Of a DNA stretch of 64,000 bases, positions 1 to 64,000 are shown in pieces. The translations under genes were made by a program, and so were the position numbers. Position 1 is the first letter of the stretch. Each line of letters starts with the position of its first letter. The notes beneath the pieces were generated by a model. It was not told where the DNA came from. It ran no database searches and saw only the letters and a program-made list of their open reading frames with translations. The stretch is taken from the IMG/VR virus record IMGVR_UViG_3300049171_000040, positions 1 through 64,000 of that record, one strand, 5' to 3'. Source of the DNA: a virus.

Positions 1-54
1 CTGTGCGCGTGACTCTGGGAAGTATGTGATCTTGATCTCACAACTCTCCGTGAG

Positions 55-513
55 GTGGTGCTCGGCATGGCAGGCAGAGGGTCGGCACCAAAGGAGACCC
101 GCTCGCGGGCTCGCGACACGAAGAGGCGTGACGCCGAGTTGAACAGGGTCGAGGCGGACGGAGATGTGCGCGGTCCAGAGCTCCCTGAGGGTGTTCTCGA
201 TGGCGAGTCGTGGCACCCTCGCACGGTTCAGTGGTGGGAGACGTGGCGTCGGTCGCCGCAGGCGCAGATGTTCACCGAGACGGACTGGGACTTCCTGCTC
301 GACACGGCGCTCATGCACCACACCATGTGGGACAAGAAGCGATGGGAGTTCGCGGCAGAGCTTCGCCTCCGCGCCGGGAAGTTCGGTGCGACGCCGGAGG
401 ATCGAATGCGGCTCAAGATGAAGGTCGAGACTCCAGGGGATGGCAAGCCGGCCGAGCCGGAGACGCCAAGGAACGTGTCTTCGCGGCGGAAGTCACTGCG
501 CATAGCGGGGTGA
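55..513 (+). CDS. terminase small subunit
   Basis: First gene before the large terminase; typical actinophage TerS motifs (WWETWRRSPQA, AELRLR..KFGATPEDR.RL). The start may be ATG 67. Confidence 0.8.
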   Translation: MVLGMAGRGSAPKETRSRARDTKRRDAELNRVEADGDVRGPELPEGVLDGESWHPRTVQWWETWRRSPQAQMFTETDWDFLLDTALMHHTMWDKKRWEFAAELRLRAGKFGATPEDRMRLKMKVETPGDGKPAEPETPRNVSSRRKSLRIAG

Positions 514-516
514 TCA

Positions 517-2157
517 ATGCCTTGGCGTGGCGCGTCATACGAGGGAGAGTTCCCGTCGCTCGGCGGGCTCATCGTGGAGCAGATCGAGCAGTATCTCTGC
601 CACGGTCCAGGGGATGTGGTCGGTGAGCCGATCGAGCTGGACGACGAGTTCTTCGAGTTCATCGTCCGCTGCTACCGGATCTCCCCGGAGACTGGCCGTC
701 GCGTTTATCGGCGTGCGTTCCTGTCTCGTGCGAAGGGGCGTGCGAAATCCGAACTCGCCGGGATGCTGGTGTGCGCCGAGGCGTTGTTCGATGTGCGGTT
801 CGCCGGATGGGATGCGCAGGGCGAGCCGGTAGCGCGGCCGGTCCGGTCGCCGTTCATCCGCTGCTTGGCCACGGAGGAGGGCCAGTCGGGTAACACCTAC
901 GACAACGTGTCCACGATGCTGGAGTACATCACCGAGAAGCACGGCGACACCTTCCCGGGGATCGACATTGGCCGATCAGCACAGACGTCATCTCGGATCG
1001 TCCTGCATCACCAGCGCGGCGAGATCACCCCTTCGACCGCGTCCAGCGCGTCGAAGGATGGCGGGAAAGAAACCTTCGCGGTCTTCGACGAGACCCACCT
1101 GTATGTGCTCCCCGAGCTGCGCCGTATGCACGAGGTCGTCCGGAGAAACCTGCGTAAACGCCGTGAAGCCGAACCGTGGGGCTTGGAGACGTCAACGATG
1201 TACCAGCCCGGCATCGGGTCGGTAGCTGAGGCCACGCACGAGTACCACAAAGCGATCGCTGAGGGTCGCGTCAAGGAGCCCGGCCTGCTGTTCGACCACA
1301 GGCAGGCACCGGATGGTACGGACCTCGCCGACCGCGACGAACTCCTCGCTGGGCTCAAGGCCGCGTATGGGCCTGCGGCCGAATGGATGGACCTGGACGG
1401 CATCATCGCCGAAATTTGGGATCCCCAGTCGGATCCCGCAGACAGTCGCCGCTACTGGCTGAATCAGCCGACCGTGGCAGAAGATCAGCTCGTCGCGCCG
1501 ACCGAGTGGGCGCTATGCGCATCGGATCAGCGGCTGGACGACGGCGATGAGATCGCTCTGGGGTTCGATGGTGGCAAGAGTTATGACGCGACCGCCCTGG
1601 TCGCGATGCGGATCTCCGACAGGCTCATCCAGCCGATTGGAATCTGGGAGCGGCCGGCTGGACCGCCTGGCGAGGGGTGGGAAGTTGACCGCAAACAGGT
1701 TGACGACTTTGTTCACCACACCTTCGCCCGGTTTAACGTCGTGGCGTTCTTCGCGGACGTGGCCTTGTGGGAGCCCTACATCGACGAGTGGGCCGAACAG
1801 TATGGTCCCCAACTCGTGGCCAAGGCGTCCAGCAAGACGCCAATCGGCTGGGACATGCGTGGCAGGCAGCAGGTTCTAACTGCGGCGACGGAAAGCCTGG
1901 TGACATCGATCGTTGAGGCGAAGATCCGCCATACGGGAGATTCGGCGCTCACTCGCCATGTTTTGAACGCTCGCCGCCGGCCGAACCGGTGGGGTGTGAG
2001 CTTCGCGAAGGCGACGCGCGAGTCCCCGAACAAGGTGGACGGGTTCGCCGCCGCGCAGCTCGCTGACATGGCCCGCCAGGCACTGCTTGCTTCACCTGAC
2101 TGGCAGAAGCAGAAGACCAAGAAGGTTCGAACTGGACGGGTCCACGGATTCGGTTAA
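517..2157 (+). CDS. terminase large subunit
   Basis: Walker A-like RAKGRAKSE, Walker B VFDETH, nuclease LGFDG..YDATAL and C-terminal KVDG; 546 aa. Confidence 0.93.
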   Translation: MPWRGASYEGEFPSLGGLIVEQIEQYLCHGPGDVVGEPIELDDEFFEFIVRCYRISPETGRRVYRRAFLSRAKGRAKSELAGMLVCAEALFDVRFAGWDAQGEPVARPVRSPFIRCLATEEGQSGNTYDNVSTMLEYITEKHGDTFPGIDIGRSAQTSSRIVLHHQRGEITPSTASSASKDGGKETFAVFDETHLYVLPELRRMHEVVRRNLRKRREAEPWGLETSTMYQPGIGSVAEATHEYHKAIAEGRVKEPGLLFDHRQAPDGTDLADRDELLAGLKAAYGPAAEWMDLDGIIAEIWDPQSDPADSRRYWLNQPTVAEDQLVAPTEWALCASDQRLDDGDEIALGFDGGKSYDATALVAMRISDRLIQPIGIWERPAGPPGEGWEVDRKQVDDFVHHTFARFNVVAFFADVALWEPYIDEWAEQYGPQLVAKASSKTPIGWDMRGRQQVLTAATESLVTSIVEAKIRHTGDSALTRHVLNARRRPNRWGVSFAKATRESPNKVDGFAAAQLADMARQALLASPDWQKQKTKKVRTGRVHGFG

Positions 2158-2172
2158 CACAGGGGGTGCACA

Positions 2173-3588
2173 TTGGCCCTCTCCGAGGACGTTGTCATCG
2201 ACACGGCCAAGAAGCTGCTCAAGATGCGCGAGGGCGAGCAGCCCCGGCTGCACAAGATCTCCGCCTACCTGCGGGGCGAGGCGTCGAGCGTGTACGTGCC
2301 GCGGGGTGCCCGCCAGGAGTACAAGTGGCTGATCAAGCGGGCGAAGGTGAATGTCCTCCCGCTGGTCGTCACCGTCGTGGCGCAGGCCTTGTACGTGGAC
2401 GGGTATCGGCCGGCGGGCGGTGATGAGAACGCCGGGGCGTGGGAGAGCTGGCAGGCCAACCGCATGGACGCCCGCCAGCACGGTCTTCACCGGACGACGC
2501 TGAAGTACGGCGTCGGCTACGCCGTGGTGATGCCGGGCAAGCCGTTGCCGGTGATCACCCCGAAGTCGCCTCGGCGGATGACGGCGTTCTATCGGGATCC
2601 GATCGACGACGAATGGCCGGAGTTGGCGATTGAGGAGACGGTCCTCAACACCGTCAAGGGCAAGATTCGTGTGGTCCGGCTGTACGACGCCACGCACCGG
2701 TATGACCTTGAGGGGGACGCGAAGCCGGGCGGCAAGTTGAGGTTCGTCAAGGCGGAGGAGCATGGGCTCGGCGTGTGCCCGGTCGTCCGGTACTTGAACG
2801 GCGACGACCTCGATGGGGACGACTGTGTCCGTGGCGAGGTCGAGCCGCTGATCGAGATGCAGGACCAGCTCAACTCGACCACGTTCAACCTGCTCATGGC
2901 GCAGCAGTACGCCGCGTTCAGGCAGCGGTGGGTCACCGGCATGGCCCCGCCGATGGATGAAAACGGCAGTCCGATGGAGCCGTTCAACGCTGCGGTGAAC
3001 CGGCTGTGGGTGGCCGAGGACGAGACGACCAAATTTGGTGAGTTCGGGCAGACGTCGCTTGAGGGGTATTTGGCCTCGGCCGAGGCCACGATCAAGCACA
3101 TGGCGACGGTGTCTCAGACGCCGCCGCATCACCTGCTCGGGCAGATGGCCAACTTGAGCGCTGAAGCGCTCGCTGCGGCGGAGTCCGGATTGCAGCGGAA
3201 GATCGCCGAGCGTAAGAGTTCGTTCGGGGAGTCCCACGAGCAGACGCTTCGCCTGGCCGCCCTCGCCGCCCGCGACAAGAAGGGCTGGGCGGACCTGTCG
3301 GCGCAGGTTGTGTGGCGTGACACCGAAGCGCGGGCTCTCGCGTCGACAGTGGACGCCCTCGGCAAACTGACCCAGATGCTGGGTGTGCCCCAGGAGGAAC
3401 TGTGGGAGCGCATACCGGGCGTGACACAGACCGACGTGAAGCGTTGGAAGGCCGCCGCGAAGGAAGCGGCAAAGGAGGCCGACGCGATGGAGCAGCTCAA
3501 CGCGACATTGGAGCGCCAGATGGGCGGCAATCCCAAGCCTGCGCCTGGCGTTGAGCCTCCCGTTGAGCCCGTGCCGGCGGGCTCGTAG
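2173..3588 (+). CDS. portal protein (SPP1 gp6-like)
   Basis: Follows the terminase; WQANRMDARQ, H.LGVCPVV, FRQRWVTG and NLSAEAL motifs. Confidence 0.9.
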   Translation: MALSEDVVIDTAKKLLKMREGEQPRLHKISAYLRGEASSVYVPRGARQEYKWLIKRAKVNVLPLVVTVVAQALYVDGYRPAGGDENAGAWESWQANRMDARQHGLHRTTLKYGVGYAVVMPGKPLPVITPKSPRRMTAFYRDPIDDEWPELAIEETVLNTVKGKIRVVRLYDATHRYDLEGDAKPGGKLRFVKAEEHGLGVCPVVRYLNGDDLDGDDCVRGEVEPLIEMQDQLNSTTFNLLMAQQYAAFRQRWVTGMAPPMDENGSPMEPFNAAVNRLWVAEDETTKFGEFGQTSLEGYLASAEATIKHMATVSQTPPHHLLGQMANLSAEALAAAESGLQRKIAERKSSFGESHEQTLRLAALAARDKKGWADLSAQVVWRDTEARALASTVDALGKLTQMLGVPQEELWERIPGVTQTDVKRWKAAAKEAAKEADAMEQLNATLERQMGGNPKPAPGVEPPVEPVPAGS

Positions 3589-4328
3589 TGGCGACACAGG
3601 ACCAGCTCGCCGAGGCGTACCGGGTCGAGCAGGCGCAGTTGTCGGCCGAGGCGACCCGCGCGGTGCTGGCGTTGTGGCTGGCGATGTACGAGCCGGGCAA
3701 CTCGCAGGTCTGGCGGGCATTCCTGGTCGCACTCACGACTCTGATCAACGCGCTCCGGGGCAGGTCGTCGCAGTCGGCGGTCATCTACTACCTGGAGTCG
3801 CGGCGGGCCGCGCGAGCACCTCGCTCGTTCACGCCGCGCGTCGCTCCCGCTCCATTACTGGAGCTGATCGAGGCCACGGCCCAGTTGACCGGCGCGCGAA
3901 TGTACGGCCGCTCGCTCTCCGCCGGGATGACCCCGGAACGTGCGCTACGCAATGCGGGCGTGCAGGTCGCTGGAGCAACGAGCCGGATCGTCCTCGACGC
4001 CGGCCGCCAGACGATCCTTGATGCGGTCGAGGAGGACCGCGAGGCGATCGGCTGGACACGCATCACCGACGCCAAGCCCTGCGCATTTTGCAGCATGCTC
4101 GCCTCCCGCGGACCCGTCTATTCCGAGGACACCGTCTCGTTCCAGGCGCACGCTCACTGCGCCTGCATCGCCGCACCGGTCTGGTCGCGCGACGAGGCGT
4201 GGCTAGGCCACAGCGAAGACCTCTACCAGCAGTGGAGGGCCGTCACCGAGGGCGAGTCCGGACCGGGCGCCCTGCGCGCCTGGCGCCGCTACTGGAACAA
4301 CCGCGAGACCGCTTCGGTCGACGCCTGA
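3588..4328 (+). CDS. MuF-like minor capsid / capsid maturation protein
   Basis: Follows the portal; W.R.TDAKPCAFC.MLASRGPVY and AH.HC.C motifs. Confidence 0.75.
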   Translation: MATQDQLAEAYRVEQAQLSAEATRAVLALWLAMYEPGNSQVWRAFLVALTTLINALRGRSSQSAVIYYLESRRAARAPRSFTPRVAPAPLLELIEATAQLTGARMYGRSLSAGMTPERALRNAGVQVAGATSRIVLDAGRQTILDAVEEDREAIGWTRITDAKPCAFCSMLASRGPVYSEDTVSFQAHAHCACIAAPVWSRDEAWLGHSEDLYQQWRAVTEGESGPGALRAWRRYWNNRETASVDA

Positions 4329-4429
4329 CCCATCTCTGACTTCCGGACCAGCCGACATGGCAGGCCCGGCGCTTTCGCACGCCCTCGTTCCGCCGACACG
4401 GCGGACATCCCGACATGGGAGATAGATCA

Positions 4430-5023
4430 ATGTCTGAACCGGCGACCGAACCGACCGCCCAGCCCGCCCCGGACGTCGAGCCCGCCGAGGAGCTTCCCGC
4501 TGAACAGCGCGAGCCCGACGCGCAGCCCGAGACTCAGGAGAACGACTGGAAGGCCGACGCCGAAAAGTGGAAGTCCCTGTCCCGGAAGTGGGAGAAGGAC
4601 GCCAAGGCCAACTCTGAGGCGGCACGGAAGTACGCCGAGTTCGAAGAGAGCCAGAAGTCCGAGCAGCAGCGGTTGGCGGATCGTGCGGCGGCAGCCGAAG
4701 AGAGAGCGGTAGCGGCCGAACTAGGCCGTGCACGTCTCTTGGCCGCGGCGGCACACAACATCCCGTCCAGCCTGCTGGAGAGGGTTGGCGGCTCGTCGGA
4801 GGACGAGATCGCCGAATCCGCTCAGGCGCTCGCGGCAGAGATCGAAGCCGAGGTGGCTAAGCGTCTCGCCGCTGTCCCGCCGCCGCCTGTTCCCGACCCG
4901 CCCGCGCCTGCCCCGACGCCGTCACGGCCTGTCGAGGCGCTCACTCCGGGCGCCATGCCCTCCAGCGCCGCGCCGACAGACGGCAACGCGTTCCTGCGCC
5001 GCATGGCCGGCCGCGACACCTAA
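4430..5023 (+). CDS. capsid scaffolding protein
   Basis: Acidic/coiled-coil protein (WKSLSRKWE, KSEQQR) immediately before the major capsid gene. Confidence 0.75.
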   Translation: MSEPATEPTAQPAPDVEPAEELPAEQREPDAQPETQENDWKADAEKWKSLSRKWEKDAKANSEAARKYAEFEESQKSEQQRLADRAAAAEERAVAAELGRARLLAAAAHNIPSSLLERVGGSSEDEIAESAQALAAEIEAEVAKRLAAVPPPPVPDPPAPAPTPSRPVEALTPGAMPSSAAPTDGNAFLRRMAGRDT

Positions 5024-5096
5024 CCCTGATCACCGCAGCTACCGGATTCCTTGCACGGGGCCCGGCGCCGCTGCATACCTGAAATGAGGTTGCCCC

Positions 5097-6050
5097 GTGC
5101 CCACCTATAACACCATGGTCACCCGCGACGGTTCCGACGACCCGCTCGTTCCGGAACCGGTGTCCGCGCAGATCCTCCAGGAGATGCCGACCAGCTCCTA
5201 CCTGCTGCAGTACGCGGGCCGGGTGCCGATGTCCACCAAGACCCAGCGCCAGCCAGTGCTCGATGTCCTGCCGATGGCTTACTGGGTCTCCGGTGACTCC
5301 GGCATGAAGCAGACCAGTGCTGTGGACTGGAAGAACGTCACGCTGGTCGCCGAAGAGTTGGCCGTTATCGTGCCGATCCCCGAGGCGTACCTGGACGACG
5401 CTCAGGTCCCGATCTGGGACGAGGTCCGGCCCCGAATCGTGGAGGCGCTGGGCGCCAAGGTTGACGCTGCCGGCCTGTTCGGCGTGGACAAGCCCACCTC
5501 GTGGCCCTACAGCATCCACCACTCCGCCGTCGCTGCGGGTAACGTGGTCACCAGCTCCGGGACCACGGACTTCGGCCAGGACGTGTCCGCCCTCGGCGAG
5601 CTGATCGCCCGGGACGGCTTCTCCGTGTCCGGCTTCGCCGCCAGGCCCGGCCTGAAGTGGAAGCTGACCGGCATGCGCTCGGACGAGGGCATCCCGATCT
5701 ACCACCCGAACCTGCAGGACGGCCGTGGTGCGGGCAACCTCTACGGTTACCCGATCCGCGAGGTCACCAACGGCTCGTGGGACTCGACCGCCGCCGACCT
5801 GATCGCTGGCGACTGGTCGAAGGCGATCATCGGTATGCGTCAGGACATCTCGTGGAAGATGTTCGACCAGGGCGTCATCTCCGACGCCGAGGGTGCGGTC
5901 GTCCTCAACCTCATGCAGCAGGACTCGGTGGCGCTCCGCGTCACCATGCGGCTCGCGTTCGCGACCAGCAACCCGGTGACCCGCCTGCAGGCGACCGAGT
6001 CCGCGCGGTTCCCGTTCGGCCTGGTCGTTGCGGCCGGCGCCGGTAGCTGA
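5097..6050 (+). CDS. major capsid protein (HK97 fold)
   Basis: Position, 317 aa, and the motifs AEELAVIVPIPE and NLMQQDSVALRVTMR. Confidence 0.9.
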   Translation: MPTYNTMVTRDGSDDPLVPEPVSAQILQEMPTSSYLLQYAGRVPMSTKTQRQPVLDVLPMAYWVSGDSGMKQTSAVDWKNVTLVAEELAVIVPIPEAYLDDAQVPIWDEVRPRIVEALGAKVDAAGLFGVDKPTSWPYSIHHSAVAAGNVVTSSGTTDFGQDVSALGELIARDGFSVSGFAARPGLKWKLTGMRSDEGIPIYHPNLQDGRGAGNLYGYPIREVTNGSWDSTAADLIAGDWSKAIIGMRQDISWKMFDQGVISDAEGAVVLNLMQQDSVALRVTMRLAFATSNPVTRLQATESARFPFGLVVAAGAGS

Positions 6051-6057
6051 TCTCTCT

Positions 6058-6089
6058 CGCAGGCGGGGGCGGTGTCGTCCCCGCCTGCC
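6058..6089 (+). terminator. stem-loop after the capsid gene (terminator or mRNA-stabilising hairpin)
   Basis: GCAGGCGGGG...CCCCGCCTGC inverted repeat. Confidence 0.55.
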
Positions 6090-6106
6090 TACCCCCGAGG
6101 AGTCCC

Positions 6107-7099
6107 ATGCGGGTCCTGGCGATGCTGCACCTTTTCCCGCCGCATCACAATGCTGGCGCGGAGCGGATGGTGCTGGCCCTGTTGCGCGCCCTGGTCGATC
6201 GCGGCCACGACGTGGATGTGCTGCTGTCCCAGTCCCATCCGGAGATCACCAGCTCGTATGAGATCGACGGGATCAACGTCCACCGGCACCGAGAGAAGAC
6301 GGACCCGTTCGCCTTCCTCGATACGACCGACGTGATCGTCACCCACCTAGAGAACACCCCGAGGGCCGCGGCGCTCGGGGAGTCATTCAAGATCCCGGTG
6401 ACGAAGATCGTCCACAACACGTTCGCCCCGACGCGGATGCAGATCCAGCGCGGGATCAGCCTCGCCGTCTACAACAGCGAATGGATGGCCGAGGAGTTCG
6501 CGAACCTCGACGTGAACTCGGTGGTCATCCGGCCACCGGTCAGCCTCGCGGAGTACGAAACGGCGCCAGGCAGTGCGATCACGCTCATCAACCTGTACGA
6601 ACCCAAGGGTCCGAGAACGTTCTACGCTCTCGCCGAGCGGTTCCCTGAGATCACGTTCCTTGCCGTGCACGGGGCCTACGGCAAGCAGGTCATACGCGAT
6701 CTGCCGAACGTCGAGCACATCGATCACCTCGACGGCGACCGGATGCGGGACGAGGTGTACGCCCGAACCAAGATCCTGCTGATCCCTTCTGACTACGAGT
6801 CGTGGGGGCGTGTCGGGATCGAGGCTATGTGCAGTGGTATCCCGGTTATTGCTCACCCGACGCCAGGATTGAAGGAATCCCTCGGCGAAGCGGGCATCTT
6901 CTGCGACCGTCGCAAGACCGACGCGTGGGAGCAGGCCATCACTACCCTGCTCAAGCCCCGCGCCTACGCCGCGGCATCGAAGAAGGCCAAGGCCCGCGCG
7001 GTCGAACTCGACCCCACTGAAGACCTCAACCGCTGGTGCGACGAGATGGAGTCTCTCGGCGCACTGCGCTCCCAGTTCCGTCTCCTCGCGCCCGCCTAG
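6107..7099 (+). CDS. glycosyltransferase (GT-B, GT4-like)
   Basis: GAE N-terminal motif, RGHDVDV, and PSDYESWGRVGIEAMCSGIPVIA (EX7E) signature. Confidence 0.88.
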   Translation: MRVLAMLHLFPPHHNAGAERMVLALLRALVDRGHDVDVLLSQSHPEITSSYEIDGINVHRHREKTDPFAFLDTTDVIVTHLENTPRAAALGESFKIPVTKIVHNTFAPTRMQIQRGISLAVYNSEWMAEEFANLDVNSVVIRPPVSLAEYETAPGSAITLINLYEPKGPRTFYALAERFPEITFLAVHGAYGKQVIRDLPNVEHIDHLDGDRMRDEVYARTKILLIPSDYESWGRVGIEAMCSGIPVIAHPTPGLKESLGEAGIFCDRRKTDAWEQAITTLLKPRAYAAASKKAKARAVELDPTEDLNRWCDEMESLGALRSQFRLLAPA

Positions 7100-7108
7100 G
7101 AGGTGACC

Positions 7109-7732
7109 GTGACCGCACTCGCCACCAAGACGGACCTCGTTGCCCGACTCGGGCGTGACATCTCGTGCGAGGAGGACGCCCGACTGGAAGCTCTACTCGC
7201 GGACGCTTCCGCGCTGGTTCGGGCCTACACGGGCCAGGACTTCGATGTGACGTCCGACGCGGAGGTGACGTTGCGGGCGCAGGGAGGCGCGGTCCGCCTC
7301 CCACAACGCCCCGTCACCGCTGTGGCCTCGGTGGTCGCCATCGGCGGCGCCGGCATCCCGGACTTGACGCTGACTGACTGGTGGTGGGACGGCCTCGACC
7401 TGATCCGTATCGGCGCAGGCGAGTACGTCATCAATCTTCCCGAGCAGTGGTGGGACTCCGAAGACGGCTATCCGGGGACGTTTCGGATCACCTACTCCTA
7501 CGGCTATGCGGCCCCGCCGGCCGATGTGGTCGCGGTGGTGTGCGGCATGGTCCTGCGCACCCTAACCGCTCCTACGGCGGTCGGCGGTGTCACCTCCGAA
7601 ACGATCGGCCCTTACTCCTACCGGCTCGAATCGGCTGGCATCGGAACCGCGGTGTCTCTGGGGGAGATGGAGCGCAAGACGCTGTCCCGTTACCGCCGGA
7701 CCACCGGCATGATCTCTGTTAGGGCGGGCTAG
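7109..7732 (+). CDS. head-to-tail adaptor
   Basis: LAT..DL..RLGR, ALLADASALVR and ETIGPYSY; RBS AGGAGG before GTG 7109. Confidence 0.75.
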   Translation: MTALATKTDLVARLGRDISCEEDARLEALLADASALVRAYTGQDFDVTSDAEVTLRAQGGAVRLPQRPVTAVASVVAIGGAGIPDLTLTDWWWDGLDLIRIGAGEYVINLPEQWWDSEDGYPGTFRITYSYGYAAPPADVVAVVCGMVLRTLTAPTAVGGVTSETIGPYSYRLESAGIGTAVSLGEMERKTLSRYRRTTGMISVRAG

Positions 7733-8715
7733 TGAAGATTCTCGCTCGTCTCCACGCCTACCCGACGCGTCACAACGCGGGCGCCGAACTGGCCGCTCAC
7801 GGCCTGCTCAAGGCTCTCGCGGACCGCGGCCACGACGTCCAGGTGTGGCTGACGCAGTACAACGGCCAACGCAAGCCGTACATGCTCGACGGTGTCCAGG
7901 TCATCCCCGCCTCGGCGGGCCAGGACTTCAGCAAGGCCGTCAAGTCGGCCGGCGCGGTCATCTCCCACCTGGAGTCCGTCCGTTCCACCGCCGCGGCGGC
8001 CCGGGGCTGGGGCAGGCCGCTGGTCGTCCTGTGCCACAACACTTTCCCGGCGACGTTCCGCGCGATCGGATCCGGCACCACGGCGCTCGCCGTCTACAAC
8101 TCGCAGTGGATGGCCGGCGAGGCTGACCGCTGGTTCGCAGCCAACCCCAAGCACCCACGTCCGGCGCGGGATCTCGTCGTTCACCCGCCGGTGCTTGCCC
8201 GCGACTACAGAGCCACGCCAGGCAGCGCGATCACGCTGATCAACCTGTTCAAGCCCAAGGGCGGCGACATTCTGTGGGATATCGCCGGGCGGATGCCCGA
8301 CCGCGAGTTCCTCGGGGTCACAGGCGCGTACGGCGAGCAGGTGGTGCGCGAGGCGCCGAACGTCGAGGTCCTTGACCACGTACCTGCCACCGACATGGCC
8401 AAGCTCGTCTACGGGCGCACCCGAGTCCTGATCATGCCGTCCTCGTACGAGAGCTGGGGGAGGACCGCTGTCGAAGCGATCGCCTCCGGCATTCCCGTCG
8501 TGGCCTGTCCTACGCCCGGCCTGCTTGAGTCCCTCGGCGACGCCGGGATCTACGTGGAGCGGGACGACATCGACGGCTGGGTGTCCGCGCTCACCGCACT
8601 CGACGACCCTGAGGCGTGGCAGGCGGCATCCGACCAGGCCAAGCAGCGTTCCAAGCAGCTCGACCCCAAGGCCGACCTCGCCCGCTGGTGCGACGCGATC
8701 GAGGCCCTGAGGTGA
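7732..8715 (+). CDS. glycosyltransferase (GT-B, GT4-like), paralog of 6107-7099
   Basis: HNAGAE, RGHDVQV and PSSYESWGRTAVEAIASGIPVVA. Confidence 0.88.
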   Translation: MKILARLHAYPTRHNAGAELAAHGLLKALADRGHDVQVWLTQYNGQRKPYMLDGVQVIPASAGQDFSKAVKSAGAVISHLESVRSTAAAARGWGRPLVVLCHNTFPATFRAIGSGTTALAVYNSQWMAGEADRWFAANPKHPRPARDLVVHPPVLARDYRATPGSAITLINLFKPKGGDILWDIAGRMPDREFLGVTGAYGEQVVREAPNVEVLDHVPATDMAKLVYGRTRVLIMPSSYESWGRTAVEAIASGIPVVACPTPGLLESLGDAGIYVERDDIDGWVSALTALDDPEAWQAASDQAKQRSKQLDPKADLARWCDAIEALR

Positions 8716-9035
8716 TCGGCGAGACCGTCACCCTCGTCCGCCGAGTGGAGACCGGGCGGGACAGCCACGGCAACACCATCTGGGCAGACTCGGAGATCCC
8801 CGTAGACGGCTGTGCGGTGTGGCCGACCGGGTCCACCGAGCGGATCCAAGGCCAGGACCAGACGAGCACCCGAGTGACCGTGATGTTCCCGTACGGCACG
8901 ACGGTGCTCCACACCGACAAGGCCAAGGTCCGCGGCCTGTTGTATGAGGTGACCGGTCTCCCGTCCTCGTGGAGTTCGCCGTTCACGACTACCCGCGCTG
9001 GCGTCGAGGTTCAGATGACCCACGTAACGGGTTAA
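8712..9035 (+). CDS. head-to-tail stopper
   Basis: GETVTLVRR, D.HGN, YEVTG.P..W.SPFT; GTGA overlap with the upstream stop. Confidence 0.75.
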   Translation: MIGETVTLVRRVETGRDSHGNTIWADSEIPVDGCAVWPTGSTERIQGQDQTSTRVTVMFPYGTTVLHTDKAKVRGLLYEVTGLPSSWSSPFTTTRAGVEVQMTHVTG

Positions 9036-9133
9036 GACGAATGGACCGTTTCAATTGATACGTCATTCTCGCAAACCTCTTCAGTAACGTCGGCGTCTAA
9101 CGCATGGACACACCCCCTATACCGGGAGTCGCG

Positions 9134-9766
9134 ATGACTCACCAGCACGGCGGACACTCACCGCAGGGATACACCGCGCCTCTGCAGCACCATCCGCCTC
9201 AGAAGAAGAAAAGAACCGGCCTGAAGATCACATTAGTGGTCGTCGGTGCGCTGGTTCTCATGGGTGGGTGTCTCGCAATCGTGTCCAGCGGCGGCGACGG
9301 CACCACGACGGCGACCACCCAGAGCAGCCCAGACGGAGCGGGTGGCACCGAGAAGGCCAAGCCGAAAACTCCTGGGATCGGCGACACCGTGAAGGACGGG
9401 AAATTCTCGTTCAAGGTCACCAAGCTGGAGAACCGGACGCAGGTCGGCAGCGACTTCCTCAACAAGAAGGCGCAGGGTAAGTTCCTCCTGGTGCACGTCA
9501 CCGTCAAGAACATCGGCGACGAGGCGCAGTCGTTCTTCGGCAACAACCAGAAGCTGCTCGACTCCAAGGGGCGCAAGTACGAAGCGGACGCCGAGGCTGC
9601 GATCTACCTCGCCGATTCGAAGAGCTTGTACGAGGAGATCAACCCCGGAAACTCGGTGAAGGGCCGCGTCCTGTTCGACGTGCCGAAGCAGGTCAAGGTG
9701 GCAACGATCATGTTGCATGATTCGGCTTTCAGTGACGGCGTGAAGGTTGATCTGACGCAGTCCTAG
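9134..9766 (+). CDS. DUF4352 membrane-anchored/lipoprotein (Mpr-like), moron
   Basis: Basic patch plus TM (LVLMGGC), then GIGDTVKDGKFSFKVT..AQGKF..V.VTVKNIGDEA..INPGNSV.G.VLFDVP; flanked by an AT-richer promoter region and a hairpin. Confidence 0.8.
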   Translation: MTHQHGGHSPQGYTAPLQHHPPQKKKRTGLKITLVVVGALVLMGGCLAIVSSGGDGTTTATTQSSPDGAGGTEKAKPKTPGIGDTVKDGKFSFKVTKLENRTQVGSDFLNKKAQGKFLLVHVTVKNIGDEAQSFFGNNQKLLDSKGRKYEADAEAAIYLADSKSLYEEINPGNSVKGRVLFDVPKQVKVATIMLHDSAFSDGVKVDLTQS

Positions 9767-9852
9767 CCCGCATTTTCCTTTTTTGTCCGGCCCCTGCCTT
9801 CTCATCGGTGGGGGCCGTTTGTTGTCCGGGCCTGTTCCTGTCTGGGGGTGTG

Positions 9853-10158
9853 ATGGCTGAGCGTGCCAGATTCAAGGGCAACTACAAGGGGATCGGGCAG
9901 ATCCTCCGGTCGGTCCAGATGCAGCGCGAGATGGAGCGGCGGGCCAAGCCGATCGAGGCCCGGTGCGTGGCGACGTCCCCGAGCGACACAGGCGCCTACG
10001 CGTCATCGTTCCGCGTCCAGACGGGCGTTCGGCCAGGCAGGAAGCCCCGCGCCGAGTCGAAGGTCATCAACAGTGACCCCGCTGCGTCCTACGTGGAGTG
10101 GGGCACCAGCCGCACGCCGCGCTTCCGCGTCATGGGCAAAGCTGCGGGCGCCGAATGA
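9853..10158 (+). CDS. neck protein (HK97 gp10-like)
   Basis: P.DTG.Y..S and YVEWGT motifs; position. Confidence 0.7.
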   Translation: MAERARFKGNYKGIGQILRSVQMQREMERRAKPIEARCVATSPSDTGAYASSFRVQTGVRPGRKPRAESKVINSDPAASYVEWGTSRTPRFRVMGKAAGAE

Positions 10159-10532
10159 TCGACATCGAAGCAGTCCTCGTCGGCTGGCTTGAGGACACCA
10201 TCGAGGATGTCCGGGCTAGTACCGAAACGCCGCCCGACCTGGGCGGTCAACTCCCATGGCTGCAGGTGGTCCGCATCGGCGGGCCATACGACGGCTACCG
10301 CATCGACCGCCCCACCGTAGACATCGCGGCATTCGACGCGACCGGCCCTGAGGCGTCTGCGCTGGCCGCTCAGGTGCAGGTCTTGATGCACGAGCAGTTC
10401 GCGCGCGGCCAGGTCGGATCGGCGGTGATCTCCCGAGTGGAGACCGTGACCGGCCCTCACTGGGTGCCGTACGACAACCCGGCGATGCGCCGCTACGAGG
10501 CCACCTACCGACTTGCGGTTCACCTCGCATAA
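10155..10532 (+). CDS. tail terminator
   Basis: LP..QVVRIGG and D.PTVDI motifs; directly before the major tail gene. Confidence 0.75.
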   Translation: MIDIEAVLVGWLEDTIEDVRASTETPPDLGGQLPWLQVVRIGGPYDGYRIDRPTVDIAAFDATGPEASALAAQVQVLMHEQFARGQVGSAVISRVETVTGPHWVPYDNPAMRRYEATYRLAVHLA

Positions 10533-10550
10533 CCCCCCTTCCCCCCACCG

Positions 10551-10580
10551 AGCCCCTGAGCCGACCGGCCAGGGGCTTTT
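10551..10580 (+). terminator. intrinsic terminator-like hairpin
   Basis: AGCCCCTG...CAGGGGCT followed by TTT. Confidence 0.55.
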
Positions 10581-10617
10581 GCATGCCCGACCAAGCGGGA
10601 TCTGAAGGGAAACCACC

Positions 10618-11202
10618 ATGGTCAACATTGTTCGAGCCGCAGATCTCGCGGTAGTCGGCAGCAACGGCGGAGGCTGGTGCGCGCCGCTCGGCACCGCCCA
10701 GCCCGGCGACCCCGAGTCGGCTCCGCCCGCGCCGTGGCTCGCCCTTGGCGCCATCTCCGAAGACGGCCTCACCAACGGCGTCGACGAGGACTCCGAGCAG
10801 TTCACCCCGTGGGGACTGAACTCGCCATTCCGCACCGTCGTCACCAGCTCGATCAGGACGTTCTCCCTCACCGCGTGGGAGACGAACCGCCCGATCGTCA
10901 AGAGCCTCCAGTACCGCCTCGACGTCGCCGAGCTCGTCCCCGTGGCCGGTATCACCACGTTCGCTGAGACCGCGTCTGCGTCCCCGGACCGGCGGGCGTT
11001 CATCTTCGACGTCTACGACGGCGAGTCGACGTGGGAGCGCTTTTTCGTTCCCGAGGGGGAGATCACCGAACGCTCGGACATCACCTACGCCCAGGGTGAG
11101 ATGGCGGGCTACGAGTGGACCATCTCCACCTACCCCGACGCCGAGAACAACCTCGTCTACCACTCCGTGTTCGCCCCCGAAGTTGAGGAGCACCAGTCGT
11201 AA
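10618..11202 (+). CDS. major tail protein
   Basis: LGAISEDGL, FSLTAWET and YEWTISTYPD motifs of actinophage tail tube proteins. Confidence 0.85.
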   Translation: MVNIVRAADLAVVGSNGGGWCAPLGTAQPGDPESAPPAPWLALGAISEDGLTNGVDEDSEQFTPWGLNSPFRTVVTSSIRTFSLTAWETNRPIVKSLQYRLDVAELVPVAGITTFAETASASPDRRAFIFDVYDGESTWERFFVPEGEITERSDITYAQGEMAGYEWTISTYPDAENNLVYHSVFAPEVEEHQS

Positions 11203-11579
11203 TGGCACCAACCCCCCGTTCCAAGCCGAAGGTCATCACGCAGGACGGCGAACCGGTCGTCCACTACGACCTCGACGCCGTCGAAGCAGAGGCGGTGGAG
11301 GAGCCGTTCGTCTTCCGCCTCGGCGGTGAGGTGTTCACCATGGCCGCCCCAGAGGACGCGGACTGGCAGGTCACCGACGAGATGTCGGAGACCAACGCCG
11401 GCCTGCGCACCTTTGTGCGTGATCTGCTCGGCGATGACGACTATGAGCGGTTCGCGAAGCATCGCCTGACGAACAAGCAGATCACCGGCCTGCTCGACGC
11501 TTGCAACCAGCACTACGGAACCACGCCGGGGAAAACTCGGGCCTCCGGGCGCTCCTCGCGGAGCACACGGAGGCGATAG
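11202..11579 (+). CDS. tail assembly chaperone (gpG)
   Basis: Lies between the major tail and tape measure genes; slippery G GGG AAA near the 3' end. Confidence 0.8.
   Translation: MAPTPRSKPKVITQDGEPVVHYDLDAVEAEAVEEPFVFRLGGEVFTMAAPEDADWQVTDEMSETNAGLRTFVRDLLGDDDYERFAKHRLTNKQITGLLDACNQHYGTTPGKTRASGRSSRSTRRR
11528..11535 (+). other. programmed -1 ribosomal frameshift site GGGGAAAA
   Basis: CCG GGG AAA (P-G-K) in gpG; the -1 frame reads GGG GAA AAC TCG and stays open to 11992. Confidence 0.8.
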
Positions 11580-11992
11580 AAGCCGACTTCGACGACCGGG
11601 GGTGGGACCTGCGGGACGTCTTCCGCCCAGGCGGCGGCGAGGCTCGCCTTACGTGGCGCAAGCTCGGCATGCGCTTGCGGAACCTGCCGCCGGAGTCGCG
11701 GTTCAAGACGGCGCTGCGGAATGAGACGCCCGAGCAGGAGTTGAAGCAGCTCTCCGAGGGCGCCGACCCGTCAACGGGCCAGTGGTCTCACACGGAGATG
11801 CTCATCGCGCAGATGATCGACACGCTGAGGGATATCCGCTACACCCTCGTGCGGGTAAACGGCGGGAAGGGCAAGCCGCCCGCGCCGCTGCCGCGCCCTG
11901 GGGTGAAGCCCAAGGGGAAACGTAAGCGGAAGCCGCTCACTGAAGCGCAAGCCGAGTTCCTGTACAGGCGCCTCAATCCGGACGCCGAATAG
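11528..11992 (+). CDS. tail assembly chaperone gpGT C-terminal extension (via -1 frameshift)
   Basis: Open -1 frame with EAIEADF, LPPESR, W...E.L.A...D and P.P.PRPG motifs. Confidence 0.75.
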   Translation, partial: GENSGLRALLAEHTEAIEADFDDRGWDLRDVFRPGGGEARLTWRKLGMRLRNLPPESRFKTALRNETPEQELKQLSEGADPSTGQWSHTEMLIAQMIDTLRDIRYTLVRVNGGKGKPPAPLPRPGVKPKGKRKRKPLTEAQAEFLYRRLNPDAE

Positions 11993-12029
11993 CACCTGAT
12001 CAGCCACAACCCACGAAACGGGGTGAGTT

Positions 12030-15000
12030 GTGGCCGAGTTCCAGGCTGGCGAAGTCGTCGTCCCGGTGATCCCGTCCGCGAAGACGTTCATCCGGGACCT
12101 GAAGAAGCAGATCATGGGCGACGCCTACAAGGCGGCCCGGGAGATCGGCGCTGAGATCCAGCGCGGCATCCAGGACCAGATCCGGGATGTGCGGGTGTCG
12201 GCGTCGGCTGACACCGCGGCGGCGTCGGCTCAGATGGCGACGCTCGGCGCTGCCGTTGATCGCGTCGATGGGCGTACTGCCCGTGTTCGAGCGGATGCGG
12301 ACACGGGCGCAGCCACGTCGGGACTCACGGCGGTGGAGACAGCTGCCTCTCGCGTTGATGGGCGTACGGCTCGCCTGTCGGTCGATGCTGATACCGGTGG
12401 CGCTACGGCCGGCATGTCGTCGGTGGAGTTGGCGGCATCCCGCATCGATGGCCGGGCGGTCCGCGTTCAGGTCGACGCCGACGTGGGCGGAGCGCTCGCC
12501 GGTATCGGCCTGGTGACTGCGGCGCTGGCGACGATCCCGATCGCGGCGACGGCCGCTCTTGGCGCTGGCGCTCTGGGCGGCGCTCTGGCCGCTGCTGGTG
12601 TCGGGTTCGCCGGTCTGGCCGCAGTGGCGGGGCCGAGCTTGGGCCGGATTAACGAGGCGTTGCAGGCCCAGGAAGCCGCGACGAAGGCCGCCGCAACAGC
12701 AACGACAGGCGGGGCGCAGGCTGCGGCGCAAGCAGCATCTCAAGCGCTCACCCTGGCCTCAGCTGAGCAGCGGGTGACCGACGCCAAGCGCACCGCGAAG
12801 CAGGCCGAAGAGGACCTGACGCGGGCGAGGCAGGCGGCGAAGCAGGCCCTTGAGGACCTGAACCGCGCAGCGGCCGGGGCTGCGCTCGATCAGGAGTCGG
12901 CGGAACTCGGCCTGCTGGAAGCTCGGCAGCGCCTTGAGGAGATCAACGCCGATCCGAAGTCCACTGACCTTCAGCGCAAACGCGCCGAACTGGAGGTACG
13001 CCAGGCCGAGCAGCGGGTGAAGGACGCCAAGGACCGGGCGAAAGACACGGCCAAGGCCGAAAAGGACGCCAACAAGGCGGGCATCGAAGGCAGCGACCAG
13101 GTCATCGCGGCCAAGGACAAAATCCGCCAGGCCAACCAGCGGCTCAGAGAGTCCGAAGCGCAGTTGCGGGTCACCCAACTCCAGGCCAACGCCGCGACCA
13201 AGGCCGGTAGCCAGGCGCAGTCGAACCTGGCGTACGCGACGTCGAAACTGTCACCGGCGGCTAAGACCGCTGCGGAGCAGATCGGCAAGTTCCGGGACGC
13301 CTACCTGGCATGGCAGGAAAAGCTGGAGCCCTCCGTGTTGCCTGCCGTAACGGGCGGGCTGCGGGTCGTTCAGGCGCTTTTCAAGCCACTCACTCCACTG
13401 ATCAAGGGTAGCGCCGGTGCGCTAGTCGGTCTCGGCCAGTCGGCGGAGAAGGCGCTCGGCGGCAAGTTCTGGACATCGTTCTTCAAGGACCTGTCGACCG
13501 CCGCGCCCACCGCGATCACCGGTCTGGGCAAGTCGATCGGGAACGTGGTGACCGGGTTCGCCGGCATCGTGAAGGCGTTCCTGCCATATGTGCCCGCGAT
13601 CGTGGCCGGGGTCGTGAAGATCACAGGCCAGTTCGCGAAGTGGGGCAAAGGGCTCGGCGAGTCGAACGGCTTCCAGTCATTCATCAAGTTCGCCCGAGAG
13701 AACGTCCCCAAGCTGGTCACGCTCTTCGGCAACATCGGATCGGCGATCGGTTCGGTCGTTGCCGCGCTGGCTCCGCTAGGTGGCGGGGTCCTGTCTGCCC
13801 TATCTGGCGTGGCGAGCTGGGTTGCCAGTCTGCCTCCGGTGGTGATCCAGGGCATCGCCGTTGGTATCGGCGCGATCGTGCTCGGCGTGAAGGCTTGGGC
13901 TGTCGCTCAGACGATCTTGAACGTGGTATTGAGCAAGAACCCGATCGGCCTGATCATCACCTTGATTGCCGCTGTGGTGGGCGCGATCTTGCTCGCCTAC
14001 AACTCCTCCGAGGATTTCCGCCGCGTAGTCGACGTGGTGTGGAAGGGCGTCCAGGACGCGATCTCCTTCGCATGGAACAACGTGATCAAGCCCGTCGTCG
14101 AGGCGCTGGTCACGTTCTGGAAGACGGTGCTAGGCCCGGCGCTGTCCCACTTCTGGGAGAACGTCGTCAAGCCCGCGTGGGCGTCGATCTCAGCGGCGAT
14201 CTCCCAGGCTTGGACGAACCACATCCAGCCCGCCTTGAAAGCGATCTGGAACTTCCTCACGACCGTTCTAGGCCCGAAGATCGTGTGGTTCCAGACCACC
14301 ATCGTGGGTCCGGTGTTCGCCAAGCTCGGCGAAATCATCAAGGGCGCCTGGACGAACATCATCTGGCCTGCCTTGAAGGCGTTCTTCGGGTTCATCGTCA
14401 ACGACTTGGCGCCGAAGGTGACGTGGCTGTGGAAGAACATCATCCAGCCCGCGTTCTCGACTATCGGCACGATCATCAAGGGTGCGTGGGACAAGGTCAT
14501 CAAGCCCACGTTCGATTTCCTCTACAAGGCGATCTTCGAAACGATCCCGAACGGGTTCAAAAAGGGCGTCAGCCTGATCGAGGGCTTCTGGAACGGCCTG
14601 AAGGAGGTCGCCCGCAAGCCCGTCAAGTTCATCGTCGACACCGTCTACAACAACGGCATCGCCGCCGTGTGGAACGCGGTCGCCAAGACGTTGAAGCTGC
14701 CGGAGTTGCCGCTGCTCAAGTTCGCGAAGGGCGGCATCTATCCCGGCTACACGCCCGGCAAGGACGTCGGCATGGCTGCGGTCAGCGGCGGCGAGGCGAT
14801 CATGCGCCCGGAGTGGACGCGTGCGGTCGGGAAGGACTACGTCAACAGCGCGAATGCCGCCGCTCGATCGGGTGGTGTCGGTGGCGTGGCCCGGTTCCTC
14901 GGCGTCGCGGGTGACCCTGGATTTGCTGGCGCCTTCGCTGGCGGCGGGATCATCGGCAACATTCAGGACTTCATCGCGGGCGGCATCAAGGCCGGTGCGG

Positions 15001-15698
15001 AGAGACTCCTGAACCCGCTGGTTGCACAGGCGACGTCGGCTATGGGCGGGACGCCGTTCGGGAAGATGCTCACCGGCATTCCGAAGACGATGGTCGCTGG
15101 CGTGATCAAGCTGTTCGGAGAGCGTGAAGAGAAGTACGGCGGGGCGAGCCAGCACGCAGCGGTGAAGTTCGCGCGAGCGCAGATCGGCAAGCCGTACCAG
15201 TGGGGTGCGACCGGGCCGGGAACGTACGACTGCTCGGGTCTGACCATGCGGTCTCTCCAAGCTGCTGGGCTGACCAACGTCCCGCGTGTGACGTATGACC
15301 AGATCAACTACGGCAAGGCGGTGTCCAGTCCGCTCGCGGGTGACCTGGGCTTCCCACACCGAGGTCACGTGTGGCTTTACAGCGCCAAGAACAAGATCAT
15401 CGAAGCTCCGTACACGGGTGCTCACGTCCGCGAGGTTGCTGCCCGTGGCGCGATGGCGATCCGCCGGCCGAGCTACGACGACGGCGGCTACCTCATGCCG
15501 GGAACGTCCCTCGTTCACAACGGGACTGGGCGGCCGGAGCCGGTGCTCACCGACCGGCAGTGGCAGGACGTCCAGGGCGGCACCCGCGGCGGCGATGGGT
15601 CGCTCTTCACGATCGAGGAGTTCCACGCCACCCCGGAACAGTCGCCGTTCGCGATCGCCAAGGACCTCGATTTCATCATGGGCCAGCGTCGGCGTTAA
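12030..15698 (+). CDS. tape measure protein with C-terminal NlpC/P60 peptidoglycan hydrolase domain
   Basis: 1222 aa, Ala-rich coiled coil, W-spaced repeats; C-terminal AQIGKPYQWGATGPGTYDCSGL..GHV. Confidence 0.92.
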   Translation: MAEFQAGEVVVPVIPSAKTFIRDLKKQIMGDAYKAAREIGAEIQRGIQDQIRDVRVSASADTAAASAQMATLGAAVDRVDGRTARVRADADTGAATSGLTAVETAASRVDGRTARLSVDADTGGATAGMSSVELAASRIDGRAVRVQVDADVGGALAGIGLVTAALATIPIAATAALGAGALGGALAAAGVGFAGLAAVAGPSLGRINEALQAQEAATKAAATATTGGAQAAAQAASQALTLASAEQRVTDAKRTAKQAEEDLTRARQAAKQALEDLNRAAAGAALDQESAELGLLEARQRLEEINADPKSTDLQRKRAELEVRQAEQRVKDAKDRAKDTAKAEKDANKAGIEGSDQVIAAKDKIRQANQRLRESEAQLRVTQLQANAATKAGSQAQSNLAYATSKLSPAAKTAAEQIGKFRDAYLAWQEKLEPSVLPAVTGGLRVVQALFKPLTPLIKGSAGALVGLGQSAEKALGGKFWTSFFKDLSTAAPTAITGLGKSIGNVVTGFAGIVKAFLPYVPAIVAGVVKITGQFAKWGKGLGESNGFQSFIKFARENVPKLVTLFGNIGSAIGSVVAALAPLGGGVLSALSGVASWVASLPPVVIQGIAVGIGAIVLGVKAWAVAQTILNVVLSKNPIGLIITLIAAVVGAILLAYNSSEDFRRVVDVVWKGVQDAISFAWNNVIKPVVEALVTFWKTVLGPALSHFWENVVKPAWASISAAISQAWTNHIQPALKAIWNFLTTVLGPKIVWFQTTIVGPVFAKLGEIIKGAWTNIIWPALKAFFGFIVNDLAPKVTWLWKNIIQPAFSTIGTIIKGAWDKVIKPTFDFLYKAIFETIPNGFKKGVSLIEGFWNGLKEVARKPVKFIVDTVYNNGIAAVWNAVAKTLKLPELPLLKFAKGGIYPGYTPGKDVGMAAVSGGEAIMRPEWTRAVGKDYVNSANAAARSGGVGGVARFLGVAGDPGFAGAFAGGGIIGNIQDFIAGGIKAGAERLLNPLVAQATSAMGGTPFGKMLTGIPKTMVAGVIKLFGEREEKYGGASQHAAVKFARAQIGKPYQWGATGPGTYDCSGLTMRSLQAAGLTNVPRVTYDQINYGKAVSSPLAGDLGFPHRGHVWLYSAKNKIIEAPYTGAHVREVAARGAMAIRRPSYDDGGYLMPGTSLVHNGTGRPEPVLTDRQWQDVQGGTRGGDGSLFTIEEFHATPEQSPFAIAKDLDFIMGQRRR

Positions 15699-15771
15699 CG
15701 CAGGTCGCGCAACCAATCCATCGGTAGAGAGGCGAGTTTGCCATGCCCGAAAACGATCTGCGGGACGCGCC

Positions 15772-16050
15772 GTGAGTGCCCGCGTAGAAGCCGCGAAGGC
15801 GCGGCGCAATCTCCAGTTCCTCGAAGAGTGCACAGCGATGTGCGACCGCTTGGAGGAGGCGAAAGAAGCCGTCCGCGCGGCACGAGCGGCAGGCGACGCG
15901 AAGGCCATGGCGAAAGCCCGGAAGGCGCTTCGCCCGATCGCCACCGAGGTTCACGAGTTCCGGGCGGCGATGGTGACGCTCGCTGGCGCTCCGGAAGCCG
16001 GGCCTGGTGACGCCGTGGTCCGGCCCAAGACCGTCCGACGGAAGGGCTGA
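15772..16050 (+). CDS. hypothetical tail-region protein
   Basis: GTG start, phage-like codon usage, ends 3 nt before the next gene. Confidence 0.55.
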   Translation: MSARVEAAKARRNLQFLEECTAMCDRLEEAKEAVRAARAAGDAKAMAKARKALRPIATEVHEFRAAMVTLAGAPEAGPGDAVVRPKTVRRKG

Positions 16051-16053
16051 CCG

Positions 16054-16494
16054 ATGACTTGGACTGCTAGCGGGTGGTACGGAGACACCCTGCGCAAGGT
16101 GCTCGTCCTGGATATCGAACTCGATCTCGACCTCAACGATCACAAGCTCGCGCTGTACACCACCAGCTACACGCCGGACTACTCGGCGGCGGACCCGGTG
16201 TACGGGACCACGAATGAGATCGTCGGCACGGGCTACATTGCGGGCGGGTCAGTCCTGACCACCACCACGCTCGTCGCCAGCGGCGGGTACGTGACGTGGG
16301 GCGCCGACAACGTGACGTGGGCCGACTCGACCCTTACGGGCGTACGAGGCGGCCTTATCTATGCGGCAGCGCTCGCCACCGACGATCTGATCGTCGGCAT
16401 CGATTACGGCGACTCATACGACACCGCCGACGGGTCCTTGATCGTTAGCTGGAGCGGGTCGGGCGTGGCAAGGATCGCCGTCGTCTCCGCCTGA
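16054..16494 (+). CDS. minor tail protein
   Basis: KLALYT..TPD and NEIVGTGYIAGG motifs, typical of actinophage minor tail proteins. Confidence 0.65.
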   Translation: MTWTASGWYGDTLRKVLVLDIELDLDLNDHKLALYTTSYTPDYSAADPVYGTTNEIVGTGYIAGGSVLTTTTLVASGGYVTWGADNVTWADSTLTGVRGGLIYAAALATDDLIVGIDYGDSYDTADGSLIVSWSGSGVARIAVVSA

Positions 16495-16517
16495 CCTGTC
16501 GCAACGCTCCCTCATTT

Positions 16518-16540
16518 CGCCGCCTCCGGGCGGCTTTTTC
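16518..16540 (+). terminator. intrinsic terminator-like hairpin
   Basis: GCCGCC TCCG GGCGGC followed by TTTTT. Confidence 0.6.
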
Positions 16541-16571
16541 ATGCCCGCCTACCTGAAGAGAGGGGGCGGGC

Positions 16572-18377
16572 ATGGCTATCGCCATCCACCCGTCAAGCCC
16601 GGCGCTAGTGACCGGCGGATTCGAGCCGACCACCGCGAGTTTCTCGCCCCCGGCTGGCTCCCTGCTGGTGGCGTGCTCATCTTCGGGGCCAGCGCACACG
16701 GTCAGCAATTCCGGTACGGCCCGCACGTGGACGCAGCGGGTTGTGAGGAGCGGCACAAAGATTTTCACCGCGCCGAACCCGACAGCACTGACCAACACCA
16801 CCGTCAAAATCGTCAGCGCCGGTGGCCCTCTCAAGGTGTTCGTACTGACCGGCGTCCACCCCACCACGTTCATCGGTCAAACCGGCAACGGGGCGTCTAC
16901 GACCAACAACGTCACCGTCTCCGGCTACTCCGCCACCGCCGCCGGGTCGATGGGCGTCCTGCTCGCCCCCGAGTTTAACAACCTCGGCCTGCCGACTTCG
17001 ACCGATGATGAGATCGCGTACTCCGACGGCTCCCGGTGTGGCCTGGTAATCACCAAAACGGCGACCACTGCAGGCCAGTCGATCACGTTCAATTTGGATG
17101 CTTTCGGGGCCGCTGCCGCCGATTGGACGTGGGTGGCGCTGGAGTTGCTGGCGGACTCCCTAGACGCCGCTATCGACGCTACGACAGTCGACGCGGCAGC
17201 GGACATACCCAATCCGGGCGTCTCCGCCGGAGCAACGATCTCCATACAGTCGGTGGACGCTCAGGCCGATATCGACCCGCCAGACACCTCCGCAGGCCAG
17301 ACCGCTCACCCAGACACGGTCACTGCTCAGGGTGAGGTGCCGCCGCCCACTGTGGCAGCGGGCAGCGCCGAGCTGATCAACGTGGCGACCGTCGAGGCCG
17401 GGGCAGATATCGCGGCTCCTGATGTCTCCGCCGGAGCGACGATCGCCGCCGAGACGGTGGACGCGACGGCGAACCTACCGGCCCCATCAATTACCGCGAC
17501 CCGCCAGACAACGATCAATCCGGCCACGGTCGAGGCACGGGCCGATATCGGCACGCCAGAACTTGCCGTCCCGTTCCTGCCCGGTCAGACGATCACGGGC
17601 GATTTCCAGATCGAGTGGGCCGAGCAGCATTACGGCGGGTACGGCAACGTCTACCAGGTGCTGGCCGGGTCGGTTGAGGGCTGGGACGACCTACCAGCGT
17701 TGGACAGCGACAGTGCGATCCGTCCGTCTCGCCATGGTGCTTGGCCTGGCACGAGCCTCGCGCAGCAGCGAGAAGTCTCCGCGATCATCGCCGTTGACGA
17801 TCCCGACACGTTCGTGACGTCCTTGAGGGCACTCCGCCGGGCGACAGCCGTAGCGGAAGACGACGCCGAGTATGCGCTGGTCATCCGCACCTACGGAGAG
17901 GCCCTGCTCGCCTATGGGGCCATCTCCGCCCGTGTCATACCAGCAGAGCACTACGGGCAGGGGTGGGCGCAAGCTTCACTGCGCTGGACGTGTTCGGACC
18001 CGCGTCGTTACAGCCTGGTTCAACAGTCCGTCGTGGTAGCAGCGGACGGCACAGAAACGCTCGCGAACAACGGGGACACGGCGACATCTCCGAGGTTCCG
18101 CATCCTTGGCCCTGCAGTAAATCCGGTCCTGCTGAACGAGACCCGCGACCGCATCTTGGGCATCGACATCACCCTCAGCGGCGGCCAACTGCTGGAGATC
18201 GACACCCAGCTCGGCACCGTCATGGTCGGCGACACCAGCCGCATGTCCACCCTCAGCGGCGAGTCAGTCCCCGTCGAGGACTTCACCTTCGCACCCGGAA
18301 ACAACGTCATCACCTACGAGACCGACTCCGGCGGCACAGCCGGAGCCGAGGCGATATGGCGTAGCGCGTACCTATAA
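16572..18377 (+). CDS. minor tail protein: beta-rich N-domain, TV.A.A.I..P repeats and distal-tail (Dit)-like C-domain
   Basis: C-half GWDDLP..D..RP.RHGA..G, W.CSDPRRY, N.GD..T.P and WRSAY are Dit-like. Confidence 0.7.
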   Translation: MAIAIHPSSPALVTGGFEPTTASFSPPAGSLLVACSSSGPAHTVSNSGTARTWTQRVVRSGTKIFTAPNPTALTNTTVKIVSAGGPLKVFVLTGVHPTTFIGQTGNGASTTNNVTVSGYSATAAGSMGVLLAPEFNNLGLPTSTDDEIAYSDGSRCGLVITKTATTAGQSITFNLDAFGAAAADWTWVALELLADSLDAAIDATTVDAAADIPNPGVSAGATISIQSVDAQADIDPPDTSAGQTAHPDTVTAQGEVPPPTVAAGSAELINVATVEAGADIAAPDVSAGATIAAETVDATANLPAPSITATRQTTINPATVEARADIGTPELAVPFLPGQTITGDFQIEWAEQHYGGYGNVYQVLAGSVEGWDDLPALDSDSAIRPSRHGAWPGTSLAQQREVSAIIAVDDPDTFVTSLRALRRATAVAEDDAEYALVIRTYGEALLAYGAISARVIPAEHYGQGWAQASLRWTCSDPRRYSLVQQSVVVAADGTETLANNGDTATSPRFRILGPAVNPVLLNETRDRILGIDITLSGGQLLEIDTQLGTVMVGDTSRMSTLSGESVPVEDFTFAPGNNVITYETDSGGTAGAEAIWRSAYL

Positions 18378-18415
18378 CCCCAGCTCAGCCCACCCACTCC
18401 AGCCAAGAAGGGGGA

Positions 18416-20224
18416 GTGGCGTTGGCGCTTTACCGCACCACAACCTCCAACCAGTCCAGCAGCACCAGCTTTACCGTCGCCAAGCCGCCTGGGACTGTGA
18501 AGGGCGACGTGCTGATCGCATTCCAGACGTCGTCGGCGTTCGGCAGCGGACCCATGACGACGCCCACGGGCGGTGCCGCGTGGCAACTGCTCGGCCAGCG
18601 CTCTGACACAGAATGGGCCGGGACCAAGGTCTGGTGGAAGGTTGCGGGCACGTCGGAGCCGGCAAGCTACGGCTTCCAGCAGACAGTGAGCCGGCAGTCG
18701 ATTGCAGCCGTGGTGTGCGTTACCGACGCACCTGCGGTCGAGCCTCTGATTTCCAGCACGCAGAACGCAGACAGCGACTCCACCGTGACCTGCCCGGCTC
18801 TGTCCGCGAATACGGCACCCGGCGTGACGATCCGGTGGGCGGCCGGCCTGCAGAGCGGCTCCACCACCTGGTCGCAGCCCACCGGGCACGTCGAGCGCGT
18901 CGACCGGCAGATGGGCGAGGCCACGGCTGCGCTCGACACCGCCACGCGCACCCTCTCAGGCACCACCCTCACCGCAACCCTCACCGCGTCCCGTCTGCCG
19001 ATCTTCAGCCACGGGTTCACGGTGGACGTCGGCGGATCCCCAGTTCCGCCGCCGGAGCCAGAACCGGCGATCCCGCCGTCCAAGGACATTCACTACCGGT
19101 ACGTGGCCGCCGACCTGCTGACCGACGACTTCATCACCACCCTGGACTTGGCGGACGTCTCCTACGACCGGCGCATCGGGGAGCCGGGGTCATTCTCGGC
19201 GACGATCCCCATCCCCTCGGCGACGGTCGCGGACAGGGTCGCGACGATCATCCCGCGCTACCCCGACGACCTCTCCACAGGGCCGGGCAGGGTCGTCATC
19301 CACATCTACCGCAACGGCATTGTGTGGGGCAGCTACCTGATCTGGTCGGCGAGCATCGGCATCGACGACCGCGGCCGGCTGTCCGCGCGGATCAGCGGCG
19401 CCACTCTTGAGTCCTACCTGGACCACGTGGCCATCCGAGACGACCTGTCGTTCGACGACGAGGATCAGGTGGAGGTCGGCCGCGGCCTGGTCGACTCGAT
19501 GCAGGAGCAGACGTACGCCGATATCGGCCTGACGGTCGAGGGTGACCCGTCGGGTGTCCCGCGGACGGTTGCCTACCTCGCGGATGAGGGCTCTACCTAC
19601 GGAGACCGACTCAAAGAGTTGAGCGAACTCGACGACGGTTTCGAGTGGATCATCCAGACGAGGGATAGCGGCTCGGGTGTCCGCGTCCGTGAGCTCCAGA
19701 TCGCCTATCCGCGACTCGGGTCAGAGGAGACCGAGCACGTCATCTCCCAGCCCGGCAACGTGGTGAGCTTTCAGGAGGACATCGACGCTACCCGCGGCGG
19801 GACGAGCGTCGTTGTCACGGGCGAGTCAGCGTCGACGGACCTGTCCGAGTCGACTGCGCCGACCATGTCCGACCCGCACGACGCGACGGCGCATTTCGCT
19901 GCGGGCTGGCCGCGGCTTGACGTCAGTGTGCAAGCCCACTTCGAGCGGGACACGGACACCCTCGACGACTACGCCGCCCGGTGGATCGCTACGAACGCGG
20001 GCGCGGTCCGCGTGCACCAGGTCACCATCAGGCTCGATGGCGACGATCTCACCCCTGCCTCCCTTGGCGACATGGCGCGGGTGGTGCTGGTCAATAACTG
20101 GTGGCCCAGGATCGACGGCGGGGCGAGTTTCAACAGGTCGTGGCGCATCATCGGCATCTCCGTCCAGGCCACCACGCGCGGGCAGCGCGAGACCGCACAG
20201 CTCACATTTGAGGAGGTGGTCTAA
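18416..20224 (+). CDS. minor tail / baseplate hub protein
   Basis: N-terminal KPPGTVKGDVLIAF domain; C-half YRYVAADLLT, IYRNGIVWG, GFEW and GWPRLD motifs. Confidence 0.7.
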   Translation: MALALYRTTTSNQSSSTSFTVAKPPGTVKGDVLIAFQTSSAFGSGPMTTPTGGAAWQLLGQRSDTEWAGTKVWWKVAGTSEPASYGFQQTVSRQSIAAVVCVTDAPAVEPLISSTQNADSDSTVTCPALSANTAPGVTIRWAAGLQSGSTTWSQPTGHVERVDRQMGEATAALDTATRTLSGTTLTATLTASRLPIFSHGFTVDVGGSPVPPPEPEPAIPPSKDIHYRYVAADLLTDDFITTLDLADVSYDRRIGEPGSFSATIPIPSATVADRVATIIPRYPDDLSTGPGRVVIHIYRNGIVWGSYLIWSASIGIDDRGRLSARISGATLESYLDHVAIRDDLSFDDEDQVEVGRGLVDSMQEQTYADIGLTVEGDPSGVPRTVAYLADEGSTYGDRLKELSELDDGFEWIIQTRDSGSGVRVRELQIAYPRLGSEETEHVISQPGNVVSFQEDIDATRGGTSVVVTGESASTDLSESTAPTMSDPHDATAHFAAGWPRLDVSVQAHFERDTDTLDDYAARWIATNAGAVRVHQVTIRLDGDDLTPASLGDMARVVLVNNWWPRIDGGASFNRSWRIIGISVQATTRGQRETAQLTFEEVV

Positions 20225-20641
20225 GTGGCGCTGCCGTACAAGCGAGGGCTCGAAGACCGTATTGCAGATCTGGAACGGCAGGTTCAGCAGCTCTTCTCGT
20301 CGATCCAGAATCGCCAGGGGATCACTTCCGCCTCCGCTGGCCTGGTCATCCCGCCGAGGGCCACGCCACCGACGCCGGACAGCGGCGGACACATCTACGC
20401 GTCCGGTTCGGAGCCGATGTGGAGGGGAGCGTCAGGGGAGACGTACTCACTGACGCCATCGCCGCCGATCAGTCCCGGGCCCGCACCGCAGTACCCGACC
20501 AGCTTCTCCAGCCCCGCCAGCATCACCGGCGACCCCACCGCCAGCAACTACAACGAGCTCAGAGCCGATGCGGCCATGCTCCAGGTGTGTCTGCGGTCCG
20601 TGATCGAATCCGGCCGCACGGTGCCCATCTGGGACAGCTAG
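20225..20641 (+). CDS. minor tail protein
   Basis: RIADLERQV coiled coil; last gene of the tail cluster. Confidence 0.55.
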   Translation: MALPYKRGLEDRIADLERQVQQLFSSIQNRQGITSASAGLVIPPRATPPTPDSGGHIYASGSEPMWRGASGETYSLTPSPPISPGPAPQYPTSFSSPASITGDPTASNYNELRADAAMLQVCLRSVIESGRTVPIWDS

Positions 20642-20766
20642 ATCGTGCCGTCCGCCGGCGCTTACACGGCACCTCACATGCCGCGCGTAAGGAGACACGC
20701 TGGCGGGCGGCATCCCTACGTCCCGTCCTTCGGCGCGGAGGGCGGGACCTCAACCATGGAGGACAA

Positions 20767-21198
20767 ATGCGTTTGCTCTTCCGCTACCGCATGCTCAGAC
20801 ATCGGATCGGCAGACGTGGAGTGTTCCTCCTCGCCCTGGCGTTAATGGATCTCGCCAACGCCGCGCGCATGCTGTGGCCGCCGCCCGATGCGCTGGTCTC
20901 GCCCATCAACCAGTTCTTGGCGTTCCTCGCGCCGCTCCCGGTGTGGGGGGTGCTGTGGGGAGCCGTCGGCTTGCTGTGCGCCGTGCAGGCGTTCATGGTC
21001 AGCGACCGTGCCGCGTTCGCCGCGGCGTCGGCGCTGAAGGTCGGGTGGGCCATCCTCCACGCCGGAGCGTGGGTGGCCGGCGTGGAGAACGCGTGGTGGT
21101 CCGTCGCGGTGTGGCTCACGTTCGCCGGGGTGGTTCATGTGATCGCTACCTGGCCTGAGGTTCCGCCAATGATTCACGTTGAGGATGGTGACGCTTGA
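20767..21198 (+). CDS. multi-pass membrane protein (lysis region)
   Basis: RBS GGAGG, GRRG.FL motif, about 4 hydrophobic segments. Confidence 0.65.
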   Translation: MRLLFRYRMLRHRIGRRGVFLLALALMDLANAARMLWPPPDALVSPINQFLAFLAPLPVWGVLWGAVGLLCAVQAFMVSDRAAFAAASALKVGWAILHAGAWVAGVENAWWSVAVWLTFAGVVHVIATWPEVPPMIHVEDGDA

Positions 21199-21677
21199 TC
21201 GACACTGTGGTGATGCTGGTCCAGCCGTCGGGGTGGACGCCGAGCAACACGGTGGCGATAGCGGTCGCGATCGTGGCGCTGATCGGCACCACCGTGACAG
21301 GCGTCATCGCAGGCCGGGCGTCAGTGAAAGCCGGGCGGATGAAACTCGACTACGACGAGCGGGCCGCCGACCGGACCGCAGACCTTGAACGGCGACGCCT
21401 GCAGGACGAGACGATCCTCCGCCTCCGTGAGCACCTCGAAGGGATCATCGCCCGCCTGACCGACGAAGTGAACGTAGCCCGTGCTGAAACGGCGCGGCTG
21501 CGGGAGCAGGTCAACGTTGAGCAGGGCGTCTCCGACGCGCTCCGGGCGCGGGTCAGGGATCTTGAGGACCGCATCCACGAGATGAGCCAGGCCATCTCCA
21601 AACTCCGTAGCCAACTGATCGCGGAAGACGCGGACGCCATCTTAGGCATCCCCGCGTCGGAGGAGAGGGAGCTGTGA
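21195..21677 (+). CDS. membrane-anchored coiled-coil protein (lysis region)
   Basis: N-terminal TM followed by a long coiled coil; overlaps the endolysin start. Confidence 0.65.
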   Translation: MIDTVVMLVQPSGWTPSNTVAIAVAIVALIGTTVTGVIAGRASVKAGRMKLDYDERAADRTADLERRRLQDETILRLREHLEGIIARLTDEVNVARAETARLREQVNVEQGVSDALRARVRDLEDRIHEMSQAISKLRSQLIAEDADAILGIPASEEREL

Positions 21678-22438
21678 ACCTTGTCGAACGCTCCGAGTGG
21701 AAGGCGCGAGCCCCGCGTGGCGTGACCCGCCTCGGTAGTGCCAGGGGCGTGAAGGTCCATTACACCGGAGGCCGCGTAGACCCTCGACTGGCCGAAGAGC
21801 ACGACCGGTGCGACGACGCCGTACGCGGTGTCCAGAACGGCCACATGGACGGCAACAGCTGGGTGGACATCGGCTACTCCATGGTCGTCTGCCCGCACCG
21901 CTACGTGTACGTCGGGCGCGGTCCGAAGGTCCTGCCGTCCGCGAACGGGCCGGGCCTCAATGCCGGCCACTATGCCGTGCTCGGCCTCGTCGGCTCGTCC
22001 GGCCTGATCGAGCCGTCCGACGACATGCTGCACGGCATCCGCGACGCCATCGACTACCTGCGAGACAAGGGCAACGCGGGCGACGAGATCAAATGCCACA
22101 AGGACGGCTACGCCACCAGCTGCCCAGGGGCGGCGCTGACCGCGTGGGTCCGCCGGGGCGCTCCCAGACCTGATGGCTCGCCGGCCAACGCCACCTCGTG
22201 GACGGAGACCCTCGTGAAGGACTTGCCTGACATCCGGCCTGGGATGACGCACACCCACGTAAAGACGGTGCGAGCCCTCCTGCATGCCCGTGGCTACGCG
22301 CCGAAGGACTTGTTCTCCCACACCTATGGCGAGGACGACGAGGAACTGAGGGGGCGGATCGACGCCTTCAAGAAGGCCAAGGGCCTCGCTCAGGACGGCA
22401 TCTTCGGCGAGGGCTGCTGGAAGGCCGCGCTCGACTGA
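21674..22438 (+). CDS. endolysin, N-acetylmuramoyl-L-alanine amidase (Amidase_2) with C-terminal PG-binding domain
   Basis: Zn ligands VHYT, WVDIGY, H..G..TSCPG; C-terminal FKKAKGLAQDGIFG..W. Confidence 0.9.
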   Translation: MNLVERSEWKARAPRGVTRLGSARGVKVHYTGGRVDPRLAEEHDRCDDAVRGVQNGHMDGNSWVDIGYSMVVCPHRYVYVGRGPKVLPSANGPGLNAGHYAVLGLVGSSGLIEPSDDMLHGIRDAIDYLRDKGNAGDEIKCHKDGYATSCPGAALTAWVRRGAPRPDGSPANATSWTETLVKDLPDIRPGMTHTHVKTVRALLHARGYAPKDLFSHTYGEDDEELRGRIDAFKKAKGLAQDGIFGEGCWKAALD

Positions 22439-22543
22439 GCCCTCAGGAGCAACTGATCCCACTGAGAGCCGTGCAGACCGCGCGGCTCTCAGTGCTTTCC
22501 AAGACCTCCCGCCGCCGTGGCGGGCCAACCCCTCGGAGGGGAA

Positions 22544-22918
22544 ATGAAGATCTTCGGCCGTAACCCGATCGTATGGCTGGGTGCCATACAGGCGGCGCTG
22601 GCTGTGCTCGTCACCCTGCCTGCGCTTGGCATCACCTCGGAGGTCGCATCGTGGGTGATGGTCGCTGTGTCTGGAGGGTTCGCCGCAGCCGAGGCCATCA
22701 TGGCCCGCCCCTTCGTCATCGCGGCGCTTGCCGGCGCGGTGAGGACGGTCCTGTCGGCGCTGGTGTTCTTCGGTCTGCCGCTGAGCGAGGAGACCTCTGG
22801 CGCGTTGATCGCTGCGTTCTCTCTCATCCTGGGCCTGGTTCTGGCGAACTCCGTGACCCCGACCGCTGACCCGGACCCGAACTTCCTGCGAACGAACGGC
22901 ATCCGGGCTGTCCACTAG
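22544..22918 (+). CDS. holin
   Basis: MKIFGRNP start, 4 TM segments and VTP C-terminus, directly after the endolysin. Confidence 0.75.
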   Translation: MKIFGRNPIVWLGAIQAALAVLVTLPALGITSEVASWVMVAVSGGFAAAEAIMARPFVIAALAGAVRTVLSALVFFGLPLSEETSGALIAAFSLILGLVLANSVTPTADPDPNFLRTNGIRAVH

Positions 22919-22927
22919 CCTGACCGT

Positions 22928-23116
22928 GGCGCTTAGGGGAGACCCGAACGTCAACGTCCTAGGTCGCCTCGTTGCGGCCTAGAGCCCGGTGAGAGGGTCA
23001 GGGATCCTCAACACCCGGAACGGCATGTCAGGTAGATCTCTGTCCAGCGGTTCGCTGATGCGCAGCAGGCGAGCCTGACGGCGGGATCCCCTGCGGGGAA
23101 GCGCGCCTGACATGCC
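22928..23116 (+). ncRNA. candidate structured non-coding RNA (unclassified)
   Basis: Four consecutive stems, including GGG-GAGA-CCC, CTAGGTCGC/GCGGCCTAG and a perfect 11-bp GGCATGTCAGG/CCTGACATGCC closing a multibranch domain; no credible ORF. Confidence 0.45.
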
Positions 23117-23125
23117 CTGCGCAAC

Positions 23126-23197
23126 ACCTTCATAGCTCAGTGATAGAGCGTCCGGCTACGAACCGGAAGGCCCCAGGTTCGAATCCTGGTGAGGGTA
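23126..23197 (+). tRNA. tRNA-Arg (ACG)
   Basis: Acceptor ACCTTCA/TGAGGGT, D arm GCTC..GAGC, anticodon arm TCCGG-CTACGAA-CCGGA, T arm CCAGG-TTCGAAT-CCTGG; no encoded CCA. Confidence 0.92.
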
Positions 23198-23364
23198 CGC
23201 CTCGGTGGTGATCGTCCGTGCCGCTACCTGGACGCGTGGCCGTCTGTGGGCTAGGCAGGTAGGAAACGGTGGATCCTTGGGGTCGCTCTCCTGTAGTGCC
23301 GTCACGGGCCAACGGAGAGTGGCCCCTCGCTACTCTTGAGACGTACGGGGTCGAGTCGCCCGCC

Positions 23365-23390
23365 GGGGCCGCTCGGCCCCTTTTTCTTTC
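23365..23390 (+). terminator. intrinsic terminator ending the late/tRNA transcript
   Basis: GGGGCCG CT CGGCCCC followed by TTTTTCTTT. Confidence 0.75.
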
Positions 23391-23440
23391 TGCCAACCTG
23401 GCAGCAACTGGCAGTTGCTTGCACACGGGAGGATGGGCGC

Positions 23441-23680
23441 ATGCAGAACTCGACGTGGCTGTGCCGCCCTTGCGACGTCACGGCCAGGAGCGCGTACTAC
23501 GGCCCTCCTCTGTGCTCCAGGTGCGGCGGCGGGATGGAATGCATGGGGCGCAACTGGGCTCCCGGAAGGCGCGGATCGCGGTCCCGGATGTGGGACAAGC
23601 GGCGTGCCCGGCGAGCTGCGCAGGCGAGCGCTCCGGCTTGGCGTCCACGGTCGCCGTACTCGGGCAGGCCGACGTTCTGA
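23441..23680 (+). CDS. small zinc-ribbon protein
   Basis: CRPC...CSRC, Arg-rich tail; ATG lies 6 nt after GAGGAT. Confidence 0.5.
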   Translation: MQNSTWLCRPCDVTARSAYYGPPLCSRCGGGMECMGRNWAPGRRGSRSRMWDKRRARRAAQASAPAWRPRSPYSGRPTF

Positions 23681-23693
23681 TGGGGGCCTGGTG

Positions 23694-23968
23694 ATGTGTC
23701 GTATCCATGGCCCCGGCTGCTCTACGCCGTGGGGCTACGACCGCGACCACACCGACTCTGACCGGCCGTACACGCTGGACGAGTTGGCCATACGGCAGTC
23801 CGTCCCGCACTTCTACGCGTACCCGACGTCGGAGGACTACCTGGAGGGTGGCATCTGTGGCGGGCGCTCCGAAGAGACGACCGGCTCACCGCCGCTGAGG
23901 CGGACGTGAGGTTCGCGGCGTTCGTCGAGGCTCGCGGATACGGCGATCTCTTCACCAACGCCGCGTGA
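23694..23968 (+). pseudogene. small gene apparently frameshifted at GAGGG (about 23846)
   Basis: Frame 1 reads MCRIHG...EDYLEG; a protein-like continuation WHLWRALRRDDRLTAAEADVRFAAFVEARGYGDLFTNAA* lies in the -1 frame with no start of its own. Confidence 0.4.
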
Positions 23969-24048
23969 CGCTATCTGGCGCGTGGCTTGCTGGCCTGCGC
24001 TGAGATCCACCGTCAGCCTGTGATGATCTGACCGATACGGAGGCGTAC

Positions 24049-24204
24049 GTGGCTCGGATGCTAGGCCGCAAGATCTGGGATCGCGTCTACTGCCGATGCT
24101 GCAACGGACCTCGCACAGTCCGGGTGGAGCGCCGCCGCGAGAAGCGGGAGTGGGAGCGCGAGGCGGCCGGCTTGATACGTGCTCGCACCACCGAATCGAA
24201 CTGA
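24049..24204 (+). CDS. small Cys/Arg-rich hypothetical protein (51 aa)
   Basis: GGAGG RBS, then MARMLGRKIWDRVYCRCCNGPRTVRVERRREKREW; below the ORF-track cutoff. Confidence 0.5.
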   Translation: MARMLGRKIWDRVYCRCCNGPRTVRVERRREKREWEREAAGLIRARTTESN

Positions 24205-24237
24205 TCAACCCTGTCTCCCTCCCCGGGGAGAACGAGA

Positions 24238-24270
24238 ACGGCCCCGTCCTCCTCGTGAGGGCGGGGCCGC
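24238..24270. terminator. hairpin between convergent genes
   Basis: CGGCCCCGTCCTC...GAGGGCGGGGCCG. Confidence 0.65.
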
Positions 24271-24286
24271 ATTCGCATGTCCGGGG

Positions 24287-24748
24287 TCAGCAGTTCTTGT
24301 AGTCGTACCGAGTCGAGTCGTAGGAGCACGAGTCGATCAGCTTGCCGGTGGTGGTGCGCAGGTAGGCGGTGTCGGTGTCGTTGTTCCAGACGTACGCCGC
24401 TCGCCCCCAGTAGCGGGTCGACGTGCCGCTCTTGCCCTGCCCGGTCCGGACCGTCATCGTCTTGCCCGCGTTGATGACCATCCCGGCAGGGAAGGCGTAC
24501 TTGTAGCCGGTCTTGTCGCGGACGTACCAGCCGCCGATCTTCACGGTGGAGCGGGTGACGTTCTTGAGGATCACGTACTCCGCGTTGAGGCTGCTGTTGG
24601 AGCGGCGATCGGTGCCGGGGCTGTCGTAGTACACCTTCGTGAACTGGATGGCCGGAGCGGCGGCAGCCTGAGCAGGAACGGCAGCGAGCGGGATGGCGAC
24701 GGCGGCAGCGGCGACACCGAGGGCGATACGAGAGAGACGCACGGACAC
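24287..24748 (-). CDS. secreted lamin-tail-domain (LTD) protein
   Basis: Signal peptide, then VYYDSPG.D, LNAEYV.LKN and YVWNNDTDTAYL motifs. Confidence 0.85.
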   Translation of the reverse strand: MSVRLSRIALGVAAAAVAIPLAAVPAQAAAAPAIQFTKVYYDSPGTDRRSNSSLNAEYVILKNVTRSTVKIGGWYVRDKTGYKYAFPAGMVINAGKTMTVRTGQGKSGTSTRYWGRAAYVWNNDTDTAYLRTTTGKLIDSCSYDSTRYDYKNC

Positions 24749-24846
24749 TCCTGGTGTAGAGGGCTTTGCGGAGAGTTAGACGCTGGACCGTGCCAACCCG
24801 TTGACGTCCAATACCGGACACGTAGGCGTTCCAGCCGAGAAGCGAA

Positions 24847-24873
24847 CGGCCCCGCCCCTCTTGGGCGGGGCCG
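24847..24873. terminator. hairpin terminator
   Basis: CGGCCCCGCCC CTCTT GGGCGGGGCCG. Confidence 0.6.
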
Positions 24874-24891
24874 CTCTTCGCGTGTCCGGGG

Positions 24892-25236
24892 TCAGATCCG
24901 CCACTCCTCCCGGTAGTGCTCATGGCTGGCATACGGCATGGCAAGCAGGCGGAGCGTGTCGCACGGCATGTCTTCCATGTCTCGTTCGCACACGCTCTCG
25001 CGCCGCTTTGGCGCTGAGACGTTGACGGAGTGCAGTGCCACGATCAGCCGCTTGGCCTCGACGTCGGCGAGCAGTTCAGTGCCCGTGATCTCGTAGGGCA
25101 TGAAGTCGCGGGTGGCCTCCGCTTCACGGGTAGGGGCCGGGAACGATGCCCTGCCGAAGCGTGTTTGTCGGAGCGCGTTGGCCCGATCCTCCGCTTCGTC
25201 AAGGCGCGAATTCAGGAACAAGATCAGGTCATCCAC
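24892..25236 (-). CDS. DUF6221-like hypothetical protein
   Basis: FL..RLDE.E, LADVEAKR.IV and PC.TLRLLA.PYA.H..Y.EEW motifs. Confidence 0.7.
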   Translation of the reverse strand: MDDLILFLNSRLDEAEDRANALRQTRFGRASFPAPTREAEATRDFMPYEITGTELLADVEAKRLIVALHSVNVSAPKRRESVCERDMEDMPCDTLRLLAMPYASHEHYREEWRI

Positions 25237-25561
25237 TGCTGCTCTCCTGCCTCCTGGCGAAGTAGGCGCGGGTGCTCTTCCCTGCCGGGAGGCGGGATTC
25301 GGCGCGCTTCACGGCCACCTCCGCCACCCTCACGCCTTCCTTCGCCTTGGCCACAGCGGCCTTCGGTCCCTCCGTGTCGGTCTTGTTGAGGTGGGCGAGC
25401 GCCAGCGTGGAGTACGCCGTCGCGAGGATGCTGCTGGCCGACGCCGACTTGTACTGGGCTGTCGTCACCGCAGCGAACCGGCCCGATACCCAGACGCTGC
25501 GAATGGTCACGCAGGTGATGATGCCGAACATTACGACGACGACCCACGAGGCGGCGCTCAC
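25229..25561 (-). CDS. membrane-anchored hypothetical protein
   Basis: N-terminal TM; overlaps both neighbours. Confidence 0.5.
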   Translation of the reverse strand: MSAASWVVVVMFGIITCVTIRSVWVSGRFAAVTTAQYKSASASSILATAYSTLALAHLNKTDTEGPKAAVAKAKEGVRVAEVAVKRAESRLPAGKSTRAYFARRQESSSG

Positions 25562-26145
25562 GCCGCGCCCTTGGCGAAGATCGTCACGTTCGCGGTGTAG
25601 TGGCCTGACCGCTTGTCGAACGCCCCGCCGCAGGTGATGAGCCGCAACGCCGGGCCGTTGGTCTTCCCCCAGATCTCCTTGGCGGGGAGCGCCGTTTTGG
25701 CGGTCTGCTTGGACCGCTCAACGACGAACGTGTGCGCCTCGCCGCGCTTGTCGGTGACGGTCACCTCGTCGCCGCGCTTCAGCTCGTCCAGCTTGGCGAA
25801 CACGTCGGGTCCGGTCTTGCTGTCCACGTGCGCCGCGATCACGGACGGGCCGACCGCGCCGGGCTTGGGCCCTTCGGTGTACCAGCCCGCCTTCCCGAAC
25901 GCCGGGACTTCCATCGCGCCGTTGCGCTCCAGCCCGAGCGGGACGAGCCGGGCATCCACATCGATCGCGGGGATTTCGATACGCGCCGGATCGGCTACGG
26001 CTACCCGCTTGGCCACCTTGGGGGCTGGTGTGGCCTCAGACGCCACAGACGGGGCCGGGGCACCAGCGGGAGGGGCAGGGTCACCACCGCAGCCCGTGAG
26101 GACCACGGCGGCTAAGGCGAGAGAGACGACGGGGACGTAACGCAT
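25558..26145 (-). CDS. class F sortase (lipoprotein-type N-terminus)
   Basis: Lipobox VLTGC; P.RIEIPAI.V, AGWY..GP.PG, AAHVD (His) and LRLITCGG.FD...GHY..N (Cys). Confidence 0.92.
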   Translation of the reverse strand: MRYVPVVSLALAAVVLTGCGGDPAPPAGAPAPSVASEATPAPKVAKRVAVADPARIEIPAIDVDARLVPLGLERNGAMEVPAFGKAGWYTEGPKPGAVGPSVIAAHVDSKTGPDVFAKLDELKRGDEVTVTDKRGEAHTFVVERSKQTAKTALPAKEIWGKTNGPALRLITCGGAFDKRSGHYTANVTIFAKGAA

Positions 26146-26176
26146 GGATCCTCCAGGGGGTACGCACGTACGGGAA

Positions 26177-26210
26177 AGGCCGGGCGGTGCCTCCGAGGAC
26201 CGCCCGGCCT
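26177..26210. terminator. hairpin between the surface-protein and sortase genes
   Basis: AGGCCGGGCGGT...ACCGCCCGGCCT. Confidence 0.5.
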
Positions 26211-26218
26211 GAGGGGTG

Positions 26219-27487
26219 TTAGGCGGTGCCGCCGAGTCCGGTGTCGATCCTGGTCGGGGTTCTGACGCCGTTGACGACGATCCCGTCCCGGCCGTCCTGA
26301 CCGTCCTCGCCATCCTCGCCGTCCTCACCCTGCGGGCCAGGGCAGACGGCCGGCGGGTCGTTCACTACGAAGGTCCACTCGGCCTTCGCGCCGTCCTTGA
26401 GGACATAGCCCTCAGCGGCTTCCGCCTTCACGGTCACTTCGCCGGGCTGCACGGTGTACCGGTCCTGCAGCACCTCACCGGAGGCCGACTTGTAGATGAC
26501 GCCCTTGACGTCCGGGATGGTGATCCGCGAGATGCCCTCGGTGGCGCAGGTGGCCTGCTCCAGGGTGGGCTCAACAGGAGTGACCTCAACGATGGTCGGC
26601 GTGACAGTCGGCTCCACAGTCGGAGTCGGCGACGGGCTCACCGTAGGAGTCGGGGTCGGGGTGGGGCACGCCGCCGGCGCGTTGACCGTCAGCGTCCACG
26701 AGGTCCGCCCGTACAGCCGGTAGCCGTCCTTGGCCTTGGCTACGACCTTGTACGTGCCGGGCCACACCGCGTGGGCGCCGGACTTCGTGGTGCGGAACCG
26801 CTTGCCGTACGCCACGTATGTGACGCCGCGATCGGACGGGATCGTCAGCCGGCCTCGGGTCTCGCCACAGTCCGGGCTGGTCACAGTCGGGGCGTCCGCG
26901 GTGACCTTGACTGAGCACCGCTTGCCGGTGATGTCGCCGGAGCTTCCACCGCTGCCGTCCGTCCGGCGCTCGGCGCAAGTCCGGTAGGACCAGCTCCACG
27001 CGCCCGCCGCGACCTGAGCGTCCTTGCCGAAGTACAGCGCAGGCCAGTTGCTCGTCGGCTGCGGCATCCCACTGCAGTCGCCGCGGTTCGGGACGGCAGG
27101 GTTGCAGCGGAAGTTGTACGCCTGTCGCACGAGAGCGCGGGTCGGCGCCGTCTTCGAGGTGACGACGAATTGGAAGGTGCCGTAGAACGAGCCGGGCTCC
27201 GCTCGCGTGATCGGCACGCCAGCACCCGGCGAACGCGTCCCGGGCATGGTCCGGAACGAGCCGGAGTCCTTCAGCAGGACGTTCCAGGTGTCTTCCGTTG
27301 ACCCCTTGGAGATGTGGGCGGTGCGGTTGTAGTCCAGGCGGGACCAGTAGCCGTGACCGCCGTTGTCGAGGTTCCCGCTGATGGCGACGGTGTGGGAGAG
27401 CCCCGTAGACGCGCTGGCCGTGCCGACCGCCAGGCCGGTCAGTGCCAGCCCGAGCGCGGCGCCTAACGCCGCGATCCTGCTGATCAT
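26219..27487 (-). CDS. secreted surface protein, putative sortase F substrate
   Basis: Signal peptide, two repeated beta-rich domains around a PT linker, short Gly-X-Y run, C-terminus PTRIDTGLGGTA. Confidence 0.75.
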   Translation of the reverse strand: MISRIAALGAALGLALTGLAVGTASASTGLSHTVAISGNLDNGGHGYWSRLDYNRTAHISKGSTEDTWNVLLKDSGSFRTMPGTRSPGAGVPITRAEPGSFYGTFQFVVTSKTAPTRALVRQAYNFRCNPAVPNRGDCSGMPQPTSNWPALYFGKDAQVAAGAWSWSYRTCAERRTDGSGGSSGDITGKRCSVKVTADAPTVTSPDCGETRGRLTIPSDRGVTYVAYGKRFRTTKSGAHAVWPGTYKVVAKAKDGYRLYGRTSWTLTVNAPAACPTPTPTPTVSPSPTPTVEPTVTPTIVEVTPVEPTLEQATCATEGISRITIPDVKGVIYKSASGEVLQDRYTVQPGEVTVKAEAAEGYVLKDGAKAEWTFVVNDPPAVCPGPQGEDGEDGEDGQDGRDGIVVNGVRTPTRIDTGLGGTA

Positions 27488-27672
27488 TCATCCCTCCAGG
27501 GGATCTTGCCGGACCCCGGTGGGACCGGTCATGGCGCGGCAGAGACGACACCTCTCGGGGCGGCGCACTGCCAGCCGCGGCCATTGTCCCATCTGGAGCA
27601 AATCGGCTACGAGTTTCGCCGTTTTGTACAAACAGCGGAGTAGGCTCGGGTTGTCCAGGTCCGCGGGAACAC

Positions 27673-27708
27673 AGCAGCCCGCCACCTCTTCGTGAGGTGG
27701 CGGGCTGT
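27673..27708. terminator. hairpin terminator
   Basis: CAGCCCGCCACCTC...GAGGTGGCGGGCTG. Confidence 0.65.
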
Positions 27709-27729
27709 CGTCGTGTGCGCGCCTAGGAG

Positions 27730-28200
27730 TTACTCGGTGGCGCGAGAAACGATCTGGGAGACGCGCTGGTGAGACAGCCCAATGGCGCTGCCGATGTCGC
27801 GGGTCGTCCAGCCCTGGCCGGTGAGCAGGCCGGCGGCGTGGCGGACCGCGTCGCGTTCGGCCTGCTCGGCGAGGATGCGCGCCGAGCGCGTCTCACTGAC
27901 GGCGAGGAGAGCGGTTGCCGCTCTCTGGTCGGCGGGGGTGAGGTGGAAGCCGATGGTGGTGCCGTGGGGGACGGGGTCGACTAGTTCGAGGACGGCGTCC
28001 AGGCCGTTGTGCGCGACCTCTCTCCAGGTCCCGCCCCGGACTTCGAGGGCTTGACCGTCTGGGAGGTCGTGGACGGTGGCGGTCCAGTACTTGCCGTTGC
28101 GGACGGCGGTCGCGCGATAGATCGTCGCCTCGGTGGAGGCCGGTTCGGTGTCGTCGAGGAGGTCGGGCCGGTCGAAAATTGATTCGGTGTACGAGGTCAT
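27730..28200 (-). CDS. HicB-like antitoxin / HTH protein
   Basis: Y.ATA.R.GKYW.A.V.DLP N-domain and C-terminal G.TTRDIG..IGLSHQRVSQI HTH. Confidence 0.65.
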   Translation of the reverse strand: MTSYTESIFDRPDLLDDTEPASTEATIYRATAVRNGKYWTATVHDLPDGQALEVRGGTWREVAHNGLDAVLELVDPVPHGTTIGFHLTPADQRAATALLAVSETRSARILAEQAERDAVRHAAGLLTGQGWTTRDIGSAIGLSHQRVSQIVSRATE

Positions 28201-28660
28201 GGCCGGGAGCCTATGAGGGGCGACAGGCTTACGTCTAGCGAACTAGCCAAAACGTCTAGACGGATTGCCAATTGCGGGATGACGACGTGATGCCCCGCCC
28301 GATCGCCAGGCGGGGCACCCCCTCACCGGCTAAAACGCCGGGCCGGTCGGCACGATGCTGCCAACGCATCGCGCACCGGTCGCGTCCCTGTGCTCGACCT
28401 TCGAGCCCACAGGCTTCCTGAACGTCGCCATGCAGATCTGGCACTGACTCTCCGGCATGTTCGGATTCGGCATCTTCCCTCGCTTCTGTGTCCTGTGCCC
28501 CAGACGGGCCGGTTGGCTCTAGGAAGCCCCAGTTGAGGAACTCGTGGAAGAGGTGTTTGCATGGTCCGCAACGCGTTTGCGAATGACGCAAAGCCACTGG
28601 TCGACCACCACGCGACGGGTTACCGTGAGGAGGTTCGCTGTCGCAGAGAGTGAGACGCTT

Positions 28661-29899
28661 ATGGACTCGCGCTCCACTGCAGGGACCATCGTTCGCACCG
28701 CCCGCGTCGCCCAACGGATGACGCTCGCCGAGCTTGGACGGCGTACCGGCTACTCCGCCGCGCAGGTCTCCCGCCTGGAGCGGGGGATCGCGTCGCTGTC
28801 TGATGTTGTGGTGCTTAGGTTGTTCGCCGAGGCTTTGGCGATACCTCCGGGGCGGTTCGGCCTGGCGTGTACATCCCCCAACCACCAGCCAGTGGTTACA
28901 GTGAGTAACCACCGTGAAGAGGAGGCCGATCCGATGCGGCGACGTACACTGCTGGCCGCGGCCGGCTTGAGCATCCCCTTGAGCGTGGTCCAACGAGTCG
29001 AGGACGCGCTCGCCGTCCCTCCGGAGCCGAGCCGCGTCGAAGGACTGGCGGGCATCCAGAGCCGACTGGCGCAGGCCAAACGCCAATATGACCTGAGCGA
29101 ACTCGCCATCCTGACGGCCGGCCTTCCCGACCTACTGTCCGCGGCGCAGCACACCGCTGAACGAGCCGACACACCCGCAGGGTGGGCACTGGTGGCGGAG
29201 TCTCACGCTCTGGCGACCGACGTACTCAGCAAGATCGGACGCGACGGAAGCGCCCGGATCACCGCAGACCGGGCGATGCAGCACGCAAAGCGATCAGGCG
29301 ACCCGGTGGCTATCGGAACCGCGGCGCGCCCTCTCGGGATGGTGCTGCGTAAGGACGGCCGGCACGAGGTCGCAGCCGCTGTCGTGCTGCGGGCGGCCGA
29401 CGGACTGGAGAAGGCGGGCTTGCGGACCGCGGCGCAGGCATCCACGTACATGCGGCTGCTGTGTGCCTCCGCGTACACCGCGAGCTGGGCCGGAGATCAG
29501 CGGCGCGCGTTGGAGCGGATCGGGGAAGCCGAACGTGCTGCCGGTCGTCTGGCTGCTCTGACCGGGAGGCGAGGCGGGCTGCCGTTCGTCGCGTTGTACC
29601 GGTCGAACATCAACTACGCCCTGGGGGACGCGGAGGCGGCGCTGCACGAAGCACGCGGCCTGCGGGCGGACATGTACCCGACGCCAGAGAGACGCGCCCG
29701 GTTGCACACCGACCGAGCACGGGCGTACTGGCGGTGCGGCAAAGCTGAGCAGGCCGCTCACGCGCTGCTGGCCGCGCACCGGGAGGCTCCGGGCGAGGTC
29801 AGGGACCGGCCATCCATCAGGGGAGTCGTGGAAGAACTCGCCCTTCGCCACACACGGATGTCTGGTGTGCGGGAGCTCACGGCGGCCATGAGCATTTGA
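28661..29899 (+). CDS. XRE-family HTH regulator with helical/TPR-like C-domain
   Basis: RTAR...RMTLAELGRRTGYSAAQVSRLERG, internal MRRRTLL, and PERRAR..TD.ARA and APGEVR.RP motifs. Confidence 0.85.
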   Translation: MDSRSTAGTIVRTARVAQRMTLAELGRRTGYSAAQVSRLERGIASLSDVVVLRLFAEALAIPPGRFGLACTSPNHQPVVTVSNHREEEADPMRRRTLLAAAGLSIPLSVVQRVEDALAVPPEPSRVEGLAGIQSRLAQAKRQYDLSELAILTAGLPDLLSAAQHTAERADTPAGWALVAESHALATDVLSKIGRDGSARITADRAMQHAKRSGDPVAIGTAARPLGMVLRKDGRHEVAAAVVLRAADGLEKAGLRTAAQASTYMRLLCASAYTASWAGDQRRALERIGEAERAAGRLAALTGRRGGLPFVALYRSNINYALGDAEAALHEARGLRADMYPTPERRARLHTDRARAYWRCGKAEQAAHALLAAHREAPGEVRDRPSIRGVVEELALRHTRMSGVRELTAAMSI

Positions 29900-30064
29900 T
29901 CCGCAAGGCGGAGATGCCCCGCCTCCCCTCGCCGGAGGCGGGACACCATGTCGACCCGAGGTGGGGACGAGGGCCGGGGAGGTGATCCTCGTCCGCCACG
30001 CCATCTAGAACATCACTCGGTTGCCAGGAGAAGACGCCCGATATGCCTCACTGGTTGTCATAGG

Positions 30065-30256
30065 TCACAAGAGAGGTCGTATCGGGATAACCTCCACCAG
30101 GTCCGCCAGATCCACATGCTCCGCCACCTCGGCTGGCGTCCGGCAGTCCGCATGCCAGTAGCGGGTCCTGCCTACCCGCTGGGAGATGCGCAAGATGGGA
30201 AGGCGGTCGAGCACGACGAGTTCCACCTCAAAGCCGTCCACACCTACCCACCGCAT
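30065..30256 (-). CDS. hypothetical protein
   Basis: MRWVGVDGFEVE...VDLADLVEV; ATG lies 6 nt after TATCCT. Confidence 0.5.
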   Translation of the reverse strand: MRWVGVDGFEVELVVLDRLPILRISQRVGRTRYWHADCRTPAEVAEHVDLADLVEVIPIRPLL

Positions 30257-30346
30257 GCCGGGCAGGATAAGAAACGGCAGGTCAACGAAGCGCAAAACAA
30301 CGAGCCCGCCCTCTGTTGTGGAGAGGGGGGCTCGTCGGCTGTACGA

Positions 30347-31006
30347 CTAATCCTCGCGGTAGCCGTCGCCGATGAGGTCGATGCGCCGGTCGTGGAGGTA
30401 GCTCTCCACCTCGTGGGGACTGGAGAACGAGCGAGTGTCCTTGTCGCTGATCCCGTCCACGGTGAAGGACTCGACGACCTCGCTGCCGGTCACAGTGATG
30501 GTGATGGTGTCGGTGCCCCACTCAGGGTTGTCGTTGTCGCGAGTGAAGGTGGCCCCGACCACGTTGAGCGTGGGCAGATACTCGCGGGCGGCAGCACCGA
30601 GGGAGTCGGCCAGGACGAGGAGCGTGACGTCACGCTCCTCGTCCCACGTGGCCACGGCGGTGAGGTCGTCGGTGCTGGTTGGGCTCTGCCCGTCGCCCTC
30701 GCTCGGCTCCCACTCGCCGTTGATCCACGCGGCGGCGTCCTGGGCGAACATGCCCTCCATGTGGTCGCCTGCCAGGTGCAGGGACCATGCATCCTTGCCC
30801 CGTGCGATGACGAGGAGGTCGCTGTTGGTCTCGTAGAGGGTGACGCTCATGACGGACTCCTGGGGGACGAGGCTGACAGGGACGATCGCGGCGTAGGGGC
30901 GGCCGTACTTGGTCAGGTAGGTGACCTCGCCTCGGTGGTGCGCCGCGTCGGCGAGGTCCCCGAGGGTTTTGCGTGCCTGCTCGATGCCGACTTCCTTGCT
31001 GCTCAT
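30347..31006 (-). CDS. Phd/YefM-like antitoxin domain fused in frame to an acidic unknown domain
   Basis: EVGIEQARKTLGDL......GEVTYLTKYGRPYAAIVPV; internal RBS CAGGAG before ATG at about 30850. Confidence 0.7.
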   Translation of the reverse strand: MSSKEVGIEQARKTLGDLADAAHHRGEVTYLTKYGRPYAAIVPVSLVPQESVMSVTLYETNSDLLVIARGKDAWSLHLAGDHMEGMFAQDAAAWINGEWEPSEGDGQSPTSTDDLTAVATWDEERDVTLLVLADSLGAAAREYLPTLNVVGATFTRDNDNPEWGTDTITITVTGSEVVESFTVDGISDKDTRSFSSPHEVESYLHDRRIDLIGDGYRED

Positions 31007-31013
31007 AGCTGAA

Positions 31014-31030
31014 CCTTAAGGTCCTTAAGG
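31014..31030. promoter_or_regulatory. tandem palindromic operator CCTTAAGG-T-CCTTAAGG overlapping the -10 of the Phd-like gene
   Basis: Two 8-bp palindromes; minus-strand TAAGGT lies 6 nt before the ATG. Confidence 0.6.
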
Positions 31031-31122
31031 AAAGCTGTCTAGGGCCTGAGCCGAGAAGGTTGGAACTCCTCGCACGACTACGCCCCGCCCTCAGAGAGAG
31101 CGGGGCGCAAGCCGAACCGGAG

Positions 31123-31428
31123 CTAGGCGGCCTTCTTCGCCGCCGCCGCCTTGCCTGCGACGTTCACGACGTCCTTGAAGTCCGAGCCCGCCTTGAACTT
31201 CGGCACCCAGCACTCGGGCACATCGACAGTCCCGCCGTTACTCGGATTCCGCGCGGTGCGGGCGGGCTTGTGGACCATCTCGAAAGAGCCCCACCCGGTG
31301 ATCGACACCTTGTCGCCGGACGCGACCGCTTTCGCGATCGCTTCGAGGACCGCGTTCACGGCTTCGGTCGCAGTGGCCTTGCCGCCGACGCGGTCGGCGA
31401 TGGCGTCGATGAGGTCGCTCTTGTGCAT
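31123..31428 (-). CDS. hup: HU family DNA-binding protein
   Basis: MHKSDLIDAIA, GDKVSITGWGSFE, ARTARNP.NG and PKFKAG. Confidence 0.92.
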   Translation of the reverse strand: MHKSDLIDAIADRVGGKATATEAVNAVLEAIAKAVASGDKVSITGWGSFEMVHKPARTARNPSNGGTVDVPECWVPKFKAGSDFKDVVNVAGKAAAAKKAA

Positions 31429-31520
31429 GACTATCTCCTTGCAGATGGTTGTTCGATGGATGATCCCATAGCGGATAGCCGAATGAGGTTCGGTGGACCG
31501 CGTGAGCAAGATCGCCATGA

Positions 31521-31548
31521 CCGGGTGATAATCCTCGTTATCGACTGG
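31521..31548. other. dif/loxP-like recombination site (11-6-11)
   Basis: CCGGGTGATAA TCCTCG TTATCGACTGG; arms 8/11 inverted-identical; abuts the recombinase stop codon. Confidence 0.65.
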
Positions 31549-31549
31549 T

Positions 31550-32539
31550 TCACCACAAGACCTTCGCAACACGCACCGAAGGGTCATTCTCAAGCCGCTT
31601 CGGCGCATCCACGTAAATCTCGGTCGTATCCACCGAAGCGTGACCCAAGGCGTATTGCACCTCACGAAGCGTCGCACCACGCGCAACGGCCAAAGTGGCG
31701 AAAGTGTGCCGCAACATGTGCGGAGTGACACGCTCCGGCCGATACAGCCCAGCTTGCCGCGCGATCCGCTTCACCATCTCCGAGACCTCGCCCGTAAGCA
31801 TCGCCCGCCACCTCGCCGTCACGAACAACGGGCCGGCCGCCGAACCACGCGAGTCGAGATAGGCGTCCATCGTCTCGCTCGCCTCGTCGGGCAGATGCCG
31901 GGTACGGATAACGCCGCCCTTGCCGACGATCCGCACCGTCCGCATGCCCTGCTCGAAGCCGAGCGACGCCGGCGCGAGCGAAACCACCTCGGCGGCTCGC
32001 GGCCCGACCATGAGAAGCATCGGCAACACCGCGGCGGTCCGCAGCCGTTGCCGGCCGTGGTCGTCCACCGCAGCCCGCACCATCGCCTGCGCCTCGGACT
32101 CCGTCAAAGAGACCGTGCTGGACTCCCGCCGGTTGATCTCCGGCCGTCGAGCGCCGGCGAACCGGTTGGCATCGAGCACCGACTCCTCAACGAGGTACGT
32201 GTACCACGACGACACCGCGGCGAGCTTCCGCGCCGCAGACCGCCCGGACAGCCCGCGGGTCCGCTCCAGCCACCCGCGGTAGGCGTCGCCGTGCCCGCGC
32301 GTCACCTCCAGCGGGTCGACGTCACGTTCGGCGCAGAACGCCAGCCACTCCCGCAGATCGGTGCCGTACGCCTTGCTGGTGTGCTCGGACCGCTGGTGGA
32401 GCAGCCACGCCCACACGATTTGCTTGACGGACACGTCCATGGTGGCGATCTCCGCCGTGAGACGTCGCTGCCACAACGGCAGCGGCTTGACGGGCCGGTC
32501 CGGCGCCGGGGCGTGGACGTGGTCGAGGAGAAGGCTCAC
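31550..32539 (-). CDS. XerC/D-like tyrosine recombinase
   Basis: SAM-like domain (T..AY..DL..W, RKLAAVSSWY) and catalytic R (GPRAAE), K (GKGG), HMLRH, LGHA and TTEIY. Confidence 0.92.
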   Translation of the reverse strand: MSLLLDHVHAPAPDRPVKPLPLWQRRLTAEIATMDVSVKQIVWAWLLHQRSEHTSKAYGTDLREWLAFCAERDVDPLEVTRGHGDAYRGWLERTRGLSGRSAARKLAAVSSWYTYLVEESVLDANRFAGARRPEINRRESSTVSLTESEAQAMVRAAVDDHGRQRLRTAAVLPMLLMVGPRAAEVVSLAPASLGFEQGMRTVRIVGKGGVIRTRHLPDEASETMDAYLDSRGSAAGPLFVTARWRAMLTGEVSEMVKRIARQAGLYRPERVTPHMLRHTFATLAVARGATLREVQYALGHASVDTTEIYVDAPKRLENDPSVRVAKVLW

Positions 32540-32937
32540 TGCTGGACGCCCCGGTCTCCATCGGCGGCCCGCCAGTACGCGTCGCTGCAGTACTCCACGA
32601 CAGCTATCCGATGGTTGAGGTGGTGCTCGGTGACGTGCAGTCCGGCGGCGTTCCGTGAGCCGTCCGCCGTTCGGTAGTTGTTGCCGGTCCACGGGCAGGC
32701 CCCGCACCGCCACGCGTAGCCGTACCGGTGCGGGTTGGCCCAGACGTCGATCCCGAACCCCCACACGACCATCCCTGGCGGGATGACGACCGTGGCGGCG
32801 AGCTGCATGACGAGGGCGCCCGCCACCTCTGGGCGGCCCTGCACTGCGGTGTCGAAGCGGTGCCGCGCGCCGGCCAGGTCCCGGGCGTCGAGGCACTCGG
32901 TGATGGTGTCCACTGCCTGGGTCAGGGTGGCGGTCAT
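32536..32937 (-). CDS. hypothetical protein with C..C...H....H Zn-finger-like motif
   Basis: RBS GGAGG; WRCGACPW..H...HH; GTGA-coupled to the recombinase. Confidence 0.55.
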   Translation of the reverse strand: MTATLTQAVDTITECLDARDLAGARHRFDTAVQGRPEVAGALVMQLAATVVIPPGMVVWGFGIDVWANPHRYGYAWRCGACPWTGNNYRTADGSRNAAGLHVTEHHLNHRIAVVEYCSDAYWRAADGDRGVQQ

Positions 32938-33026
32938 GACGGGTATGCCTCCAAGTGGGCGGGGTGGTGTTCTCGCGCACGGCTGCGCGTGGGATGCGGC
33001 GCGAAACGTTTTTGATCTTGATTGAG

Positions 33027-33188
33027 GGTGCAACGGGCCTTCTCGCAGAGGTGCAACAGGGGTGCAAACCGGGGTGCCACGGGCGGTGCAACGAGGGGGT
33101 GCAACCGGGGTGCCACACCACCTCTGACCTGTAACACCCTCGCCCGTTGCACCCCCAGCCCCTCCCGCGAGCCCCGCCAAGGTGCAAC
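33027..33188 (+). repeat. clt-like array of 8-bp GGTGC(A/C)A(C/A) repeats (candidate TraB recognition sequences)
   Basis: Direct copies at 33027, 33050, 33061, 33073, 33085, 33098, 33109 and 33181; inverted copy at 33146; immediately downstream of traB. Confidence 0.8.
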
Positions 33189-33193
33189 TGCAG

Positions 33194-35431
33194 TCAGTCG
33201 ACCTCGGGCCGTCCGAGCATCAGGTGGCGCTGCGCCTCGTCGTCGTAGCCGAGGACACCCGTCTCGCGCAGCTTCTTCAACCGGCCCTGAGCCCACTGCC
33301 TTGTCATGTCCGTCGACGTCCACAACGGACTCAAGTCGCCCGTGGTGAAGTCCCGCCGGCCGTGATCCCACCAGTCCTGCAGCAACTGGACCAGCGCCGC
33401 CAAACGTGCCTCCGGAGTCATCGGCGTCGCCTGCGTGAACTTCCACGGCGGTTCCCCCTCATCCAGGTCGGGAATCTCGTCGTCCAGACCGGCCTGTATC
33501 GATGGGTCCGGGTCGGGTTCGGTCAGATACTCGGCCACCACGTCCTCCTCGGTCTCGTCGTCCGGGTCCTCGTGCGAGCCGCCGCGGATCGCCTGCAGCA
33601 GCTCCTCCAACTCGTCGGGCTGGGTGAGCACGGCAGGTGCACCGCTTTCACGCGGCGGGCCGACCGCGTCACGTCGCCGCAGTTCGGCGATCAGCGCCTC
33701 GGCCTCGGCGAACCCGACCCGGATCTTGCGCTGCAGCATCGACGCCGAAGCGAACTGAGTGTTGACGACCAGCTCGGCCGCCTGCGCGAGAAGGTCAACG
33801 TCGATCGGAGCCGCCGCGGTCACGGGGGCGGCCTGAGGCGAGGCGGTCAGACGAGAGAGAGCGGCGGTCCCTGCGTCCACCTGCTTAGCGGAGGCAGGCC
33901 ACTGTGCGGCGTGTGCCCGCATCGCCTCGTTCGCCCGCTCGTCGTCGAACTCACCCCTGGCGTCGATGCCCCACGCGAAGGTGCGCAGCGGCATCGCATA
34001 CCTGCCGTCCTCGATCGTGGGCGCGTCGAGGTACTGCATTCCGGGCTGCGCGTTGGTCCACAACTCCGGACGGCACTCGGCGTCCTGCTGCCGGTCGCTT
34101 AACCCGAAGGACGCATCGGCGGAGTTCTCTACGCCAAAGCACGCCTTGGCGAGCTGGCCGCGAGCAATCGTCGGCATCTGCGAATAGTCGGACCGCTGCA
34201 ACGACAAGAACACCGACCCGCCGCCAGAACGAATCGCCTTCAGCAGGGACAGGAACCGCTCCTGCTCGGCATCAGTCAGGGCGTCGAAGACGTCGGGGAA
34301 CTCCTCGATCCACAGCACCTGGTACGTCAGCCCGCACCCGGCCTTCCACTTTTGCAGGCCCTTGGCCGCCAGCTTTTCGGTGCGGTCCTTCACCTGGGAC
34401 TGCATCTCGTTCAGCAGCGCCTTGGCACCGGCCTGGGTCGTTTCGAACCGGTGTAGGGCGTCTTCCAGCGGGCCAAGCGTCTGCTTGCCCTTGGTGATGT
34501 CGATCGCGAACACGGCGACGTCATGGCGAGTGATCAGTTCGGCGAGGTAGTTCCATGCCCCGCCGATGCTCTTGCCGGCGCCGGTCATGCCCATGATCTG
34601 CACGTGGTGGCCGACGATGACGTGGCACACCTCGTCGAGGTCCTGCCAGACGCCTGTGCGCAGCGGTTCGGCCACGCTGCCGCCCGGGCGAGACGGGCCT
34701 GGCCAGGCGATGGGCTTCTTCATCACCCGCGCGTCAGAGATCACGACGTTCGCCTTCGATGCGTCGTCCGGGTCGATCGTCGTTGTAATGCTCCCGGGCG
34801 GGAGTTGCATCCCGGATTCGATGTAGCTGACCTTCTTCGTCAGGTCATCTGCCGTCTGTTTCCCCGGCTCAAGCTGCACCTTGCCTTCCACCTTGTGTGG
34901 GGTCGCGGCGGTCGTCTTCGCCTCGATCGCGGGCATCCCGGCACGCTCGGCGCCTTGCCCGAACAGCATCGCGAGCGGGTCGGCGACGACGCTCTGCACG
35001 TCCACCCCCTTGAGACGGATGATCGTGCGGATGTTCCATGTCAACGCCAGGGTTACGCCGCCCACGAGCGCGAGGCGGCCAGTGAAGACGGTGGCCGGCC
35101 CGTTGATGGTGGCGGCGCATACCCACAGGCCGGCGAGCAGGGTCGTGACGGTGGTGTGGGTCCGCCCCCACGGGCCGCGGGCGTGGGACTGGCCGTAGGT
35201 GACGCCAGTGAGGACGAGCACAGCGGCGGCCATCAGGAACATCGTCCAGGCGACCACCTGCGGGTCATCGGAGCGCAGGATGAAGTGGAACGCCGTGCCC
35301 ACGCCATACCCGAAGATGCCGACGACCCACGGCGACATCAGGGCCGCGAGCTTCGACGCTTCCTTCGCCGCGACCTTGGACATGCTCGACTCTGTGTCGA
35401 CGGACACCAGGTCCTTGGTACGCGTCGCCAT
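33194..35431 (-). CDS. traB: TraB-type conjugative DNA translocase (FtsK/SpoIIIE family)
   Basis: N-terminal TMs, Walker A GMTGAGKS, Walker B LWIEE, SLQR, FtsK gamma-like segment and terminal wHTH. Confidence 0.88.
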   Translation of the reverse strand: MATRTKDLVSVDTESSMSKVAAKEASKLAALMSPWVVGIFGYGVGTAFHFILRSDDPQVVAWTMFLMAAAVLVLTGVTYGQSHARGPWGRTHTTVTTLLAGLWVCAATINGPATVFTGRLALVGGVTLALTWNIRTIIRLKGVDVQSVVADPLAMLFGQGAERAGMPAIEAKTTAATPHKVEGKVQLEPGKQTADDLTKKVSYIESGMQLPPGSITTTIDPDDASKANVVISDARVMKKPIAWPGPSRPGGSVAEPLRTGVWQDLDEVCHVIVGHHVQIMGMTGAGKSIGGAWNYLAELITRHDVAVFAIDITKGKQTLGPLEDALHRFETTQAGAKALLNEMQSQVKDRTEKLAAKGLQKWKAGCGLTYQVLWIEEFPDVFDALTDAEQERFLSLLKAIRSGGGSVFLSLQRSDYSQMPTIARGQLAKACFGVENSADASFGLSDRQQDAECRPELWTNAQPGMQYLDAPTIEDGRYAMPLRTFAWGIDARGEFDDERANEAMRAHAAQWPASAKQVDAGTAALSRLTASPQAAPVTAAAPIDVDLLAQAAELVVNTQFASASMLQRKIRVGFAEAEALIAELRRRDAVGPPRESGAPAVLTQPDELEELLQAIRGGSHEDPDDETEEDVVAEYLTEPDPDPSIQAGLDDEIPDLDEGEPPWKFTQATPMTPEARLAALVQLLQDWWDHGRRDFTTGDLSPLWTSTDMTRQWAQGRLKKLRETGVLGYDDEAQRHLMLGRPEVD

Positions 35432-35817
35432 CAGTCGTCATTCCAGTCGAACGTGGACTTCTGCTTCTCGGGCTTGGCCTGCGGGAGAACGTCCACGAAC
35501 TCCTTGCGGAACTGCGCATGAAACTTCACCATCTCCACGCCGCTCGCCCGCTGAAGCTCAGCAGAGCGCTTGAGGCGGCGCACGACCCGCCTGGCTCGCC
35601 ATTTCACGTCCGGGGCGCCCAGCACGCTGAGGATCGGGTGGCCCTTGAACGAGCGGACGAGGACGGCGTACAACTCGTCGGACCCGAGGTTGAACTCCTC
35701 GCCCAGGTCGCGGGCGAGAGCGCGGCCGACCTTGGCGTACTCGGTGATCGACCTCGGGCCGCCCCAAGGGATGTTGGACAACTCGGGGATGCGGCTACGT
35801 CCGGGTTTGTCAGTCAC
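35431..35817 (-). CDS. TraA-like plasmid transfer protein
   Basis: Coupled to traB; RARRV.R.LKR.AE.......KF...F pattern of the small basic genes preceding actinomycete traB. Confidence 0.55.
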   Translation of the reverse strand: MTDKPGRSRIPELSNIPWGGPRSITEYAKVGRALARDLGEEFNLGSDELYAVLVRSFKGHPILSVLGAPDVKWRARRVVRRLKRSAELQRASGVEMVKFHAQFRKEFVDVLPQAKPEKQKSTFDWNDD

Positions 35818-36035
35818 AGGGAGTCCTCCCAACTCTCCCGGACGGCATCACGAAGCTGACCGGAGATGAAGCCGATACGGCGGGTGCCGATACGGGCGGT
35901 GATCAACGCGTCTGTGGCGGTGATCAGTAAGACGACGACGTGGCCGGTGAGGGTCAGTGCGACCGTCACCCGCGCTACGGCGGCGTAGGCCAGGATGCGA
36001 GCCCATCGACCCGCTCTGACGTGGATGCCGCGCAC
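35814..36035 (-). CDS. small membrane protein of the transfer operon
   Basis: RBS GGAGG, one TM, overlaps the traA-like start. Confidence 0.5.
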   Translation of the reverse strand: MRGIHVRAGRWARILAYAAVARVTVALTLTGHVVVLLITATDALITARIGTRRIGFISGQLRDAVRESWEDSL

Positions 36036-36111
36036 TGGTCCTCCTTCTGCCGGGAGTTAGCTCAGTTGGTGTCGGCCCGAGGGCCGCCAGGGGAGGAGCA
36101 GCGGGCGGCGC

Positions 36112-36279
36112 TCACTGCGACCTCCGGCGGGTGATGCAGGTGGGGCACGACGACTGGGCGCAGTAGTTCTTGGGGGTCACGGACCAGATCGCCAGCGCCC
36201 GGTCGGGGCTGTGGCGGGTAAACCTCAACCACCAAGCGATGACGTAGGTACGAGCGGCGACAACTGCAGGGGCCTTCAT
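36112..36279 (-). CDS. small Cys-containing protein (55 aa)
   Basis: ATGA-coupled to the upstream gene; MKAPAVV...YCAQSSCPTCITRRRSQ. Confidence 0.4.
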   Translation of the reverse strand: MKAPAVVAARTYVIAWWLRFTRHSPDRALAIWSVTPKNYCAQSSCPTCITRRRSQ

Positions 36280-37850
36280 CGCTGGGCCCCGTTCAGACCT
36301 TCGGCCACCGGGGTGGTCGCGACCAGGTCGGCGTCCACTTCTGCGACCGGGTCGGCAGGAGGGACGAAAGCGCCGCGGTCGTCAGGAGCCCACCCCTCGT
36401 CGAGGAGGATCTCCTTGCCTTCGTCGATGCGGTCGCCGCACCAGGTCGGCTTAAATCCGGTGCGGGCGGCGAGCTTCCACTTCGACAACTTCTCGCCCGC
36501 CTTGTAGCGCTTCACCCACCACTTCGCGACACGGCGTTTGTCCTCGTCGGTGGGCTCTTTCTGGTCGGCGTCCTGGTCGTCATCTGGTCGCGTCCTTTCC
36601 GCGTCCTCGTTGCCTTCGGTGTCCCGTGTGGCGTCCAAGCCGGCGGCCGGCGGCGGCAGCAGGAGCGGGTTTGCGATCGGTCGCGGTTCTGGACGCGTCC
36701 ATACCTCGAACGGGATGATCGCGCCGACTGGTCGCGGGTCGCCAGGGTTGATCGCGAGTCGCTTGCGCACCGGGGGGATTAAGGGGGCCGATCTGGTCGG
36801 CGGTTCGGTCGCGGTGTTGGACGCGTCCTGGTCGGAGGTCGCGACCGGCAGCGGGTAGGTCTCGCCGCGGAGGGCGGTGTTGCGATCCAGAGCGGCGGAC
36901 AGGATAATCGCCTCGCTGTCGCGCATCAGGCCGGTGACCGCGGGGTGGTCGAGGTGTTCCCACGGCGCGTCGCCGGGAAGGTCGACCAGGCGCGCCGTGC
37001 CGTATAGAGCCGTCAACGTGTCGAGCATCGCTGACTGCATTCCCCGGTCGCGGGCGAGGCCGGTGTGCTCCACGGCGCGGTCCATCGCCTTGTCGAGCTT
37101 CGTCATCGCGGCGATCATCTTGCGGTCCGATGCGCCGGCCTGGCGGAGCGCGCGGGCTTTCTTCGCAGCCAGGGCCACGCGGGTGATGCGCCGCTGCTTG
37201 TCGACCTCACCCGCGGTACGGTCGCTCGCCTCCGCCAGCCCGAGGCGCACCATCATCCGCTCCGGCGTCACCCGCCAGTGAATACGGCCACGGCCGGTGA
37301 TGCGGTGCCGCTCGATCGCCATGCCGCGCTCCCACAGCCACGCTGCGACCAGCGGCGCCGCGAGCCGGAACATGGCCTCCGGGATGGAGTGCGCGTCCAT
37401 GCTCGACAGGACGGCGGTCAGGCCAGTCAGCGCCCACACCGCTATGCCGTCGATGCCCGCGGAGTAGTTTTCCCGCATGTTGCGCCGGGCCCGCACCGCG
37501 CTGGTGATGACGGCGACCTCGATGAACGCGAACAGCAGGAGGCGCAGCGGCCCGTCGAAGCCGAGGACGTCGTGGGAGAAGCGCCACATGCCTTGGGCTG
37601 AGACGCCCGTGGCGATGATGGCGGCGACGATCGTGAGGACGTCCTCAGCGGTGCGGGCCGCGACGAAGCGGCCGACCACGCGGGCCAGGTGACCGACCGC
37701 GCGCTTGAGGCGGCGTAGCAGCCACCATCCGAACGCGAGAACGAGAACACCGACGACTATGGCGATTGCCCATCGGATTTCCGACGGCAAAGCCTGAAAA
37801 AGATCAACGGGTATACCGCTGACCAGCATGGCAGCACTATCGTGCGTCAT
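36276..37850 (-). CDS. Spd-like / DUF2637-like multi-pass membrane protein with C-terminal HTH
   Basis: About 5 TMs, coiled-coil, Pro-rich linker and terminal LSKWKLAARTGFKPTW; first large gene of the tra operon. Confidence 0.6.
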   Translation of the reverse strand: MTHDSAAMLVSGIPVDLFQALPSEIRWAIAIVVGVLVLAFGWWLLRRLKRAVGHLARVVGRFVAARTAEDVLTIVAAIIATGVSAQGMWRFSHDVLGFDGPLRLLLFAFIEVAVITSAVRARRNMRENYSAGIDGIAVWALTGLTAVLSSMDAHSIPEAMFRLAAPLVAAWLWERGMAIERHRITGRGRIHWRVTPERMMVRLGLAEASDRTAGEVDKQRRITRVALAAKKARALRQAGASDRKMIAAMTKLDKAMDRAVEHTGLARDRGMQSAMLDTLTALYGTARLVDLPGDAPWEHLDHPAVTGLMRDSEAIILSAALDRNTALRGETYPLPVATSDQDASNTATEPPTRSAPLIPPVRKRLAINPGDPRPVGAIIPFEVWTRPEPRPIANPLLLPPPAAGLDATRDTEGNEDAERTRPDDDQDADQKEPTDEDKRRVAKWWVKRYKAGEKLSKWKLAARTGFKPTWCGDRIDEGKEILLDEGWAPDDRGAFVPPADPVAEVDADLVATTPVAEGLNGAQR

Positions 37851-37942
37851 GGGATGCAGACCTCTGCTTCGAATCGGTCGGTCTGTTATCCCAGCGTCCC
37901 CCCGGCTGGCGTTGGCGCGTCAGTTTGGGGGGCGCACTGGAG

Positions 37943-38191
37943 TTATTCGGTTGTGTCTCCGGAGTTGGCGCTCCGGGCTTTCCTCTGTCGCTTCGAGATC
38001 GCCTGCTGAGACATCGCAACGAGTTCGGCGATCTTGTCTTGTGTCCACCTCCGGTTGCCGGCCAGCTTGCGCCGTCCGGCTTCCTGGATCAGGACGTCTA
38101 TCTCGTCGTTGACGGCTTTCAGTCGCCGCGCTGTGTTGCGGAGTCTGTCGGCAAGCATTTCGTCGCTCAGCTCCTCCAGGTTCTCCGGCAC
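37943..38191 (-). CDS. small HTH regulator heading the transfer operon
   Basis: WTQDKIAELVAMSQQAISKR. Confidence 0.75.
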   Translation of the reverse strand: MPENLEELSDEMLADRLRNTARRLKAVNDEIDVLIQEAGRRKLAGNRRWTQDKIAELVAMSQQAISKRQRKARSANSGDTTE

Positions 38192-38221
38192 TTCCTTTGT
38201 CTACCACCGCCCGAAGATCAA

Positions 38222-38236
38222 TACAACCTGGTTGTA
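38222..38236. promoter_or_regulatory. palindromic operator TACAACC-T-GGTTGTA
   Basis: Perfect 7-1-7 inverted repeat in an AT-rich patch about 30 nt upstream of the HTH gene. Confidence 0.6.
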
Positions 38237-38311
38237 AACCTTAATGTCGATGCGGCGAAGCCCCCACCCGTCACGGGAGGGGGCCGGGCTGCTGCGCTAT
38301 CGCAGGTCGAG

Positions 38312-38455
38312 TCACCGGGATTTACGCCATGGACGCCACCCACGCTGCCAGTCACGCCGCCAGTCGTCTACAAGCGACTGCACGACTATCGCCGCGAACG
38401 CGCACAGCACCAGGATGGCCAGCCATTCGCCTGCAGCATGCACCGCGTCGTACAT
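38312..38455 (-). CDS. small membrane protein
   Basis: RBS GAGGAG; single TM plus basic tail. Confidence 0.45.
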   Translation of the reverse strand: MYDAVHAAGEWLAILVLCAFAAIVVQSLVDDWRRDWQRGWRPWRKSR

Positions 38456-38691
38456 CAGTTCTCCTCGGTTGAACGGGCCATCTGGCCCTTGTACGTTCCC
38501 GACTTTGGGAGCGCCTTGCGCAGCTCTGGGGTAGCTCGGGGTCGTCCGCATGGGGCGCTGTCGCTTGGCATGAGTCGCCTCCGTGAGGGGGTTGGATGTG
38601 GCCTCGCCATCCCGCCGGAGGTGACCAAGATGTCGAGGCCACGATCGGACCCGGCCGCCGCGGGCGTGGTGAGGGTGCGGCGGCCGGGAGA

Positions 38692-38919
38692 CTAGGGAGG
38701 GTCGGGGACCGACCCGGATTGCCGGTAAGCCGGAGCGGCGGTGCCGGGCTCCTCCGCCTCGGCGGGGGGCGGCGCGTGCAGCTCGTAGCCGAGATAGCCG
38801 GGCCGCGCCAGGCAGCACCCCGGATTAAGGCCGAGCGGCACCTTGAACGCCTGCCACTCACGCCCCCACGCGGTCATCGCACGGTAGATGCCTTTACCGC
38901 AGAACCGGCAGAAAGTCAT
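38692..38919 (-). CDS. small Cys-rich hypothetical protein
   Basis: MTFCRFCGK...CC...H; ATGA-coupled. Confidence 0.45.
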   Translation of the reverse strand: MTFCRFCGKGIYRAMTAWGREWQAFKVPLGLNPGCCLARPGYLGYELHAPPPAEAEEPGTAAPAYRQSGSVPDPP

Positions 38920-39062
38920 GAGGGTTCCGCCGGCTCGTGTCCGCCCCACCCTTTGACGGCGCAGCGTCCCGCGTGCGGTCCGACGATGGCTTCCCACGCG
39001 GTGCCGAGTGCGCTGCTGATCTCCTGGATCTCCAGGTCGCAGTGGCGGCAGACGGCGGTCAC
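38916..39062 (-). CDS. small Cys/His hypothetical protein
   Basis: CRHC...W...C...HEP; GTGA-coupled. Confidence 0.45.
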   Translation of the reverse strand: MTAVCRHCDLEIQEISSALGTAWEAIVGPHAGRCAVKGWGGHEPAEPS

Positions 39063-39463
39063 GGCGTCACGCTCACGAGGAACCAGACGACCTTGCCGCC
39101 GCCGGGGAGCGGGTCCGCGCCCCATTTGTCGGCGTTGAAGTCAACGATGTGCAGGCCGCGCCCGCGAGTAGCTTCGGCGTCGGGCTGGCGGGGGATGAGC
39201 GGAACCATGGCGCCGTGGTCGCGGACTTCGCCACGGACGATGTGCCCGTACCGGTAGAGCGCCAGCGTGACCGGCGGTCCGCCGTGGACGACGGCGTTCG
39301 TGACGAGTTCGCTGACGAGGAGTTCGATGTCCTCGGCGGGCGTGCCCGTGATCTCCCATTCGGCGAGAGTGTCGCGGACCATCTTGCGGGCATCGCCCAC
39401 GGACCTATAGTCGCCGGTCAACTCCTTGCACGCATGCTGTGGGACGCACGCCTCGGTGATCAC
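39059..39463 (-). CDS. ATP-binding protein (HATPase_c, RsbW/AbaA-like)
   Basis: LLVSELVTNAVVHG, EVRD.G, GRGLHIV, WG and GKVVWF. Confidence 0.9.
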   Translation of the reverse strand: MITEACVPQHACKELTGDYRSVGDARKMVRDTLAEWEITGTPAEDIELLVSELVTNAVVHGGPPVTLALYRYGHIVRGEVRDHGAMVPLIPRQPDAEATRGRGLHIVDFNADKWGADPLPGGGKVVWFLVSVTP

Positions 39464-39750
39464 GACGTCACCACCTGCTCATCGCGCGTGCGCTCCGCCA
39501 ACTCCTCGGCGAGCGTCGCCAGCAGGTCGTGTACGCCGAGGAGCCTGTCGAGCGCGGCCCGGTTGTCCGCGCTGACGGTGACGGCGCATCCGGCGTCTCG
39601 CTGAGCTCGGCTCAGCGCGTCCCTGCGGGTGACCCACCAGCGGTCGCTGTCGGTGCGCCACGGCTGGTTCCAGCCGGAGAAGTCCGGCTCGATCGGCTGC
39701 ATCAGCGGCTCCGTCATGATCTGGGCGGGCGGTTGTCTGTGCCCTATCAT
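39460..39750 (-). CDS. hypothetical protein
   Basis: W.TD..RWW.TR...L.....AGC..TV.AD motif; coupled to the ATP-binding gene. Confidence 0.55.
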   Translation of the reverse strand: MIGHRQPPAQIMTEPLMQPIEPDFSGWNQPWRTDSDRWWVTRRDALSRAQRDAGCAVTVSADNRAALDRLLGVHDLLATLAEELAERTRDEQVVTS

Positions 39751-39861
39751 GTGGCTGCACGGTCAAAACTGCAACGTGCAATTTGAGATGCGACCCAAAT
39801 GTCTCTTTCTGAGTCGTCTGTGGATTACGATCAGCATCTCGACACGGCCAGGAGACGAGTG

Positions 39862-40713
39862 ATGACAGAGAGCAGCCGAAGCCCGACAGTCCGCCGACGC
39901 CGCCTGGCGACCGAACTGCGACGCCTCCGCGAAGCGGCGGGCCTCACCATGGAGGACGCCGGCGAGGCTCTCGACCTGTCGCGCGCCACCATCTCGCGCA
40001 TCGAGGCAGGCAAGACCGCCAGGCCGAGACCCCGCGACATCCGGGACATGCTCGATCGCTACGGAGTGACAGACCCGCAGGAGCGGGAGGCGATCATGGA
40101 GCTTGCTCGCGGCGCCCGCGAACGCGGATGGTGGGAGCAGTACAAGGGCGTCTTCACGGGTACGTTCGTCGGGCTGGAGGCCGAGGCATCCAAGCTCCGC
40201 ACCTTCGAACCGCTGGTCATCCCCGGCCTACTCCAAACCCCGGAGTACGCGGCGGCGCTGACCCGCGCCTCCCTCGTCCGCGACCCCGCCGAGGTCGCCA
40301 GGCACGTGGAAGCCAGGATGCGGCGCCAGGAAATCCTGGCGAGAGAGAACCCTCCGCGTTACTGGGCGATCATCGACGAGGCCGCACTGCTGCGACCCAT
40401 CGGCGGCGCGGACGTCCGACGTGAGCAGATACGCAAGCTGATAGACACGAGCCCACTCGATCACGTGACGGTCCAGGTCATGCCGATGTCCGCCGGCCCG
40501 CACGTGGGACTCTGGGGTCAGTTCGTCATCCTGGACTTCAATTCCGAGACGGACCGCAGCCTGGTCTACGTGGAGACGCCTACGGACGGGCTCTATCTGG
40601 AAGAGCCTGATCATGTCGAACGCTATACCCTGATGTTCCAGCACCTCTGTGCAGACGCACTGGGTGCTGACGCGTCGATCGCGTATCTGTCCAGTATGGT
40701 CGACCGCTTGTGA
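39862..40713 (+). CDS. XRE HTH + DUF5753 regulator (WhiJ-like)
   Basis: SPTVRRRRL..ELRRLRE, RGWW, IPGLLQT.EYA and IIDEAAL.R. Confidence 0.92.
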   Translation: MTESSRSPTVRRRRLATELRRLREAAGLTMEDAGEALDLSRATISRIEAGKTARPRPRDIRDMLDRYGVTDPQEREAIMELARGARERGWWEQYKGVFTGTFVGLEAEASKLRTFEPLVIPGLLQTPEYAAALTRASLVRDPAEVARHVEARMRRQEILARENPPRYWAIIDEAALLRPIGGADVRREQIRKLIDTSPLDHVTVQVMPMSAGPHVGLWGQFVILDFNSETDRSLVYVETPTDGLYLEEPDHVERYTLMFQHLCADALGADASIAYLSSMVDRL

Positions 40714-40722
40714 GGCATCGGT

Positions 40723-40920
40723 ATGGATCTGTCCCGCGCCGAATGGCGCAAAAGTACGCTCAGTCAGGGTGGCGGCAATAACTGCGTTGAGGTGGCCAGC
40801 AATCTGCCTGGCATCATCGCGGTCCGCGACTCCAAGGACCCCGAGGGCCCCAAGCTGGTCTTCACCCCTGGCGAATGGTCAGCATTCGTCGGCGGCGTGA
40901 AGGGCGGCGAGTTCGGGTAG
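40723..40920 (+). CDS. DUF397 protein
   Basis: WRKS..S...NCVEVA...VRDSKDP.GP.L.F...EW.AF. Confidence 0.93.
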   Translation: MDLSRAEWRKSTLSQGGGNNCVEVASNLPGIIAVRDSKDPEGPKLVFTPGEWSAFVGGVKGGEFG

Positions 40921-40931
40921 TCACGACAACG

Positions 40932-40969
40932 GCGAAGCCCCCGGGTCCTGTGAGGGCCGGGGGCTTCGC
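40932..40969. terminator. hairpin terminator
   Basis: GCGAAGCCCCCGG...CCGGGGGCTTCGC. Confidence 0.7.
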
Positions 40970-41037
40970 TGTATCTGTCCTACTACCCACAATAGCCCCA
41001 TTCGGCTCTCTCGCAGGACCAACCGCGCGAACCTCAC

Positions 41038-41259
41038 ATGGCTCTATCTGATCGATCTACACCATTGCGCGGTGTCGTCGCTCAGAATACCGTCGGTGAC
41101 GACCCCACCCCCTGCCCCGAGGAGTCGTCATGGACCGGGCAGGGCCACTGGTACGAGAACGTGACGACCAAGACCCCGTCGGGCGGGACGGTCGTCACGC
41201 AGAAGCGCGTCAGTTGTAGGCCCTGCGGCGGCACCGGCCAGATCCCCGATAGCAAGTAA
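41038..41259 (+). CDS. small DnaJ-type Zn-finger-like protein
   Basis: CP....WTGQG...CRPCGGTG; the first repeat is degenerate. Confidence 0.4.
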   Translation: MALSDRSTPLRGVVAQNTVGDDPTPCPEESSWTGQGHWYENVTTKTPSGGTVVTQKRVSCRPCGGTGQIPDSK

Positions 41260-41454
41260 GTCGCTAAGCCCATAGGGTCACGCCGAGCGGGTTTGTTCCG
41301 GGCAGGAACGACTCGGCGTGACCGACGCGACTCTAGATGGTTACTGGCCGGTATCCCAGTAGTTGACCTAACTCGAACTGCATCATGTCCTGCCGCATCC
41401 TGTATAGGATCATGGAAATGATGACCCGGCGAGGGGTCCATCTAGGGTCAGGAC

Positions 41455-41874
41455 GTGATCGATTACGAGTCGGAATTCACCGTAAAAGAGCAGGTCGCCG
41501 CCGATCTCCGGCGTCGCATCGCTGACGGTGAATGGGGCCCCCGCCGCAGGCTTCCGACCGTGGTCCACCTAACACAGCAGTACGGTGTCGCTAAGGACAC
41601 CGTCGCGCTCGCGCTAGGCATGCTCCGAGACCTGGGAGTGATCTACACGGTCCCCAACCGAGGCAGTTTCGTACGGCTCGGCGCCGACAACGTAACCGTC
41701 GTCACGCTCGGGCCAGGAGACCGCGGCTTCATCCGCCAGCCGAGCGAGAACGAGCGCACCGACCTCGACCTAGGCGAGGACGTCATGGTGCTGGTCGTCG
41801 AGCGCGCCGGGGGAGAGGTCGAGGTTCTGCCGGCCGACAAGGTGGAGCTGTCCGGCGAGGTGTCTGAGAAGTGA
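41455..41874 (+). CDS. GntR-family winged-helix regulator
   Basis: QVAADLRRRI..GEW.P..RLP....L...YGVA..TV..AL..L...G......RGSFV. Confidence 0.9.
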   Translation: MIDYESEFTVKEQVAADLRRRIADGEWGPRRRLPTVVHLTQQYGVAKDTVALALGMLRDLGVIYTVPNRGSFVRLGADNVTVVTLGPGDRGFIRQPSENERTDLDLGEDVMVLVVERAGGEVEVLPADKVELSGEVSEK

Positions 41875-42028
41875 GTGACAGCACGTCAGCGGCCGTGAGG
41901 GTTTCGGTCATTCGCTCTGTGATTGGTCTAGTCGGCCAAGATCGTGCTTACCGCACTCGCCTTTAAGGTTTTCGCTCGGCCGTGACGTGGGTATACGCAG
42001 CTCGCTACATTGTTCGACCCCGAATCTC

Positions 42029-42073
42029 CTTACAAGCGAGGGGTCACTGGTTCGAACCCAGTACCGCCCACCA
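42029..42073 (+). other. attP core = 3' half of tRNA-Val(TAC)
   Basis: CTTACAA GCGAG GGGTC ACTGG TTCGAAC CCAGT ACCGCCC A CCA, with no 5' half upstream; about 100 nt before the integrase; followed by a hairpin. Confidence 0.88.
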
Positions 42074-42178
42074 CAAGCCCCTGACCAGCAGAAACGGTCG
42101 GGGGCTTCTTGCTTGCCTTTTGGCTACATTGCATCTACACCCCTCGCCTTTTCCGATCGCGCCACCTACCTTGGCGCA

Positions 42179-43108
42179 ATGGCACCCCTCACAGAAGCCG
42201 CCAAACGCAATTTCGGACCAGAAATTACGTCATTTCGGAGGCACCTTAAATCGGAGAACAAGTCCGACAACACCGTCCGGATCTACACCGACGCCACCGA
42301 GCGGTTCGCGAACTGGCTCACCGGCCAGCCCGATGGCGAGATGGACCCGGCCGAGGCGTGGGAAGACGTCGAACGCTCCGACATTCAGAACTGGATCGTG
42401 TCCTTGCTCGACACGAGGTCGCCCGGCTACGCGAACAACCAGTTCAGGGCCATCCAGCAGTTCTTCAAGTGGTGGGCCGAAGAGGAAGAACTACCCAACC
42501 TGATGCTCGGAATGAAACCCCCGCATGTCCCCGAGCAGCCTGTGACCGTCATACGCAAGGAGCAACTCGGCGCGCTCCTCAAGGACTGCCAGGGGAGAGA
42601 ATTCCTCAACCGCCGCGACCTGGCGATCCTCTACGTGTTCATGGACTCCGGTGTCCGCCGAGCCGAACTGGTGGGCCTCAACCGCGACCACGTGGACCTG
42701 GACATGCGGGAGATCACCGTCCTGGGCAAGGGCCGCCGGCAGCGTGTTGTCACCATCGGGCGAAAGGCCGTCGTTGTGATCGACCGCTACCTGACACTCC
42801 GGGACAAGCAGCCGTGGGCCGACAGCCCCGCCCTGTGGCTGAGCGCAACAACGGGCGAGCCCCTCACGAAGTGGGGGATACGGGAGATGCTGGAGCGCCG
42901 CGGCCGGGCGGTCGGCATCGACCATCTCTCCGCCCACGACCTGCGCCATTCGTGGGCGCACTACGCCAAGCAGAACCTCACCGAGGAGGAACTGATGCGC
43001 CTCGCCGGCTGGCGCTCCCGGCAGATGGTCGACCGTTACGCGGCCTCCCTCGCCGATGAGCGGGCAAGGGAGGCCGGCAAGCGTCTCCCGCTGGGCGACG
43101 CGCTGTGA
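42179..43108 (+). CDS. int: tyrosine integrase
   Basis: SGVRRAEL, GKG, HDLRH, LAGW and DRY; adjacent to attP. Confidence 0.92.
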   Translation: MAPLTEAAKRNFGPEITSFRRHLKSENKSDNTVRIYTDATERFANWLTGQPDGEMDPAEAWEDVERSDIQNWIVSLLDTRSPGYANNQFRAIQQFFKWWAEEEELPNLMLGMKPPHVPEQPVTVIRKEQLGALLKDCQGREFLNRRDLAILYVFMDSGVRRAELVGLNRDHVDLDMREITVLGKGRRQRVVTIGRKAVVVIDRYLTLRDKQPWADSPALWLSATTGEPLTKWGIREMLERRGRAVGIDHLSAHDLRHSWAHYAKQNLTEEELMRLAGWRSRQMVDRYAASLADERAREAGKRLPLGDAL

Positions 43109-43963
43109 TCAGTCGAGAAGGCACACGTCTAGGAGTGGGTCGACGTCGATGTGGATGAGTCCGCCGCAGCCGTCCAGATTCTTCTTTGGCGGATGCTCCG
43201 GCGTCGGAGTCTTCTTGTCTGGTTTATCGGGCTTGATTGGCTTCTCGGGCTTCTCGGGCTTCTCGGGTGTAGGGCGCGGAGGAATCCGCGGAGACACCGG
43301 AGGTGCTGATCTCTCAGGCGGTCGTAGGGTGATTACCGGTCTAGGCGGGGCTGCGGTGGTGGTCGGATGAGGCTGACTCATCGTCGGTGTAGGTGTGGGC
43401 CGTTTTCGCCGCGGTGATGGCATGACCTGTGGGATGCGGTCCGCATCGGGCGGCTCGCTGGACGGCAACACAACCTCTGCAGGCGGCATGGTGGTTGCCC
43501 GCCTTGAAGACTTCGGTTCACGCGGCGCCGGGGTTTCGCGATGTTCTCGGGTGTGCGTGGGCGAGGGGACCGCCGGGGGTACCGTCGCCGTGACCACCCG
43601 AGACGAAGTCGACCCGGCAACCGGCGAGTTCACGCCCCCGTCCCCGCTGACCACAGCGCCTGTGATGGCAACTGCTACGGCTACCGAGGCGGCCAGCCCT
43701 GCCCCTCCGATGGCCACGGCCTTGCCGGGGGCGCTTTCGGCGACTTCTGCCACGTGCTGCCAGCCGAGCAGGAGCGGAACCGGGATAAGCGTGCGCCATC
43801 CCGTGCGCTTATGGCGCATCGCATAGATGATCGCTTCAGCGCGCTCTTTCCCCTTCAAGCTCGCATCCACTTCTACAATAAGGCGACCCTCATTGTCCCA
43901 ATAAGCCGCAGCCGAAAATGGGGCATCTTCTATTTCGCGGATCTCGTCGGGGAAATCGATCAC
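43109..43963 (-). CDS. membrane protein with Pro-rich extracellular tail
   Basis: GTGA-coupled start VIDFPD, central TM, PEK repeats, C-terminal Cys pair. Confidence 0.6.
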   Translation of the reverse strand: MIDFPDEIREIEDAPFSAAAYWDNEGRLIVEVDASLKGKERAEAIIYAMRHKRTGWRTLIPVPLLLGWQHVAEVAESAPGKAVAIGGAGLAASVAVAVAITGAVVSGDGGVNSPVAGSTSSRVVTATVPPAVPSPTHTREHRETPAPREPKSSRRATTMPPAEVVLPSSEPPDADRIPQVMPSPRRKRPTPTPTMSQPHPTTTAAPPRPVITLRPPERSAPPVSPRIPPRPTPEKPEKPEKPIKPDKPDKKTPTPEHPPKKNLDGCGGLIHIDVDPLLDVCLLD

Positions 43964-44331
43964 GTCCCGGCGCCACCCTTCAGCTGCTCCTGCAGCTGCT
44001 GCCATCGTCGCGCCTCGCCGGCCGGGTCCGCGTACCCTACGCACCGAACCGCGAGGGTTCTGGGGATGCCATGCACCTCGACTTCCACTGAGCGGAAGCG
44101 GGTGCCGCGAGAGCGGAGGGCATCGACCACATTGTCCGGTGGAGCGTTCCTTTCCTTCTCAGCCGCGGCGGCGACCAGCCCGGAGGTCGCTAAGGCGAGC
44201 TCCTCTGTCACGTCTTTCAATCTGCGGCCGATGAACTCAGCGTCATTGCTGGCTTCGATCGCATCGAGGAGGCGAGTCGTTCGCTCCCGTACACGTTGAA
44301 TGGTTTCGTCGTGGTTGTGCCCTGTCGTCAC
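43960..44331 (-). CDS. hypothetical protein
   Basis: RBS GGGGG/GGTG; coupled to the downstream gene. Confidence 0.5.
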   Translation of the reverse strand: MTTGHNHDETIQRVRERTTRLLDAIEASNDAEFIGRRLKDVTEELALATSGLVAAAAEKERNAPPDNVVDALRSRGTRFRSVEVEVHGIPRTLAVRCVGYADPAGEARRWQQLQEQLKGGAGT

Positions 44332-44572
44332 CTGTCACCCCCCTGGATGCGCACCATTGCGCACCAGTAGCCACTTTTCCCCCTCGCCGTCCCTGCCCGT
44401 AGGTTTAGCCATTGGACGACTGATTTGGGTAAGACGCCATACCAAAACGGGGGACGTTGCGGGATTGTGACAAAGCGCTTACATGAAAGCTTCAGGGATG
44501 AAACGTTCAAATATGAGCAAGTCGACACGACGCTCATAAATCGACAAAAGTCAAAGAGTGGAGTCGTTTCCC

Positions 44573-45031
44573 TCAAGCGCGCCTGCGGAACTCCTCGATC
44601 TTGGCCGACGGGGCGTCCCCTTCGGCTTCCGTACGTAGCGCCTGCAGTACGCCGATGAGCGTCCGGCGCTCTACTGGTGAAAGGGTCGTGATCCGCCAGA
44701 TCGCCGCCTCGTCCGGATCGTCGTAAGGCGTCGCCGGTTCTGGTGCGGGCTTCATGGGCTCGTCGGGCACGTTCACCCTGTCGCCGTAGCCTGCCGCGCT
44801 CATGAGTTGCTGAGCCAACTCGGCGAGTTCTGGAGAGCGCCCGGCGATGTTGCCGGTGAGCCGTCGCATGGCCTCATACGCGGGCTTGTTGGTAGCGCGC
44901 GTCCATCGGTTGACCTGAGTTCGGTCGCGTCCTGCGAGCGCGCCAATCTCGGCCTGGGTGAGGTCAGCTCGTTTCATGACCTCTTGCAGCACCGTGCGGA
45001 AGAGGTCGGGGTCCCAACCTGGTGTGTGCAC
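44573..45031 (-). CDS. immunity repressor (CI-like XRE HTH)
   Basis: LTQAEIGALAGRDRTQVNRW....KP; divergent from Cro-like and antirepressor genes, near int. Confidence 0.75.
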   Translation of the reverse strand: MHTPGWDPDLFRTVLQEVMKRADLTQAEIGALAGRDRTQVNRWTRATNKPAYEAMRRLTGNIAGRSPELAELAQQLMSAAGYGDRVNVPDEPMKPAPEPATPYDDPDEAAIWRITTLSPVERRTLIGVLQALRTEAEGDAPSAKIEEFRRRA

Positions 45032-45225
45032 GCACGCACGTTAACACGCTTCTTGACTCTCATCAATGCTGATAGGGACGTCTTTCCAGGCAGATGCACA
45101 AGTGCACGCGTGCACTGAGGGTGTCTGAGCGGCCAACGTGGTTATTGATCTGCGAAAAGAATCATGATCTCAGGTGTTGCGCGCATGCACTCACACATGC
45201 CAGAGTGCGTGCATGCACGACGCAC
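45020..45225. promoter_or_regulatory. divergent promoter/operator region with TGCA-core palindromes
   Basis: AGTGCACGCGTGCACT (45101-45116), CGTGCATGCACG (45208-45219) and further TGCAC copies. Confidence 0.6.
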
Positions 45226-45476
45226 AAGATGTACGGCCCGCCATCCGGTTACGTCGCTGGGAGTGGGACCGAAGGATGAACGGCAAAGACCTCAGCACGG
45301 ATCACGCTCGCGCCATGCACATCGGTGTGAGTCGCACCACTGTCGCCCGCATCCAGTCCGGCGAGATCGAGCCGGGAGGGAAGTTCGTCGCCGCAGTGCT
45401 CTGGGCGCACCCTGACCTGAAGTTCGAAGATCTCTTCGAGGTCGTTGAGATGTCGAACGCCGAGCGTGTCGCCTGA
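45213..45476 (+). CDS. Cro-like HTH protein
   Basis: HARAMHIGVSRTTVARIQSGEIEPG.KF.A...FEDLFEVV; start uncertain. Confidence 0.7.
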   Translation: MHDAQDVRPAIRLRRWEWDRRMNGKDLSTDHARAMHIGVSRTTVARIQSGEIEPGGKFVAAVLWAHPDLKFEDLFEVVEMSNAERVA

Positions 45477-45733
45477 TGAGCGTCCACGAGATCAACGGAC
45501 GCATCGGCGCCCTGGAGTCCTGGTCCCGCACCCCTGACCGGCCGGCGCGGACCGCGAAGGCCCGATCCCAGTCGCCGTGCTCGGTCGAGTACCACGAAGA
45601 CCAGATCCGCGCCGAAGGGATCGTCCCGGAGAAGGACATCCCCAAGGCGGCCGAGGCGAGGCACCGCGCCCACATGCTGCGGCTGTCGAAGGCGTCTGCT
45701 GCCGCCCGCCGCATCCGGAAGGGGGCGGCGTGA
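45476..45733 (+). CDS. hypothetical protein
   Basis: GA..SW.RT.DR.ARTAKAR motif; coupled at both ends. Confidence 0.6.
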
Positions 45734-46575
45734 ACCAGATCCAGCACCCAGGCGCCTCTCCGTTCGACGCGATCAAGCGCGTGGACGAGAACGGCGAGTA
45801 CTGGCTGGCCCGTGAACTGATGACCCTCTTGGGCTATCGCAAGTGGGAGAGGTTCCTCGACTCGACCGAGAGGGCCATGATCTCGTGCCAGGTTGCCGGT
45901 CACGACGTTGACCAGGCTTTTTCCCGGCTCCGGGAAAAAGGTACTGGCGGTGCCCCTCGTGAGGACATCCGGCTGACCCGCTACGCCTGCTACCTCGTCG
46001 CCCAGAACGGCGACGTCCGTAAGCAGGAGATCGCCTCCGCCCAGACGTACTTTGCGGTGCGCACCCACGAGGCGGAGATCGCCGGCCACCTCGATGAGTT
46101 GGAGGTGGCCGAGCGGTACGTGGCCACCCTCAAGCGCAACCGAGAGTTGAAGGACGCGAACCAGCAGCTCGAAGTCCGGGCCGTGGTCGCGGAGAGCACC
46201 GTCGCCGAGATCGAGGGCGGCGAAGGGCTTACGCCGACGACGTTTCACAAGAAGTACTTCTCCGAGGTCAAGGAGCGAGTCTTCTTCGAGCACCTGTACC
46301 GCCGTAACTATCTGATCGACCAGCGCGGCAGGGGTGCGTGGGACGAGAAGAGGCAGCGGTTCAAGGACGGCGCCGAGCATCGGCACCCGAGCTTCAAGGG
46401 GAAGCCGTTCTTCTACCTGCACTACGGCGGGACGCACGGCGAGAAGCGGCGCGAGCACACCCGTGTCCGCCCCGGCACGCCCGAGCTGGCGTTGAAGGCG
46501 GCGCTGGCGAGGGACGGCCTGAGGGCCAACAACCACCAGGCGGGCCTGTTCGCGATCGAGGGCGGCGCCTCGTGA
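45730..46575 (+). CDS. antirepressor (DinD/Bro-N-like N-terminus)
   Basis: SPFDAIK...[16 protein letters not shown] and [26 protein letters not shown]. Confidence 0.85.
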
Positions 46576-46750
46576 ACGCCGCCGCCCAGGTCGCCGCTGA
46601 CTACGCGGTACTTGGCCTCATCGCCCGCTGCGAGCTGCTTGCCGCGCTCGACAACGAGGACGACACCCCCACCACGTAAGAGGCCCGCCGGCGGCTACCG
46701 ACGGACCCATATCCCCACCGCTCAGAGATCTAGCAGAAGGAGCAGTAGAG

Positions 46751-47185
46751 ATGACCTCCACGATAGACGAAGGCCAGACGACCGCCGCTGAACGGCGGCG
46801 TCAAGACCGTATCGGCGACACGATGGCGAGCGTCATCGCCTACGCGGACGGCTGGACTGCGGCCCTGAAGTTCCTCCAGGCGCACCCGGACACCGCCGCC
46901 CACGCCTACGTGCATGACTACTACGTGAACCGCTGCGTCGGGGACAAAGAGGACGCCCTCGCAGCCATAGAGGACGCCGCCCGGCGTGGTGTAGCGGCGG
47001 GTTTCCGCGTCACCCAGGAAATCGGCACCATGCACGGCGGCGTGAAGATCTGGTTCGGCCCTATCTACCTGTACGTCTACGCCGAGCGGGACCGGGTGTG
47101 CACGCCGATCGTGGTCGGGAAGATCGATGACGTCCGGTACGCGATCAGCGCGCGGCTGGACGGGATAACCGAGGCCGCCTCATGA
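46751..47185 (+). CDS. hypothetical protein
   Basis: RBS AAGGAG; early operon. Confidence 0.6.
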   Translation: MTSTIDEGQTTAAERRRQDRIGDTMASVIAYADGWTAALKFLQAHPDTAAHAYVHDYYVNRCVGDKEDALAAIEDAARRGVAAGFRVTQEIGTMHGGVKIWFGPIYLYVYAERDRVCTPIVVGKIDDVRYAISARLDGITEAAS

Positions 47186-47826
47186 GCGCCGTGACTTCCC
47201 TGCGCGCCGTGGTCGTGGAGGCATTCCCCGCGGTGCATGAGATCGCCATCGTCCCCGTCCCCGCCGAGGGGAGTGTCCGCGTTCACCATCCGGCCGGGGT
47301 GCGGACGTACCACCCCGAGCTGCCCGACGTGCCTTACGTCGTGGTCGTCCCTGGCGACGGCGAGTTGCTCGGGTGGGGCTGGTCGAACGGCTGGTACGGC
47401 TCCCTGGCGGGTGTTCGCAACGGGCATCACCGGCTGGACCGCGACGCCTGGCACGCCGCCGCTCGCGCACTGCAGGGCGGCGGAGTGGCCTATGTCGCGT
47501 ACGCGCCGCGCCTGTACTTCGGGAACCGCCGCTGGACCGCCACCGGATACCGGTGGGAGCCCGCCTCGGCCGAGCGACACGGCAACCCGTGGAACGCTTT
47601 CGCGTCCACCGAGGCCCGACTGCCGGGCGAGTTGCGCCGGGCGGACAAGATCCAGGTTCACGACCCGGACCTTGGATGGGTCACCGCCCTGGTCCTAGAC
47701 CACGCCGTGCCCTCGGCGGGTGCGTGCTCGGTGGCCGTCCAGGTGCCCGGCCGTGCGGCGGACAGGGTCACCCTCCCTGCTGACACCGCTGTCCGGCTGG
47801 TACCCCGCGTGGAGGTGTCGGCATGA
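47182..47826 (+). CDS. hypothetical protein
   Basis: ATGA-coupled chain. Confidence 0.55.
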   Translation: MSAVTSLRAVVVEAFPAVHEIAIVPVPAEGSVRVHHPAGVRTYHPELPDVPYVVVVPGDGELLGWGWSNGWYGSLAGVRNGHHRLDRDAWHAAARALQGGGVAYVAYAPRLYFGNRRWTATGYRWEPASAERHGNPWNAFASTEARLPGELRRADKIQVHDPDLGWVTALVLDHAVPSAGACSVAVQVPGRAADRVTLPADTAVRLVPRVEVSA

Positions 47827-48119
47827 GCGACCACTACGACTACGGACCTCTCCAGACCTACGAGATCACCTGGACCTCGGGCCACATCGAGCGGATCCAG
47901 TGCCACCAGGTGTCCTACAGCGGCGGCGACCCGATGGGCGACCTCTTCGGCCCCGTTGGGGTCAAGCACGTCCGCCGCGTCCAGTTCCACGGCGAGATCG
48001 AGGGCCGGTGGCTGCTGGTCCTGTCGGTGTGCGAGGACGACATCGCCGCGATCCGCTTGGTGACCGGTGGCGAGGCGCTTCCGGGGGAGTCCCTGGCGGG
48101 CGGTGACACCCATGGGTGA
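47823..48119 (+). CDS. hypothetical protein
   Basis: RBS GGAGG; coupled. Confidence 0.55.
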   Translation: MSDHYDYGPLQTYEITWTSGHIERIQCHQVSYSGGDPMGDLFGPVGVKHVRRVQFHGEIEGRWLLVLSVCEDDIAAIRLVTGGEALPGESLAGGDTHG

Positions 48120-48390
48120 CATCCGCTCCCAGGCGTGCGTGTACCTCCGCAACGGCCTCGTGGACCTGCTGGAGGTGGTGGGCCCGGACGGCACCTCAAC
48201 CGGGCAGTGGCGTAACGCCGCCAGCCACGTCCGGGCTGTCGTCAACGGGCACGCCAGCAGGTACGAGGTTGCCCTGGTGGACGGCATGTGGTCCTGCACG
48301 TGCAGCGAGTCTGCGCCGTGCCCGCACGCCGCCGCTGTCCAGACGGTCACCGGCTGGCCCTCCCTCGCGAGACGGGCGGCCAAGCGATGA
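48112..48390 (+). CDS. SWIM zinc-finger protein
   Basis: WSCTC....PCPHAAAV. Confidence 0.7.
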   Translation: MGDIRSQACVYLRNGLVDLLEVVGPDGTSTGQWRNAASHVRAVVNGHASRYEVALVDGMWSCTCSESAPCPHAAAVQTVTGWPSLARRAAKR

Positions 48391-48746
48391 ACGACCGCTG
48401 GATCAGCGTCACCGACGCCGCTACCCGACTGGGCGCGTTCGAGCATGACGTGCTCGGCATGGCCATCGGCGGAGCCCTCCGGTCGAGCTGCGGCCACCAC
48501 CTGATCTCCGAGGCGTCCGTGGAGCAGCACCTCGCCTACCGGACCTACACGCCCTCCGAGCTGGCCAGCCCACGGGCTGACGTCCTGGCGGAGAACGGCG
48601 AGCAGGACGGCGCTCAGACCACCTACCGCGACGCGCTCGGCGCCTACCTCGGCGACGAACCGGAGTGGCGCCTGACGCCGACCGAGCCGCCGTCCGACAT
48701 CGGCCCCGACGCCGAAGACGAATACCGCGAGGAGAAGCGCACGTGA
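48387..48746 (+). CDS. hypothetical (possible excisionase-like HTH) protein
   Basis: WISVTDAATRLG.......G.L N-terminus. Confidence 0.45.
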   Translation: MNDRWISVTDAATRLGAFEHDVLGMAIGGALRSSCGHHLISEASVEQHLAYRTYTPSELASPRADVLAENGEQDGAQTTYRDALGAYLGDEPEWRLTPTEPPSDIGPDAEDEYREEKRT

Positions 48747-49666
48747 AAGCACGTCTGGTCCTGCCTTCCGGGCAGGACCGCACGCCCCTCTGGTACGAGG
48801 AACGCCTGAAGGGCATCACCGCGTCGGAGATCGCCGTCATCCTCGGCCTGTCGCCGTTCGAGTCGGAGTTCTCCCTGTTCTGGCGCAAGCTCGGCGAACT
48901 CCCGCCGATCGAGGACACGGACGTGATGTCGCTCGGCCGGCATCTGGAGTCGTGGGTGGCGGACAAGTTCGCTGCCGACCACCCGGATCTCGCGCTCGGG
49001 CTGGGCGGGCTGTACGCCAACGCGCAGCGCCCGTGGCAGATGGCCACCCCGGACCGGCTTGTCCGCCGGTTCGGGGCCGGTTTGGAGCCGGTCGCGGTGT
49101 GGGAAGGCAAGACCGCCGCGTCCTACGACGGGTGGGGCCTGTCCGGCACCGACGAGGTGCCGGTGTACTACCGAGCCCAGGGCTTGTGGCAGCAGGACAC
49201 CGTGGACGTGCGCCGCACCTACCTGTCGTGCCTGTTCCTGCACACCCGGCAGACCCGCCACTACGTGATCGACTACCACCCGATCGACGTGGAACTCATG
49301 CGCCTGGCCGCGCTGGACTTTATCGACCGGCTCACCCGCGGCGTGCCACCTCCAGCAGACGGCAGCCGAGCAGCCAGGGCCGCGCTGAAGCACCTGCACG
49401 AGACCGTCGAGGCGAAGAAGAGCGTCGTCATCCCCCAAGACGTCGGGGACGAGTACCGCGACGCCGCGGCGGCCTACTCGGCGGCGAAGAAGCGCAAGGA
49501 CGCAGCGGAAAACACCGTCCGCGAGCACGCCGGCGACGCCCAGATCGTCCTCACCCCCGACGCACGCCGGGTCTGCACCCGCTCCGTGTACGAGATGCCC
49601 GCCCATCAGCGCGAGGCGTGCGTCGTCGACAAGCTCAATCCGCCCCGTAGCAAGAAGGGCTCCTGA
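48743..49666 (+). CDS. YqaJ/RecE-like exonuclease
   Basis: W...R..GITASEIA..LGLSPF, G..LE, ATPDR, EGKT and VP.YY..Q. Confidence 0.9.
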   Translation: MKARLVLPSGQDRTPLWYEERLKGITASEIAVILGLSPFESEFSLFWRKLGELPPIEDTDVMSLGRHLESWVADKFAADHPDLALGLGGLYANAQRPWQMATPDRLVRRFGAGLEPVAVWEGKTAASYDGWGLSGTDEVPVYYRAQGLWQQDTVDVRRTYLSCLFLHTRQTRHYVIDYHPIDVELMRLAALDFIDRLTRGVPPPADGSRAARAALKHLHETVEAKKSVVIPQDVGDEYRDAAAAYSAAKKRKDAAENTVREHAGDAQIVLTPDARRVCTRSVYEMPAHQREACVVDKLNPPRSKKGS

Positions 49667-49669
49667 CCT

Positions 49670-50512
49670 GTGGCTGGCAAGACCATCACGAACGCGGTCG
49701 CCGAACGAGACAAAAGCCTGCAGCAGTTCCGCGCTGAGAAGCTGGCGGGACTCAAGGTTCTCCTGGACCAGATGGCGCCGGAGATTGCCCGCGCGCTGCC
49801 CGCACATCTGACGCCAGAGCGGATGCTGAGGATCACCCTGACGCAGGCCCGGGCGGAGCCGAAGCTACTGCTCTGCACACCCGAGTCGATGGCCGGCGCG
49901 GTGCTCACCTGCGCACAGGTTGGCATGGAGCCCGGCCCGACCGGCGAGGCGTTCTTCATTCCGCGCAAGAACCGGGACACGGGCGAACTGGAGGCGAAGT
50001 TCGAGCTCGGCTACAAGGGCATGGCGAAGCTGTTCTGGCAGCACCCGTTGGCGAAGTACTTGAACACGGCGACGGTCCGCGTCAACGACGAATTCGACTA
50101 CGACCTCGGCTCCGCTCCCTACCTCAAGCACAAGCCGAACAAGGGCGACCGTGGCGAGCCAGCCGGCCACTGGTACGCGGTCTACCTGCTAACCAATGGC
50201 GGGTTCGGGTTCGCCATGCTGGACAAGCCCGCAGTCCAGCGCCGCCGCAACGCCTCCAGCGCGCCAAACTCGCCCGGCTGGTCGAAGAACTACAACGAGA
50301 TGGCGGAGAAGTCGGCCCTCCGTGACGCGTTCGACACCATGCCGAAGTCGGCGGAGATGGCCCGCGCGCTGGCATGGGACGGGGCGGTCCGCACCAACCT
50401 GGACCTGGACGCGATCGACGACGCCCCCACGCCGGAAGAGCCCGACGAAGAGCCAGCCGAGGACAACCCGCTCCACTACGACGACGCCGACGCTGCTGGC
50501 GGTGAGTCGTGA
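49670..50512 (+). CDS. recT: RecT-family ssDNA annealing protein
   Basis: ALP.HLTPERM.R, CTPES..GA....AQ.G.EP, LGYKG and MAEKS.LR. Confidence 0.9.
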   Translation: MAGKTITNAVAERDKSLQQFRAEKLAGLKVLLDQMAPEIARALPAHLTPERMLRITLTQARAEPKLLLCTPESMAGAVLTCAQVGMEPGPTGEAFFIPRKNRDTGELEAKFELGYKGMAKLFWQHPLAKYLNTATVRVNDEFDYDLGSAPYLKHKPNKGDRGEPAGHWYAVYLLTNGGFGFAMLDKPAVQRRRNASSAPNSPGWSKNYNEMAEKSALRDAFDTMPKSAEMARALAWDGAVRTNLDLDAIDDAPTPEEPDEEPAEDNPLHYDDADAAGGES

Positions 50513-50889
50513 ACGATCACTGGGACATGGACCACCCGCAGGTCGACATCACTCCGAACAAGGCCGCGGGAATCATCATCCACATCAGCCGCCTCATCGA
50601 GGCGAAGCTGAGGGAGTTCGATCAGCTCAACGAGGTCGCAGCCCAGACAAAGAAGGAAGCCGAGGTCGTCTTCGCGCGGGCGTTCCTGGAGTCCACCCGT
50701 CCCATGGACGAGCGGCGGCAGATCGCCATGCTGGCCGCGGCGGATGCCCGGTTCGCTGCGGACGCCGCTGAGCGTCAGGTGAAGGCGTGCTCGAAGGCCC
50801 TCTACAAACTCTCGGGCGACATGGACTCGGCGCGCACGATCTCCGCGACGGCGCGCGATGAGATGAAGTCGCTCGGGGGGACCACGTGA
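50509..50889 (+). CDS. hypothetical coiled-coil protein
   Basis: Coupled to recT. Confidence 0.6.
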   Translation: MNDHWDMDHPQVDITPNKAAGIIIHISRLIEAKLREFDQLNEVAAQTKKEAEVVFARAFLESTRPMDERRQIAMLAAADARFAADAAERQVKACSKALYKLSGDMDSARTISATARDEMKSLGGTT

Positions 50890-51551
50890 AGCCGGGCGGG
50901 CCTCTCCAGCGCCGTACGGAGATGCCCCGCGGCAACGGGCCGAAGCGGCAGCCGTTCAAGGCGGCCTTCCCGGCGCCGCGCAAGGCGAAGCGGTCAGGGG
51001 CGAAGGGCTTCCCGCGCGCCGCGGCCAACCTGATGAAGGCCCGTAGCGGGGATCTCTGCGAGATCGGCTTGCTGTGCATGGGCCACGCGCAGGCCACCGA
51101 GTCCGCGCACCGTCTCGCCAAGCAGGCGGGCGGTGTCGGGCCGAAGAACACGTGGTCATCCAAGGCCGCGAACGGGCTCCGGGCGTGCTCCGACGACCAC
51201 CGCCTGGTGGACGGGGCGAACGAGGGGGAGGCGTTCCGGCTCGGCTACAAGATCCGGCACGGCGTGGCCCGGCCCGTCGAGGTGCCGGTGCTACACATCG
51301 AGTTCGGATGGGTCCTCCTCGACGACGCCGGCGGATGGCGTCCCGCACCCGCCGTGTCCTACGAGCGGCCGGACGGTCTGCTCCCGGTGGTCGGCGTCTC
51401 CAAGTGGGACCTCATGGTCCCGACGGGCGCGTTCCTGGACGCGATGGAGCGGTACGGCCACATCAACTGCCCCGGCTGGTCGCCTCCGCGTGAGGGCGTT
51501 TTCACCTGCGGGTGCGGCGCCGAAGTTTTTGCTTTGGACGTGATCGCGTGA
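50886..51551 (+). CDS. HNH-like hypothetical protein
   Basis: RS...CE....C.......HR....GG...N....C..DH and W.LLDD.G. Confidence 0.5.
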   Translation: MKPGGPLQRRTEMPRGNGPKRQPFKAAFPAPRKAKRSGAKGFPRAAANLMKARSGDLCEIGLLCMGHAQATESAHRLAKQAGGVGPKNTWSSKAANGLRACSDDHRLVDGANEGEAFRLGYKIRHGVARPVEVPVLHIEFGWVLLDDAGGWRPAPAVSYERPDGLLPVVGVSKWDLMVPTGAFLDAMERYGHINCPGWSPPREGVFTCGCGAEVFALDVIA

Positions 51552-52849
51552 CGTCGACCTACATGGACTTCCTCGCCGCTAAGCAGCGCCGCGTGGAGCC
51601 TGATGGGCGCGTAGTCGAACTGGGCGACGTCCACCCGATGCTCCACGAGTGGCAGCGCCGCATTGTCGCGTGGGCCGTGAAGACTGCCCGCGCCGCGATC
51701 TGGGCTGACACCGGTCTCGGTAAGACGCTGATGCAGTTGGAATGGGCCAGGTTGTCGGGCGAGCGGAGCCTGATCGTGGCGCCGCTCGCCGTGTGCGAGC
51801 AGACCGTCCGCGAGGCGGAGAAGATCGGCGTCACCGCCCGGTACGTCCGCGGCGATGCCGATGCGTCCGGGCCGGGCGTGTGGGTCACCAACTACGAAAT
51901 GGTGGAGAGGTTCGACCCGGACCTCATCGACGCTGTCGTCTTGGATGAGGCGTCGATCCTCAAGCAGGCGGACGGAAAGACCCGCAACCTGCTGATCAGC
52001 CACTTCGCGCCGGTCAAGCACCGCTTGGCGTGCACTGCGACGCCCGCGCCGAACGACTCCGAGGAACTCACCAGCCAGGCGGAGTTCCTCGGGGTGATGC
52101 GCCGGCCGGAGATGCTCGCGGCGTACTTCATCAATGACGGCAAGGACTGGCGGGTTAAGGGGCACGCCCGCGGGCCGATGTTCCGGTGGATGGCTTCGTG
52201 GGCGGTCGCGTTGCGCATGCCGTCCGACCTCGGCTACCCCGACGACGGTTACGTCTTGCCCGGCCTGGACATCATGCCGCATCTGCTGGCTGACGAGGTG
52301 GCCGTCGATGGGTTCCTGTTCGGTGGAGACCTCGGGGGAGTGGGCGGCCGGGCCAAGGTCCGCAAGGCCACCCTTGATGCGCGGTGCGGGCGAGCCGCCG
52401 AACTCGTCGCCGCCGAGTCGGACGAGCCGTGGATCCTGTGGTGCGGCCTGAACGACGAGGCCCGCACCCTGGCCAAGCTCATCCCCGGAGCGGTCAACGT
52501 AGAGGGCTCATGGTCGCCGGAGGCGAAGGCTCAGGCGTTCCTCGACTTCGCGGACGGTAAGACCCGCGTCCTGATCACGAAGCCGTCGATGGGCGGCTAC
52601 GGCCTCAACTGGCAGCACTGCGCCCGCATGGCGTTCGTCGGCCTCTCCGACAGTTGGGAGGCCTACTACCAGTGCATCCGCCGCTGCTACCGCTACGGGC
52701 AGACCCGGCCCGTGCACGCCCACGTCGTGCTGACCGAACTCGAATCGCCCATCGCCCAGAACATCGCCCGCAAGGAGACGGAGGCGACGGCCATTCACCG
52801 TGCCCTCGTCGCCGAGATGCGGGCCGCCGCTACTTGGAGAGCTGCATGA
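51548..52849 (+). CDS. SNF2-like helicase
   Basis: ADTGLGKT, LDEAS, TATPAPND, GLNWQHC and QCIRRCYRYGQ. Confidence 0.88.
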   Translation: MTSTYMDFLAAKQRRVEPDGRVVELGDVHPMLHEWQRRIVAWAVKTARAAIWADTGLGKTLMQLEWARLSGERSLIVAPLAVCEQTVREAEKIGVTARYVRGDADASGPGVWVTNYEMVERFDPDLIDAVVLDEASILKQADGKTRNLLISHFAPVKHRLACTATPAPNDSEELTSQAEFLGVMRRPEMLAAYFINDGKDWRVKGHARGPMFRWMASWAVALRMPSDLGYPDDGYVLPGLDIMPHLLADEVAVDGFLFGGDLGGVGGRAKVRKATLDARCGRAAELVAAESDEPWILWCGLNDEARTLAKLIPGAVNVEGSWSPEAKAQAFLDFADGKTRVLITKPSMGGYGLNWQHCARMAFVGLSDSWEAYYQCIRRCYRYGQTRPVHAHVVLTELESPIAQNIARKETEATAIHRALVAEMRAAATWRAA

Positions 52850-53817
52850 ACAACGACGACGTCTACGTCACCGACGACGCGCAGGGCGACGGATGGTCAC
52901 TGATGCTCGGCGACTCTTGCGAGAGGCTGGCGGAGGTCGGGACCGCGTCGGTGGACCTGTCCGTTTGCTCCCCGCCGTTCGCCTCCTTGTACACGTACTC
53001 GCCGTCGTTGCGAGACCTTGGCAACAGCGGCAGCCGTGAGGAGTTCCTGACTCACTACCGGTTCATCATCCGCGCACAGTTGCGGGTGACGAAGCCGGGC
53101 CGTCACGCGGTGGTGCACGTCTCTCAGATCGCGCTCACGAAGGCGGTGCACGGCGAGGTCGGCCTGTCCGACTTCCGCGGTGATGTGATCCGCGCGTTCG
53201 TCGGCGAGGGGTGGATCTTCCACGGCGAGGTCACCATCGACAAAGACCCTCAGGCGCAGGCGATCCGTACCAAAGCCCAGGCGTTGATGTTCGTCCAGTT
53301 GGAGCGGGACTCGTCGAAGAACCGCCCGGCGCTGGCGGACTACCTTCTCATCTTCCGCAAGCCCGGCGAGAACAAGGTTCCGGTCAAGCCGGAGGTCAGC
53401 CGGGACGAGTGGATCCAGTGGGCCCGCCCTATCTGGCAGGGAGAGGAAGACTCCGCTGAGACCTTGGGTGAGCTCGGTCTCGTCATGCCGCGGGCGGCCT
53501 GGTATGGCATCAAGGAGACCAACACCCTCAACGCGAAGGTCGCGCGGGAGAACGCAGACGAGCGCCACATCTGCCCCCTGCAACTGGACCTAATCGAGCG
53601 CTGTGTGCGGCTGTGGTCCAACCGCGGCGAGCTGGTCTTGTCGCCGTTCGCGGGCATCGGCTCGGAGGGTTACGTCTCAGTCCGGCAGGGGCGCCGCTTC
53701 GTCGGGGTGGAGTTGAAGGCCTCGTACTGGCAGACCGCGGTGACCAACCTGCGGACGGCTGAGGCTCAGGTGGCTGCGCCGGCGCTGTTTGGCGAGTCCG
53801 AGGCGGCGGCGTCGTGA
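52846..53817 (+). CDS. DNA methyltransferase (N4-C/N6-A, beta class)
   Basis: SPPF catalytic motif precedes HICPLQ and VLSPFAGIGS SAM-binding motif. Confidence 0.88.
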   Translation: MNNDDVYVTDDAQGDGWSLMLGDSCERLAEVGTASVDLSVCSPPFASLYTYSPSLRDLGNSGSREEFLTHYRFIIRAQLRVTKPGRHAVVHVSQIALTKAVHGEVGLSDFRGDVIRAFVGEGWIFHGEVTIDKDPQAQAIRTKAQALMFVQLERDSSKNRPALADYLLIFRKPGENKVPVKPEVSRDEWIQWARPIWQGEEDSAETLGELGLVMPRAAWYGIKETNTLNAKVARENADERHICPLQLDLIERCVRLWSNRGELVLSPFAGIGSEGYVSVRQGRRFVGVELKASYWQTAVTNLRTAEAQVAAPALFGESEAAAS

Positions 53818-53959
53818 CCTCTCCACTCCTGCCCGGCGACGACTGGCCCGACGAGCCTCCGCCCATGGACGGCTGGGACGCGGACGGACAGCCCTACCGG
53901 GACGTGGACGTCTCCCCGAACTACCTCTAACCCCCTACCTCCGAAAGGAGCCCGACGCC

Positions 53960-54208
53960 ATGGGCTGGTTCATCCCCCTCCTGTGCTTCATGGCCCTGCT
54001 CGCCGTCGCAGGCCACGTGTCCGACTGGCTGGACAGTCGAGCCAAGGGTGGGCGGAAGGCCATCAAGGACCTCGCCGCCCACCAGGCGTTCATCGACCGG
54101 CTCGAAGGCCAGGCCCGCGACTTTCAGCACATCGACAACTTCGCCGCCGTGACCTTCAGCGACATCCAGGCGTTCCGCGCCAACCCTCGCAAGCAGATCA
54201 ACAAGTGA
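53960..54208 (+). CDS. small membrane protein
   Basis: RBS AAGGAG; N-terminal TM. Confidence 0.55.
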   Translation: MGWFIPLLCFMALLAVAGHVSDWLDSRAKGGRKAIKDLAAHQAFIDRLEGQARDFQHIDNFAAVTFSDIQAFRANPRKQINK

Positions 54209-54305
54209 CCAGCTGACCCTCCTGCTTCTTGGTCGTCTCCTTCCCATCGGGGGTGAGGAGACGGCCAGGGGGCGGGACTACCAGAGGAGAGGAGGAGGGG
54301 AGGTG

Positions 54306-54596
54306 TCAGCCCTTGACTCGACGCCACGCCTCGAAGAGGAGTTCTTCCAGGTCGACCTGAGACAGGTCGGCGTCAAGGCGTGTGATGCCCGCCTCCTCGT
54401 CGGTGAGGAATCCGGCAGCGACGAACGCTTCCAGCACCGGTCTCTCGTAGGCGCGGGCGAATGCGGCGACGGTCTCCGGCTTGGGGGAGGAGATCTGCCA
54501 GCGGGTCACGGCCGACTGGCTGATGCCCACGCGACGGCTGATGTCGCTCGGGTTCGCCGGTCCGGCGGTGTCTTGGACGTACTTCCACCAGGTCAC
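54306..54596 (-). CDS. second repressor-like XRE HTH protein
   Basis: MTWWKYV, DISRRVGISQSAVTRW...P.PE.V..FARAY.RP.LEA.VAAGFL. Confidence 0.8.
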   Translation of the reverse strand: MTWWKYVQDTAGPANPSDISRRVGISQSAVTRWQISSPKPETVAAFARAYERPVLEAFVAAGFLTDEEAGITRLDADLSQVDLEELLFEAWRRVKG

Positions 54597-54603
54597 GGCG
54601 CAC

Positions 54604-54712
54604 AGCCTATGCGCATGCATTTAGCGCTTCCAGTGAGGCGTGGCGACTGTGGCGAAAGTGACTCGGATCAGCTTGTGCTCTGTAGCCTACGCGCATAAGC
54701 TATGCGCATGCA
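54604..54712. promoter_or_regulatory. operator repeats CTA(T/C)GCGCAT(GCA) between divergent HTH genes
   Basis: CTATGCGCATGCA at 54607 and 54700; AGCCTACGCGCAT at 54684. Confidence 0.6.
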
Positions 54713-54761
54713 CATGACGTTAATCGACCTCCACGCAATAAATAAAGAAGAGGGGGATTTA

Positions 54762-54998
54762 GTGAAGGCCACCCTTAAGCTCCGCCGCGACGAACTCGCC
54801 AAGCACCGCGAGCGGGCCGCGCTCCGCAGAGACGGAGACCTCGCGGCGGCAATGGGCGTCAACCGGGTGACGATCAGCAAGTTCATCAACGGCAAGGCGC
54901 AGCCCAGCGCGGACTTCATCGCCAGCCTGCTCGCCGTCCTGCACGACGACGTGTCCTTCGCCGACCTCTTCCAGGTCGTCGCCAAGGATGCGGCGTGA
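54762..54998 (+). CDS. second Cro-like HTH protein
   Basis: DLAAAMGVNRVTISKFINGK.QPS..FIA.L...F.DLFQVV. Confidence 0.8.
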   Translation: MKATLKLRRDELAKHRERAALRRDGDLAAAMGVNRVTISKFINGKAQPSADFIASLLAVLHDDVSFADLFQVVAKDAA

Positions 54999-55477
54999 GC
55001 GAGACCGCGATCCCGAGCGGGTCGCCCTTCGAGCCCGACAGCGACCTGTACTGCCCGTTCTACAAGCGCTACATGGCCGCACGCACCCTCTACGAGACGC
55101 AGTTCCCCGAGGGTGGATACGGCGTCGCCATGATCGGGCGCATGGCCTGGGCCAACCTGCCTGAGCAGGACAAGGCCAGCACGCTCGACATTTTCTTCAC
55201 CAACTACTGGATGACCATCCACGACGAGGAGCGCGAAGACCGCCTCGCCCGTGAAGCGAAGTCCGGCACCTCTTACGTGGATCCCAGCGACACGGCCGAC
55301 CTGTGGCTGTGCATCCAGGAGACCAAGGGGTCGCCGGAGTCGATCGACGACGTGCCCACGAAGGCACTCATGAACGTCCTGTCCGAACTCGAACTACTTC
55401 AGCACCGCCTCGCCGCGATCGAACTCGGCAAGGCGATGGACCAGGCGAACGCCAACGACTCGGGGGAGTCCCAGTGA
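54995..55477 (+). CDS. hypothetical protein
   Basis: GTGA-coupled. Confidence 0.6.
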   Translation: MSETAIPSGSPFEPDSDLYCPFYKRYMAARTLYETQFPEGGYGVAMIGRMAWANLPEQDKASTLDIFFTNYWMTIHDEEREDRLAREAKSGTSYVDPSDTADLWLCIQETKGSPESIDDVPTKALMNVLSELELLQHRLAAIELGKAMDQANANDSGESQ

Positions 55478-56178
55478 ACGAGCTTCAAATCTTCGAAAAC
55501 GGCGAGTTCGAGATCTACGTCACCCCGATGGGGGACGCGTTCACTGTGCAAGCTCCGGGCTTCGCTCGGGCGCTCGGGCACCGCGACGCGAACACGATGC
55601 TGGCCAATATCCCTGGTGACGAGAAGGGGTACGGCCTGGCCCGTACCCCCGGCGGCTACCAGGAGGTTGCGCACCTCACGGAGCCTGGCTTTTATCGCGC
55701 GCTCGGTCAGCGCCAACTCGGCCGCATCAAGAACCCAGACATGCGTGCACAGGTTGAGCGTTTCCAGCGCTGGCTCTACCACGACGTGCTGCCGTCCCTG
55801 CGCCGCAACGGCTACTACAGCTTGCCGTCCGCGACTCAGGCGCTGGCCTCAATCTCCGAGGAGGACATGCCCGAACTGCTGACGTGGAAGGAAGTGTGCT
55901 TCGTCATCCGGCAGGACTACCGGGTGCGCGTCCACGTCGCCAGGCTTCGCCGCACCTTGATGGCCGGCGGCGTGCTCACACAGGCGTTTGAGCCCAAGGC
56001 GGGCTTCACAGAGTGCTTCTGGTGGACCGGCACAGCTCACCTGGTCTATCGCGACGCGGTTCCCCGCCTGTTCTTCGAGTACCAGCGCACTGAGCGGCTT
56101 CTCGGCCTGGCCCGAGGTGGGCGACGTCGCGAGTTGGTCGCGCCGCAGCAAGGCGACCTGTTCGGAGGTGCCTCCTGA
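55474..56178 (+). CDS. Bro-N antirepressor
   Basis: LQIFEN.EF, ARALG.RDA, TPGG.Q, LTEPGFY and FQRWL.HDVLPSLR.NG.Y. Confidence 0.85.
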   Translation: MNELQIFENGEFEIYVTPMGDAFTVQAPGFARALGHRDANTMLANIPGDEKGYGLARTPGGYQEVAHLTEPGFYRALGQRQLGRIKNPDMRAQVERFQRWLYHDVLPSLRRNGYYSLPSATQALASISEEDMPELLTWKEVCFVIRQDYRVRVHVARLRRTLMAGGVLTQAFEPKAGFTECFWWTGTAHLVYRDAVPRLFFEYQRTERLLGLARGGRRRELVAPQQGDLFGGAS

Positions 56179-56555
56179 TGGTCGACAAGCAGACCCTCGA
56201 CAACGTCGCCGAGTATGTCGCTCGCGGTGTCGCCCTGCTGGACGAGAAGCACCCCGGCTGGCACACGGAGATCGACCTCGCGGTGCTCGCCCTGGACGAC
56301 TGCTCGCAGTGCGTCCTCGGGCAGATGTTCTACGACCACGTGCCCGACGGCTACGACGACTCGTTCCAGGTCGGCGTGAAGGAGGTCCTCGGGATGGGGC
56401 CGGACGACGTCGACGTGGCGGTGCTGATTCGCCACGGGTTCGACGTGTGGCCGAACCGGCTGACCGAAGACCAGGCATACCGCGATCTGACGGCTGAGTG
56501 GAAGCGGGTCATCGCGGCTCGCCAGTCTGAGCTTCCCCTGGGAGGAGAGTCCTGA
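56178..56555 (+). CDS. hypothetical protein
   Basis: VARG.ALLDEK.PGW..ID...L.....CVLGQ motif. Confidence 0.65.
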   Translation: MVDKQTLDNVAEYVARGVALLDEKHPGWHTEIDLAVLALDDCSQCVLGQMFYDHVPDGYDDSFQVGVKEVLGMGPDDVDVAVLIRHGFDVWPNRLTEDQAYRDLTAEWKRVIAARQSELPLGGES

Positions 56556-56752
56556 TGCCCGTGATCGACGTATGGGACGTCCTCCAAGACCCGGAGGTCC
56601 CGCGCGATGTTGGTCAGCGTCTTCTGGCCCGGCAGCGCGCCCGGCGTGAGGGGCTGACTCCCGACCCGTGCCCTGAGGCGGACAAGCCGTTCCTGGCCCG
56701 GCACATCGTGAACGTCCAGTCTGAGCTTCCCCTTGGCGGTGAGACCCGGTGA
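56555..56752 (+). CDS. hypothetical protein
   Basis: TGATG-coupled; shares its C-terminus QSELPLGGE with the upstream gene. Confidence 0.55.
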   Translation: MPVIDVWDVLQDPEVPRDVGQRLLARQRARREGLTPDPCPEADKPFLARHIVNVQSELPLGGETR

Positions 56753-57201
56753 ACGGCAAGCGATGGGTCCTGGAGATCCACAGCCCCGACCAGATCGTCT
56801 CCTTCAACAGCCTCGGCCTCCCGGCGGAAGGGTGGGTGTGGCAGGACGGCTGGCTCGTTCACCAGCCCGGCGACTACGAGCCGCAGTGCAGCACACAGGC
56901 GCTCGCCGACCAGATCAACAACGTGATCGCCGCTGGCGTGTTCCCCGTGGACGTGCCCTACAAGAGCGGCCAGGGGCGCGAGGAGATCGACCTCGGCGAG
57001 GAGGAGAGCGGACCGCCCGTCCTGTCGAGCGTGCAGCGTGACGCCCTGTCCCGCATCGTCGGTTACGCCTTGGCCGGCTACGGCGTCGGCGAGGACCGGG
57101 CCGCCCACGTGAGGGCCGAGTTCGAGTCCTGCGTGGACGGGTGGCTTGGCGGCTCGTTCACCCCGCCCGCCGAGATCCCCACGGGCGGTGAGTCCCGGTG
57201 A
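56749..57201 (+). CDS. hypothetical protein
   Basis: GTGA-coupled. Confidence 0.55.
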   Translation: MNGKRWVLEIHSPDQIVSFNSLGLPAEGWVWQDGWLVHQPGDYEPQCSTQALADQINNVIAAGVFPVDVPYKSGQGREEIDLGEEESGPPVLSSVQRDALSRIVGYALAGYGVGEDRAAHVRAEFESCVDGWLGGSFTPPAEIPTGGESR

Positions 57202-57497
57202 GCCGACTGACCGACTCCGAGAGAGGCGACCTCGCCGGTCTCGCCGCCGAGATGCAGGCCATGCGCCCCGACTTGCTGGCGGTTCAGCGTCACGCCGCCC
57301 GCGGGTTCGCCGACCTGCTGCGTCTCGAACTGCCCGACGTGGACGACGTCACGCTGGGGCGGGTCCTGTTGCAGGTCGGCATGTATCTGGGGCGGGCCGC
57401 GGCGAGTGAGGAGATGAGCGATGCGTCGGATCTGCTGGTCATCTCCGCTATCGACATGACCTCTCTGGAGCGGGACGCATCCGGGGGTGGGTCGTGA
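57198..57497 (+). CDS. hypothetical protein
   Basis: GTGA-coupled. Confidence 0.55.
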   Translation: MSRLTDSERGDLAGLAAEMQAMRPDLLAVQRHAARGFADLLRLELPDVDDVTLGRVLLQVGMYLGRAAASEEMSDASDLLVISAIDMTSLERDASGGGS

Positions 57498-57841
57498 CGA
57501 CGCTTCTGATCGTTCTCGGCTGCATCGTCGCCTACTTCACCATCGGCTGGTGGATCGCCAAGCGAGACATGCCTCGCTCATGGGAAGAGGCCCGACGCGA
57601 ACACCTCCCCGAAGATGAGGCGCGCAACGACGTGATGGCGATGGCGGCCTGGACCGTGTTGCTTTGGCCTCTCGTCGCACCCGCCTGGCTCATCTTCGAC
57701 GCCCTGAGCTCGGCTGTGGACAAGGCCGACCCGGAGACGAAAGCCCTGGAGCTCAAGGACCGCGAGGCTGCCGTCACCGTCCGCGAGTCCGAGATTGCCC
57801 GGCTTGAGCGCGAGCTTGGAATCACCCACACCACCACCTGA
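57494..57841 (+). CDS. membrane protein
   Basis: Two TMs (LLWPL) and an IARLERELGI tail. Confidence 0.6.
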   Translation: MTTLLIVLGCIVAYFTIGWWIAKRDMPRSWEEARREHLPEDEARNDVMAMAAWTVLLWPLVAPAWLIFDALSSAVDKADPETKALELKDREAAVTVRESEIARLERELGITHTTT

Positions 57842-57912
57842 CCTGTCCTCTTCGCGCTTCCCCTCGGGGGAGGGAGCGCCCCCACTACAACCGATCAAGG
57901 AGAACCGCACCG

Positions 57913-58362
57913 ATGAGCACCAACCCGTACCCGTCCGCAATCTCCGGCTCCGGAGCACTCACCGCCAAGTCGGCGAACCAGCTCCGCACCCTCCTCCAAC
58001 AGACCGAAGGGGAGCGGGTCCGTATCGCCGCCGACCGCGCCCAGATGATCCGCCAGATCGGCGAACTGTCCGCCGAGGTCGACTCCACAGAGACCGTCCT
58101 CGCCGAGCTTGAAGGGACCGCCGACCGGTACCGGCTCCGGCTGGCCGGCGCGGTGTCGCTGCTGCCGGGAGAGACGGTCACCGCGACGCTGCACGGCTCG
58201 CAGGGCGACCCGTCTGAGCACGCCGGTGTGTACGGCGGCCCGGAAGTGCCCCGCGTCCTGTCGTCGGTGTTCGAGCCCGGTTTGAAGCCGGATCAGGAGG
58301 CCGCCGCGCAGCGTTTCGACGCGGCGCACGACGCGTTAGCCGCCGAGGAGCCGAACTCGTGA
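57913..58362 (+). CDS. hypothetical coiled-coil protein
   Basis: RBS AAGGAG. Confidence 0.55.
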   Translation: MSTNPYPSAISGSGALTAKSANQLRTLLQQTEGERVRIAADRAQMIRQIGELSAEVDSTETVLAELEGTADRYRLRLAGAVSLLPGETVTATLHGSQGDPSEHAGVYGGPEVPRVLSSVFEPGLKPDQEAAAQRFDAAHDALAAEEPNS

Positions 58363-58492
58363 TCGCCGCCTTACGCCGTCGCCCTGCCCGCCGTCTGGGA
58401 GTTCACCGGGGGATGCCCATCGGCACCTCCTGCGGGTGGTCCCGCCTTCCCGCTGTCCTCAAGCCCTACTCGTTCCGCAAGGAGACCAGCCG

Positions 58493-58915
58493 ATGAGCAA
58501 CGACACGCCCGAGACCCGCGAGAAGAACTTCTACCAGCAGCAGCGCCAGAAGCTGGCCGCCGCCGTCACCGCGTGGCAGGAGGAGCCCGACGACGCCGAG
58601 AACGCGTCCTCGCAGTCGCCAAGCCCGCTCGCCAACGCCGCCGCGCTGGAGGACTGCCTCCACGACCAGGGCTTGCAGATCATGCCGAGGGCATGCGGCT
58701 ATGGCAAGTACCTGGTGCTCGTGGACGGGCGGCCCGCCCTGTACCCCGGCCAGAACCGCCCGACTGGCCCGCTGGACGCCGACGAGGCCGCCGAGGTGTT
58801 CCTGGTCGAGTCGGCGAAGAGTGACGCGGTGGAGCGGCAGATCGTCATCCGGTCGGCCACGGACCTGGAAATGGTCGCCTCCGTCTTCGATCACATCACC
58901 GGCGGTGTCCTGTGA
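58493..58915 (+). CDS. hypothetical protein
   Basis: RBS AAGGAG. Confidence 0.55.
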   Translation: MSNDTPETREKNFYQQQRQKLAAAVTAWQEEPDDAENASSQSPSPLANAAALEDCLHDQGLQIMPRACGYGKYLVLVDGRPALYPGQNRPTGPLDADEAAEVFLVESAKSDAVERQIVIRSATDLEMVASVFDHITGGVL

Positions 58916-59379
58916 TCACTCCTCCGAAGATCTGCGGTGTCACCTTCTACACGGCTGGCGGCGCGTGCCCGTTCCAGGCCGAAGGAACCATCGACGGGGC
59001 CGAGTTCTACTTCCGCTACCGCCGTGGTCACGCGACGCTCTCCGCTTCCGACAAGACGGTAGGCGAGTCGTTCGGGGACGCCTTGGACGGCTTCCTCGAC
59101 GACGCCGAGTTCGCGGCCCTGTTCACCCGCCTTGCTGCCGCGTGGCGCGTTGAGGCTTCCCGACCCGTCGTCGAGGGCGAGCAGACCCCGGTCGTCCTGG
59201 ACAGGGACCGCTACACCGCAGACGTGACGGCTCTGATCAACCGCTTCGCCAAGGCGTTGGCCGGTTCTATCCGTGAGGACTACCCGATCCACCTCGCGAG
59301 GCTTCGCGGGTCGCTGCTGGATCTGGGCGACGGGCCCGCTCTAGCTGACCAGGCGGAGAGCGAGGCCACCAATGGCTGA
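58912..59379 (+). CDS. hypothetical protein
   Basis: GACP.QAEGTIDG..FYFRYR.G motif; coupled. Confidence 0.6.
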   Translation: MITPPKICGVTFYTAGGACPFQAEGTIDGAEFYFRYRRGHATLSASDKTVGESFGDALDGFLDDAEFAALFTRLAAAWRVEASRPVVEGEQTPVVLDRDRYTADVTALINRFAKALAGSIREDYPIHLARLRGSLLDLGDGPALADQAESEATNG

Positions 59380-59602
59380 TCCGTGGATCGACCTGTCCCA
59401 CCTGCCCGAGGTGCTGAGTCGGGCCGACGTAGCGGCGCTGTTCGGCGTCGATCCGGCGACGGTGACCCGCTGGGCGGATGGCGGACGGCTCGACTCGTTC
59501 CGCACGCCGGGCGGTCACCGCCGGTTCTGGCGGGACGCGATCTCGGCAGCCATCCAGAGAGACCACGTTCCTGCCAAGCGGGAGAGCGAGGCCGGCCGAT
59601 GA
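59372..59602 (+). CDS. BldC-like / excisionase-family MerR-type HTH
   Basis: LSRADVAALFGVDPATVTRWA..GRL.SFRTPGGHRRF. Confidence 0.85.
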   Translation: MADPWIDLSHLPEVLSRADVAALFGVDPATVTRWADGGRLDSFRTPGGHRRFWRDAISAAIQRDHVPAKRESEAGR

Positions 59603-60030
59603 GCCCTGATCCCATGACCACGGAGGAACTGGAGGCGTTCCGCGAGACCGCCCCGGACCACGTAGGCGGTGAGCTCTGGTCGCTGCTCGACTGGTCGTTC
59701 TGGGGCGCTGGGATGGCCGACGTGTTCCGGGAGCCTCTCGCGGACGTGATGCTCGCCGCGATCCCGGTCAACGTCCGAGTGCACGCCGAGGCGATCATGG
59801 CCGACTTCATCAAGCGGCGCGGCATCGACAAGACGGGCGTCACGGTCTACCAGGAGCAGCGCGCAGAGGTGGAACTCCTCCGCACCGAACTGTCCACGCT
59901 GCGCAGTGCCACGGTCGCTCTGGCCCGCGCGGCGGACACCACCAGCGATGGTCTGGGCGTATGTGAAGCCCTCGGCGCTCTCCCAGAGGACGTGCGGCGC
60001 GAGGCGTTCAGGGAGGCCCGCCGTGGCTGA
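59599..60030 (+). CDS. hypothetical protein
   Basis: ATGA-coupled. Confidence 0.55.
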   Translation: MSPDPMTTEELEAFRETAPDHVGGELWSLLDWSFWGAGMADVFREPLADVMLAAIPVNVRVHAEAIMADFIKRRGIDKTGVTVYQEQRAEVELLRTELSTLRSATVALARAADTTSDGLGVCEALGALPEDVRREAFREARRG

Positions 60031-60424
60031 GCCTGTCGACCGCATCACCGAGATCCGGCAGCGTCGAATCCCCCTGGGCCCGGACGCGATCTGGACACTG
60101 ACACGCGACCGCGATGCCCTGCTGGCCGAGGTGGACCGCCTCACGGCCGAACTGACGACCGCTGAGGGGCAGCGCGACGACCACCGCAAGGCGCTCAAGC
60201 GCATGGGCGCCGAGGTGGCCCGCCTTCAGGACGCCCTCGTCGGAGACGGGCTCGCCATCGCCGACCTTGAGCGGGAGCGGGGCGCACTCGCGGTCCGGGC
60301 CGCCGACCTTCAGTGCGTGGCCGACGCTGCCCGCGCCGTCGTGGACGCCGTCCAGTTCGACACCTCACCTGAGATGTCCGCCCTGCGCGGGCTCCTCGCC
60401 ACCACACGCAAGGAGGGCTCGTGA
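60023..60424 (+). CDS. hypothetical coiled-coil protein
   Basis: D.DALLAEVDRL motif; RBS GGAGG. Confidence 0.55.
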   Translation: MAEPVDRITEIRQRRIPLGPDAIWTLTRDRDALLAEVDRLTAELTTAEGQRDDHRKALKRMGAEVARLQDALVGDGLAIADLERERGALAVRAADLQCVADAARAVVDAVQFDTSPEMSALRGLLATTRKEGS

Positions 60425-60876
60425 AGGACCTCAAAGCCACGCTCGCGCGCTGGCAGGACCAAGCACACCAGTACGTGCTCCCCCTCGCCGCGACGATCGT
60501 CGTCTGCCTCGTCATCGCCTGCTTCGCCATCGGCGGCATGATCGCGTTCGTCGGCGGCGCCGTCCTCATCGGCGTCGGTATCGCTCTCGGCGTGGTCACC
60601 ACGCTGAAGGCCACCGAGACGAAACAGCTAGAGATGGCAGCCGAGAACAAGCGGCTCGCCGAGAACAACGCCGCCCTGACGCAGACCAACCACAGGCTCC
60701 GCGAGGTGGAGGAGGTGGCAGCCCGCAACGCGAAGGGCGCCGACTCCCGCGCCCTCGGCTACCACATGGCCATCGCCGACTTCGCGCAGGAGATGCGCCT
60801 GCAGCCGGCCGTCCCGCCGATGGTCGCTGACCGTCTCCTGTCGCTGCTGCCTGGGGAGGTGTCGGCAGATGCCTGA
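60421..60876 (+). CDS. membrane protein with coiled coil
   Basis: Two TMs. Confidence 0.6.
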   Translation: MKDLKATLARWQDQAHQYVLPLAATIVVCLVIACFAIGGMIAFVGGAVLIGVGIALGVVTTLKATETKQLEMAAENKRLAENNAALTQTNHRLREVEEVAARNAKGADSRALGYHMAIADFAQEMRLQPAVPPMVADRLLSLLPGEVSADA

Positions 60877-61069
60877 GCTGCATGAGCTGCTGATCGGAGC
60901 CGCTGTCGTCGCCGCCTTCCTGGTGGCATGGGCGGCCCATCGCCTGACCCGTGTACGCCGCTCACAGAGGTTCGTGAACGGCCTGCCCCGTCCGCCTCGC
61001 GTGTACGAGGCGGGATGCCAGAGCCGCACCGAGGCCCTGCTCGACGACGCCTGGGACGGCGACCAGTGA
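60869..61069 (+). CDS. small membrane protein
   Basis: RBS GGAGG; one TM. Confidence 0.5.
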   Translation: MPELHELLIGAAVVAAFLVAWAAHRLTRVRRSQRFVNGLPRPPRVYEAGCQSRTEALLDDAWDGDQ

Positions 61070-61881
61070 CCGAGCACCACCCGCAGATCCCCGCCGCGCC
61101 CGTGGTGGGCGCGGCGGGAACCACCACCCCCGACATCTGTGCAACTCCGGGGTGCACAGCCGTCGCTGCGACGCGTGGCCTATGCGAGTCCGACTACCGC
61201 AAAAAGGTCCGCATGGGCATCTACCGGTGGGTTGACCCCAGCGATGCACGTGCTCACATCCAGCGACTCCGAGACCTTGGATGGACGTGGGAGCAGATCG
61301 CCGACGCGGCTGGCCTATCGACGGGCGTGGCACACTGCATCGCCGCAGGAGCCACAAAGCACGTGCGTGTCGAGTCTGCTGCGGCGCTCCTCGCTGTCGA
61401 GCCCAAGCCGGTGGACTCCCAGAGGGGCATCGACCCGACCGGTACCCGCCGCCGTGTTCAGGCACTCGCATGGATGGGGTGGAGCGCGGAGGAGGTCGCC
61501 CGCCGGGCTGGCACCACCCGGCCGACGCTGGCCACGTTGATCCTCCCGTCGCGGCGGATCTCCGTTGCCCTGGCGCGGCGGGTAGCGCGTGTGTACGCCG
61601 AACTGTGCATGACGCCCGGCCCGTCCAAGGTCGCGGCGGGCAGAGCGCGGTCGCTCGGGTTCGCTCCACCACTGGCATGGGACGACACGATCGACGACCC
61701 GGCCGCAACACCCGATCTTGGCGAGAAGGCATCCCGCACGTCGGCGCTGGCCGAGAACGCCGCCGAGTTGGTTGACGGGCAGGGCTACACGGTCGAGCAA
61801 GCCGCGGAACGGCTCGGCGTGCGGGCTGACTATCTGCGGACCGTCCGGCGGATGGCGCGCCGTGAGGCGGTGGCGTCGTGA
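61066..61881 (+). CDS. multi-HTH DNA-binding protein
   Basis: GWTWEQIADAAGLS, GTRRRVQAL...GW, PPLAWDD.IDDP and terminal QAAERLGV. Confidence 0.65.
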   Translation: MTEHHPQIPAAPVVGAAGTTTPDICATPGCTAVAATRGLCESDYRKKVRMGIYRWVDPSDARAHIQRLRDLGWTWEQIADAAGLSTGVAHCIAAGATKHVRVESAAALLAVEPKPVDSQRGIDPTGTRRRVQALAWMGWSAEEVARRAGTTRPTLATLILPSRRISVALARRVARVYAELCMTPGPSKVAAGRARSLGFAPPLAWDDTIDDPAATPDLGEKASRTSALAENAAELVDGQGYTVEQAAERLGVRADYLRTVRRMARREAVAS

Positions 61882-62252
61882 CCGAGCCCCGCACGTGGAC
61901 CATCGCGCTGCCCGCAGGGATGGAACTCCTCAACGCCAACCAGCGGCTCCACTGGGCGCCCAAGGCCCGCATCACCAAGACGATCCGGGACGCGGCGCAC
62001 ATCCTCACCCGTCAGGCCAAGGTCCCGCGGCTGGAGTCCGCCCGGATCGTGTGCGTGTACGAGCCCAACGACCAGCGCAGGCGCGACCGCTCGAACTGGC
62101 ACCCATCCGCGAAAGCGGCTGTCGATGGCGTCGTGGACGCCGGCGTGCTGGCCGATGACTCCGATCGGTATCTCGACGGGCCCCACATCAAGATCGGCGA
62201 AGTCCACCCGCGGGGCCGCCTTGTCCTGCACATCACGGAGGTGACGCCGTGA
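61878..62252 (+). CDS. RusA-like Holliday junction resolvase
   Basis: LNANQR.HW and RRRD..N...S.KAAVDG.VDAGVLADD. Confidence 0.75.
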   Translation: MTEPRTWTIALPAGMELLNANQRLHWAPKARITKTIRDAAHILTRQAKVPRLESARIVCVYEPNDQRRRDRSNWHPSAKAAVDGVVDAGVLADDSDRYLDGPHIKIGEVHPRGRLVLHITEVTP

Positions 62253-62920
62253 CCCGCGAGCACGGCTACGCCGCCTACCGGATCGACGGATGCCGCTGCT
62301 ACGCATGCGCCTTCGCGGTCAGCGAATACAACGCCCGCCGTGACCGTGCCATCGCGTACGGCACATGGAACCCATGGGTCTCAGTCGAGCCGGTGCGCGA
62401 GCACATCCAGCTCCTGCGGTCGTGCGGTATGGGCCTGCGCGCGATCGCCGAGGACGCGGGAACGTCACGGCAGCAGTTGCAGATCCTGGTCAGCGGCAAG
62501 GCCGGGCGGTCACCCCAGTCGAAGATGCGGCCCGCAGCGGCGGCGGCGATCCTCGCTGTTGAGCCCGCACCGCGGCGCATGGATGCGACTGGGACGCGGC
62601 GTCGCCTGCAAGCGCTGGTTGCGGTCGGCTGGACCCTTACCAAGATCGGCGAACAGGCGGGTTGGTCGCACGGGAACGTGTCGGTGCTGCTGCGCGCCGA
62701 ACGCGTGTTCGTGGCGACCGAGCGAACCGTACGAGACCTGTACGACGCCCTGTGGAACCAGGTCCCGCCGGGCGATTCACCTCAAGGCCGGTACGCCTCG
62801 GATCAGTCGCGCCAGCTCGCCGAACGCGAGGGCTGGCCGCCGCCTATGGCATGGGACGACGACGACATTGACGACCCGGCCGCGAAGCCGCGGGGCCAGC
62901 GCACGGAGGTGGCGGCATGA
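62249..62920 (+). CDS. HTH DNA-binding protein, paralog of 61066-61881
   Basis: HG...Y...GCRC..C, GTRRRLQAL.A.GW and PPMAWDDDDIDDP. Confidence 0.65.
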   Translation: MTREHGYAAYRIDGCRCYACAFAVSEYNARRDRAIAYGTWNPWVSVEPVREHIQLLRSCGMGLRAIAEDAGTSRQQLQILVSGKAGRSPQSKMRPAAAAAILAVEPAPRRMDATGTRRRLQALVAVGWTLTKIGEQAGWSHGNVSVLLRAERVFVATERTVRDLYDALWNQVPPGDSPQGRYASDQSRQLAEREGWPPPMAWDDDDIDDPAAKPRGQRTEVAA

Positions 62921-63069
62921 CCGCCCTCCCTCCCTGCTGCCAGACCGCCGCGAACGCGGGCGACGTTGCCGCTCTGGACCACGCCGCCGTCTGCGAAGCC
63001 GAGGAGCCGCAGACGAGCCTGTTCGACCTTGCCTCACCTAAGCCCCAAGAAGGGCGCCCTCAGCTATGA
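62917..63069 (+). CDS. 50-aa microprotein with QTSLF motif
   Basis: ATGA-coupled at both ends; MTALPPCCQ...EEPQTSLFDL. Confidence 0.5.
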   Translation: MTALPPCCQTAANAGDVAALDHAAVCEAEEPQTSLFDLASPKPQEGRPQL

Positions 63070-63896
63070 GCAACCTCAACGTTTTCAGCTTCGGCGGTGG
63101 CCGCCAGTCCATCGCCGCTCTGGTCCTCCAGGCGCAGGGCAAACTCCCGATCGACTTCGACGTGTGGCTGTTCTCCAACGTCGGCGACGACTCCGAGCAC
63201 CCCGGCACCATCGCCTACTTCCACGACGTGGCCGTGCCGTACGCGGAGAAGCATGGGATCGACCTGCGGATGCTCCGCAAGGTCGGCCGCGACGGTGAGG
63301 TGAAAACCCTCTACGGGGAGCTGAACCGGCCCGAGTCCCGCTCGATCGGCATCCCGGTCCGCATGGAAGGCAACGCGGCGCCGGGCAACCGGAACTGCAC
63401 CGGCCTATTCAAGATCGACGTGATCGGTAAGTGGGTCAAGCAGCAAGGCGCGACCGCCGAGACCCCCGCCACCATCGGCGTTGGCATCAGCCTCGACGAG
63501 ATCCACCGCATCAACAGCCGCAAGGCAGCGGCGCACGAACGCCCCGTGTACCCGCTGATCGACCTGCGGCTCCGCCTCACCGACTGCCTACGCATCATCC
63601 GCGAGGCCGGGCTGCCGCTCCCGCCGAAGTCGTCTTGCTGGTTCTGTCCGTTCCACACCCCGGAGAACTGGCAGGACATGCGACGCGACGACCCCGACCT
63701 GTTCGAGAAGGCCGCCGACCTGGAGGACATGCTCAGCGTGCGCCGGGCCGGGCTCGGCAAGGACCGCGTCTACCTGACCCGATACGGCGCCGAGCACAGC
63801 CTTCCACTCCGGGAGGTCATCCCTGCTGGCCGTGACCTGCTGCCGCTTTTGGGCGATGAGGACGGGCTCTGTGACAACGGGTGGTGCATGACGTGA
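63066..63896 (+). CDS. PAPS-reductase-like (PP-loop) protein
   Basis: SFGGGRQS PP-loop, CT..FKI, GISLDE, YPL, KSSCWFCPF and terminal C...WC. Confidence 0.8.
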   Translation: MSNLNVFSFGGGRQSIAALVLQAQGKLPIDFDVWLFSNVGDDSEHPGTIAYFHDVAVPYAEKHGIDLRMLRKVGRDGEVKTLYGELNRPESRSIGIPVRMEGNAAPGNRNCTGLFKIDVIGKWVKQQGATAETPATIGVGISLDEIHRINSRKAAAHERPVYPLIDLRLRLTDCLRIIREAGLPLPPKSSCWFCPFHTPENWQDMRRDDPDLFEKAADLEDMLSVRRAGLGKDRVYLTRYGAEHSLPLREVIPAGRDLLPLLGDEDGLCDNGWCMT

Positions 63897-63945
63897 TGAC
63901 CCCGCCTTTCCTTCCCGCCACTCCCGAGAGAGGGCCGCAACTCTG

Positions 63946-64000
63946 ATGACCCGCATAGACCTGACCACCCGCGAACTGCACGAGCTGGTCGCCCCGGTGC
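63946..64000 (+). CDS. 5' fragment of a gene running off the window
   Basis: ATG ACC CGC ATA GAC... (MTRIDLTTRELHELVAPV), open to the window end. Confidence 0.4.
   Translation, partial: MTRIDLTTRELHELVAPV

Follow-up and report, generated by a model that had tools for sequence, protein, structure and literature searches.

The 100,074-bp genome of an uncultured soil phage probably includes a self-contained TraB-type module for the transfer of double-stranded DNA, which would move phage DNA between the hyphae of its host. Because its own genome bears a DNA pump, docking repeats and a membrane partner, the phage may also spread without virus particles. If true, this would be a second route of spread without virions, which has so far been shown for no chromosome-integrating phage; according to a 2025 review, a conjugative integrated prophage is not known. 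The combination of virions with a tra locus is already known from the plasmid-phage pZL12.

The window, the whole stretch of DNA that was analysed, is the first 64 kb of this linear, cos-type genome. The phage is a complete-looking temperate siphovirus of Streptosporangiaceae, which are mycelial (filamentous) soil actinomycetes. Terminase, virion genes, lysis genes and a tRNA are followed by leftward cargo and a leftward tra operon, and then by GntR, the integrase, the attP region and rightward early genes. The features around the tra operon are as follows:

55-513, plus strand: small terminase, assigned by position only
517-2157, plus strand: large terminase TerL; the terminase pair (55..2157) lies at the genome's left physical end
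2173..20641, plus strand: virion module with portal, protease, major capsid, tape measure (12030-15698, plus strand) and minor tail proteins
21195..22918, plus strand: lysis cassette of a holin-like protein, endolysin (21674-22438) and holin (22517-22918)
23126..23198, plus strand: phage-borne tRNA-Arg(ACG), from ARAGORN
24287..31006, minus strand: cargo in the lysis-to-tra interval (Pfam matches), with an XRE protein at 28544-29899 on the plus strand (Pfam)
39059..40920: WhiJ-like triad (Pfam) of a HATPase_c_2 protein (minus), an XRE/DUF5753 regulator (plus) and a DUF397 protein (plus)
41455..41874, plus strand: GntR-family regulator, TraR/KorA-like (PF00392, 7.9e-13)
41987..43108, plus strand: phage tyrosine integrase (PF00589, 6e-24)
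43214..43267, no strand assigned: tandem CTTCTCGGG-type repeats directly after int (repeat search, family D1)

The virion and lysis genes have clear PHROG matches (portal 2e-126, protease 2e-44, major capsid 2e-46, tape measure 1e-114, minor tail 2e-48, endolysin 6e-37, holin 3e-13), and TerL is 41-43% identical to annotated actinophage terminases (tblastn). At the left end, an independent Logan contig begins at window base 3, and the HNH gene of our right end adjoins TerL in a related provirus, G003. This provirus carries a serine integrase in the slot of our tyrosine integrase, exactly at the point where it is split, and because it splits there and joins our two genome ends, our record represents the excised or packaged form. 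The CTTCTCGGG-type repeats are possible arm-type sites of attP; no attB was identified.

The tra operon lies between the lysis cassette and the GntR/Int/attP region, and is composed of the following parts:

38222..38236, no strand assigned: palindrome TACAACCAGGTTGTA ahead of the HTH gene, seen in the sequence itself
37943..38191, minus strand: 82-aa HTH protein heading the operon (weak Sigma70_r4 match, E 0.009)
36276..37850, minus strand: Spd-like membrane protein, 524 aa (TM prediction, hhalign)
35814..36035, minus strand: 73-aa small membrane protein with a single long hydrophobic segment
35431..35832, minus strand: TraA-like protein, 133 aa (NF041213, E 1.6e-9, below cut-off)
33194..35431, minus strand: TraB, 745 aa (NF041214, E 1e-114, full-length coverage)
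33027..33188, minus strand: clt-like array of GTTGCACC-type 8-mers, starting 6 nt past the traB stop
32536..32937, minus strand: Cys/His ORF, 133 aa (CGACPW...HH..H), read from sequence
31550..32539, minus strand: Xer-like tyrosine recombinase, 329 aa (PF00589, 3e-26; PF02899, 5e-10)
31521..31548, minus strand: dif-like 11-6-11 site CCAGTCGATAA-CGAGGA-TTATCACCCGG, beginning 1 nt after the recombinase stop
31123..31428, minus strand: HU/IHF-like DNA-bending protein (PF00216, 7e-25; IHF/HU NCBIfam models, 2.5e-22)
31081..31107, minus strand: GC-rich hairpin after HU with 12-nt arms, 92% complementary

A preliminary description had listed the parts of this block other than the hairpin, and all were recovered at or near the places it gave except one: of its two small ORFs, one is convincing and the second is not. 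Its Zn-finger ORF is present as the Cys/His ORF, which overlaps the recombinase start and has homologues immediately 3' of traB in L035 and a Herbidospora prophage, but the label has no Pfam or NCBIfam family match behind it.

The central gene of the operon is traB. TraB has an N-terminal TM region, an FtsK-like motor with intact Walker A (MGMTGAGKS) and Walker B (WIEEF) motifs, an FtsK-gamma-like wHTH (residues 546-603; PF09397, E 8.8e-14), an acidic linker and a C-terminal wHTH. Foldseek likewise recovered the FtsK motor (E 2.8e-6), TcpA and the FtsK gamma domain (TM 0.76-0.90). The HMM searches that had been proposed matched TraB over its full length and the TraA-like protein more weakly, with neither score reaching its NCBIfam equivalog cut-off (384 vs 800 bits and 38 vs 80 bits). 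The traA-like stop overlaps the traB start, and TraA-like homologues (68-79% identical) adjoin traB in 19 of 20 genome loci. Homologues of the 73-aa membrane protein occur in G001 and five genome loci. The Spd-like protein has about four N-terminal TM helices in a DUF2637-related domain and a variable C-terminal half. Here the expected DUF2637 link holds through a profile comparison with a G003 protein (hhalign probability 97.5%, E 5e-12) that itself matches PF10935 above cut-off, while Pfam searches gave no direct match. Upstream, the HTH protein has equally placed orthologues in G002 (62%) and G003 (43%), and the palindrome TACAACCAGGTTGTA before its gene, preceded by a terminator-like hairpin (38260-38284), is a candidate operator. 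Of the 20 genome loci, 8 have a GntR homologue close to traB, as do G002, G003 and the Herbidospora prophage.

The array after traB consists of six exact copies of GTTGCACC, one of them inverted, together with the near copies TGGCACC and TTTGCACC, at a spacing of 11-13 bp. All six copies in the window fall within the array, no more than 170 bp past traB, the expected number for 64 kb being 1.95, and the array is the densest 8-mer cluster of the entire 100-kb genome. Nearly all of 31 relatives have an array at this place after traB. Across these 31 loci, four classes of 8-mer covary with the C-terminal helix of TraB, and every class has phage-borne members.

The preliminary description had proposed that the temperate phage is intact and that its Streptomyces-type transfer module is an integral part, not a simple inserted AICE, and read depth, a conserved slot and the lack of Rep and att bear this out. 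The block sits, as described, between lysis genes (endolysin and holin, 21674-22918) and GntR and Int (41455-43108). Family searches found no Rep gene in the block, no plasmid-type Rep or Par was seen among the proteins scanned, and the search for direct repeats bounding the block found none longer than 14 exact nt; the dif-like site is single, and there is no separate att pair. The block has a read depth of 38x versus 34x for the phage arms. The same slot and gene order recur in at least nine diverged phages or proviruses. The layout, with virion and lysis genes rightward and traB-traA-spd leftward, is common to G001, G002, L054-L059 and the Herbidospora sakaeratensis prophage, and L040, L041, L044 and L052 have convergent phage late genes at most 10 kb 3' of traB. 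In G003 the slot is kept, but a different FtsK-domain ATPase occupies it.

It is very improbable that the block is no more than a passenger, an independent AICE or AICE remnant that recently inserted into the phage genome or beside it. The nearest non-phage relatives of TraB are indeed canonical AICEs, the TraB tree mixes phage with AICE copies, and TraB is more conserved between these phages (68-73% identity) than core genes such as TerL (25-43%). But those AICEs carry Prim-Pol or DUF3987 and Int, and this, together with the absent Rep and att, equal depth, the conserved slot and the location of the block inside the packaged, excised form, indicates an integral phage module. Even less credible is an assembly chimera or a functionless, decaying relic: the record is a metagenome contig with a CheckV completeness estimate of 90% rather than 100%, but an independent Logan assembly spans both sides of the block at equal depth, the same architecture is found in isolate genomes, all ORFs are open, the Walker motifs are intact, and dN/dS over the module genes is well below 1 (0.17-0.39; 0.26-0.39 for traB among phage copies, 0.17-0.26 for traA-like).

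Downstream of the array, the Xer-like recombinase matches the XerC model at 7e-47, below cut-off, its catalytic R-K-H-R-H-Y residues are visible in the sequence, and it has orthologues in G001 (50%) and G003 (63%). The dif-like site is present once in the window, with none expected by chance, and its core ATAACGAGGATTAT or a near copy lies in the same place after the orthologous recombinases. The hairpin at 31081..31107 is the probable operon end. These genes would also suit a maintenance or segregation device of the FtsK-Xer-dif kind, in which TraB gamma would activate the recombinase to act at the dif-like site on DNA bent by HU, for dimer resolution of the circular genome and its clearance from closing septa or spores. 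The gamma domain of TraB is near-identical in fold to that of FtsK, recombinase and site are kept together in G000, G001 and G003, HU is adjacent, and a second gamma-domain protein lies at 63946-64977. Nonetheless, we regard such a device in place of transfer as improbable. The recombinase adjoining traB is missing in G002, and in L054, L057 and L058 the stretch from traB to the lysis genes showed none, yet all four retain traB and traA, with an 8-mer array after traB; the gamma insert is absent from many TraB family members; what covaries with the repeats is the C-terminal wHTH, as it does in TraB-clt systems; and the closest relatives are AICE transfer genes.

Virion-independent pumping of the phage circle would fit every feature. 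Phage DNA would become a free circle by Int excision, or by injection and cos closure, and TraB hexamers would dock on the 8-mer array by the C-terminal wHTH and pump double-stranded phage DNA through the hyphal tip or a septal cross-wall, to reach the next compartment or a recipient hypha. Help with spreading may come from the small TM, TraA-like and Spd-like proteins, and GntR and the HTH protein may act as kor-type repressors. In the recipient, the DNA would integrate by Int or go lytic; as no plasmid-type Rep/Par was seen, establishment would depend on Int or phage replication. The task of the recombinase, with its dif-like site and HU, is most likely to resolve multimers of the circle, a step that the gamma domain of TraB may activate. 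In the integrated state, the clt array could let TraB mobilise adjacent chromosomal DNA. A point against this reading is that the higher conservation of TraB than of TerL marks the module as horizontally exchanged, and selection may favour it for its own sake instead of for the phage.

An unlikely but weightier alternative is that the module works within one mycelium only, taking phage DNA across septal cross-walls during infection or after induction, with no conjugation between mycelia, so that one infection event would take over a whole hypha. The hosts are mycelial, the DUF2637-related Spd-type protein is the spreading component in pSVH1, and the SpdB2 homologues of actinophages phiC31 and VWB were proposed earlier to spread phage DNA (PMC4447253). 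However, traB, the TraA-like gene and the clt-like array are all there, and in plasmids TraB plus clt suffice for intermycelial transfer, whereas spd genes drive intramycelial spread, as in pSVH1 (PMC4447253). Sequence cannot separate the two modes.

Transfer between hyphae has its best-known counterpart in the TraB-clt-Spd plasmids pSVH1, pIJ101 and pSG5 (Thoma et al. 2015, PMC4447253), which share with our module an FtsK-like TraB with membrane anchor and C-terminal wHTH, 8-bp repeats directly after traB, a SpdB2-type 4-TM protein and a GntR regulator; relaxase and type IV secretion system are absent from both. Our module differs in its location in a tailed phage of 100 kb that lacks a plasmid Rep, in its GTTGCACC repeat, in the small HTH protein heading the operon and in the extra FtsK-gamma insert of TraB, which is 27-39% identical to annotated Streptomyces plasmid TraB. 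Streptosporangiaceae AICEs (L047 of Nonomuraea sp. B1E8, L045 of Streptosporangium jomthongense) are closer, with TraB 62-68% and TraA about 77% identical, the same spd-traA-traB-8-mer array order and a GntR homologue nearby. There, traB is followed by Prim-Pol/DUF3631 or DUF3987, Int and host genes, whereas in the phage, Xer/dif/HU and cargo come after traB, ahead of a convergent lysis cassette, and Rep is lacking.

As far as the available accounts go, pZL12/phiZL12 (Zhong et al. 2010, J Bacteriol 192:3747; PMC3583192, PMC7157519, PMC4487206) and its relative pSLE1 are single elements of about 90 kb that combine tailed virions with a conjugal transfer locus, of a major tra gene plus two neighbours in pZL12. 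By these accounts pZL12 is plasmid-maintained by RepA and ParAB and was described without close relatives, whereas our phage has an integrase and integrated relatives, with no Par/Rep among the scanned proteins. TraB-level similarity was found nowhere in the phage collection, from which pZL12 is possibly absent. The phiC31 and VWB SpdB2 homologues and the actinophage genes labelled 'FtsK-like DNA translocase' (in Streptomyces phage Gilgamesh, for example, with 24% identity over 56% of TraB) are single conjugation-type genes, while our phage bears the full set including the cis site. FtsK-XerCD-dif and P1 Cre-lox-type resolution resemble our phage in a tyrosine recombinase by an 11-6-11 site with FtsK-gamma encoded beside it. 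Compared with FtsK-XerCD-dif, our phage has one recombinase gene instead of two, the site abuts the gene, and the recombinase-TraB link is facultative.

The tRNA-Arg(ACG) is not an att site, as no repeat of it occurs anywhere else in the 100-kb genome. The cargo beyond it encodes an LTD protein, DUF6221, a sortase, a 422-aa protein, a sigma-like HTH, the XRE protein and a 219-aa protein whose N-terminus is weakly Phd/YefM-like; the preliminary description took the 422-aa protein as the substrate of the sortase.

The record behind the window is single, 100,074 bp long and classed as linear in IMG/VR, with a CheckV completeness estimate of 90% and a GC content of 64-70%. Calling genes by third-position GC, we found a siphovirus-type Caudoviricetes gene set that includes terminase, portal, HK97-type capsid, tape measure, tail, lysis and integrase genes. 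Genes run rightward throughout, save for a central block at about 24.2-39.8 kb, and the arms on either side of it are composed as follows:

Left arm: terminase, portal, protease, major capsid, tape measure, minor tail proteins, endolysin, holin
Right arm (early genes): anti-repressor, RecE/RecT, HNH, helicase, methyltransferase, DnaC-like loader and others
99100-100026: HNH endonuclease, the final gene of the record

In the related provirus of Streptosporangium sp. NPDC050855 (G003), a homologue of this right-end HNH gene adjoins TerL, and the provirus is broken at the exact slot where our phage carries its integrase. The record is therefore a temperate phage genome in its excised or packaged permutation, and the predicted genome ends lie between the HNH gene and the small terminase. 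A Logan assembly made independently from the source run begins no more than 2 nt from this left end.

The preliminary description had placed a Streptomyces-type conjugation module between the lysis cassette and the integrase. All of the parts that it listed are present on the minus strand, running from 38236 down to 31123, and the recombinase, dif-like site and HU gene stand in the order it gave:

38222-38236: palindrome TACAACCAGGTTGTA
Minus strand: HTH protein, 82 aa, weak family signal
Minus strand: membrane protein, 524 aa, about four N-terminal TM helices
Minus strand: TM protein, 73 aa
Minus strand: TraA-like protein, 133 aa, matching the plasmid TraA model at E 1.6e-9
Minus strand: TraB, 745 aa
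33027-33188, minus strand: 8-mer repeat array
Minus strand: Cys/His ORF, 133 aa, described earlier as a zinc-finger ORF; its place is as described, and no family match was found
Minus strand: Xer-like tyrosine recombinase, 329 aa
Minus strand: dif-like site, beginning 1 nt past the recombinase stop
Minus strand: HU, after the dif-like site
GC-rich hairpin, after HU

The genes abut or overlap one another, as expected of an operon. TraB proteins combine a membrane anchor with an FtsK/SpoIIIE-like hexameric motor carrying Walker A and B motifs, and the earlier naming of this gene is borne out by an HMM search, in which it matched NF041214 at E 1e-114 (model positions 4-627 of 639; 384 bits, under the 800-bit equivalog cut-off). 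Both Walker motifs are intact, a TM region is present and there is an FtsK-gamma domain (E 8.8e-14), while identity to annotated Streptomyces plasmid TraBs is 27-39% by tblastn. Neither the single TraB sequence nor its profile matched any PDB sequence, so a fold search was needed. The AlphaFold model has a mean pLDDT of 60.6, with 64-91 in the ATPase core and 75-96 in both wHTH domains, and Foldseek matched it to the FtsK motor (E 2.8e-6), to the FtsK-like coupling protein TcpA and to FtsK gamma (TM 0.76-0.90). Within the last part of TraB (residues from about 540 to 745; window 33194-33810), the gamma domain is inserted behind the motor and ahead of the C-terminal wHTH. This insert is confined to a subset of the family, namely our phage (G000), the related provirus G001, the related metagenome phage G002 and three further loci (L033-L035); most copies in AICEs (actinomycete integrative and conjugative elements) and phages are about 670 aa long and are without it. 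A second FtsK-gamma protein (343 aa; PF09397 2e-13) is encoded in the early region, distant from traB, at 63946-64977 of the record (L030:3946-4977), beginning inside the window and extending beyond its end.

In TraB-type systems, the clt locus at the traB 3' end acts in cis and holds 8-bp repeats (TRS) that are read by the C-terminal wHTH, as Vogelmann et al. reportedly described in 2011 for the TraB of pSVH1. A repeat array had been noted after traB here as well, and it proved to be real and clt-like in its behaviour: all six copies of GTTGCACC in the window fall within the array (mean in 64-kb shuffles, 1.95), 6-170 nt past the traB stop and spaced 11-13 bp apart when near copies are counted, and in an unbiased scan this is the densest 8-mer cluster of the 100 kb genome. 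The densest 8-mer cluster of each record also lies directly after the traB stop in G001, in G002 and in a chromosomal locus of Nonomuraea gerenzanensis. Four classes of repeated 8-mer can be told apart among 31 TraB loci, and each goes with its own variant of the C-terminal helix:

Classes of repeated 8-mer at TraB loci and the accompanying C-terminal helix of TraB
GTTGCACC: TDMTRQWAQ
GTGGCACC: TD(M/I)SR(S/A/Q)W(V/A)QK
GTGGCCCC: TDISRAWFQK
TCGCGAC-type: SSRGWLNDQL

Such covariation would be expected if the repeats are read by the C-terminal wHTH, and it offers a ready-made specificity code for TraB-DNA recognition. Reading of clt repeats by this domain is documented for the TraB of pSVH1 (PMC4447253).

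The 524-aa membrane protein had been described as Spd-like. A direct Pfam search for DUF2637 (PF10935) was negative for the protein and for 40 close homologues. Its family profile aligned with its positional counterpart in G003 (probability 97.5%, E 5e-12, 203 columns), which itself matches DUF2637 above the Pfam cut-off, and homologues at 70-80% identity are labelled "DUF2637 domain-containing" by several sources. We regard the Spd assignment as indirectly supported and the protein as putatively Spd-like. The N-terminal half of this protein, whose gene lies at window 36276-37850, shares 70-80% identity with proteins about 415 aa long (P0033-P0120) from many Streptosporangiaceae genera, which suggests a resident element or host gene family of very wide distribution. 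Actinomycete TraB-type systems also have a GntR-type repressor (kor/TraR) and Spd proteins, the conserved one being of the SpdB2/DUF2637 type. A GntR regulator (41455-41874; PF00392 7.9e-13) lies just before int, and homologues of it occur near traB in many loci; it is likely the equivalent of TraR/KorA and a putative repressor.

The Xer-like recombinase matches PF00589 over positions 3-168 of 172 and has a complete catalytic set. Its dif-like site is unique, with an 11-6-11 layout and inverted inner arms, and we found no second dif-like half-site. Recombinase and site are kept together in our phage, in G001 and in G003, with the core ATAACGAGGATTAT or a near copy directly after the recombinase stop in each. 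No recombinase orthologue adjoins traB in G002, and none was seen in three further TraB loci (L054, L057 and L058), which marks this pair as a facultative neighbour module. Its most plausible role is to resolve multimers of the circular form.

A block of this kind could also be an AICE that had inserted into a phage. AICEs are elements of 9-24 kb that are bounded by att sites, usually at a tRNA 3' end, and that carry their own replication gene of the RepSA, RepAM or Prim-Pol type. TraB relatives lacking nearby phage genes do form canonical AICEs, in the order DUF2637-like, TraA, TraB, Prim-Pol, DUF3631 and Int at one locus (L047) and TraB, DUF3987/DnaB_N and Int at another (L045). In our phage, the scanned proteins between 24.2 and 45.5 kb included no member of a replication initiator family, and direct-repeat searches with seeds of 11 and 14, run on 22.9-45.6 kb and on the whole window, yielded chance matches only, with no pair flanking the block. 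There is no repeat of the tRNA-Arg 3' end and no second copy of this tRNA. Of the Logan contigs from the source run, one spans window positions 3-30642 (depth 38) and another 30615-73649 (depth 34), so that depth is similar on both sides of the break between them, which lies inside a cargo gene, away from the block boundaries. With no Rep gene among the scanned proteins, no flanking repeats, a location inside a 100-kb phage genome and a layout that recurs in relatives, we rejected the AICE class, in agreement with the preliminary description, and we are highly confident that the block is an integral module of the phage. In the TraB tree, phage-borne and AICE-borne proteins are interspersed, so the module passes between phages and AICEs. 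Between phage copies it evolves under purifying selection (dN/dS 0.17-0.39).

For lysogeny outside the chromosome, phage-plasmids of the pZL12, P1 and N15 type carry partition genes and an initiator of plasmid replication. Neither Par nor a plasmid Rep was found among the central proteins and the 20 largest proteins of the right arm, and relatives of our phage occur as integrated proviruses; the phage-plasmid class was therefore rejected as well. pZL12 has been described as an extrachromosomal singleton phage (PMC7157519), and pSLE1 as a syntenic relative of it that has ParAB (PMC4487206), whereas our phage has an integrase and some of its relatives are integrated.

The same layout is found again in relatives. 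In G002 (71.6 kb, linear, metagenomic) and in G001 (an isolate provirus), TerL and tail genes are followed by a convergent traB-traA-spd set, and G002 also keeps the HTH gene; identity to our phage is 68-73% for TraB and 25-43% for TerL. A profile scan of IMG/VR yielded 20 TraB-bearing viral contigs, and a block megablast against INPHARED gave no match, with weak FtsK-like matches only for TraB by tblastn. In six loci (L054-L059), an endolysin and/or holin gene lies convergent 1-10 kb after traB, accompanied by minor tail genes in all except L056. Where the contig is a provirus, the distance between traB and one provirus end is 0.6-5.5 kb, as expected of a module next to attP. One contig of Herbidospora sakaeratensis NBRC 102641 carries TerL, lysis genes, tRNA-Tyr, traB, traA, spd, GntR and Int; the longest left/right repeat found in a search for att sites of this prophage was 17 nt and not convincing. 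When TraB-bearing genomes were searched with our TerL (15 genomes), a match on the TraB contig was found in Herbidospora only. The same TerL matched one of 15 further IMG/VR contigs with TraB, and these records are fragments or carry other terminases, so the search does not provide a count of phages. For the host attachment site, the 1.46 kb after int was searched in 121 genomes, and only the CTTCTCGGG tandem repeat matched; these 9-bp repeats of the CTTCTCGGG type lie at window 43214-43267, just after int, and similar ones occur in several Streptosporangiaceae genomes, but they pointed to no attB.

G003 is close to our phage in its head genes (portal 78%, capsid 74% identity) and keeps the HTH, DUF2637, Xer and dif parts. 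Its traA-traB position (L024:8197-11362) is occupied by a non-orthologous pair, an ORF of 317 aa and an FtsK-domain P-loop ATPase of 724 aa that ends in a wHTH. The BLASTP alignment of this ATPase to TraB is limited to the Walker A region, and no 8-mer array was detected after it. The FtsK-like nature of the 724-aa protein is taken from the source names and Pfam tags of its homologues, which are named FtsK-domain proteins and also carry a C-terminal wHTH. A complete phage of 59.7 kb with direct terminal repeats (L066/G031; IMGVR_UViG_3300022917_000001) has a TerL at 46% and a TraB-like protein at 32% identity, extending the association of phage and TraB to more distant phages.

Actinomycete TraB-type conjugation is a contact-dependent transfer of dsDNA that is accompanied by pock formation. 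By analogy, the phage-encoded TraB pump would act on the circular phage genome with its 8-mer array. Spread within the mycelium would be aided by the Spd-like, small TM and TraA-like proteins, and the phage DNA would become established in the recipient through Int or lytic replication. Transfer of the phage by its own TraB is plausible, and we consider structure and function taken together to be somewhat favoured. A broader proposal, toward which we lean slightly less than away, is that a lineage of integrating tailed phages of Streptosporangiaceae could be TraB-self-transmissible conjugative prophages with two routes of spread, sharing clt classes with resident AICEs, allowing Hfr-like mobilisation by integrated clt and, in the present phage, coupling the gamma domain to its own Xer/dif system. 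AICE surveys and reviews do not describe traB inside tailed prophages; the novelty is the full TraB/clt/Spd/GntR set on an integrating phage, the underlying kinds being already known. Phages and conjugative elements are usually treated as separate vehicles of gene flow. If a phage also moved as naked dsDNA through hyphal contacts, it would escape receptor-based resistance and the limits of capsid size on host range, lysogeny would spread through the mycelium without killing, and chromosomal DNA, including antibiotic gene clusters, might be mobilised in an important producer group. Herbidospora sakaeratensis NBRC 102641 and Streptosporangium sp. NPDC050855 are culturable lysogens of this group.

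Several other features of the genome deserve mention. Amid the head genes, a paralogous pair of glycosyltransferase-like genes (phrog_26352; window 6107-7099 and 7732-8715) is present, and direct repeats between the two were also detected. A tRNA gene lies between lysis cassette and tra module both in the window (tRNA-Arg, 23126-23198) and in the H. sakaeratensis phage (tRNA-Tyr, G018:C9 591987-592069). Between the tRNA and the tra operon (window 24287-27487) lies cargo encoding a lamin-tail-domain protein, a DUF6221 protein, a sortase and an adjacent 422-aa repetitive protein. A WhiJ-like triad, consisting of an HATPase_c_2 anti-sigma-like protein, an XRE/DUF5753 regulator and a DUF397 protein, lies between the tra operon and GntR/int (window 39059-40920), and its DUF5753 and DUF397 genes are also kept in G003.

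Follow-up and report, generated by a model that had tools for sequence, protein, structure and literature searches.

Cre/loxP of phage P1 is separate from any integrase and serves both cyclisation and the resolution of plasmid-prophage dimers. P1 itself is a plasmid prophage with a partition system, and its loxP site has a 13-8-13 layout. XerCD/dif comprises two enzymes and a site with unlike arms, built on a 6-bp centre and ATAA/TTAT inner arm bases. The XerS/difSL system of streptococci and lactococci links a single Xer-type recombinase to a dif-like site as a module, and has an FtsK-family translocase partner in the same cell (PMC1914069); it is chromosomal, located at the replication terminus, and its 31-bp difSL site is atypical. 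Among actinomycete elements, MrpA of the Streptomyces plasmid SCP2* is summarised as a tyrosine recombinase that resolves plasmid multimers (Warth et al. 2011, cited in PMC3218068). Actinomycete integrative conjugative elements (AICEs), which are small, carry a tyrosine recombinase beside TraB-type transfer genes, and AICE integrases with their attP (pSAM2, SLP1, and pMEA300 types) integrate into tRNA 3' ends (PMC2440964, PMC3218068). The phage-borne recombinase and site that we describe here add another case to a kind of system already known, and open no new class of mechanism.

The locus lies in the window, by which we mean the whole stretch of DNA that was analysed, namely the opening 64 kb of a virus record (G000) that is 100,074 bp long. 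The record appears to be a complete, unintegrated siphovirus of the cos type; it comes from a temperate actinomycete phage, with Streptosporangiaceae as the likely host family. An HNH endonuclease at its right end adjoins the point where the structural genes begin; one unannotated ORF among these, of 1,222 aa, is as long as a tape-measure gene. From 45 kb to 100 kb, tightly packed genes run rightward and encode, among others, a YqaJ/RecT pair, a helicase, and a methylase. A leftward block separates the lysis region from the integrase, in the order 547-aa ORF, small ORFs, TraA-like gene, TraB, 8-mer array, 133-aa Cys/His-rich ORF, recombinase, dyad site, and HU. PADLOC gave no defence-system match on this block. 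DNA comparison turned up no close relative in the deposited phages, and neither did protein comparison above 33% identity. The region is present in one soil-metagenome DNA run, as contigs only; no joint was seen at the dyad site, and no RNA run is listed with the region. Two further observations concern the phage genome at large. A perfect 28-bp palindrome at window positions 30615-30642, within a 219-aa ORF with a Phd-like N-terminus, is where the public contigs of the metagenome run break exactly. Past the window, positions 80905-81891 and 72523-73299 (L341) encode a Thg1-like tRNA-His guanylyltransferase and an RNA ligase, which together might repair tRNAs.

The features of the locus, in window coordinates, are as follows.

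31123..31428, minus strand: HU/IHF-family protein (Pfam Bac_DNA_binding, E 1e-25), whose membership of the unit is doubtful
31477..31505, minus strand: flank alignable with prophage G003 by blastn
31506..31513, minus strand: one-sided flank motif GATCTTGC, 6 nt past the arm facing away from the recombinase gene
31520..31549, minus strand: predicted core recombination site, 12-6-12, ACCAGTCGATAA-CGAGGA-TTATCACCCGGT
31550..32539, minus strand: Xer-like, arm-less tyrosine recombinase (P0001, 329 aa), from Pfam, alignment, and solved relatives
32536..32937, minus strand: 133-aa Cys/His-rich ORF, the stop of which overlaps the recombinase start (GTGA)
33027..33188, plus strand: clt-like array of GGTGC[AC]A[AC] 8-mers, from a repeat search (families D1-D3 and inverted copies)
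33194..35431, minus strand: TraB, an FtsK-like conjugative DNA translocase with an FtsK-gamma-like domain, from NCBIfam and Pfam
35431..35832, minus strand: TraA-like protein (NCBIfam NF041213, E 1.6e-9, under the cut-off)
41987..43108, plus strand: separate phage integrase, a tyrosine recombinase outside the unit (Pfam PF00589, 85 bits)

The recombinase belongs to the tyrosine recombinase superfamily, with a catalytic domain that carries the R-K-H-R-H/W-Y residues (Pfam Phage_integrase PF00589, 94 bits against a cut-off of 27, together with Phage_int_SAM_1 PF02899). R181, K207, H274, R277, H300, and Y309 are invariant in an alignment of 30 sequences. The best solved relative is XerD (1a0p, E 1.5e-24), and Cre is absent among the solved relatives at E 1e-5. 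Orthology to XerC, XerD, XerA, or XerS was rejected, as all scores fall under the NCBIfam equivalog cut-offs: 160 bits against 335 for XerC (TIGR02224), 143 against 330 for XerD (TIGR02225), 147.5 against 220 for XerA, and 69 against 267 for XerS. Host paralogues are approximately 31% identical to the phage protein. According to Pfam, the 329-aa protein consists of the SAM-like and catalytic domains only and lacks an arm-binding domain. In this it differs from a lambda-type phage or AICE integrase, which has an N-terminal arm-binding domain and arm-type sites; no repeated arm-type sequences were seen around the phage site. The 133-aa Cys/His-rich ORF upstream has no Pfam family and no homologue in the collected loci.

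Read on the plus strand, positions 31521-31548 are CCGGGTGATAA-TCCTCG-TTATCGACTGG, and the recombinase stop at 31550-31552 (TCA on plus, TGA on minus) begins 1 nt away. The letters thus agree with the 11-6-11 site, its position, and its 1-nt gap as given in an earlier note on this DNA, although the arms match at 8 of 11 positions in that reading and at 9 of 12 when the site is read as 12-6-12 (31520-31549), which is the best reading. As evidence, a bare 11-6-11 palindrome was discarded, being at chance level, with 40 dyads of such quality observed in the 100-kb genome and 37 in Markov shuffles. The ATAA-N6-TTAT core, on the other hand, occurs once in 100 kb where 0.07 copies are expected, which sustains the dif architecture that had been noted (inner GATAA/TTATC around a 6-bp spacer). 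The site has the approximately 11-bp arms, the ATAA/TTAT inner bases, and the 6-bp centre of a dif-type core, and there is one such site per replicon (100 kb), immediately beside the gene, as in a multimer-resolution unit; no second copy was found in the phage genome, even at three mismatches. An RNA element or terminator at this position was considered and rejected, since a promoter/terminator scan and an RNA fold of the recombinase-HU spacer came out no better than shuffles.

The unit resembles P1 Cre/loxP in that it is phage-borne, with one tyrosine recombinase adjoining one inverted-arm site with an asymmetric spacer, and in being separate from the integrase. Unlike loxP, the phage site is 12-6-12 with dif-type inner bases, and unlike P1, the phage integrates and no ParB_N or ParA-type family was found in its 100 kb. 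With XerS/difSL the unit has in common the linkage of recombinase and site as a module, and differs from it in size of site, in chromosomal context, and in the low score against the XerS model. The 6-bp centre and the inner arm bases recall XerCD/dif, from which the unit is set apart by its single enzyme and near-identical arms; moreover, the host has a distinct dif of its own. MrpA is likewise a tyrosine recombinase in an actinomycete element with conjugation genes, though MrpA and its site could be compared by description only. While the neighbourhood is like that of an AICE, the phage site differs from an AICE attP in having a palindromic dif-like core and no tRNA-like segment, and in staying intact inside integrated relatives.

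The genes upstream of the recombinase are of a conjugative type. TraB matches NCBIfam NF041214 (plasmid_TraB) at E 1e-114 over profile positions 4-627 of 639, under the equivalog cut-off, and Pfam FtsK_gamma at E 9e-14, and nine GGTGCAAC-type 8-mers lie directly behind traB as a clt-like array. The linkage of TraB and recombinase recurs in a provirus (G004, TraB 73% identical) and in a more distant locus, G096. Another provirus, G003, has a like layout, but its proteins have diverged too far to be named: in BLASTP against TraB, the 724 residues encoded upstream of its recombinase reached E 0.19 at a Walker-A-like stretch, and they had no family match. Most TraB loci lack such a recombinase, and most recombinase loci lack TraB. 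A separate observation is that a 343-aa ORF at 63946-64977, running past the window end, has a segment in common with the FtsK-gamma-like part of TraB; in tblastn it matched TraB genes of other genomes with 41-56% identity over 61-97 residues.

Conservation of the site was assessed beside homologous recombinases, drawn from virus records and a 301-genome sample of Streptosporangiaceae, the family of Acrocarpospora and Nonomuraea. A recombinase match was present in 19 of the 301 sampled genomes, and Streptosporangium genomes carry homologues of 62-69% identity. Among 30 distinct homologue loci at 40% identity or above, 16 bear the site within 0-1.8 kb of the gene, most of the loci without a site (about half of the chromosomal homologue loci) having been read with 1.5-kb flanks only. 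The earlier note had suggested looking for the site next to homologues, and its presence there speaks for the pairing. Eight of the site-less loci resemble one orthologous chromosomal gene with a conserved downstream neighbour. The shared architecture is a 12-bp arm ending in [CG]ATAA, a C-N-N-G-G-A centre, the inverted arm, six bases, and then GATCTTGA. A seventeenth site of this architecture lies beside a 34%-identical homologue (L094), while distant homologues of 30-39% identity have ATAA-N6-TTAT dyads near start codons without the GATC flank. Because the core motif is so rare in the GC-rich genomes of the host family (only 4-13 copies of ATAA-N6-TTAT per 8-12 Mb), the association of site and gene cannot be due to chance. 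An exact 14-mer search of viral contigs gave, among the matches listed, mostly chance ones in low-GC phages, and only G003 was relevant.

The arms of these sites vary together. Outer arm positions agree with their own partner at 5.1 of 8 positions, a value reached in 0 of 20000 permutations, and with the partners of other sites at 3.1 of 8; between the window and two other loci (L082 and L162), for instance, the arms show a G..C to C..G double change. Recombinase identity also correlates with arm similarity (r = 0.57; Mantel, 0 of 5000). Since gene and site are linked, this correlation alone shows joint inheritance, and the covariation within the dyad is the stronger sign, at the sequence level, that one protein may read both arms. 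The central region is asymmetric (CNNGGA) and is kept across sites with differing arms. On the flank, GATC stands at the same offset in 17 of 17 aligned sites, 16 of which were collected by a pattern demanding GATC there; in an unbiased listing, every site at 40% identity or above had the flank GATC. TTGA follows the GATC in 10-16 of the 17. At 16 loci the core separates the flank from the gene, irrespective of gene orientation, and in a blastn comparison of phage positions 31477-32426 with G003 positions 13386-12440 the match extends 43 nt past the core before the genomes diverge. The rule is not universal, because G096 has GATCTTG on the gene-proximal side at a 4-nt offset; no second site was found at G096, and no tRNA within 20 kb of it. 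This GATCTTG flank may serve as an accessory element to recombination.

Related pairs of gene and site are present on plasmids. Recombinase homologues of 32-37% identity occur on 165 plasmid records, and six of the seven plasmid homologues inspected have a dyad matching at 10-12 of 12 positions, with ATAA-N6-TTAT, 0-1.9 kb upstream of the gene. The dyad lies approximately 110-410 bp upstream of the gene on two circular conjugative Pseudomonas plasmids, one Paraburkholderia plasmid, and one Stutzerimonas megaplasmid, and 1.9 kb upstream on a 203-kb Micromonospora plasmid; in a Streptomyces element it abuts the start codon. Gene and dyad are thus found together on autonomous circular plasmids, as is expected of a multimer-resolution unit. 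The Pseudomonas, Paraburkholderia, and Stutzerimonas loci (L393, L395, L397, and L398), with homologues of approximately 33% identity, have perfect or near-perfect 12-6-12 dyads such as AAGTGGTGATAA-AATAGG-TTATCACCACTT, and in the literature searched we found no description of this recombinase-dyad pair. The Streptomyces unit of 13.5 kb is ordered GntR, DUF2637, TraA, TraB, six CTGACACC 8-mers, small Cys-rich ORF, site, recombinase, and prim-pol/primase. Its order of TraA, TraB, 8-mers, Cys-rich ORF, and recombinase equals that of the window, with the small Cys-rich ORF occupying the position of the 133-aa ORF. The 26,964-bp record of this element (L390; NZ_CP108534.1, Streptomyces sp. NBC_01220 'plasmid unnamed3') consists of two head-to-tail copies of the 13.5-kb AICE-like unit and lists every protein accession twice, 13,482 bp apart; the dimer is either an assembly artefact or a real multimer.

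We propose that the recombinase and its 30-bp dyad would act as a self-contained, single-enzyme recombination unit of the Xer/Cre type. Two protomers would bind the two near-identical 12-bp arms, and strand exchange would take place at the edges of the asymmetric 6-bp centre (CGAGGA). Because the centre is asymmetric, the site has an orientation, and recombination between directly repeated copies within a circular multimer would free monomers. The unit belongs to a conjugation block of plasmid or AICE type (TraA, TraB, clt, Cys-rich ORF, and recombinase) carried by a temperate phage, in which YqaJ/RecT recombination would generate multimers of the circular forms; excised, replicating, or transferring circles would be kept monomeric, and the unit would not serve chromosomal integration. 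Keeping copies of a circular element monomeric in this way is the best-supported function, to which we give an even chance on the comparisons above. It is best supported because circular plasmids of Pseudomonas, Paraburkholderia, Stutzerimonas, Micromonospora, and Streptomyces carry the gene-plus-dyad unit, and it is placed first on the strength of this plasmid occurrence, the one site per replicon next to the gene, the single-enzyme arms, the directional centre, and the multimers that RecT would make. Against it stands the nature of the phage, since a phage of cos type that integrates would not obviously need to resolve multimers, and so do the homologue loci without a site and the orphan site at a homology break described below.

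The earlier note had likewise proposed a self-contained resolution system for an extrachromosomal or conjugating circle, with HU as a possible accessory factor. A conserved dif-like site of its own and the plasmid relatives make resolution the most likely function, and a conjugating circle fits the adjoining TraA, TraB, and clt, but the other parts of that proposal gained no support. With neither ParA nor ParB found, nothing points to a prophage maintained stably outside the chromosome. Nor is HU supported as a dedicated partner, because its linkage is not conserved: HU lies within 3 kb of the recombinase at 2 (G000 and G005) of approximately 17 site-bearing loci. Another HU homologue was seen behind a TraB gene that has no recombinase (L350).

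The main alternative reading, which we consider unlikely, is that the recombinase is the arm-less integrase of an AICE-like block and the dyad its attP, perhaps as a second attachment system of the phage or as a docking site at which other elements insert. As the attachment site of the phage itself the dyad was rejected. The separate tyrosine recombinase at 41987-43108 has a tRNA 3' end fragment before it at approximately 42040-42073, in line with the separate int/attP that had been noted, and a 70%-identical homologue of this integrase lies at the very left end of provirus G005; Rfam gave no match around the attP region. Contig depth doubles over window positions 42010-42676 (91 against approximately 35), with a loose end starting at 42042 at the tRNA 3' fragment, as expected if a host tRNA or an integrated copy was in the sample. 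Furthermore, the 101.6-kb provirus G003 is collinear with the phage gene by gene, and its ends coincide exactly with the position of int/attP in the phage. A serine recombinase occupies the right end of this provirus, with the Xer-like recombinase and an intact site 12-13 kb inside, and the site is likewise intact at chromosomal loci of G002. Two side observations on G003 are that its large serine recombinase (100708-101175) replaces the tyrosine integrase of the phage, an integrase-module swap between related phages, and that a WhiB-family gene lies directly upstream of its recombinase (L184:12045-12326).

Such an integrase could nevertheless have been ancestral to the unit. The 13.5-kb Streptomyces element is AICE-like in make-up and has no other recombinase, so that the ancestral role could be integration, and provirus G004 is also without another recombinase on its record. 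Arm-less integrases are known in actinophages such as Brujita. An orphan dif-like site with arms GATCCC[AT]CATAA and centre CGAGGA, with no recombinase within 6-7 kb, was found in two genomes (L214:6183 on G001 contig 96 and L215:7001 on G120 contig 38), and the homology of these two genomes, a shared 1.2-kb segment, ends exactly at the orphan site, as expected of a recombination junction; beyond the site lies a host-like RmlD gene. The shared segment carries the gene of a 379-aa zinc-ribbon/coiled-coil protein, with the orphan site approximately 80 nt upstream of it; homologues of this gene also lie near recombinase homologues at two other loci (L003 and L183), behind a different palindrome. 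However, when G120 and G001 were searched for another copy of the orphan site, whole or hybrid, no match rose above background; G000 and G096 likewise yielded no additional or hybrid copy, and no empty attB was found beside RmlD homologues. Integration through the core would place gene and flank at opposite ends of the integrated element, yet core and GATC flank are intact beside the gene at 16 loci, two of which are contiguous gene-core-flank units in a complete 12.8-Mb Nonomuraea chromosome. The unit is also internal to G003, a prophage integrated by a serine integrase, and the homologues with a like arrangement are on autonomous circular plasmids.

Less probable again is that the dyad is mainly a regulatory operator, bound by the recombinase or some other dimeric protein, for the recombinase operon or for the HU gene, with recombination rare or lost; we regard this as improbable. 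Autoregulation has been proposed for difSL-xerS (PMC1914069), and among relatives on plasmids, as in several from prophages, the site is upstream of the recombinase, abutting the start codon in the Streptomyces plasmid, while in the window it is 92 nt upstream of HU. The catalytic residues, however, are all conserved, and a conserved asymmetric centre between differing arms fits strand exchange better than an operator; the scan for a sigma-70-like promoter between recombinase and HU gave none. Regulation and recombination could coexist at one dyad.

Within multimer resolution, a more specific possibility is that the locus is a mobile counterpart of FtsK-XerD-dif, in which TraB would load at clt, pump the circle, and activate the recombinase at the site 1.5 kb away, such that the circle is resolved to a monomer during conjugative transfer and the GATCTTGA flank acts as a stop or activation signal; we consider this a long shot. 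Use of the dyad by host XerC/XerD as a mimic of host dif, in the manner of IMEX, is suggested by the TCGATAA on one arm and the TTAT on the other, both common to host dif, but is extremely improbable, as host dif differs in the centre and outer arms, and the arms of the phage type vary by element along with their own recombinase.

For this comparison, host dif was read from four Streptosporangiaceae genomes (G001, G002, G120, and G142) as GTTGCT[CT]GATAA-[TG]G[ATC]AC[AC]-TTATGTCAAGTA, which is likely the chromosomal dif of the family (L219, L220, L204, and L206). The phage site was accordingly rejected as a copy of it, with only the inner 4-7 bases in agreement, and the comparison with host dif that had been proposed beforehand leaves the two sites distinct. 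On the complete G002 chromosome of 12.76 Mb, dif is at 5.716 Mb; three recombinase homologues (at 5.05, 5.80, and 6.14 Mb) and six of the eight ATAA-N6-TTAT motifs of that chromosome cluster within approximately 0.8 Mb of dif.

The most notable details of the unit are its covarying arms, its conserved asymmetric centre, and its one-sided GATCTTGA flank. Together, the homologous loci present a clean case, at the level of sequence, of a recombinase and its DNA site evolving together, in which the arms change while the dyad, the centre, and the one-sided flank are kept. They also make up a naturally occurring set of orthogonal recombinase/site pairs in high-GC bacteria. More generally, a plasmid-type unit that ranges from Pseudomonas to Streptomyces rides in temperate actinophages beside TraB-type transfer genes, which is relevant to the question of whether prophages of this sort can transfer as conjugating circles.
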